Source: a virus. Taken from it: a DNA stretch of 27,186 bases. Under the pieces are notes generated by a model. The model was not told where the DNA came from. It made no database searches and saw only the letters and a list, made by a program, of their open reading frames with translations. The stretch's first letter is position 1, and the number at the start of each line of letters is the position of its first letter. The stretch covers positions 67,128 through 94,313 of the IMG/VR virus record IMGVR_UViG_3300031578_009495; one strand, 5' to 3'. Shown here one piece after another: positions 1 through 27,186 of the stretch. A program made the translations under genes and the position numbers.

Positions 1-651
1 AAATATTTAAAGGCCGATGGATTATTGATTTTTATCATTCCGCAAAAGCAACTGATAAAGAAGACCTGCCGATTTCTTGCGTCGTGGTTCCATAAGTTTC
101 TAGTCTATAGATTTCCGGGAAAAAGCTACGATGCATTCGGACAACTCGTGCTGTTCGCGACAAAGAAACAAAAACCACTTTTAGAAGAAATGGCATACGC
201 CAGGCTGCAGGCTGTTCCGGAAACCATCCTGAAAGAACTACATGTAAAAGACAATCCGATATACACGATCCCAAAAAACAGCATAGATGAGAAATCGTTT
301 TATATCCACAGCCTGGACATTAACATAGACGAACTATTGGTAGAGGTTGAAGAATATGGAGCTTGGAAGCAGGTAAAGCGTATGGTTTCACCTCCGATGG
401 AAAATGTAAAAGGAAAGGTATTGATGCCATTAAGGCGCGGTCACTTGGCGGTACTTGTGGCATGTGGACTTTCGGACGGACTTATTGAGAAAGGAAACAA
501 AAGACTGCTCATTAAAGGGGTGGCCAGAAAAGAGAAATTAGTTACTACCGAGCATACTGGAGATACCGTTATTGAAAAGAGCACTGACATAATTAAAATA
601 GGCATAAAATGTATAGATTTGCAGACCGGCAAAATGACTAATGTTGAGTGA
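1..651 (+). CDS. DUF6094-like class I SAM-dependent methyltransferase, C-terminal part (5' end outside the window)
   Basis: Frame is open from base 1 (KYLKADGLLIFIIPQ...). The motifs 'YDAFGQLVLFA' and 'LMPLRRGHLAVLVACG..DG' resemble the methyltransferase-like proteins that precede SNF2-like helicases in ICEs and plasmids. Confidence 0.65.
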   Translation, partial: KYLKADGLLIFIIPQKQLIKKTCRFLASWFHKFLVYRFPGKSYDAFGQLVLFATKKQKPLLEEMAYARLQAVPETILKELHVKDNPIYTIPKNSIDEKSFYIHSLDINIDELLVEVEEYGAWKQVKRMVSPPMENVKGKVLMPLRRGHLAVLVACGLSDGLIEKGNKRLLIKGVARKEKLVTTEHTGDTVIEKSTDIIKIGIKCIDLQTGKMTNVE

Positions 652-655
652 AACA

Positions 656-700
656 GTCAGCAACCCACAACTAAAGTACGTGGGTTTCCTGCCCGGAGGT
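656..700 (+). mobile_element. IS200/IS605-family (IscB/HEARO-type) end-hairpin remnant
   Basis: GTCAGCAACCCACAACTAAAGTACGTGGGTTTCCTGCCCGGAGGT. Stem AACCCAC(662-668)/GTGGGTT(680-686) surrounds CTAAAG. The start is left-end-like and the tail right-end-like. Confidence 0.55.
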
Positions 701-719
701 AAATCATAAGGAGCATAAA

Positions 720-1313
720 ATGCAACAAATGGATTGGACCGGAAATAAAAAGACAACATTTTCAACACTTGGCGCATCTTCCCATAGTGAACACGAAAGA
801 GAAATTAATGATTATTATGCCACAGACCCGATTGCAATAAAGCCTTTGATAGAAAGAGTTAAATTAACTCAAACTATATGGGAATGTGCCTGCGGCGAGG
901 GACATCTTTCAAGAGAATTAGAAGTATTCGGATATACAGTAATCTCAACGGATATTATTAATAGGGGGTACGGAAGTGTACTGGATTTTCTAAAAGTAAA
1001 AGAAATCAAGCCTATTGATTATGATATAGTAACAAATCCACCGTATAAATTTGCAAAACAATTCATAGAAAAGGCTTTGGAAATAAGCAGAGAAGGCGGC
1101 AAGGTATGCATGTTTTTAAAACTCACATTTTTAGAGGGACAAGCAAGATATAATCTTTTTAAACAGAATCCACCAAAATATGTTTATGTTTTTTCGAGAC
1201 GAATTAGGTGTGGATTAAATGGAACTTTTAAAGGTTCTTCTGCCGTTTGTTTTTCTTGGTTCGTATGGGAAAAAGGAAATAAAGATAAACCGACAATTGA
1301 TTGGATTATATAG
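720..1313 (+). CDS. Phage-type amino (N6-adenine) DNA methyltransferase
   Basis: DYYATDP, SAM-binding motif WECACGEG and catalytic NPPY. SD AAGGAG upstream. Confidence 0.85.
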   Translation: MQQMDWTGNKKTTFSTLGASSHSEHEREINDYYATDPIAIKPLIERVKLTQTIWECACGEGHLSRELEVFGYTVISTDIINRGYGSVLDFLKVKEIKPIDYDIVTNPPYKFAKQFIEKALEISREGGKVCMFLKLTFLEGQARYNLFKQNPPKYVYVFSRRIRCGLNGTFKGSSAVCFSWFVWEKGNKDKPTIDWII

Positions 1314-1378
1314 AGATTCTTTGAGAAGCGAAAATAACATAAGCCATGAAAATAATTAGATAAACACGCCCTTTTCTA

Positions 1379-1407
1379 TTGACAAATGTTTAAATATTTT
1401 ATAGGAT
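1379..1407 (+). promoter_or_regulatory. Sigma70-type promoter
   Basis: TTGACA(1379-1384), 17-nt spacer, TAGGAT(1402-1407). A GGAGG SD and ATG 1437 follow. Confidence 0.7.
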
Positions 1408-1436
1408 AAAATAAAAACACAAAGCGGAGGCAAAAA

Positions 1437-1649
1437 ATGTGGAACACACCATCTAAACAAACCCTATCCAAAATACCCTGCCTATACAAGACAGAGGGAG
1501 TATCCCTGAAGGATAAACAGATACACCTTCTTAAAAAGATGAGTAAGCAGCAACTTGCTGATAGCTTTGGTATTTCGTATAGTCACACATCACAAATAAT
1601 AAAGAATGAAAAATGGAATGAAAAGGATTATTCGATTGAATACTATTAA
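1437..1649 (+). pseudogene. Chimeric remnant: DUF2958-like N-terminus fused to an HTH tail of the type found on HNH homing endonucleases
   Basis: MWNTPSKQTLSKIPCLYKTEGVSLKDKQIHL resembles the start of DUF2958-like proteins but lacks the expected HFF..WY core. It continues as MSKQQLADSFGISYSHTSQIIKNEKW, which is HTH-like. Confidence 0.45.
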
Positions 1650-4600
1650 GCTTGTTGATTTTCTGGATGAGTATCAAGACGAGATAGCCGATTCAATCAT
1701 TCGCGACTACCCGCCTGTATATACGTTTAACGATAGAGAAAAATATGTTGATGATATAAAGAAACTGAAGCGCAAGCCATTCCTGTGCCAAATGGACGCA
1801 ATAAGTGCCTTGGCAAAGCTATTTTCAACAGAGGCCTCCGGAATCTTGGTCGGGGAAATGGGCACAGGTAAATCATTGATTTCTATAGCAATAGCCTATG
1901 TTTGTAAGTTTAAAAATGTACTTATTACAATGCCTCCACATTTGATATCGAAATATGAACGGGAAGTAATGATAACGATGCCGGAAGGTACCGCAAAGTG
2001 TCACCATCTTAAAAAGTTCACAGATGTTGATAAAGCAGTGGCATCGGCCAATGATGATCTGTATCACTTTTTCATTCTTGGCAGGGAGAGAGCAAAATTA
2101 AGCTATCAATGGAGACCGGCGTTTAATATAAAACAGAAAATTATTGAAATACCGGTAGCGGATAATGGAAATAGCCACATTGTTAAAAGAAAAGTAATAT
2201 TGGTTTGCTGCCCAAGATGTGGGGAGTTAATATATGACAAGGAGGGAATACCGCTTGGGCCAGAGGATCTTACTAAAAAGAAGACGGTGTGCGCTAACTG
2301 TAACGAACAAATGTGGCAAGCCAAGCAGGATGGCCCGAGACGATTTGCAGTTGCAGAATATATCAAGCGAAAACATAAGAATTTTTTTGACTTACTTGTG
2401 CTTGATGAATGTTTTCCAGCTGGCATTAAAGTAAAGACTAAATATGGAGAAAAAAGCATAGAGGATATAAAAATAGGTGAATATGTACTGTCTTTGGACG
2501 AAGATGGACTGGTTTATAAGAAAGTAGTTAGAGTCTTCAAGAAACTTGTCACTGGTCCTCTTGCGAATATTAAATATACTGATGGAAATCTGTTGTGTAC
2601 AAAGAACCACAATATTTATACCAATCGAGGAAAGATAAGGGCTGGTCAAATACAGTCAGCTGATATCATTTGGCGCTTAGAGGAGTGTAATCATGAAGAA
2701 GTGTGCAAGGTGTGGAAAAACACTAAAGAAAGAGAATGCCAAATATTGTTCAAAGAAATGTTTTTCATTGGCAATAACACAGTATCCAAAAACGATAAAA
2801 TGCAAGAGATGTGGGAAAAGCATGGTAGTTTATCGAGGGGGAAAAAGAAGCAAGAAATATTGTTCAGAAGAATGTCGACATTCCAAAAAAAGAAAATATC
2901 CATTTACAAGAGCATGCAAAGGGTGTGGCAAGGATATTTTAATAACATGCTCATCAAGACAAAAAAGACGTTTTTGCAATCCTTCCTGTTTGGTAAAATG
3001 GAGAATGCAGCATCCAGAGATGAGACCAAAAATAGTAATGACGGAAGAGCGAAAGCGAAAAATTGGAGAAAAGCAAAGGATTGCTCAGCAACGAAATCCG
3101 GAGTTGAGGAAAAACATATCAAAGAGAATGAAGCTAAACAACCCTATGAAACGACCAGAAATACGGAAAAAGGCTATCGAAGCGATGAGAGGGATGCCTT
3201 TCCCTGTAGAAAGAGGAGGCCGCGGGAAGGGACCGACCGTCCCACAAGCATTATTGGAGACAATACTTGGGTGGCCGATGGAGGTTACAATAAAGACAGG
3301 GAACAAAAAAATGCCATACTATTACAGTGCGGATTTGGCGGAAGAAACCTTGAAAATTGCAGTGGAGTGCGATGGGATTTCACACAAAATGTCAAAGGTG
3401 ATTGCGCGGGACCGAAGAAAAGACGAGATTTTACGGAAACTTGGATGGGTTGTATTGAGATTCAAGAACAGAGAAATTATAGAAGACACAAAGAGGGTAA
3501 TTTTAGAAATAGAAGAGTGTGTCCTAAAGAGGTCATTGGAGTTGAAGAGGTCAAGATAGCGCAGGTATATGTATATAATATAGAGGTTGAAGAAACCCAT
3601 AACTATTTTGCAGATGGAGTTCTTGTATCAAATTGTCACGAATATCGTGGTAGAAGTTCCGCACAAGGAATAAGTGCAGGCAATTTAGCCTCTGTTTGCA
3701 AACGATCTCTTGGTCTCTCGGGTACGATAGTGGGGGGTTATTCATCGAGTATTTTTCATTTATTGTACAGAATAACGAAAAGATTTAAAGATGACTATAA
3801 ACACGATGGAGTAAATTCTTGGATTAGCGATTACGGAATACTTGAACAGATAACAAAGAAATCAGCAGACGATTATAGCGACAACTCACAAAGTAAGGGA
3901 AAAAAATACGTATCGGCTCCTAGAGAAAAACCAGGAATTTCCCCGGTAATTCTGCCAAAATATCTTTTAGACAAAACTGTATTCATTCGACTAAGCGACA
4001 TAGCAATAGACCTACCACCTCTTACAGAGGAAATTGTTGATATTGAAATGTCAGCGGAACAAGAAGATGCTTACAACAACCTATACGATGATCTTAGAAT
4101 TGTTTTACTTGCAGAATTACAACGTGGCAACAAATCGCTTCTCGCTGTATATCTTCAGGCGTTATTGACATATCCTGACAGGTGCACCGTCGGGGAGTTT
4201 GTGTATAAAAAAACAGAAGGCGAAGAAGACCTGCTTATAGCATCGGCGCCGGCATTAAACGGTGACGTTTTATACCCAAAAGAACAGGCAATTATAGATC
4301 TGATCAAATCGGAAATGAAAGAAGGAAGAAAGGTTCTTGTGTTTTGTACCCATACCAACAGAAGAGACGTAACGGCACGACTGCAAGAAAAAATTCAATC
4401 TTTTGGAATAAGATCAGAAATATTAAAAGCAAATGTAGCTGCAGAAAAAAGAGAGGCATGGATTAAGGACCACGTAAACGATCTTGATTGTCTTATTACC
4501 AATCCTGCCCTTGTGCAGACCGGACTTGACCTTGTAGAGTTCCCCACAGTGGCATATTGTCAGTCTGGATATTCTGTCTATACCCTGAGACAGTCGTCAA

Positions 4601-5100
4601 GGAGATCTTGGAGAATAGGCCAAGATAAGCCGGTTAACATATACTATTTTGTTTATAGAGCTACCATGCAGGAGCAAGCCCTGAAGTTAATGGCCCTTAA
4701 AATGAAAGCAAGCCTTATCATAGAGGGTGAACTTGGAGAGGACGGGCTTGCCACATATAATGTTGGAAATGATAATCTGTTCTACGAACTTGCCAGGAAT
4801 ATCGCAAATAACATCTCAATAGATGGAGACCTGGAAACTATCTGGAAAACTGCACAGAAAAAGAAAGTAGATGGAAGTGATTTGTTGATAGAGAAAACGG
4901 ATATTGTGCCATCCCTTAACGACATTGTAGTGATTCCAGCAATAAAAATAGAGGAAAAGCATGAACTTTCCGCTTGGGATAAGCTGTATGTGGCCATGAT
5001 GCAAGAACAGGAGAAGAAACAGGATATTATGAGAGAGCGTAGAGAGAAAAGAGAAAGATTAAGACCAGCGGACGCACATCAGCAAATAGGATTGTTTTGA
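1606..5100 (+). CDS. SNF2/SF2-like helicase precursor containing an intein (about 756 aa after splicing; true start may be TTG 1636)
   Basis: Walker A GEMGTGKS, Zn-ribbon insert CPRC..CANC, motif II DE|CH split by the intein, motif III LSGT, motif V TGLDL and motif VI QSSRRSWRIGQ. Confidence 0.9.
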   Translation: MKNGMKRIIRLNTIKLVDFLDEYQDEIADSIIRDYPPVYTFNDREKYVDDIKKLKRKPFLCQMDAISALAKLFSTEASGILVGEMGTGKSLISIAIAYVCKFKNVLITMPPHLISKYEREVMITMPEGTAKCHHLKKFTDVDKAVASANDDLYHFFILGRERAKLSYQWRPAFNIKQKIIEIPVADNGNSHIVKRKVILVCCPRCGELIYDKEGIPLGPEDLTKKKTVCANCNEQMWQAKQDGPRRFAVAEYIKRKHKNFFDLLVLDECFPAGIKVKTKYGEKSIEDIKIGEYVLSLDEDGLVYKKVVRVFKKLVTGPLANIKYTDGNLLCTKNHNIYTNRGKIRAGQIQSADIIWRLEECNHEEVCKVWKNTKERECQILFKEMFFIGNNTVSKNDKMQEMWEKHGSLSRGKKKQEILFRRMSTFQKKKISIYKSMQRVWQGYFNNMLIKTKKTFLQSFLFGKMENAASRDETKNSNDGRAKAKNWRKAKDCSATKSGVEEKHIKENEAKQPYETTRNTEKGYRSDERDAFPCRKRRPREGTDRPTSIIGDNTWVADGGYNKDREQKNAILLQCGFGGRNLENCSGVRWDFTQNVKGDCAGPKKRRDFTETWMGCIEIQEQRNYRRHKEGNFRNRRVCPKEVIGVEEVKIAQVYVYNIEVEETHNYFADGVLVSNCHEYRGRSSAQGISAGNLASVCKRSLGLSGTIVGGYSSSIFHLLYRITKRFKDDYKHDGVNSWISDYGILEQITKKSADDYSDNSQSKGKKYVSAPREKPGISPVILPKYLLDKTVFIRLSDIAIDLPPLTEEIVDIEMSAEQEDAYNNLYDDLRIVLLAELQRGNKSLLAVYLQALLTYPDRCTVGEFVYKKTEGEEDLLIASAPALNGDVLYPKEQAIIDLIKSEMKEGRKVLVFCTHTNRRDVTARLQEKIQSFGIRSEILKANVAAEKREAWIKDHVNDLDCLITNPALVQTGLDLVEFPTVAYCQSGYSVYTLRQSSRRSWRIGQDKPVNIYYFVYRATMQEQALKLMALKMKASLIIEGELGEDGLATYNVGNDNLFYELARNIANNISIDGDLETIWKTAQKKKVDGSDLLIEKTDIVPSLNDIVVIPAIKIEEKHELSAWDKLYVAMMQEQEKKQDIMRERREKRERLRPADAHQQIGLF
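2410..3633 (+). mobile_element. Intein (408 aa) inserted in the helicase DECH motif
   Basis: Block A CFPAGIKVKT..KSIEDIKIGEYVLS, block B LCTKNH (TxxH), blocks F/G VYNIEVEETHNYFADGVLVSN, and Cys at +1. Removing it restores LVLDE-CHEY. Confidence 0.93.
2693..3559 (+). CDS. Nested out-of-frame endonuclease: Zn-ribbon repeats, NUMOD3-like region and DUF559/Vsr-like PD-(D/E)XK domain
   Basis: Own SD GAGGAG(2680-2685), 7 nt before the ATG. Three CxxCGK...(Y/F)C(S/N)xxC repeats. C-terminal 'ADLA....KIAVECDGISH.....RDRRKDEILRKLGWVVLRFKNREI'. Confidence 0.88.
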   Translation: MKKCARCGKTLKKENAKYCSKKCFSLAITQYPKTIKCKRCGKSMVVYRGGKRSKKYCSEECRHSKKRKYPFTRACKGCGKDILITCSSRQKRRFCNPSCLVKWRMQHPEMRPKIVMTEERKRKIGEKQRIAQQRNPELRKNISKRMKLNNPMKRPEIRKKAIEAMRGMPFPVERGGRGKGPTVPQALLETILGWPMEVTIKTGNKKMPYYYSADLAEETLKIAVECDGISHKMSKVIARDRRKDEILRKLGWVVLRFKNREIIEDTKRVILEIEECVLKRSLELKRSR

Positions 5101-5420
5101 TGAATACAGCAAAAACAATAAAATATTTACGCAAACGGATACCCAAGTTTGAATGTAAAAAATCTTGTACAGATTGTTGTGGGCCGATTGTGTTCTCAAA
5201 ATGGGAGTGGGACCAAGTAGAAAACAAGAAGACAGCGACCTCGCTTGATTGTCCTTATGCAAGCGAAGCCGGATGTGAAATATACGAACAAAGACCGATC
5301 TTATGCAGATTATTTGGAACCGTTCCAAAGATGAAATGCAATCATGGACGCGGGCATGCCAAACTTCTATCTGCTAAGAAAGAGAAAGAAATAATGAGGA
5401 AATATTATGAGATCATGTAA
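5097..5420 (+). CDS. YkgJ-family cysteine cluster protein (putative Zn/Fe-S)
   Basis: CKKSCTDCC, CPY, and CEIYEQRPILCRLFG. Confidence 0.85.
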   Translation: MMNTAKTIKYLRKRIPKFECKKSCTDCCGPIVFSKWEWDQVENKKTATSLDCPYASEAGCEIYEQRPILCRLFGTVPKMKCNHGRGHAKLLSAKKEKEIMRKYYEIM

Positions 5421-5448
5421 AATAATTAAAAAACATTGCATTATTCCC

Positions 5449-5477
5449 TTGACAAATGTTTTTTTAATTATTATTAT
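5449..5477 (+). promoter_or_regulatory. Sigma70-type promoter
   Basis: TTGACA(5449-5454), 17-nt spacer, TATTAT(5472-5477). Confidence 0.7.
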
Positions 5478-5522
5478 CTAATTAACAAAACAAATTAATC
5501 TTAAAAATGAAGGAGAGAGAAG

Positions 5523-5669
5523 ATGAAAACAATTGACAAACAAATGGAAGATACAGCAAAAAAATTCATCGATGACTTTTTAAAGTGGAAAAACGATCCC
5601 ATTAAAGAACACAAGGATGAAGATTATGAGTGTAAATTGCGGGAAATGGTCAAAGCCTTAATGGAATAA
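5523..5669 (+). CDS. Small hypothetical protein (48 aa, MKTIDKQMEDTAKKF...)
   Basis: Below the ORF-track cutoff. AAGGAG SD; lies directly behind the promoter. Confidence 0.6.
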   Translation: MKTIDKQMEDTAKKFIDDFLKWKNDPIKEHKDEDYECKLREMVKALME

Positions 5670-5714
5670 TAATAAAATGCCGAGTTATCGGTTGAGCAAT
5701 CTGGAGGAGTCAAG

Positions 5715-5870
5715 ATGAGAGTAGAACTATATAAAATAATAGATGGCTGGATAAGGCTGGTTGATTATGGTGTTTTGTCACAAATGGAAAACTATGCAAA
5801 ACAGGGATACATTGTGGTGAAAACAGATGAGGCAAGACAATCAAAAAAGAATCAGGATGTTGGAAAGTGA
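5715..5870 (+). CDS. Small hypothetical protein (51 aa, MRVELYKIIDGW...)
   Basis: Strong SD GGAGGAG and an open frame. Confidence 0.6.
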   Translation: MRVELYKIIDGWIRLVDYGVLSQMENYAKQGYIVVKTDEARQSKKNQDVGK

Positions 5871-5935
5871 AATAGTTTATCTATCCAGATTATTAAATTA
5901 ACAAAACAATTAACCTAAATAATGGAGGTAAGACA

Positions 5936-6208
5936 ATGGAAACAACCGACATAAATGTTGCCCATAAACTTTTGTCTCATTTTCAGGTATTAGCTTGGGA
6001 GCGCTTGAAGGACACGGTCTGGTGGAAGACCAGTCCTAAGAAAGATATAACACTGCAAATAAAAGGGATAGAGTATAGGGAAACCAGCGGTCTTTATAGT
6101 AGGGGCAACACTCTATTCGTTGTGGCCGTTGCTACCGCAGGAAATGGAGAAAGTCAAGAAATTTTAATTCCGATAGAAGAACCAACCACAAAATCAAATA
6201 GCGGATAA
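5936..6208 (+). CDS. Hypothetical protein (90 aa)
   Basis: SD GGAGGT; in the ORF track. Confidence 0.7.
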   Translation: METTDINVAHKLLSHFQVLAWERLKDTVWWKTSPKKDITLQIKGIEYRETSGLYSRGNTLFVVAVATAGNGESQEILIPIEEPTTKSNSG

Positions 6209-6258
6209 TTAACATAGCTGACCTCAGCAGGTCGAAAAAGGCTGGAAAGTAGGGATAT

Positions 6259-6408
6259 ATGCGGAGACAAATAGGAACATTCCACGGCAGAGATGTGTAT
6301 TGGACTCACGACGGCCTGGCTATTGAGATGGACTTCAGTTATCTCGTTGCGCTGGATCTTGAAATGATCGAAAACATACGAAAACAAGTTGGAGGTTATT
6401 ATGCTTAG
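6259..6408 (+). CDS. Small hypothetical protein (49 aa, MRRQIGTFHGRDVYW...)
   Basis: Open frame with AGGGA upstream; fills the gap between neighbouring genes. Confidence 0.4.
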   Translation: MRRQIGTFHGRDVYWTHDGLAIEMDFSYLVALDLEMIENIRKQVGGYYA

Positions 6409-6467
6409 ATATTTAGTCGCTGCTTTATTATGTTTTGGCCTGGCCTGATTTTTAATGTTGTTTTTGG

Positions 6468-6481
6468 CCGGATTGATTTAA
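6468..6481 (+). repeat. 14-bp direct repeat CCGGATTGATTTAA, left copy flanking the PEP-CTERM gene
   Basis: Identical to 7272-7285. Confidence 0.8.
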
Positions 6482-6488
6482 AACTTAA

Positions 6489-6508
6489 GCCCCGGGTTTT
6501 CCGGGGCT
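6489..6508. other. GC-rich hairpin upstream of the PEP-CTERM gene
   Basis: GCCCCGG-GTTTT-CCGGGGC(T). No U-tract follows, so it may be a terminator or an mRNA stabiliser. Confidence 0.5.
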
Positions 6509-6547
6509 AAGGATACTAGTTAAACAACTTTTAAACAGGAGGATAAT

Positions 6548-7267
6548 ATGAAAAAGAGACTTATGGCATTATTTGTAATTTTGGGAGCGCTCAGTATGAT
6601 AAGTATTGCTGAGGCCACATTGGTAACAGTTGAATGGGACATAACCGTTAATAGCCGGCTTAATTATAATGATAGTACTAATGAACAAATTGGCCCCATA
6701 CATTCATACGCTTCAGCCACATTTGACAATGTAGTTACGTCTTCGCGTGATCAATGTGATGGTCATAGTACAGTAACATATTTCTCAGAGGATTATGATT
6801 TGGTATGGGTTACACCAATGGAGGACTTCATAGCTAACAATTTGTATAACGGTAACTATTCTACTGGAATATCTTATGCCTATGCAGTAACATTTGAAGC
6901 GTCTTCTGTTTGTCCTGAAGGAAGAACAGTAGGTTTGATGTCACAACTCATAGACACAGATAGTTCATGGAGGTATAATATTGATATTGTCAAGCGTGAA
7001 CATTCACAAACTGGGATGGAAGACTATGCTTTCACTCCTGAACTTCTTCTGGATTATTATAACAACCTAAAAGCATCTGGTGAGCAGTTAGATTATTGGG
7101 AACGCTCCATTCGCACAGGCCCATATTATGGATATTCATGGAGTGGTACTGCCGTTGTTTCTGACGTTATTGATCATTCTAATAACACTCCCATCCCTGA
7201 ACCAGCGACCTTGCTACTATTTGGCATTGGCTTGGCGGGCTTGGCTGTTATTAAGAAATTGAACTAA
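6548..7267 (+). CDS. PEP-CTERM sorting-domain exported protein
   Basis: Signal peptide MKKRLMALFVILGALSMISIAEA. C-terminal IPEPATLLLFGIGLAGLAVIKK (PEP, TM helix, basic tail). SD AGGAGG. Confidence 0.92.
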   Translation: MKKRLMALFVILGALSMISIAEATLVTVEWDITVNSRLNYNDSTNEQIGPIHSYASATFDNVVTSSRDQCDGHSTVTYFSEDYDLVWVTPMEDFIANNLYNGNYSTGISYAYAVTFEASSVCPEGRTVGLMSQLIDTDSSWRYNIDIVKREHSQTGMEDYAFTPELLLDYYNNLKASGEQLDYWERSIRTGPYYGYSWSGTAVVSDVIDHSNNTPIPEPATLLLFGIGLAGLAVIKKLN

Positions 7268-7271
7268 ACTT

Positions 7272-7285
7272 CCGGATTGATTTAA
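7272..7285 (+). repeat. 14-bp direct repeat CCGGATTGATTTAA, right copy
   Basis: Identical to 6468-6481; 4 nt after the PEP-CTERM stop. Confidence 0.8.
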
Positions 7286-7306
7286 CTCTTGCGCTTCGGA
7301 GGTCAA

Positions 7307-7518
7307 CACATAGTAAACATTTTACCGACAAACACTAACAATAAAGTTTAGATTCGCAAGCTGTCTGCATACAGTGAAGACATAAAATTTGACTGAGACT
7401 GTCGGAGAGACGACACGGAGAATCGGAGAACGAGCGCTTGCGGTATCACTCCGCAAGCTTTGGGAGATCCCCCCATGCAAAAGCATGCAGTTAACGAAAG
7501 TTAAGAAAAAAGGATCGG
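7307..7518 (+). ncRNA. Candidate structured ncRNA, copy 1 (family not recognised)
   Basis: Homologous to 22681-22901 with compensatory changes in several helices. GAAA tetraloop on the + strand. Confidence 0.7.
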
Positions 7519-7553
7519 TGGAATAGTTTGGATAACATATTGGGTAATTTGAT

Positions 7554-7760
7554 ATGAGGTGTGAAATGAATAAATTAGGATTGTATGGTGGAACAGCATG
7601 GATTGGATATTGGTCGGGATTCACAACAAGCCATGTAGGAGAAACAAGCAAACTCGTAGTATACACGTGGGATTTTCCTGTGGTAATAGCTATATTTATG
7701 CTCATAACTTTTTCTTTGGGCTATTTTGCGGGGGGGGGGGCTTGGAATGAACTTAGATGA
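7554..7760 (+). CDS. Small membrane protein containing a G11 tract
   Basis: Hydrophobic segment FPVVIAIFMLITFSLGYF. The start may be ATG 7566. Confidence 0.55.
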   Translation: MRCEMNKLGLYGGTAWIGYWSGFTTSHVGETSKLVVYTWDFPVVIAIFMLITFSLGYFAGGGAWNELR

Positions 7761-7950
7761 ATTCAGAGAAAAGGAAATAGAAAGAGAAATTAATAGTTTA
7801 AGTCAATTTGAAATGTGTAGGTTAGTTAGGTTTGCTCCTTCGGGGCATAAATATTTTGACGAAAGAGAACCTTATTATAAACTCTTTGAAAAACGGTTTG
7901 GAGAACTCGGAGGTTTTACTCCAGAAATATCTAAACAGTTAGGGAGGTGA
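7747..7950 (+). CDS. Conserved-looking phage hypothetical protein (MNLDEFREK...GGFTPEISKQLG)
   Basis: ORF track 7726..7950. The ATG at 7747, behind the G tract, is the more plausible start. Confidence 0.7.
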   Translation: MNLDEFREKEIEREINSLSQFEMCRLVRFAPSGHKYFDEREPYYKLFEKRFGELGGFTPEISKQLGR

Positions 7951-7953
7951 AAA

Positions 7954-8088
7954 GTGAATAAAATAAGCTTTTTGGTCGGTTGCTGGTTTTTGATATCCGG
8001 CAACCATTGGGATAATATGTTTTGGGTTGCGGCCGGACTGATGGTAGTTGGTTTTTTGATTGCAAGATGGCTGGTTAAAATAGTTTAA
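7954..8088 (+). CDS. Small membrane protein (44 aa)
   Basis: SD GGAGGT, GTG start and two hydrophobic stretches. Confidence 0.5.
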   Translation: MNKISFLVGCWFLISGNHWDNMFWVAAGLMVVGFLIARWLVKIV

Positions 8089-8149
8089 GGGTAGTGCAAC
8101 CCGATTGCAGATAAAAAGAAATCTTTATATAATGATTTACACTTTTCCC

Positions 8150-8178
8150 TTGACAAAAGAATCCATCTGATATAGGAT
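8150..8178 (+). promoter_or_regulatory. Sigma70-type promoter of the Cro-like/recombination operon
   Basis: TTGACA(8150-8155), 17-nt spacer, TAGGAT(8173-8178). Confidence 0.7.
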
Positions 8179-8214
8179 GAGCGATCAACTTACAATTAAT
8201 TAAAAGGGGACGAA

Positions 8215-8421
8215 ATGTTTAACAAAGGAAAAATTAAAGAGCTACGAGAAAAGAAAAAATGGTCGCTGGCAGATGTGGTTTACGAACTAGCAAAAAGGGA
8301 GCACAGGTATGCCAGACAGACTGTAAGCAATTGGGAGCTTGGGATAACAGAACCAAAAGCTTCCGATGTTGCGGCCCTGGCAGAGGCATTTGGTGTGCCT
8401 GTTAAAGTATTTTTTGAATAG
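8215..8421 (+). CDS. XRE/Cro-family HTH regulator
   Basis: IKELREKKKWS...RQTVSNWELGITEP....ALAEAFGV. Confidence 0.9.
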   Translation: MFNKGKIKELREKKKWSLADVVYELAKREHRYARQTVSNWELGITEPKASDVAALAEAFGVPVKVFFE

Positions 8422-8493
8422 GGGTGCCATGGAAGAAAAAGAATGGCAGGAGTTTGCAATATGGTTACATGAATTAAAAATGGGGAGGGCAAA

Positions 8494-9525
8494 ATGACAG
8501 AGGTAAATTCAGTAGAAAAAGAGATAGAAAGGTATAAAAAGCTTGGGGCAAATCTGTTGGGACCTTCAATCCACGCTGGCGAAGTTTCACAGTTTCACAA
8601 GATTATAGTTGATTCGGTATTGTTATCGGTTGATCCAAATGATGGAGATGTCTATAGCTACAAGAAGGCAACAAACGATCAGCCTGCTCAGTTTATTATT
8701 GCTGGGCAAGGACTCCAGCGATTAGCTATGTGCGCTGGTATAGTATGGAGTCCAAACGATACCAGGGCAACGTCTCAGTCTCAAAAGTATGTAGCTTATC
8801 GTGCTGTTGGGTCTATTCGTAAAAGCGATGGAACGTTTACTGGATTTCAGGCAGAATATGATATAGACATAGATATCGTTGAAGATGACCTGCGCGAAAA
8901 TTTCGCAGAAAAAAGAAAAAAATGGAGCGAGCAACAATGGTTTCAAAAGCTGGGGGCAGACGGTCAAAACAACTACATAGAGACAGCTATCCGTAAAGAG
9001 TTAAATTTCAAAAAGAAACACAAGACTAAGATCGCGGCTTCAGGGGCGAAAAATCGTGTAATTCGCGTACTGTTGGGTATCAAGAAGACCTATACACTTG
9101 CTGAATTAAAGAAACCATTCGTTATCCCGCGTGTAGTTCTAAGGCCTAATTATAATGACCCGGATGTAAAGAAAATGATGCTTGTGGCAGCTATCCAAGC
9201 ACAAACAAGCATATTCGGCGCAGCTCCAAGTCAGTTATTGGAAGATTATGTACAATTGCCGGAAGAAGATCCTCCTATCGATATTCCGATAAGCGATTTT
9301 GACAATGAAGACCCCCCCGGACCAGAAACACCGGACAACCTTACCAGCAAAAAAGCAGACTTCCTTGCATCTGACAATCAGTCTAAAATAACCATACTTG
9401 ATGCAATGGCAAAGATGGCCGGCTACGATCTTCATCAAATTAAAAAACCGCTGGACAAGTTTACAGAGGAAGAACTCGAAGGTTTTTTTGATAGACTGGA
9501 TGATCTTTTAGAAATTCCATTTTGA
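8494..9525 (+). CDS. Hypothetical protein, possible single-strand annealing/recombination protein
   Basis: Position between cro and sbcDC. Globular N-domain (GLQRLA..AGI; A.SGAKNRVIR.LLG), acidic/Pro linker and acidic 'EIPF' SSB-like tail. Function is inferred only. Confidence 0.5.
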   Translation: MTEVNSVEKEIERYKKLGANLLGPSIHAGEVSQFHKIIVDSVLLSVDPNDGDVYSYKKATNDQPAQFIIAGQGLQRLAMCAGIVWSPNDTRATSQSQKYVAYRAVGSIRKSDGTFTGFQAEYDIDIDIVEDDLRENFAEKRKKWSEQQWFQKLGADGQNNYIETAIRKELNFKKKHKTKIAASGAKNRVIRVLLGIKKTYTLAELKKPFVIPRVVLRPNYNDPDVKKMMLVAAIQAQTSIFGAAPSQLLEDYVQLPEEDPPIDIPISDFDNEDPPGPETPDNLTSKKADFLASDNQSKITILDAMAKMAGYDLHQIKKPLDKFTEEELEGFFDRLDDLLEIPF

Positions 9526-9528
9526 TAG

Positions 9529-9653
9529 CCCGCGCTGAGCGGCCCGACGCGGGACTGCTTGGATATGTTTGTGTGGAACATTCCGAGCGACGGAATATCG
9601 GGCCGTGCCATGTACCTCCTGCTCGCTGGCAGACCGAGTGGCAAAAGTCTGCC
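9529..9653 (+). other. GC-rich structured intergenic element with two potential H-type pseudoknots
   Basis: CCCGCG/CGCGGG crosses GCGGCCCGA/TCGGGCCGT. GCTCG/CGAGT crosses GGCAGAC/GTCTGCC. Confidence 0.5.
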
Positions 9654-9677
9654 CTCCATACAAGAAAGGAAACAGAA

Positions 9678-9851
9678 ATGATAATGCCGTTCGGGAAATT
9701 TAAAGGACACGATTTAGAGAGCCTGCCAAGTTCATATCTTAAATGGTTGGCTGAAAACATCAACGAAGATATTCCAAAAAATAAAGCTATTTGCATGGCG
9801 GCAGATAAGGAATATTTGTTCAGGGAAAAGAATAGTTGTCATATTGAGTGA
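9678..9851 (+). CDS. DUF3820-like small protein
   Basis: MPFGKFKG..LE.LP.SYLKWL motif. The AAGGA SD favours ATG 9678 over the track start 9522. Confidence 0.75.
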   Translation: MIMPFGKFKGHDLESLPSSYLKWLAENINEDIPKNKAICMAADKEYLFREKNSCHIE

Positions 9852-9867
9852 AAGAAAGAGGATAGCC

Positions 9868-10008
9868 ATGATAAAACAAAGCAAAATAGAAATAATAAAA
9901 AGAGTGAGCTGTATTTTGGGATTGTACGGGCTTTCGGTGAGCATAGTCGTGTTTGCTGTTTACGGTGCTATTTGTTTTTTAAAGAAAATTGGGTGGCCGA
10001 TATGGTGA
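9868..10008 (+). CDS. Small membrane protein (46 aa)
   Basis: SD GAGGA and one TM segment. Confidence 0.5.
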   Translation: MIKQSKIEIIKRVSCILGLYGLSVSIVVFAVYGAICFLKKIGWPIW

Positions 10009-10022
10009 TAATAGGAAGTGAT

Positions 10023-10142
10023 GTGAGAAAGTGTCAATATTGTGGCGGAGTGCTTTCTTTTAGAGACGACTGTGGTTTCTGTAGGAAGTGTGAGGAAGAG
10101 GTTAATAAGGTGGCCATGGAGATGAACAATCGTCGCCATTGA
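10023..10142 (+). CDS. Small Zn-ribbon protein (39 aa)
   Basis: GTG start; CQYC...CRKC. Confidence 0.45.
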   Translation: MRKCQYCGGVLSFRDDCGFCRKCEEEVNKVAMEMNNRRH

Positions 10143-10217
10143 ATGTTTAGTCGCTCCACGATGCGGGGGCAAGGTTTTCTAAAGGTAATAAAAGAAAACA
10201 GGAAAAGGAGGGCAAGG

Positions 10218-10415
10218 ATGATAAAAACTATCCAGGAAAGATTAAACTGGTGCAACAAAAGGCTCAGCCAAATTATTTTTGCACAAAAGACTTTTGAACC
10301 TGCTGAACTGCCTTTTGCTTATGGTAGTGGTCGGATCAGGGAACTGGAAAATCAGATAGCGTTTCTTGAAGGCATTATCAAAGGCCACATAAAAGGAAAG
10401 GGGGTGATGAGATGA
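10218..10415 (+). CDS. Hypothetical protein (65 aa)
   Basis: Part of track ORF 10143..10415, with SD AAGGAGG before ATG 10218. The stop overlaps the sbcD start. Confidence 0.6.
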   Translation: MIKTIQERLNWCNKRLSQIIFAQKTFEPAELPFAYGSGRIRELENQIAFLEGIIKGHIKGKGVMR

Positions 10416-11623
10416 AAAAGATACTTCATTTCGGGGATATACATGCGCGCGATAAGGATATTGATGAGGTTGAGAAATGCCTTAATTTTATGGTATCTGT
10501 TGCTAAAGAAGAGCAACCAGATCTCTTGGTGAATGCAGGCGATACTTTTGATGCAGGTGGAATTCGCGCTGATAGTTTGTCTGCAAAACTTATCTTTAAG
10601 ATATTTAAAGAATTGGCAGACATAGCGCCAGTTATTATTATCACTGGGACTCCCAGTCATGATAGTAATATTCCATCTCTTCTTAAATATATATCGGCAA
10701 GATACCCTATATTTGTTTCTGAGCGGCCAGAGCAAATCTATCTTTGCAAAGGTGATCTTAATGCAGACCCAGCAAAGCTTTTTGCACCTATAGAAGCCGT
10801 TATATCGACATTGCCATCGCCAACCAAGCAACATTGGAATTCAGACTCAAGTATTAATGAAACAGATGCGGAGATCGGGGCTGCTCTTAGTGGAATTTTT
10901 GCAGGATTTGGCGCTCAAGCTGCTCAATATGATTGTCCACATATCTTAATGATGCATTGTACTATAAGGGGAGCAAAGCTATCTGAAAATACTCAAATGA
11001 TAGGCAGGGATATCGAAGTTGGAAAGGATCAGATTAAACTAACAAATGCAAACCTGGTTTGTTGTTCGCACATACATTATGCCCAGGCTATCGATAAAAT
11101 CACATTCTATTCAGGCAGTCTCTTCCAGGGAGACTCAAGCGAGTTTGGCCAAAACTTTGGATTCTATATCCACGAAATAGATACTGCAAACCGATTGCAG
11201 GCATCTAAATACATCATCACACCCTATACAAAATTATATGCAATCAAACATGATTTCACTGACTCACAAGGCGACTTCCTGGTGCCCTTCACACCGGAAA
11301 CTCTAAAGAATGTGCGGGATGCGGTAGTAAAAGTCGAGATAAAAGTTTTTGAAGATGAAGTTGCAAAAATAGATCGTGAAGATCTGGAACGTAATCTTTC
11401 AGAGGCAAAAAGTTACGATATAAAGATTATCAGAACGCCAAGGGAGAACGTTCGGAGTGAGAACATATTGAAACTTGTAAGGCTGAGAGACAAGCTGACC
11501 GAGATGGCGAAATTGAAGAATGAAGATGTTCCGGAACCTATTTTGGCAAAGGCCGATGAACTTGAGTCTATGGAAGGTGATGAGATTGTGGCATTGGCTT
11601 GGTCGATAATATTTAAAAAATAA
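10412..11623 (+). CDS. sbcD: SbcD/Mre11-like metallophosphoesterase nuclease
   Basis: HFGDIH, AGDTFD, GTPSHD, SHIH and YSGS motifs; adjacent to an SMC ATPase. Confidence 0.88.
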   Translation: MKKILHFGDIHARDKDIDEVEKCLNFMVSVAKEEQPDLLVNAGDTFDAGGIRADSLSAKLIFKIFKELADIAPVIIITGTPSHDSNIPSLLKYISARYPIFVSERPEQIYLCKGDLNADPAKLFAPIEAVISTLPSPTKQHWNSDSSINETDAEIGAALSGIFAGFGAQAAQYDCPHILMMHCTIRGAKLSENTQMIGRDIEVGKDQIKLTNANLVCCSHIHYAQAIDKITFYSGSLFQGDSSEFGQNFGFYIHEIDTANRLQASKYIITPYTKLYAIKHDFTDSQGDFLVPFTPETLKNVRDAVVKVEIKVFEDEVAKIDREDLERNLSEAKSYDIKIIRTPRENVRSENILKLVRLRDKLTEMAKLKNEDVPEPILAKADELESMEGDEIVALAWSIIFKK

Positions 11624-11830
11624 TGGGCAAGAACAGTATCAGGTAAGAGATGGGGGAGATGTCCAGAAAAAACCAAATTGCAAAAAAGGAGGTGATGCTT
11701 AATAATGCCTGATCAAAAAGAGATAGCTAGGAAATTATCTAAAATTAAAACGGCTCGAATAAAATAGCTGGGGGGTGCGCATCCAGCTATATAGAAAAAA
11801 CGCATTGCAAAGAAACAGTAAAATTAAATC

Positions 11831-11859
11831 TTGACAATGATTTTTCAATCTGCTATGCT
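11831..11859 (+). promoter_or_regulatory. Sigma70-type promoter with extended -10
   Basis: TTGACA(11831-11836), 17-nt spacer, TGc-TATGCT(11854-11859). Confidence 0.7.
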
Positions 11860-11889
11860 TTAAACATAAAAAGATGGGGACTGAGGCAA

Positions 11890-14184
11890 ATGAAAATATT
11901 GAGATTACGCACTAAAGGATTTATTGGACTACAAAAAGGACTTGGGGTACAAGAAACAGACACAGATTTGAAAAATTTGTCGGGGCTGGTGGCAATTGCC
12001 GGGGAAAACGGAGCTGGCAAGAGCAGTTTTCTTGAATTACTTTCGCCGTATGCTTGCCTATTTTCAAGATCTCCGACATTCAAGAACCACACTTTTCTCC
12101 GCGATAGTTACCGCATAATTGATCTTGAATACGAAGGATCGCATTATGAATGTACTGTAAAGATAGATAGCGAAACGGGCAAAAGTGAAGGCTACATAAA
12201 GAAAGACGGATTATCATTAACCGACGGGAAAATTAGCACCTACAGTCAAAAGGTTGAAGAAATATTTGGCTCAAAGACATTATTCGAAAACTCCATATTT
12301 TGCCCTCAAAACAGCAGGAAGATTTCGGACCTTACAACCGGTCAGCTAAAGTCCCTCTTCGCAGAATTTCTCCGATTAGATAAATTGATATCATACGAAA
12401 CCACCTCCAAGCAATGCCTTGTAGTCATAGAATCCTTACGCAAGCACATAGAAAGCGAGACGAGCATCCTGAAAAATAAGGCAGAAAACCGACCTGAGAT
12501 CGAGCGTGAGCTATCAGAAAAGACAACTAAGTGCGAAGAGTTGCAGGAAGAAATAAAACGGCTCACAGCTCAAATAAGCGAGTTGGAAAAAGATTATGAA
12601 ACCATAAAGGAATCTATATCGAAAGATGCGATAAAAAATAGCCGATTGAAAGACCTCGAACAAAACAGGACCCGCTTTAAGGAAGACAAAGACAGAGAAC
12701 TTGAATCAACTGAAAATGAACTTAACAGGCTGCGGATCACGCTACGCGGAATAAACGACGAGCTATGTAAATATGAATTCTTGTTGAAGGACAAAGATAA
12801 AATACTTGAGGCCTGTCGGCAAGAAGCAGATATTTTAGAACAAATCCCTACCACTGAAAAAGATATTGATAATAGAAAAAAGGAGTTAGACAGATACAAT
12901 GCTGAAATAAACGAAATAGCAAAAACAATTGATGAGCGAAGGAGGATTATAGATGCCGGAAAGAAAGATCCGGAAATTGCAAGACTCGAAGCGGAAATCA
13001 GGTTTAATCGTGAAAAGGCAGTTGACCTCTCGAAAAGAGATCCCGAATGCCAAAGCAAGGTATGCTCGTTTATTGTTGGAGCGCTCAAGGCACAAGACGA
13101 GATTCCAAGCATGGAAGAAAACCTATCTATCAGACAGGGACTTATTTCTGTAACAATTCATAAAGCTACTGAAGAGATGGAAAACAGCAATGGCTTCCTG
13201 CCAGGAATTGAACAAAAACAAAAAGATAGTGAAACCGTCCTCCAGGAATTAAAAGAAGAGAAACAGAGACTTGATAATACCCTAAAAACTGTACGCAAAC
13301 TATCAATAAAGAAACCCGACTTGGCTGTAGCTGTTTCGCAAACAGATAACCTGGAAAAAAGAAAAGGGGAGATCACAGACGAAGGAATAAGACTTAGAGA
13401 CAAAAAAGAGAAGGCTATAGAAAGAATTGATAAAGAGGAACAGATTTTATCTGTAGAAATAGACGATATCCAAAAAGAAATAGACAACAGCTTGGATGAA
13501 AAGAAAGCAAGCTTAGAACAAATGATCAAGCTAACAACTTTTACCACTAAAGATACGAATAAGAAAATATCTGGTATAAATGAAAGCATAGCAGTTTTAA
13601 AACAGACGATATCCGAAAAGATATCCGCAGAAAAAGAACTGGCGGTCAAGAAAACCCGGATTGACAAGCTTATCCAAGAACAAAGTGAATGGATTTATCT
13701 GCGGAATGCCTGCTCTAAGGACGGTTTAAGGGCGCTTGAAATCGATAGCGTTTGTCCTGTTATTACTAATTATGCAAATGAGCTGCTAAATATGAGCTTT
13801 GGTCCAACATACTCAATAAAACTGAAAACTCAGAATGACGATGGGAAGGAAATTTTAGATATTGTGGTGATAGGAGTCGATGGCGAAGAGGTTGTACTTG
13901 ATAATCTCAGTGGAGGAGAAAAATGCTGGATATTGATGTGTATCAGGCTATCTATGACACTTATCAGTAAAGAAAAGAGTGGTAAGAACTTTTTAACTGG
14001 GTTTTCGGATGAGATAGATGGATCACTTGACGTAAACAGGGCGATTGATTTTATGCATATGTATCGGGCCTTTATGAAGCTTGGTGGGTTTGAAACCTTT
14101 TATTTTATCTCGCATAAAACGGAAATAATTTCGCTCGCTGATCATATCATTAAGTTTGGAAGTGGGCAGATAGCAATGGATTGA
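11890..14184 (+). CDS. sbcC: SbcC/Rad50-like SMC ATPase
   Basis: Walker A GENGAGKS, Q-loop FCPQ, long coiled coil, signature LSGGE, Walker B/D-loop SDEIDGSLD and H-switch ISH. Confidence 0.92.
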   Translation: MKILRLRTKGFIGLQKGLGVQETDTDLKNLSGLVAIAGENGAGKSSFLELLSPYACLFSRSPTFKNHTFLRDSYRIIDLEYEGSHYECTVKIDSETGKSEGYIKKDGLSLTDGKISTYSQKVEEIFGSKTLFENSIFCPQNSRKISDLTTGQLKSLFAEFLRLDKLISYETTSKQCLVVIESLRKHIESETSILKNKAENRPEIERELSEKTTKCEELQEEIKRLTAQISELEKDYETIKESISKDAIKNSRLKDLEQNRTRFKEDKDRELESTENELNRLRITLRGINDELCKYEFLLKDKDKILEACRQEADILEQIPTTEKDIDNRKKELDRYNAEINEIAKTIDERRRIIDAGKKDPEIARLEAEIRFNREKAVDLSKRDPECQSKVCSFIVGALKAQDEIPSMEENLSIRQGLISVTIHKATEEMENSNGFLPGIEQKQKDSETVLQELKEEKQRLDNTLKTVRKLSIKKPDLAVAVSQTDNLEKRKGEITDEGIRLRDKKEKAIERIDKEEQILSVEIDDIQKEIDNSLDEKKASLEQMIKLTTFTTKDTNKKISGINESIAVLKQTISEKISAEKELAVKKTRIDKLIQEQSEWIYLRNACSKDGLRALEIDSVCPVITNYANELLNMSFGPTYSIKLKTQNDDGKEILDIVVIGVDGEEVVLDNLSGGEKCWILMCIRLSMTLISKEKSGKNFLTGFSDEIDGSLDVNRAIDFMHMYRAFMKLGGFETFYFISHKTEIISLADHIIKFGSGQIAMD

Positions 14185-14247
14185 GATTTATTAATAGGTG
14201 GATTATATTTTCTGCCTATCACACTGTTATATTGCCGAAAGGAAACT

Positions 14248-14385
14248 GTGAAATATTTTTTTGATATACAAAGTTCGGTGTTTAGGTTTTTACCAAAAAG
14301 ATACCAAAGGAAAATTGGGAAAGACTATCAGATAACTATAAAATGGTTATGGTTTTGGATACGGTTACAGGCAATTGATGAATAA
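14248..14385 (+). CDS. Cassette ORF 1, hypothetical (45 aa, MKYFFDIQSSVFRF...)
   Basis: Follows GTTATAT(14226) and an AAGGA SD; stop abuts attC1. Confidence 0.55.
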   Translation: MKYFFDIQSSVFRFLPKRYQRKIGKDYQITIKWLWFWIRLQAIDE

Positions 14386-14484
14386 TATAACCAGCAGTTG
14401 CAGCCGACCATACAAGCTGGTTCGCTCTCGTAAGGTTATTTATTCCGCCACGCTCCAACGTGGCGGCTGAACTGAACGTTAGAT
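14385..14484 (+). mobile_element. attC-like site 1 (100 bp)
   Basis: R'' ATATAAC, L'' CAGTT(G)CAGCCG pairing with L' CGGCTGAACTG with one extrahelical base, R' GTTAGAT. Confidence 0.8.
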
Positions 14485-14503
14485 TTCTTGAGGAGATAAG
14501 AGC

Positions 14504-14638
14504 ATGGAAGAGATTACATGTAGTGTATGCGGTTGTCATGTAGGGTGGATCACAGACAATGCCCCGAAAGGATTCATATATTGTGACGACTGCAAAAAAC
14601 AAGACGAAGACGAAGAAGAAGAAGAAAGCGAAATATAA
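14504..14638 (+). CDS. Cassette ORF 2, Zn-ribbon microprotein with acidic tail (44 aa)
   Basis: SD GAGGAG; CSVC...CDDC then DEDEEEEESE. Its stop TAA lies inside R'' of attC2. Confidence 0.7.
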   Translation: MEEITCSVCGCHVGWITDNAPKGFIYCDDCKKQDEDEEEEESEI

Positions 14639-14694
14639 CCAGCCGCTGGACTCTGACGGCAAAAAACCGCCGCAGGTCAGCTATAACGTTATAT
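14633..14694 (+). mobile_element. attC-like site 2 (62 bp)
   Basis: R'' ATATAAC, GCTG(G)AC(T)CTG pairing with CAGGTCAGC with two extrahelical bases, inner stem CGGC/GCCG, R' GTTATAT. Confidence 0.85.
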
Positions 14695-14707
14695 GTAAGA
14701 GGAAATT

Positions 14708-14860
14708 ATGATACCATATCCATTATTAGAAATTAAAATAAAATATAATTGGTTTTCTACTGTTTATTCTTTGTGGGATCTTTTGAATCAGTGCAAACTT
14801 GCAAAAGCTGATTTTCATGAGATGAAAAATGATTTAAGAATATTTGGGTTTAACATATAA
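14708..14860 (+). pseudogene. Cassette ORF 3, apparently frameshifted (MIPYP/LLEIKIKYNWF...FGFNI)
   Basis: SD GAGGA and ATG 14708, with a stop after 9 codons. Removing one C from the CCC at 14719-14721 gives a ~49-aa frame ending in ATATAAC. Confidence 0.45.
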
Positions 14861-14881
14861 CACACAGATTCAGCTTTCGTA

Positions 14882-15070
14882 ATGTATAAACATCCAGAAA
14901 TAAAAGATGATGAGTTTATGCTGTCTAATGTTAAAGTCGGCGAAGAATGGCTATTTGGATTTTTCGATAGACAGCCGACTAAAAATGGCAGGCTTGGCAA
15001 AATAGCATACGACAATATGGGCTACGAAGTGCCTGGGCATGTTCCTATTTTTGTGAAACGAGAAATATAA
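14882..15070 (+). CDS. Cassette ORF 4, hypothetical (62 aa)
   Basis: In the ORF track. Its stop lies inside ATATAAC(15065-15071), followed by a half attC (AAATCACTGGAGCTAACGG). Confidence 0.65.
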   Translation: MYKHPEIKDDEFMLSNVKVGEEWLFGFFDRQPTKNGRLGKIAYDNMGYEVPGHVPIFVKREI

Positions 15071-15109
15071 CAAATCACTGGAGCTAACGGAAGAAATTGG
15101 ATTATTAGC

Positions 15110-15922
15110 ATGGCTCGCAATAGAATGATAAAAACTGAATTTTGGGAAGATGAAAAATTAGCGACCATAAGTAGAGATTCAAGATTGACATTCATTGCCT
15201 TATGGAATTTATCAGACGATTACGGAGTTGTTAAGGGGAATTCGATTTGGCTGAAAAATAGAATCTTTCCTTATGATGAAAAACTTAAACTGGTTGATTT
15301 TGAAGTTTGGTTAAATGAACTTATAAATGTTAAAACCATCTATCCGTTTAATGATAATAATGAGAAGTATTATTATATCAAGAACTTCCTCAAACATCAA
15401 AAAATAAATAGGCCATCGGAAAAAAGAAATCCTGAGCCACCAATAAATATTTTGGAGGACTCATTGAATACTCATGGAATATTCAATGAGTCCTCATTAA
15501 ATACTCACGGAGTATTCAATGAGGACTCATGTCCCAAAGAGAAAGAGAAAGAGAAAGAGAAAGAGAAAGAGAAAGAGAAAGAGAAAGAGAAAGAGAAAAA
15601 AACCAATAAGAGATTACCGGATTGGTTGCCCTTAGAAATATGGAATGAATTTAAAAAATATCGCATTAAAATAAAAAAACCTCTTACAGAATACGCTGAG
15701 ACTTTAAACATAAAAAAATTAGAAAAACTTAAGGAGCATGGAAACGATCCAATAAAAATTATAGAGCAAACTATAATGCAAGGGTGGCAAGGTTTTTTCC
15801 CACTTAAAGAAAAGCAAGGAGAGAATGATGCAAGGTTTAAAAGTGAGAATGGAAAGAATGGAACACACGAGGATGGCGATGATAAATATTCAAAGCTTGG
15901 TAGAACCCTATCTACAGAATAA
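15110..15922 (+). CDS. Phage replication initiator / replisome organiser
   Basis: MARNRMIKTEFWEDEK N-domain (wHTH type), internal iterons, (KE)10 linker and C-domain 'W.EFKKYR..IKKPLT...QGWQGFF'. Lies directly upstream of a DnaC-like ATPase. Confidence 0.85.
   Translation: MARNRMIKTEFWEDEKLATISRDSRLTFIALWNLSDDYGVVKGNSIWLKNRIFPYDEKLKLVDFEVWLNELINVKTIYPFNDNNEKYYYIKNFLKHQKINRPSEKRNPEPPINILEDSLNTHGIFNESSLNTHGVFNEDSCPKEKEKEKEKEKEKEKEKEKEKKTNKRLPDWLPLEIWNEFKKYRIKIKKPLTEYAETLNIKKLEKLKEHGNDPIKIIEQTIMQGWQGFFPLKEKQGENDARFKSENGKNGTHEDGDDKYSKLGRTLSTE
15455..15535. repeat. Iteron array, probable replication origin
   Basis: Degenerate 11-bp tandem units (ACTCATTGAAT, ACTCATGGAAT, ATTCAATGAGT, CCTCATTAAAT, ACTCACGGAGT, ATTCAATGAGG). 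Perfect 16-bp inverted repeat at 15455-15470/15480-15495. Confidence 0.75.
15536..15595 (+). repeat. (AAAGAG)x10 perfect hexamer microsatellite
   Basis: Directly visible; encodes (KE)10. Confidence 0.95.
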
Positions 15923-16742
15923 AGACATAGTCAAAGCAAGAGAGGTGTTAATAGAAGAGTTAGAAAAAATTGATATGGATACAAAAAGAATTGCAGCTTT
16001 TGTTGAATTGTTTGAAAAATATCCACCAGACAATGAAGAATGTCCTATTTGTAAAGAAAAAACAATAGGGCACATATTTAATGATCATAAAGTTGAATGG
16101 GAATTAATATTATTTTGTAAGCCATGTAAATTAGAAGAATATAAAAAAACATTATACAAAGAAATAGATGTAAAAATGACGGACGTTGTTTCAAAAAGAT
16201 ATTGGGATGCAAAAATATCTGATTTTCCATCTATGTATAAAGATTTACATAAAAAAGAAGATGGTCTTTTCCTTTATGGCGCGAGGGGCGTTGGGAAAAC
16301 CCATCTAATGGCCGCCATCGCAAGAGAAATCATATTAAATACTAAACCACATCTATTGGAAGGATGTGGGCGCCCAGGGGAATATGTAAGCTCTGTAAAT
16401 ATTCCGGTTTTTATATCGACACCTGAATTATTAATACAGATAAGAAATTGCTTTAATAATAAAAATGCAGATGATGGAGTCACAGAAGAATGGCTTTTGG
16501 ATAAATATAGCAGAGCAGATGTCTTAATGCTTGACGATTTAGGGGCAGAAAAACCAACAGAATGGGTATTACAGACATTATATTTAATTATAGATAGAAG
16601 ATATCGAAACATGAAAAAAACCATAGTATCGTCCAATTATAGTCTAGGCCAAATTACAAAAAGACTTGATGATCGTATCAGTAGTAGAATTGCAGGGATG
16701 TGCCAGGTTATTCAAATGACGGGAAAAGATCGACGACTATAA
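15825..16742 (+). CDS. DnaC/IstB-like AAA+ helicase loader
   Basis: CPIC..CKPC Zn site, Walker A GARGVGKT, Walker B LMLDDLGAE, 'IIDRRY', 'SSN' and 'RISSRI'. Confidence 0.92.
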   Translation: MMQGLKVRMERMEHTRMAMINIQSLVEPYLQNKDIVKAREVLIEELEKIDMDTKRIAAFVELFEKYPPDNEECPICKEKTIGHIFNDHKVEWELILFCKPCKLEEYKKTLYKEIDVKMTDVVSKRYWDAKISDFPSMYKDLHKKEDGLFLYGARGVGKTHLMAAIAREIILNTKPHLLEGCGRPGEYVSSVNIPVFISTPELLIQIRNCFNNKNADDGVTEEWLLDKYSRADVLMLDDLGAEKPTEWVLQTLYLIIDRRYRNMKKTIVSSNYSLGQITKRLDDRISSRIAGMCQVIQMTGKDRRL

Positions 16743-17030
16743 ATCACAGATACCAAAAATAATAGCAAAAAACTCTTGACAAAATTAACAAAAAAGGAGA
16801 ATGATAGTAAATCTTTCATTAACAAATATTAACGATTTGGGCAAAAAATAAGGCCGATAACCAAGGTCTTAAAATTGATAGTTTAAGTTTTTATTAACCC
16901 CATAGCCGCCACACGATTGAAGGAGGCTTAAAAACGGACACCGGAGGCAAGCAGTCAGCTTGCTGTTGATAGTGTCAATAAAGTTGACTGTTAATGACTG
17001 TTAGCTTTTTACAATCGGTTAGAGATAACA

Positions 17031-17588
17031 ATGCAATTAAGATCACCATGCAGAAGATGTACGAGACGGAAAGCAGACAAAAATGATTGTGTTAAAGACT
17101 GCAATGCGATTGCACTTTACAATAGAAACAGCGAAGCAGAATATGATGAAGGGGGGATTATAGCAATGGAAAAGGAACTTAATAAACTTGCATTAGAACA
17201 CGTAAAAAGTATTGAAGATAAGCCAGAGGTTAAAGAGATAGAGATTAAAGAAAAAGTTCAATGCATTAATCCAATATGTGACGGTAATGCAATGGTCAGA
17301 AAGGGAACCGGAGAGCCCATAAATGGATATTGTCAGGCTTGTGTAAGAGCTGGCCTAAGTAAAAAGAAAAAAGGAACGAATGCAACAGAAACAGGAGGAA
17401 AGATTGTGAAAGAAGAGAAAAAGAAAGTTGTTAAATCAACGGATAAATCGAAAGAACTTGTATTGGATCTAACTGGCTACACACGCATAGAAGAGCTATT
17501 AACTGAAATGTCAGACAAGATGATGTTACCAAGAGAACATATCGTGGTAACTTTAATCGGAGAGGCGCTGGCGAGACGGGCAGATTGA
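17031..17588 (+). CDS. Hypothetical Cys-rich protein
   Basis: SPCRRC..C...C and CINPIC..CQAC clusters. Confidence 0.65.
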   Translation: MQLRSPCRRCTRRKADKNDCVKDCNAIALYNRNSEAEYDEGGIIAMEKELNKLALEHVKSIEDKPEVKEIEIKEKVQCINPICDGNAMVRKGTGEPINGYCQACVRAGLSKKKKGTNATETGGKIVKEEKKKVVKSTDKSKELVLDLTGYTRIEELLTEMSDKMMLPREHIVVTLIGEALARRAD

Positions 17589-17621
17589 TAAAAACATAAA
17601 GTGGCATGGGGGAGGGAAGGC

Positions 17622-18935
17622 ATGAAAAGAAAAGACCCAAAGTTAATTAGAGAGATTAAGGAGATTATAAATAATCCGGAACTTCATTTTTGGACAAAAT
17701 GCAAACATCTCACATTCATAGAGGCTTACAACCGGCCTGGCTCACAAGAAGGCGAGAAATTAATTACAGAGTTTTTTGAGACTTGTGCAGGAAAATATAA
17801 GAATCGTTTTGAGTCGGCATACGTCAGGCCATATCTTAATAACTGGCAGGATCGTGATGCTTATGATCATGTAAGGAAAGTTGACCTAAATAATGACTTG
17901 ACCACGAAGATAGGCAGGAATCCAAGGGGAATAAAAACAATCAGAAAACTTGGAAGCTCCGAACGATTTACAAATTATCTTAGGCATAAATATCCGGATG
18001 CATTTGAGGAGTTCGAGGAAATAAAAAAAGTGCAATATCCATATTGTGCTGGAATGGCAAAAACAAGTGACCGTGCATGGCAACACATTTTCCATCGAGT
18101 AAGACGAAATTATTATCCTATACATGGACATGAAAGATCATTTTTTCAAACCACAAAGGAGCGACAAAAAGAAAGACGAAAATTAGACTTGGCTATGGAG
18201 AAGACGCAAGCAGATTATGACAAACTGAAAAAAGCATCGAAGTTGCCTCCACGGTACACATACAATGAAGTTTCATTGGCTGAACTGCAACAGAATCATG
18301 CAAATCATACATACGCAATATTTAATGGCCATTATATAACTACAGAGACAGTGCTACATTACGACAGCTCACGAGTTATTTATGGCCTTGGGCATCTGAA
18401 ACGCACAGACAGGACGATCTTAATTAGGAACAGAAGAGGCATTACATTCTCAAAGACTTTGAAATCCTATGCCGGCAATTTTGTTTTAAATGCGATAGAG
18501 GAACGTTTTGGTATGGTCAACAATGTAAAAACTTTATCAGAATTAAAGCCTGTGCAGCTTAACCCAAAAATGGAAGTAGTTGAAATAGCAAAGAGTAAAG
18601 GCTTCAGGGTGTTTAGGCGCATGTTTTCTGGAACGCATTATGACTATTGTGTATTAAAAGGCAAGATAACTTATCATGGCTCTACAATCGAAACATGCAT
18701 TGCAGGATGGAAAAAGAAAAAAGTCCTTTCAAAAACCGGTGCAAAAATTATTGACATGAAGGCTTGCAGAGATCTTGGATTTTGTTTGGATGGTGTGAAG
18801 GAATTTTGTTCTCTAAACAGTCTTGATAGTCACGAAAAATATACGGTTGAAGAGTTGAAAGGGATAGTGAAAAGAAACTTGTCTTATAATCAAGAATATT
18901 ATGGACGTGAACTGAAACAGATCGGAGTTTTGTGA
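17622..18935 (+). CDS. Hypothetical protein (about 437 aa)
   Basis: Long ORF (track start 17601; ATG 17622 follows GGAGGG). C-terminal CRDLGFC.DG..EFC motif; family not recognised. Confidence 0.7.
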   Translation: MKRKDPKLIREIKEIINNPELHFWTKCKHLTFIEAYNRPGSQEGEKLITEFFETCAGKYKNRFESAYVRPYLNNWQDRDAYDHVRKVDLNNDLTTKIGRNPRGIKTIRKLGSSERFTNYLRHKYPDAFEEFEEIKKVQYPYCAGMAKTSDRAWQHIFHRVRRNYYPIHGHERSFFQTTKERQKERRKLDLAMEKTQADYDKLKKASKLPPRYTYNEVSLAELQQNHANHTYAIFNGHYITTETVLHYDSSRVIYGLGHLKRTDRTILIRNRRGITFSKTLKSYAGNFVLNAIEERFGMVNNVKTLSELKPVQLNPKMEVVEIAKSKGFRVFRRMFSGTHYDYCVLKGKITYHGSTIETCIAGWKKKKVLSKTGAKIIDMKACRDLGFCLDGVKEFCSLNSLDSHEKYTVEELKGIVKRNLSYNQEYYGRELKQIGVL

Positions 18936-18955
18936 TAGTGTGACGGTGTGGCTTA

Positions 18956-19324
18956 ATGGAAAAAGAATATCTAATAGACCCTGTGGCGAAACCAAGGCAA
19001 ACGCAAAGAGATCGTTGGCAAAAAAGAACCTGTGTAATGAAGTATAGAGACTTCGCGGATAAGTGCAGAGCGTTAAAAATATATGTTCCGGAAGCCGGTG
19101 CGCATGTTACGTTCATCCTGCCCATGCCAGCATCATGGTCTAAGAAAAAGAAGGTTGCGATGGACGGGCAACCACATCAGCAACGGAAAGATATCGATAA
19201 CCTCATAAAGAGTCTTTTGGATGCTTTATACCATGACGATTCCTGTGTTTGGGATATAAGAGCAACGAAGATATGGGGCAGAATAGGCAAAATAATCATA
19301 AACGAAGGAGACTTAAACAAATGA
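18956..19324 (+). CDS. rusA: RusA-family Holliday junction resolvase
   Basis: KPRQTQ, F.LPMP.SWSKKKK and H.Q.KDIDNLIKSLLDAL..DD. Confidence 0.9.
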   Translation: MEKEYLIDPVAKPRQTQRDRWQKRTCVMKYRDFADKCRALKIYVPEAGAHVTFILPMPASWSKKKKVAMDGQPHQQRKDIDNLIKSLLDALYHDDSCVWDIRATKIWGRIGKIIINEGDLNK

Positions 19325-20091
19325 CAGAAATGGTAGAAGATAACAGCGAAATGGTTCCAGAAGCAGTTGAAGAAGAAGAGAAACAGGGGACTATTTGGTG
19401 CCCGAACAAGGGTCATCAGAAAAATACAGGAGTCTGTAAGGAATGCGAAAGCAGACTTGAATGTGTGCCATATTGCGAATTTAGAGGAATAGACAGACAC
19501 GGAGTTGCAGAGGCATTGGATGTAGAGATATCGCGGCTTAAAACGTCAGTTTTTGATACATATTATGAACTTGGCCAGACACTTAGAAAGATCAGAGATG
19601 GAGCTTTCTATAAGGAGCTTGGGTATGGTTCACTTGACGACTATGCTGACAAAAAGCATGGCTTTCGTTATAGGAAAGCTGCATATTTAATAGCGATTAT
19701 TGAAAATTGTGAAGCAGCCGGAATTCCAAAGGAGGACGTCAGAGGCATCGACTGGTCGAAAATGAAGGAAATAATACCTACACTAACTGAAGAGAATAGA
19801 GCCGAATGGCTAAAAAAGGCAGCTACTTTGAGCGTTAAAGATCTTCATGAGGAAGTGAAAAAAAGTATGGGCGAGGAACCTGGGGAGAAAAAGATCTCAA
19901 TAGTATTCGCATTATCGAAAGAGCAGAAGGATTTGGTTGATAGTGCACTTGAAATAGCCGCAAAACTTTCTGGCAGTAGCGTTAAATCATTTCATTTAGA
20001 AATATTAGCGCAAGAATTTTTAGCTACTTACAATGACAATGATTCTTCAGCGGAACGATTCAAAAACGCACACGGAGGAGGTGGAGAATAA
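19321..20091 (+). CDS. Hypothetical phage protein (DUF3102-like helical region)
   Basis: SD AAGGAG before ATG 19321. N-terminal Cys cluster, then 'ELG..L..IRD..FYKELGY.S..DY'. Confidence 0.6.
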   Translation: MTEMVEDNSEMVPEAVEEEEKQGTIWCPNKGHQKNTGVCKECESRLECVPYCEFRGIDRHGVAEALDVEISRLKTSVFDTYYELGQTLRKIRDGAFYKELGYGSLDDYADKKHGFRYRKAAYLIAIIENCEAAGIPKEDVRGIDWSKMKEIIPTLTEENRAEWLKKAATLSVKDLHEEVKKSMGEEPGEKKISIVFALSKEQKDLVDSALEIAAKLSGSSVKSFHLEILAQEFLATYNDNDSSAERFKNAHGGGGE

Positions 20092-20093
20092 AG

Positions 20094-20291
20094 ATGGCCA
20101 AGAAAATAAACATCCTGGCAAGATATAGACTTGAAAAGATTGTGTCAGAGCTTAAGGAAATTCAGGAAGATTCGAAGTTGAATAAAATAGACACATGGAA
20201 TTTGGGCCAAGCTATTGGAACAATTGAACAGATATTATGGGTACAGGCCAAGGGCGATAAAAAAGATGATATATTTCCGACCGTGCCCTAA
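20094..20291 (+). CDS. Hypothetical protein (65 aa)
   Basis: SD GGAG; fits the operon spacing. Confidence 0.6.
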   Translation: MAKKINILARYRLEKIVSELKEIQEDSKLNKIDTWNLGQAIGTIEQILWVQAKGDKKDDIFPTVP

Positions 20292-20541
20292 AAAAGGTGA
20301 AGTAAGACTTAAAAAAAGGGCTTATGGAAAATTCAGAAACGAGGTTTTTGAACGAGATAACTGGACGTGCCGGAACCCTAATTGTAAGTCGAAAAGAAAT
20401 CTCACTATTCACCATCGTATACTTAGGAGCAAGCAAAGGCTTGATACATATGAAAATACAATGACTTTGTGTGCGTTTTGTCATACATTAGTTACAGATG
20501 GTAAGCTGGATGAAAAGACATGGATAAAACGAGGGAATTGA
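20266..20541 (+). CDS. HNH endonuclease
   Basis: VFERDNWTCRNPNC...LTIHH......N..TLC.FCH. The start is probably ATG 20266. Confidence 0.85.
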   Translation: MIYFRPCPKKGEVRLKKRAYGKFRNEVFERDNWTCRNPNCKSKRNLTIHHRILRSKQRLDTYENTMTLCAFCHTLVTDGKLDEKTWIKRGN

Positions 20542-20957
20542 AAATTGTAGAAAGTGACCCAACAGGCAGATCGGTAAAGGAAAGTGATATGAATAATTTT
20601 GATAGGATAGGTGACTGGGAAAAATTCAATCAACACATGAAAAAATATATTGAAATCCCTGCCAAAAAATATGGTTCAGAATTTAAGTTTAACGATTTAT
20701 GCCACTACACAGGTTTGCGTATATCGACTTGGAATATATTGAAGTATGCACTTAGGCTATGGAGTGGTTGTGGTAAAGAGCATGATTTTGAGAAAATAGC
20801 CCATTATTCACAAATGGCATGGACTTTAAAAGAACAACAAGGAAGAGTAGCCCCATTTTTTAATGATGATGTAGAGGGCGATTATGTTGTTGTTAGAAAA
20901 AATAGTTCCAATGGAATTGATATTAAGAGAAAAGAGGTGAACTACCCACTACCCTAA
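20520..20957 (+). CDS. Hypothetical protein; 3' end runs into an IS end remnant
   Basis: 'NILKYALR...G.GKEHDFEKIAHY' is reminiscent of DUF3310-type phage proteins. The start is uncertain. Confidence 0.6.
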   Translation: MDKTRELKIVESDPTGRSVKESDMNNFDRIGDWEKFNQHMKKYIEIPAKKYGSEFKFNDLCHYTGLRISTWNILKYALRLWSGCGKEHDFEKIAHYSQMAWTLKEQQGRVAPFFNDDVEGDYVVVRKNSSNGIDIKRKEVNYPLP

Positions 20958-20985
20958 AGGGATAGCGGTTTTACACCCAAGGATT
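20937..20985 (+). mobile_element. Second IS200/IS605-family end-hairpin remnant
   Basis: GTGAACTACCCACTACCCTAAAGGGATAGCGGTTTTACACCCAAGGATT followed by ATAAA; hairpin centred on CTAAAG. Confidence 0.55.
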
Positions 20986-21014
20986 ATAAATCATTATTGA
21001 ATTAATGAAAAGAC

Positions 21015-21704
21015 ATGGAAGATAAAGATAACAAAAAACAACCAGAAACAGTGTTAGCAAAACAGGTAGTTGATTGGTTGACAGACCAAAAGTGGGATGT
21101 TTATCAGGAAGTACAAATAAGATCGTACGGGCCTGTTGCGGATATAGTTGCTGTTTTTGGAAACCTTGTTTGGGTTATTGAATGTAAAAAATCATTATCG
21201 CTAAAAGTTATGGAGCAAGCATATCGCTGGAGAAGATATGCTAATTTCACTTCAATTGCTGTTGAGAAAAAGAAAGGCCAAGCGGGTAGTTTTTTTGCTG
21301 AACAGGTGCTTCGTAAGTTCGAAATAGGCATGTTGGTAGTAAATACTAAACCAAAGGCTAATTCTGTTTTGGAAATATTACAGGCCCCTCTGAACAGAAA
21401 AGCGACAACTATTATGATTAAAGAAAGATTACTATCGGCACATAAGACGTTTGCTGTCGCTGGAAACTCAGAAGGCAAAAGATGGACACCCTTTCAACAG
21501 ACAAGTCAAAACATTTTACATGAAGTAAAGAAGCATCCTGGAATTACAATGACAGAGTTAATGAATAAAATAGTTCACCATTATGGGGCTACATCTACGG
21601 CCAGATCGTGCATTTCACAGTGGGCTCAAAAAGGCATGATAAAAGGAGTATGTGTTCAACGTGACGGACGCATAATAAAGTTATATCCAACGGAGCAAAA
21701 ATAA
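21015..21704 (+). CDS. PD-(D/E)XK nuclease-like protein with a C-terminal winged helix
   Basis: E..LA, VYQEV, ADIVA, VIECK and QA motifs; C-terminal HPGIT..EL wHTH-like region. Confidence 0.7.
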   Translation: MEDKDNKKQPETVLAKQVVDWLTDQKWDVYQEVQIRSYGPVADIVAVFGNLVWVIECKKSLSLKVMEQAYRWRRYANFTSIAVEKKKGQAGSFFAEQVLRKFEIGMLVVNTKPKANSVLEILQAPLNRKATTIMIKERLLSAHKTFAVAGNSEGKRWTPFQQTSQNILHEVKKHPGITMTELMNKIVHHYGATSTARSCISQWAQKGMIKGVCVQRDGRIIKLYPTEQK

Positions 21705-21736
21705 ATGTAACTGCCGGAAATAATTGTAAAAAACAC

Positions 21737-21765
21737 TTGACAAAATAACTCCTACGTGCTACGTT
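21737..21765 (+). promoter_or_regulatory. Sigma70-type promoter with extended -10
   Basis: TTGACA(21737-21742), 17-nt spacer, TGc-TACGTT(21760-21765). AGGAGG SD downstream. Confidence 0.65.
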
Positions 21766-21807
21766 ATTTCTATAAATCAAATAACCCACAAACAGGAGGC
21801 GTCAAAA

Positions 21808-22656
21808 ATGCAGTTAAAATTTGGAATGACAGAAAAAGAAATCAAAGAGGCAAAAATGAAAGAAAATATAGAGAAAGAAAAAGTAACTACAACGAAAAAA
21901 TACACTGAATTTGGATATGATCAGAAAGATGTAATGAGCGCCCTTATAAAAGAAATGCGCCTTGGAAATCTTGAAGAGGCAATGTATTGGGGCGTGGTCA
22001 TGGCAGAGGCTGGAGATGCTTGGAACCTATGTAGGAGGCTCCTTATATTTTCATTCGAAGATGGATTTGGAGAGAAAGTACAAATTTATAGCACAGCGTG
22101 TTGGCAGGCATATCAAGCAATAAGAGATGATAATATTTGGTTTGCATGGATTGAAAGACTTTGTAAGGCGACGAAATTCTGGGAGGTACCGGAAGGAGAA
22201 AAAAGGGAAGCAGCGTTCGATAAAGTAGATAAAGAGTTTAAAGAAGGAAAGAGAAGACCAATCCCTGATTATGCAAAAGATGGTCACTGTAGAGCCGGAT
22301 ACCAGATGAAGAAAGAAAAGGGCTATATGGACAACAGGTTTTCCGGAAATGCATACGGAAGGTGGAATATGATTCGGATGCAAAAGAGGCTTGGAAGGCT
22401 TGATCCAAACGACAAGGAATCTACAGCGGCATTAGAAAGTTATGGAAAAAGAAGCCAGTGGGAGCCAAAGTTTAAGATTACGCCGGAAGGAAATTATATG
22501 GTAGAATCGCAAACTGGAAATGGCCATTTCTATGAAGTTTCTGCAGATCTTACAACATGCCAGTGCCCCCACTTTCTAAGACGACTTGCCGATACTGGGA
22601 AAAAATGTAAACACATGATGCAGCTTGAGGATCATTTAAAGAAAGAGGAAACTTAA
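21808..22656 (+). CDS. RarA/MgsA C-terminal-like domain fused to a SWIM zinc finger (no AAA+ module)
   Basis: SALIKEMR.G..EEAMYW...RRLLIFSFEDG and IPDYAKD.H; C-terminal CQCPHF......KKCKH. Confidence 0.75.
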   Translation: MQLKFGMTEKEIKEAKMKENIEKEKVTTTKKYTEFGYDQKDVMSALIKEMRLGNLEEAMYWGVVMAEAGDAWNLCRRLLIFSFEDGFGEKVQIYSTACWQAYQAIRDDNIWFAWIERLCKATKFWEVPEGEKREAAFDKVDKEFKEGKRRPIPDYAKDGHCRAGYQMKKEKGYMDNRFSGNAYGRWNMIRMQKRLGRLDPNDKESTAALESYGKRSQWEPKFKITPEGNYMVESQTGNGHFYEVSADLTTCQCPHFLRRLADTGKKCKHMMQLEDHLKKEET

Positions 22657-22680
22657 AAAAGCTGAAGGAAACGACGGTAG

Positions 22681-22901
22681 CACATAGTAAATCTTTTATT
22701 AATAAACGTTAATAAAAATCCTGAATTAGTAAGTCGTCTGCATACAGTTAAGACGTAAAATTTGACTGAGACTATCGGGAGAGACCGATGTTAGAAATAG
22801 ATAGTGGTAGGAACGAGCGCCTATGGTGTTATTACATAGGCTTTGGGAGATCCCCCCATGCGAAAGCATGCAGTTAACTTTTGTTAAGAAAAAAGGATCG
22901 G
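22681..22901 (+). ncRNA. Candidate structured ncRNA, copy 2
   Basis: Homologous to 7307-7518 with covarying stems. Confidence 0.7.
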
Positions 22902-22947
22902 AACAATTCCTTTCTGATAAATCCTAAACGGTAATGGTAACTATGAG

Positions 22948-23154
22948 ATGCAAGAATCGATAGAGGTAATGGAAAGCAAGATAAAAGTTTTTAACGAAAA
23001 ACATCCAGTTGGATCTAACGTTACAGTAATAAAAGATCTTGGGGAGACATTTGAAACGACAGTTAGATTTCCAGCGGCTATTTTAAGCGGCCATACGGCA
23101 GTAGTATGGCTGAGGGGTATTTCAGGAGCTTATGTTTTAAATAGGGTGATATAG
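22948..23154 (+). CDS. Hypothetical phage protein (68 aa)
   Basis: FN.KHPVG..V and A.ILSGHTAVVWL.G.SG motifs; directly upstream of the purD-like gene. Confidence 0.65.
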   Translation: MQESIEVMESKIKVFNEKHPVGSNVTVIKDLGETFETTVRFPAAILSGHTAVVWLRGISGAYVLNRVI

Positions 23155-23155
23155 C

Positions 23156-24376
23156 ATGAATATAGCTCTTGTTGGAAACGATGGAAGGGCGAATGCATTG
23201 AAGTGGCATTTTGAGAGATATGGACATACAGTATCTATGGTTACCGGAATTCCCAACTCTTCTTTAAGCCAGGTTATCTATGAATGGAAGCCTTTTGATT
23301 TAATAATACTGACAAAGATTGAAGACTCTGCAAATGGATTGCAGAATGACTTGGTAAATATGTTTGGTTCCGGGAAAGTTTTTGCCTGCAATATGGATGC
23401 GTCAAGATTTGAAACAGATAAAGCCTATGGGATTAAGGTAGCTCGTGAATATGGACTTTCGGTGCCAAAAACCATCGATACAGACAACATCCAACTCATT
23501 AAAGATAAAATTCCAGGAGACAGGTATGTTATTAAAAAGCAAGGGCTGGCCTGTGGACAGGGAGTTAAGATAGTTCATGGCACAGATGAGTTAAGAATGA
23601 TTATGTCGATGTGGTCACAGATTAGTAACGACAGCATACTTGTACAGGAATACAAGGAAGGGATAGAGATTTCTGGGCGTGTTTTGTGTCAGCAAGGGAA
23701 TATAATTCCATTATGGATGACAATGGAACACAAGATGGCGTATAATGATTCAAGAGGCCCGTGTACGGCCGAAATGGGGACAGTAATTCTTGCAGGTGTT
23801 GGGAAGCCAATTTTAAATGAAATAAAGAAACTTGAACCATGGTTGAGAGAAGTAAACTATACCGGAATGATTGATATCAACTTTATAATGGATACAAAAG
23901 GAAGGTTATGGTTTATTGAGCCTACTTGTAGATGGGGAGATCCGGAAACAGAAATAGCACTTCCAATGCTTAGATGTGACTTTGCAGAAATAATACTGAA
24001 AGCATGTAGAGGAGAAGTACTTGAAAGCGACATCACTTTTATCAATAAAACTGCCATTGGTGTAGTGATAGCTGGCGGGGGATATCCGTACAAAGATGTT
24101 TGTTTGCAGGGAATGCCAATCGAATTCCCACAAGATGCTTATCCTTATGTATTCCAAATGGGCACTGAAAAGATATCTGGCGAGATAGTAACAAAAGGTG
24201 GCAGGCACCTTGTTGTTGTTGGAACCGGACAATCTGTATATCAAGCAAGGAGTGATGTATATAGAATGGTTAGATCAAACCGCTGGTTCTTAGATGCATG
24301 GTATAGGACAGATATCGGAGATAAATGGGAGAAACAGTTACCTTTCTTGTTGAAAAAAGGAGTTATTGAATTATGA
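23156..24376 (+). CDS. purD: Divergent phosphoribosylamine-glycine ligase-like ATP-grasp enzyme
   Basis: KKQGLACGQGV, QEYKEGIEIS, EHK...GPCTAEMG, E...RWGDPE, GGYP, GGR and YRTDIG correspond to PurD motifs. Confidence 0.8.
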   Translation: MNIALVGNDGRANALKWHFERYGHTVSMVTGIPNSSLSQVIYEWKPFDLIILTKIEDSANGLQNDLVNMFGSGKVFACNMDASRFETDKAYGIKVAREYGLSVPKTIDTDNIQLIKDKIPGDRYVIKKQGLACGQGVKIVHGTDELRMIMSMWSQISNDSILVQEYKEGIEISGRVLCQQGNIIPLWMTMEHKMAYNDSRGPCTAEMGTVILAGVGKPILNEIKKLEPWLREVNYTGMIDINFIMDTKGRLWFIEPTCRWGDPETEIALPMLRCDFAEIILKACRGEVLESDITFINKTAIGVVIAGGGYPYKDVCLQGMPIEFPQDAYPYVFQMGTEKISGEIVTKGGRHLVVVGTGQSVYQARSDVYRMVRSNRWFLDAWYRTDIGDKWEKQLPFLLKKGVIEL

Positions 24377-24705
24377 TATCGTTACACAGATTAATACCAG
24401 ATAACGAACTTCCAGCACCCTTAAAAATGAAACTTGTATTTGGAGATAGAGACCAAATCAAATCACTGGAAGCGCTGGAAGATAGAATAAATACACAGGA
24501 AACGGAAAAAGCCAAAGTAGCAAATGGCGAACTTAGGTATTTTGAGGTAGTTGTTGATTACAGCGGGACAGACTACATTAAGGTTTTGGCCATTGATGCT
24601 GGTGATGCAGAAGAAAAGGCACGAGAAATGGTTAATTTTGATGATGTAGGGATAGACTCTGCCCGAGCCAGAGAGATAAAGAATGGAGGTAGTAACTGCT
24701 TATGA
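24373..24705 (+). CDS. Hypothetical protein (110 aa)
   Basis: ATGA overlap with the purD-like stop. Confidence 0.65.
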   Translation: MISLHRLIPDNELPAPLKMKLVFGDRDQIKSLEALEDRINTQETEKAKVANGELRYFEVVVDYSGTDYIKVLAIDAGDAEEKAREMVNFDDVGIDSARAREIKNGGSNCL

Positions 24706-24766
24706 AAATCCGACAAAATCATAATAAAACCATTAAAATCACTTGCTTTCTAACCAGAAATGTAGC

Positions 24767-24795
24767 TTGACTTTTTACATATATTGTAGTAATAT
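24767..24795 (+). promoter_or_regulatory. Sigma70-type promoter, probably giving a leaderless HNH mRNA
   Basis: TTGACT(24767-24772), 17-nt spacer, TAATAT(24790-24795). ATG at 24802 with no SD. Confidence 0.5.
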
Positions 24796-25407
24796 ATGAA
24801 TATGAAAAAGAAATGTTCAAAATGTGGAATTGAAAAAGAAGCTTCTGCCTTTCACAAAGACAAAAGGTGTAAGGATGGACTGTATTCCCACTGTAAAGAG
24901 TGTGCAAGGCAATACAATAGAGATTACGCCAAAAACAATAGAGAACGGCTTAAAGAACATCAACAAAAGTGGAGAGAACGAAACAAAGAAAAGATAAAAA
25001 GATGGAACATTGATTTCAAAGAAGCAAACAAAGACCTGATAGCAGATTACAACAGGGCTTACCAGTTAGAAAGATACCATAAAACCCCAAAGGTAAAAGT
25101 GCATAACAGTGTTGGGTGTTTGATTAGGGTTGCATTACACGGCAAGAAGGCTGGCAATAAACTGGAAGATTTATTGGGTTATACAATTGAAGATTTAATG
25201 AGTCATCTTGAAAACCAGTTTGATGAAAACATGACATGGGAAAATTACGGAGATTATTGGCATATTGACCATATCAAACCACAAAGCTTGTTTGAATTTG
25301 AATCTGTTGAAGATGACGAGTTCAAGAAATGTTGGGCGTTGGAAAACCTTCAACCACTTTCAGCAAAAGAAAACCGGGAAAAGAGTAATAAATACCCTTA
25401 TAAATAG
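24796..25407 (+). CDS. HNH homing-type endonuclease
   Basis: N-terminal CSKC..CKEC, 'HLE.QF..NMTWENYG..WHIDHIKP' and 'W.LENLQPL...EN..K'. Confidence 0.88.
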   Translation: MNMKKKCSKCGIEKEASAFHKDKRCKDGLYSHCKECARQYNRDYAKNNRERLKEHQQKWRERNKEKIKRWNIDFKEANKDLIADYNRAYQLERYHKTPKVKVHNSVGCLIRVALHGKKAGNKLEDLLGYTIEDLMSHLENQFDENMTWENYGDYWHIDHIKPQSLFEFESVEDDEFKKCWALENLQPLSAKENREKSNKYPYK

Positions 25408-25416
25408 GAGTGAAAG

Positions 25417-25587
25417 ATGAAAATAATCAAAGTGACTAAAGAGTATTACGAGACAGAGGACGAGAAGGTTTATTTCTTCGAGCCTTTGGAAAAAGAAATA
25501 TCCGTTAAGGATATGCAGAGGATTATCAATGTAAATGAAAAATTAGTTGGGAGAATTAAAAATGGGAAAAGCCTTAATAGCATGTGA
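25417..25587 (+). CDS. Small hypothetical protein (56 aa, MKIIKVTKEYYETED...)
   Basis: SD AGGAG and an open frame overlapping the next gene's start. Confidence 0.6.
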   Translation: MKIIKVTKEYYETEDEKVYFFEPLEKEISVKDMQRIINVNEKLVGRIKNGKSLNSM

Positions 25588-26194
25588 AGAAAGTCAGGTA
25601 GTTACAAAAGAAATGAGAGCCATAGGTGTTGAGGCTTATTCATGCGATATACTTCCTTGTAGTGGAGGACATCCCGAATGGCATCTACAACACGATGTTA
25701 CTGATATTCTAAGGCAAGAGTGGGATATCATTATTGCATTTCCACCATGCACATATTTGACTGTTACAGGAAACCGCTGGTTTAACATTGAGCGGTACGG
25801 TGAAAAAGCTATTAAGCGACACCAAGATAGAAAAGAAGCAATTGATTTTTTTCTGATGTTTGCGAATGCGGCTTGTGAAAAAATAGCGATTGAAAACCCT
25901 GTTGGTATCATGTCGAGTGAGTGGAGAAAACCAAATCAAATTATAAATCCTTATCAGTTTGGAGATGCTTTTGAGAAAAAGACATGTTTATGGTTGAAAG
26001 GATTACCACGTTTGGAGCCGACTAATATTGTTGAACCACCAAAGAGAAAAGAGTTTAAGAGCGGTAAATCAATGCCCAGCTGGTATGCTGATGCTGGGGG
26101 GCTCCCGAAAGACGAAAGGGCAAAACTGAGGAGCGCGACCTTTCCAGGAATAGCAGAAGCAATGGCTGATCAGTGGGGGAGTTTACTTAAATGA
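25562..26194 (+). CDS. Phage-type DNA cytosine-C5 methyltransferase
   Basis: LIACEES, SCDI, catalytic FPPCT, IENPVG, KKTCLWL and RS.TFPGIAEAMADQW. Confidence 0.85.
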   Translation: MGKALIACEESQVVTKEMRAIGVEAYSCDILPCSGGHPEWHLQHDVTDILRQEWDIIIAFPPCTYLTVTGNRWFNIERYGEKAIKRHQDRKEAIDFFLMFANAACEKIAIENPVGIMSSEWRKPNQIINPYQFGDAFEKKTCLWLKGLPRLEPTNIVEPPKRKEFKSGKSMPSWYADAGGLPKDERAKLRSATFPGIAEAMADQWGSLLK

Positions 26195-26221
26195 AAATCT
26201 ATAAAATCACAGGAATTTATT

Positions 26222-26812
26222 ATGTCTAAAACAATATCAGAAGAACAAAGAAAAAAGATAAGTGAATCTATGAAAGGTCGTAAATTATCAGAAGAGCATA
26301 AGTCAAAACTTCGTGAATCTATGAAGGGTGTGAATACTTGGGCAAAAGGTAGGACGGTTAGTGAAGAGACAAAGAGCAAACTAAGCAAAATAAGAAAAGG
26401 GAAAAATAGAAAACCTTTTTCTGCCGAAACCAAAGAAAAAATGAGACAAGCTAAACTTCAAAATCCAACTAACTATTGGAAAGGCAAGAAAAGACCACCA
26501 CACACAGAGGAAACCAAAGAAAAAATGAGAGAAGCCGCTTTTGAATATGCAAAGAATGTGTGTGATATTATTTGCCCAAGAATAGGTAGAAACGAAAAAT
26601 CCATTTTAGATGCAGTTGAGACTGGAATGAAAGTTAAGATTTTAAGGCAATACAAATGTCTTGGGTATTTTATAGATGGTTATATTCCAGAAATGAAAAT
26701 TGCAATAGAAGTTGACGAGAAACCCAAAACATCTCAAAAGGATATTGAACGGGAGTCTATTCTTGCTGAAAAACTTGGTTGTAGATTTATCAGGATTAAA
26801 GACTATGATTAA
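26222..26812 (+). CDS. NUMOD3-repeat endonuclease with a Vsr/DUF559-like C-domain
   Basis: Repeated SEE.K.K.S...KG (NUMOD3); 'RQY...GYFIDGY......AIEVDE....KD.ERE.....LGC.FIRI'. Confidence 0.85.
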   Translation: MSKTISEEQRKKISESMKGRKLSEEHKSKLRESMKGVNTWAKGRTVSEETKSKLSKIRKGKNRKPFSAETKEKMRQAKLQNPTNYWKGKKRPPHTEETKEKMREAAFEYAKNVCDIICPRIGRNEKSILDAVETGMKVKILRQYKCLGYFIDGYIPEMKIAIEVDEKPKTSQKDIERESILAEKLGCRFIRIKDYD

Positions 26813-27186
26813 TCGCATATATAAAATCACAGAAGCAAGTAAATATCTTGGAGTGTCAATCAACACGCTCAAGACACTTGCCAACAACAGAAAGATAAAA
26901 TCTTTCAAAACTACTGGTGAACACAGGCGTTTTCGTCAAGAAGATTTAGACGCTTATATGGGAGTCGAGAAAGAGAAGCAAGAAAAGTTGACTGTGATTT
27001 ATGCCAGATGTTCAACTGCCAAACAGAAAGAAAACCTTGAAAGGCAGAAAGATAGACTTAGAAAATACGCTGAAAATAAAGGCTACAAGTTTATTCTGAT
27101 TGATGAAATAGCCAGTGGGATAAACGAGAAACGAAAAGGCATACACAAACTTATTAAGCTATGTTTTGAGGGAAAGGTTGAGCGAA
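26805..27186 (+). CDS. tnpA: IS607-family serine transposase TnpA (3' end outside the window)
   Basis: Translated by hand: MINRIYKITEASKYLGVSINTLK...TTGEHRRF (MerR-type HTH), then VIYARCSTAKQKENLERQ...DEIASGINEKRKG (serine recombinase). Confidence 0.92.
   Translation, partial: MINRIYKITEASKYLGVSINTLKTLANNRKIKSFKTTGEHRRFRQEDLDAYMGVEKEKQEKLTVIYARCSTAKQKENLERQKDRLRKYAENKGYKFILIDEIASGINEKRKGIHKLIKLCFEGKVER

Follow-up and report, generated by a model that had tools for sequence, protein, structure and literature searches.

IS607-family elements, of which IS607, IS1535, ISXfa1 and CboIStron are described examples, have a GG core at both junctions, insert without target duplication and carry short direct repeats (PMC6188088, 10.1101/2023.08.09.552727, PMC10690162). 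They lack terminal inverted repeats; the sites of their TnpA are short motifs 10 bp apart in the ends (PMC6188088), so that the end repeats are phased, and the right end encodes an omegaRNA with a pseudoknot adjoining the guide. Pro-Fanzor TnpB proteins are defined by a D-P-G RuvC-I motif and a shifted RuvC-II glutamate (10.1101/2023.08.09.552727), features shared with the mimivirus Fanzor2 ApmFz2 (PDB 9B0L; PMC11832414). Protein-less elements made of ends and a guide scaffold are already known as a kind: Fanzor ghost loci (PMC10432273), among which the Spu-1 ghosts have a conserved interior of their own; the PATE-like omegaRNA elements of IS200/IS605, which keep the scaffold (PMC10055086); and standalone omegaRNAs, which work in trans (PMC10691335). 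These known cases, which are used in trans, are eukaryotic Fanzor1, Y1 single-strand or IscB-type loci, whereas the two copies analysed here are of the IS607 pro-Fanzor type and lie in a phage. They add another member to the kind, and our literature search found no study testing natural gene-less IS607 pro-Fanzor elements in phage.

The window, a stretch of 27,186 nt, comes from a 94-kb virus record (G000) that was recovered from soil metagenomes and is ~52% complete, with phage replication genes around the copies. Both copies are intergenic, lie on the same strand as their flanking genes and are 15.4 kb apart. Their identity of 76% over 222 nt (BLASTN, E 8e-39) is far beyond chance. The initial annotation had described a duplicated structured element with compensatory base changes; all of its blocks and helices were located in both copies, and the compensatory changes are real. 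Its 3' ends (7518 and 22901) also hold, but the starts move from 7307 and 22681 to 7303 and 22678, as set by the GG-bounded empty-site joints described below. Copy 1 thus spans 7303-7518 (216 bp) and copy 2 spans 22678-22901 (224 bp), both on the plus strand. GG precedes each copy (7301-7302 for copy 1) and forms its last two bases (7517-7518 in copy 1). No tnpA or tnpB ORF was found inside either copy. The annotation had regarded ends of a known IS or MITE as the finding that would speak against a new RNA family, and this is what the copies turned out to be: IS607 ends joined around a TnpB omegaRNA scaffold. We consider it almost certain that they are gene-less IS607 derivatives and not a new ribozyme.

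The key to this identity lies outside the window. The last 65 nt of the copies recur at G000:63654-63718, 3.4 kb upstream, where they overlap the stop codon of a tnpB gene; this cognate right end, and a third element within the window, had been missed in an inventory that correctly listed the two copies. The full IS607 element is ~1725 bp long, and its two genes (G000:62062-63694) encode a TnpA with a Resolvase domain and a protein with TnpB domains. The serine recombinase gene tnpA (G000:62062-62661), in which the serine motif is present, precedes tnpB (G000:62186-63694), and from its sequence the element looks intact. The 502-aa TnpB carries D301-P-G, E440 and D473, and its only PDB match is the mimivirus Fanzor2 (9b0l, E 1e-22). 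By the D-P-G RuvC-I motif and the C-terminally shifted RuvC-II glutamate, this TnpB is of the pro-Fanzor type. Compared with pro-Fanzor proteins and ApmFz2, it is found in a phage, its closest relatives (61-74%) are from Desulfobacterota genomes and another phage and not from Cyanobacteria, and it has no zinc-finger cysteines.

The same right and left ends were found in full elements of Desulfobacterota and cyanobacterial genomes. The right ends of the full relatives stop at the same ATCGG as the copies, and the left ends of the relatives and of both copies read GG, a few bases, then AYAGTA. In copy 1, the left end (7303-7350) consists of GG, 5-7 nt and AYAGTAA and matches the phage's full element as well as five other loci (L165, L166, L170-L172). 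As in IS607-family elements, the ends of the copies carry short direct repeats and not inverted repeats. RTTAAY-type motifs 10 bp apart occur in the right end, and copy 2, the third element and the full element have them on the left side as well; in the left end of copy 1 the phased repeats are degenerate, with one match, as against two in copy 2. These 10-bp-spaced repeats are probably TnpA sites, by analogy with the described elements. The copies thus resemble IS607-family elements in their GG cores, their ends and, as shown below, their right-end omegaRNA; they differ in having no tnpA, tnpB or group I intron and in measuring 216-224 bp versus 1725 bp for the phage's full element. An IStron reading is not favored, as no group I intron core was detected (Rfam to E=1) and the copies are intergenic and not inside an expressed gene.

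A covariance model trained solely on 14 full elements, with the copies left out, matches 7426-7518 (75.6 bits) and 22805-22901 (74.6 bits) over its full length (E ~5e-13). Judged by this match, the last ~95 nt of both copies are the omegaRNA core of TnpB. In the common fold, a short linker separates stem 1 from a small hairpin; two stems follow, and an A-rich linker leads to the end. Stem 1 (7436-7458, 8 bp with a 7-nt loop; 22819-22841 in copy 2) corresponds to a hairpin in the G-A-R-N-I...R-A-L codons at the 3' end of tnpB and is present in the full elements. It is followed by the small hairpin (7462-7472), which shows covariation among 21-24 elements, and by two further stems (7474-7504), the second of which overlaps the 10-bp-spaced right-end repeats where TnpA would bind, going by PMC6188088. 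The right end (7512-7518) consists of the pseudoknot 3' strand and the GG core, and all of these features are on the plus strand.

The loop of the small hairpin (7466-7470) pairs with the five bases preceding the terminal GG; in copy 2 the strands are 22849-22853 and 22895-22899. The pairing of GATCC with GGATC had been noticed before and is upheld, but not as an ordinary junction closure: GATCC (7466-7470) sits in the loop of hairpin 7462-7472, and the pairing is therefore a pseudoknot. This pseudoknot is the one required by TnpB and Fanzor2 guide RNAs. As in ApmFz2, it engages the last scaffold bases, and the left flank is G-rich; its span is ~53 nt here compared with ~190 nt in ApmFz2. Across elements it occurs as GAUCC/GGAUC, GAUAC/GUAUC, GAUAG/CUAUC, GAUAA/UUAUC and GAUUG/CAAUC. 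Among 21 elements, pairing is kept in 39/42 variable cells, against a shuffle mean of 23.9, and among the 11 distinct combinations in 19 of 22 cells versus 11.2 in shuffles (p 0.0007); a mis-picked anchor in L167 lowers the count, and the shuffles ignore relatedness. In the model alignment of 21-24 elements, which leans to nested helices and whose model does not contain the pseudoknot, ~97-98% of pseudoknot cells are paired (96.7%), and 13/19 pairs change on both sides. The covariation across full elements supports the fold of the family rather than present use of the two copies.

The proposal that selection acts on RNA structure is thus borne out by a conserved fold with compensated pairs, and a gene-specific riboswitch is still considered unlikely. 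A second suggested pseudoknot or switch, CTGCAT with ATGCAG, is unsupported. Both copies carry it unchanged, so covariation is absent, and in 8 full elements the stretch 60-260 nt before the right end held no exact counterpart of the complement.

Sequence conservation ends exactly at GG in all elements, and the flank beyond varies. The predicted guides are 7519-7538 for copy 1, which matches the empty allele, and 22902-22921 for copy 2, both on the plus strand and with a length taken from the reRNA architecture (10.1101/2023.08.09.552727). No second GG-adjacent target for these guides was found in the 94-kb, ~52% complete record.

To define the insertions, contigs of four sequencing runs were aligned to window positions 5500-24500 at 85% likeness. 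For copy 2, a joint from 22674 to 22899 skips 224 nt with three shared letters (run X2), and for copy 1 a contig runs from the left flank directly into 7517 (run X2). For the third element, a joint from 16795 to 17017 skips 221 nt with two shared letters (runs X1 and X2). All three empty-site joints rejoin at GG without target-site duplication, giving the limits 7303-7518, 22678-22901 and 16798-17018. The contigs have a depth of 2.6-4x and short sides (20-39 nt), and the joints are credible since they coincide with ends already inferred from sequence comparison. The copies were therefore inserted precisely at GG cores, with no duplication of the target. The joints record presence or absence but not which way the change went, and an ancestral state would leave the same empty site as an excision. 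This presence/absence pattern between samples is consistent with mobilisation by the cognate TnpA. Further joints in related contigs (8179-8292, 9859-9991, 19599-19782 and 7736-7954) have no GG-core bounds and are ordinary indels between phage variants.

These results bear on the reading preferred in the initial annotation, a phage ncRNA or ribozyme that stands alone and has no link to transposons. It would explain the real covariation, and a scan of the window gave zero Rfam matches up to E=1, in agreement with the novelty proposed; but the ends and the 3' fold are common to tnpA-tnpB elements, and the empty sites are precise and GG-bounded. We regard this reading as highly improbable. Among the families that had been considered, the mobile option stands, while for the 3' half nothing supports a new ribozyme or an antitermination RNA. 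Inspection by eye found no fit, in order or pairing, to hammerhead, pistol, HDV-like or group I core motifs.

The third gene-less IS607-type element (16798-17018, plus strand, 221 bp) has a left end like that of copy 2 and a different interior. Its pseudoknot strands (16915-16919 with 17012-17016) differ in sequence from those of the copies, and the pairing is intact in all three miniatures. The full-element covariance model gave no match to it, which points to a more distant subfamily. A TTGACA box (16776-16781) lies 16 nt before this element, and the insertion may thus have interrupted a promoter of the phage. A further tnpA of IS607 type, different from the first and encoding a MerR-like HTH and a Resolvase domain, lies at 26805-27186 and is cut by the record end; it might serve the third element.

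The more serious alternative is that the copies are MITE-like IS607 miniatures kept through their DNA ends only, with the scaffold as a passenger that no longer guides TnpB; the apparent compensation could then result from quasi-palindrome correction during replication. This explanation makes them IS607 derivatives just the same. Single-sequence folding gave only modest z-scores against shuffles (-2.9 and -1.7). A search for sigma-70 promoters and terminators within both copies found none, a TAAAAT hexamer being present without a matching -35 box. Scaffolds can also be lost, as right-end-only remnants and a ~50-bp left-end/right-end fusion without guide scaffold occur in other phages (L182:2563-2612, L181:3327-3366, L186). 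Yet stem 1 is located ~60-85 nt from the end, further inward than the TnpA repeats. The two copies agree there at only 13/23 positions, with three pairs compensated, the length kept and 7-8 of 8 pairs retained. Such divergence with length and pairing kept suggests RNA selection after gene loss. Moreover, the pseudoknot preserved in the three miniatures is long-range and no local palindrome, and all three are co-oriented with transcription. The passenger explanation is therefore unlikely in our judgement, and we favor the view that selection has conserved the hairpins so that the copies stay usable as guide scaffolds.

Within this IS607/omegaRNA interpretation, only a ~55-nt stretch of copy 1 lacks an assignment. 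This private 5' module (7362-7415, plus strand; 22735-22789 in copy 2) consists of a hairpin (7362-7382), a conserved linker (7383-7399) and a second hairpin (7400-7415). Positions 7363-7402 are identical between copies at 37/40 sites, and the right-end core at 55/60, both far above stem 1 or the left end. Two of the three differences in 7363-7402 form one compensated pair, and another compensated pair lies in the next hairpin (7400-7415). A loop CAGT could pair with a downstream ACTG in an H-type pseudoknot. Similarity of the module to full elements (tnpA, tnpB and the E-N-Q island described below) and to other right-end loci was not above shuffles. Exact-pattern scans of IMG/VR returned four matches without the rest of the element and no true homologue, and the module contains no sigma-70 promoter and no Rfam ribozyme match. 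The module may extend the guide RNA on its 5' side, act as a synapsis spacer, bind a protein or form an RNA unit of its own. As an extension, it would bring the guide RNA to ~155 nt, compared with 144 nt in ISXfa1; the synapsis spacer of IS1535 is ~84 bp (PMC6188088).

One version of the last option is that the copies are IS607 ghosts in which the module works as an RNA in its own right, such as a self-cleaving or nuclease-blocking fold, and sets the guide-RNA 5' end without tnpB in cis. The conservation, the compensated pairs, the possible H-type pseudoknot and the lack of a traceable source in full elements all suit this idea. However, it draws on two sequences with helices chosen after the fact, the Rfam and exact-pattern searches offered no ribozyme or homologue, and a promoter, a protein site, a fragment of an unsampled parent element or a TnpA synapsis spacer would serve equally well. 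We hold it to be improbable.

Gene-less relatives occur in another phage beside its full element (L180) and in several Desulfobacterota-order genomes. Ten gene-less relatives, including the third element, keep a short island derived from the tnpB E-N-Q codons (window 16853-16866; L180:~870-890; L218, L221, L246, L247, L250, L253, L257 and L259). In full elements (L003 and relatives), the island coincides with the E-N-Q codons, at a distance of 620-640 nt from the right end, and has the motif GA-K-AACCAAG. Its Gln codon is CAA in 17/17 scored elements, which are related and so not independent, as against 140 CAA and 148 CAG elsewhere in these genes. The island is absent from copies 1 and 2 (p about 0.7). 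Its retention by several apparently independent gene-less lineages makes it a probable, hitherto undescribed cis element of the pro-Fanzor IS607 group; no published description was found in the literature consulted on these elements. The island could pair with the linker that follows stem 1, but the three linkers that deviate (L168, L189, L259) are not matched by compensatory changes, and we do not claim this pairing. It is tempting to speculate that gene-less pro-Fanzor IS607 elements need an extra cis part, the island in most and the private 5' module in these copies, perhaps setting or protecting the guide-RNA 5' end, although we consider this doubtful.

Several further observations concern these relatives. 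L180:825-998 is a 172-bp ghost with an intact right end, and the full element on the same phage contig (L163:4310-4370) has a damaged right end that ends in ATCTG. One genome (G002) has seven model matches besides its full element (L218, L220, L221, L223-L226); two have enough upstream DNA and are without tnpB, and the rest lie at contig ends. A gapped right-end pattern had 0 matches in IMG/VR and in 0/401 genomes, a DNA search of the 401 genomes gave short end matches only, and BLASTN against named phages and plasmids returned no match.

Other parts of the window are also variable or mobile. A run X2 contig is without 6480-7284 and copy 1, and thus without a PEP-CTERM protein gene (6548-7267), which is therefore an accessory gene. 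A contig of the same run skips 23237-24324 in a phosphoribosylglycinamide synthetase (purD-like) gene (23156-24376). An intein in a SNF2-type helicase (1606-5100), an endonuclease VII/HNH gene (24796-25407) and a NUMOD3 homing-endonuclease gene (26222-26812) mark this phage as rich in selfish elements.

We then propose a working model, to which we assign a probability of roughly 0.8. The miniatures would consist of a left end, the ~55-nt private module, the omegaRNA scaffold and a right end, moved by TnpA and used by TnpB in trans. The serine recombinase TnpA would bind the phased end repeats and, acting in trans, excise or insert the miniatures. Transcripts reading through from the co-oriented phage genes would supply the scaffold RNA, the last ~85-150 nt of which would fold into the scaffold. 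TnpB would load this RNA in trans, use the flanking ~17-20 nt as the guide and cut the empty allele beside a GG-ending TAM. Recombination after the cut could restore or spread the element, that is, homing, also between co-infecting relatives; restoration by a cut followed by recombination has been shown for IS605 and IS607 elements (PMC10055086, PMC10690162). Some features speak against current activity of the copies. They are only 76% identical, so their mobility may be old, and the left end of copy 1 is worn. The left flank of copy 2 is CGG, in contrast to AGG or GGG at the others seen; the ISXfa1 TnpB does not cut a CGG-flanked target (10.1101/2023.08.09.552727), and copy 2 may thus be a poor TnpB target.

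Together, our results remove a candidate new ribozyme, and comparing the elements defines a minimal scaffold of ~85-95 nt, backed by covariation, for the bacterial clade that is closest to Fanzor2. Within tnpB, the E-N-Q island may lead to a cis element not yet described. A single phage holds a full pro-Fanzor IS607 element and three miniatures with different guides, and its relatives hold the empty alleles, which makes guide use in trans and homing between phages directly testable.

Follow-up and report, generated by a model that had tools for sequence, protein, structure and literature searches.

Integron-type attC sites bounding microprotein cassettes in a T4-like soil phage: a probable small, partly decayed CALIN between the SbcCD-like genes and the replication initiator

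Genomic setting of the array

The window, by which we mean the whole stretch of 27,186 nt analyzed here, corresponds to positions 67128-94313 of an IMG/VR virus record of 94,313 nt (IMGVR_UViG_3300031578_009495), whose completeness is about 52% (CheckV). The source is an uncultured T4-like soil phage, large and of virulent type, and the GC content of its DNA is 38.6%. Unless given as positions of the record, all coordinates below are those of the window.

On the plus strand, an SbcD-like phosphoesterase gene (10412-11623; Pfam Metallophos) precedes a gene encoding an SbcC-like ATPase of 764 aa (11890-14184; Pfam AAA_23 and PHROG 77, SbcC-like), which forms the left flank of the array. The right flank is a replication initiation protein gene (15110-15922; PHROG 1408 and others, Pfam Bac_DnaA), followed by a DnaC/IstB-like loader gene (15825-16742; Pfam IstB_IS21), both also on the plus strand. 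Between these two gene pairs lie four co-oriented cassettes, each composed of one tiny ORF with an attC at its end, two of these sites being intact and two being left halves. An earlier note on this DNA had placed an attC cassette array of microproteins inside a phage replication module, and both the setting and the nature of the array, i.e., integron-type attC sites bounding small co-oriented cassettes, are borne out.

Two further observations concern the flanks. A long stretch of repeated Lys-Glu dipeptides is encoded within the initiator gene (window 15530-15600), and contigs from the soil runs break at that simple repeat. A sigma-70-like match (10/12) is present at 14181-14209, overlapping the end of sbcC directly upstream of the array; it is a consensus match only, and could drive the cassettes.

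Two complete attC sites

The shorter of the two complete sites, attC2 (14633-14694, plus strand, 62 nt), is composed of R'' ATATAAC, a 5-nt spacer, L'', an 8-nt loop, L', a 6-nt spacer and R' GTTATAT. Folded as single-stranded DNA, it forms a 7-bp R stem, then 5 and 6 unpaired nucleotides on either arm, then an L stem in which the bulged bases 14649, 14652 and 14656 are all on the plus-strand 5' arm. The other, attC1 (14385-14484, plus strand, 100 nt), is arranged in the same order, with R'' ATATAAC, a 5-nt spacer, L'', a long branched middle, L', a second 5-nt spacer and R' GTTAGAT. Its bulged bases, G14400 and A14407, are six pairs apart and are likewise carried by the plus-strand 5' arm, its two spacers remain unpaired (5 and 5 nt), and its long middle forms hairpins of its own in the predicted fold. 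As the bulges of both sites are on the plus-strand 5' arm, the plus strand corresponds to the conventional top strand, and the bottom strand would be the one that recombines.

The AAC/GTT core of the R boxes is exact in both sites, which are one position off the RYYYAAC/GTTRRRY consensus; the GTTAT variant of the R box is also present in an IntI-linked array of a Smithellaceae MAG (see below). The window contains 11 copies of ATATAAC, where 4.8 would be expected, and 6 of these 11 copies are found within 14226-15071. Each of the four plus-strand copies at the array overlaps or abuts the TAA stop of an ORF, the four ORFs having 45, 44, 50 and 62 aa. The two complete attC-like sites with R and L boxes and extrahelical bases, and the four tiny ORFs ending in or against ATATAAC, had both been noticed by the earlier reader, and the fold and the covariance model described below agree with that reading.

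Other kinds of element were searched for at the same place. No terminator-like site (a hairpin followed by a T run) is found in 13800-15400, and no promoter-like site is found inside the hairpins. Rfam gives no match in the window; it returned no attC-type match, and is hence uninformative on attC. The two sites, in contrast to an intrinsic terminator, combine inverted 7-nt R boxes, unpaired spacers, extrahelical bases on one arm, a covariance match and a location at the 3' end of a co-oriented ORF. By every criterion of sequence and structure, 14385-14484 and 14633-14694 are thus canonical integron-type attC sites.

A covariance model of the attC family and its controls

A fishing pattern was drawn from attC2 together with a similar site in another part of the record. 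It matches 5 loci in a prokaryote collection and 9 in a viral collection, and all 14 loci plainly belong to one type of site, their stems showing compensatory changes in 7 pairs. These 14 members of the family, which come from viral contigs and from genomes other than that of the phage, were used to build the covariance model R1. When applied to the window, R1 finds just attC2 (69.8 bits, E 1e-18, a score with some circularity, since attC2 had supplied the fishing pattern) and attC1 (39.2 bits, E 1.8e-9), both full-length and on the plus strand only. When applied to the 94-kb record, it gives five matches only, all on the plus strand and all at ORF ends. The covariance-model check suggested in the earlier note thus recovers both sites, with a model of our own rather than that of IntegronFinder.

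Three tests are independent of the pattern, namely attC1 itself, plasmid R100 and the sites of the Smithellaceae integron. On 50 kb of plasmid R100, R1 gives a single match (36.2 bits, E 2.7e-8), which is the aadA1 attC, adjoining aadA1 on its downstream side, and intI1. On the Smithellaceae MAG, it gives three co-oriented minus-strand sites (at 1976493, 1977490 and 1977935). An IntI with a score of 405.9 bits (cut-off 265) lies 1.9-3.4 kb away from them, in the canonical divergent orientation.

Near-identical attC2 cores are present in a contig of an archaeal MAG and in viral contigs. A stem and loop almost identical to those of attC2 are found at 3105-3165 of L017, a 3.9-kb contig binned as an archaeon, and at 5133-5194 of L020, a complete viral genome of 62.8 kb; in both, the flanks and the R boxes differ. 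In each of the four soil runs, the attC2 core (14639-14683) is also matched by contigs from other organisms, with 4-5 differences over 45 nt and unrelated flanks. The attC subfamily to which attC2 belongs appears to be common in these soils.

A second array, related viral arrays and the integrase

The three other R1 matches of the record form a second array of three complete attC sites, at record positions 8399-8457, 9225-9279 and 9411-9470 (plus strand; 52.6, 26.2 and 63.3 bits). This array lies some 58 kb ahead of the window. Its sites delimit one cassette with a DNA methyltransferase and another, small one, and an ORF encoding a zinc-ribbon microprotein lies in front of the array. Outside these two arrays, the attC-like motif is not used in the phage record.

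Neither IntI (TIGR02249) nor any tyrosine recombinase (PF00589) is matched in the 94-kb record, which is about 52% complete. The array had previously been called integrase-less: no such gene is found in the record, and the statement holds for that part of the genome only. The array therefore agrees with the definition of a CALIN, with two complete attC sites 149 nt apart and no intI in a 94-kb record that is about 52% complete. It is not a complete integron as far as the record extends, having within it neither an intI nor a recognizable site context at its left boundary.

Co-oriented arrays of the same attC family are present in viral contigs, with six sites in L026, four in L021, four in L028 and two in L027. 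None of five other viral records carrying this family encodes an IntI scoring above the cut-off. One of these records, which has terminal repeats, is 100% complete. L021 (IMGVR_UViG_3300033145_001841), whose four co-oriented attC sites extend over 4028-5469 on the minus strand, has a 444-aa protein in common with the window phage (58% identity), and its array is located elsewhere and among other genes. That array is flanked by a 951-aa gene on one side and, on the other, by a 128-aa ORF beside the 444-aa homologue. The 951-aa gene looks like a restriction-modification enzyme, and a 239-aa ORF among the cargo of the array looks like a PAPS reductase.

The cassette ORFs

ORF1 (14248-14385, plus strand, 45 aa) is a putative ORF with a GTG start in cassette 1 (14227-14478); it has no Pfam or PHROG match and no support as a gene. 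ORF2 (14504-14638, plus strand, 44 aa), which is preceded by a good RBS and whose stop TAA lies inside the R'' of attC2, encodes a zinc ribbon with four Cys, after which comes an acidic helix at the C-terminus. Its homologues are about 25 small proteins of 34-59% identity with four invariant Cys and an acidic tail. Its structure model has a pLDDT of 89.9 and gives no significant fold match in the PDB, only generic zinc fingers being returned. An identity as Pfam Lar was considered and set aside, the match (E 0.006) being below the cut-off. The ORF2 family is absent from the five other attC-bearing viral records. A 108-aa minus-strand ORF (14336-14662) was likewise rejected, as it is antisense to the conserved ORF2 as well as to attC1 and part of attC2.

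ORF3 (14708-14860, plus strand, 50 aa) also has a good RBS, and its stop TAA lies inside an R'' remnant. Its sole homologue, P0008 (56 aa, 86% identity), carries the 18-nt in-frame insert (at window position 14801) of a near-identical strain in soil run X2. As this insertion preserves the phase, the ORF3 frame is kept in that variant. ORF4 (14882-15070, plus strand, 62 aa) is a conserved small phage protein without a Shine-Dalgarno sequence, and its structure model is poor (pLDDT 54). No relative of ORF3 and none of ORF4 is found in the viral contig collection. ORF3 and ORF4 share a reading frame, with a single TAA and seven sense codons between them (window 14858-14884).

The four homologues of ORF4 (64-80% identity) begin five codons earlier. 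In the window, the in-frame read-through before ORF4 still aligns with these homologues through an invariant Phe, no start codon is left there, and ORF4 now starts at an internal codon changed from Ile to Met. A relative of ORF4 (in L044) and a relative of ORF2 (in L045) are both located in ordinary rows of small phage genes that have no attC. Judging from these homologues, ORF2 and ORF4 are phage-type genes that happen to be cassette-borne here. A role of the cassette products in host takeover or counter-defence would be our guess.

The signature of circular cassettes and the left end of the array

The last six bases of each R' in an array of cassettes belong to the next cassette. The R' end is consequently expected to be complementary to the R'' of that next cassette, rather than to the R'' of its own site. 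When variable and flanking positions of both phage arrays are counted, pairing along the chain, i.e., between R' of one site and R'' of the following one, gives 25 matches out of 32, against 19 out of 40 within sites. The Smithellaceae integron follows the same rule of chain complementarity. In cassettes 1-3, the match between start and end extends 1, 3 and 2 bases beyond the 7-mers, in comparison to 1 and 0 for pairing within the sites, so that the start-to-end complementarity pointed out in the earlier note is found as claimed. As the R'' boxes of the window array are all the same 7-mer, the chain signal there is carried by the six flanking bases, and we estimate its chance probability to be below about 1e-3.

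The left boundary of the array (14226-14232, plus strand) is a bare GTTATAT core, with the presumed G|TT crossover point, and is complementary to the R'' of cassette 1 and to one more base. The chance probability of this 8-nt match is estimated at about 0.03. No L' or spacer context is present upstream of the core, which right-half matrices rank between 437 and 902, so that it is not the right half of an attC. From its sequence, the left end at 14226 fits an insertion into a simple secondary site.

Half sites and site erosion

Two other sites are truncated. The attC3 remnant (14855-14874, plus strand), recognized from its complementarity and with a left-half matrix, retains a secure R'' ATATAAC and 5-nt spacer, followed by 8 L''-like bases that are ambiguous, the remainder being deleted. 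The attC4 remnant (15065-15088, plus strand), recognized with the same matrix, is composed of R'' ATATAAC, a 5-nt spacer and an L''-like block, and its right half is deleted; the initiator gene starts 22 nt past it. A separate matrix was used for these half sites because the left part of R1 is frozen by the fishing pattern. It is 20 nt long, was derived from 14 external sites that were not chosen by the pattern, and was used to rank 188,586 positions of the record.

The five complete sites of the record rank 1, 2, 3, 5 and 6 with this matrix, attC1 being second (and first with a 24-nt matrix). The half site at 15065 ranks fourth and that at 14855 eighth. Position 6267 of the record (minus strand), near the second array, ranks seventh and may be another attC remnant. 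The half site at 15065 shares 15 of 20 bases with the left half of a complete site in the second array (record position 8399), and the remnant at 14855 is complementary at 9 of 9 positions to the start of cassette 3 (14688-14696). In truncated mode, R1 reports neither 14855 nor 15065, although the left half of attC2, used as a control, scores 22.2 bits. The two truncated left halves that the earlier note had recognized are therefore recovered by the left-half matrix, though not by R1.

From their sequence, the half sites look like deletion remnants. The 8 L''-like bases of attC3 (14867-14874) are located where the lost first codons of ORF4 would fall. Since the homologues of ORF4 start five codons earlier and no start codon is left there, a deletion appears to have taken away both the bulk of attC3 and the 5' end of cassette 4, including the native start of ORF4. 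Erosion of the attC sites, as also proposed beforehand, is then the simplest reading of the half sites, two sites being reduced to left halves and ORF4 having lost the N-terminus of its homologues.

Comparison of strains and relatives

In two to three other soil runs containing the phage or near-identical strains, the order of the cassettes is unchanged wherever it is covered by the contigs, which are patchy and of low depth. No excision joint and no cassette-free or rearranged form is found in the contigs of four soil runs, and these are of a depth so low that rare excision products could not appear in them. A search through SbcC gave no close relative. The relatives reached through the initiator are only 29-49% identical and none of them has an R1 match. 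As all these relatives are distant ones, they do not allow cassette content to be compared between close relatives.

Discussion

Our results point to a small, partly decayed CALIN inserted between the SbcCD-like genes and the replication initiator of a T4-like soil phage. We give this reading, including an origin by the action of host IntI, a probability of about 0.78. Capture and shuffling of the cassettes by a host IntI, as suggested by the earlier note, is what we infer from the anatomy of the sites and from published assays on attC sites of other phages. The array could have been formed during the infection of integron-bearing hosts, whose IntI would insert circular cassettes into the phage DNA by recombining their folded bottom strand. 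A simple GTT secondary site, at 14226, would have received the first cassette, and the resident attC those that came later. The cassettes, which are promoterless, would now be expressed by read-through from phage promoters. In the absence of a phage integrase, and under a pressure for compactness, the hairpin-prone attC sites would tend to be deleted, and through one such deletion the 62-aa gene would have lost its start codon as well. Both sites that are still intact should remain substrates for any IntI that the phage encounters.

One could alternatively propose that the block of cassettes is a passive passenger, copied from an integron or from another phage by illegitimate or homologous recombination, and that IntI never acted on the phage genome. 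An off-target or illegitimate route has been raised for other phage CALINs (Qi et al., PMC9892861), and G|TT crossovers are found neither at the right end nor between cassettes 3 and 4, where the junctions are those of an ordinary deletion or fusion. The chain complementarity would in that case come from the donor array, and no variation in cassette content is seen, in data that consist of contigs only. The clean GTTATAT left end, which is complementary to the R'' of cassette 1 and is not preceded by an attC right half, is nevertheless the pattern of an IntI insertion into a secondary site. Moreover, the same phage contains a second, separate array, and the same attC family forms arrays at unrelated positions of other phage contigs, which would need either repeated site-specific events or many independent accidents. 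We thus regard a mere copying of the block as unlikely. Even less probable, in our opinion, is that an IntI or another recombinase using these sites is encoded in the missing 48% or so of the genome. Such a gene could escape a record of 52% completeness (CheckV), and a few phages with intI have been found by Qi et al. (PMC9892861). However, the 94 kb contain neither an IntI nor a PF00589 domain; five other viral records of this attC family are without IntI, even the one that is 100% complete; and the sites match the substrates of classical IntI.

The hairpins might finally be regulatory or structural elements of the phage that merely resemble attC, such as terminators, RNA processing sites or mobile promoter/stem-loop cassettes of T4 type. 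The latter, named PeSLs (promoter-early stem-loops), are reportedly mobile regulatory cassettes of T4-type phages, composed of an early promoter and a simple stem-loop, and acting via homologous recombination. In the phage as in the case of PeSLs, small ORFs in a plastic T4-like region are separated by repeated stem-loops thought to mediate shuffling, and the location between small co-oriented genes would suit a regulatory element. The hairpins described here, unlike PeSLs, contain no promoter and have the geometry of attC, which is kept down to its asymmetric spacers and its bulges on a single arm. Although attC sites are thought to contain weak terminators (Qi et al., PMC9892861), no T-run terminator accompanies the hairpins. 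In addition, R1 also finds the aadA1 attC and sites adjoining an IntI, and the motif is otherwise confined, in this phage, to the second array. A chance likeness of regulatory hairpins to attC is therefore hardly credible.

The preferred reading, a CALIN of host-IntI origin, has direct precedents. The first report of CALINs in virulent phages dates from 2023 (Qi et al., PMC9892861). Five of the 6 phage CALIN attC sites tested are recombined by IntI1 at G|TTRRRY, and methyltransferase cassettes are found in such arrays (PMC9892861). Like these, the phage studied here has at least two co-oriented attC sites bounding small cassettes and no intI, and its second array also contains a methyltransferase cassette. 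It differs from them in being a T4-like soil phage with two separate arrays, ORFs of 44-62 aa and, in the window, 2 of 4 sites reduced to left halves, and in being known from its sequence alone. The array is thus a new example of the published phage CALINs, and not a new type of element. Its interest lies in the presence of two arrays in one T4-like phage, the microprotein cargo, the visible decay of the sites and a very conserved attC subfamily that it shares with an IntI-linked bacterial array.

Two cellular systems allow the sites to be compared with those of true integrons. The aadA1 attC (In2/Tn21, R100) aligns with R1 over its full length (36.2 bits, versus 39.2 and 69.8 for the phage sites), has the same R''-spacer-L''...L'-spacer-R' layout, and its bulges are positioned as in attC1, six pairs apart. 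In contrast to it, the phage sites have no adjacent intI, attI or Pc, their R boxes (ATATAAC/GTTATAT) are one position off the consensus, and their first bulged top-strand base is G instead of C. The sedentary chromosomal integron of the Smithellaceae MAG (G002:C2, about 1.975-1.981 Mb) shares with the phage the attC subfamily, a CAGCC spacer, an L'' that begins with GCT and the chain complementarity of the R boxes. The difference is the IntI (405.9 bits) which is beside that array and has no counterpart in the phage.

A broader possibility, which we put forward as speculative and consider rather doubtful, is that virulent phages serve as a main reservoir and a main carrier of a single, highly conserved attC subfamily, and that they turn their own small early genes into cassettes. 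Counter-defence microproteins of phages and defence cassettes of bacteria would then be traded on one IntI platform. This idea is suggested by the 9 viral against 5 prokaryotic loci matched by the fishing pattern, despite the far larger size of the prokaryote collection, by the fact that members of the ORF2 and ORF4 families are found with attC in some places and without it in others, and by the presence of near-identical attC cores in unrelated contigs.

The decay of an array that is away from its integrase is illustrated by the two eroded sites. Microprotein cassettes such as these are missed by gene callers, and surveys of cassettes that start from called genes may undercount such cargo. 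The case finally supports phages as a route for the movement of cassettes between hosts, and suggests that phages can draw on the integrases of their hosts to swap small accessory genes.
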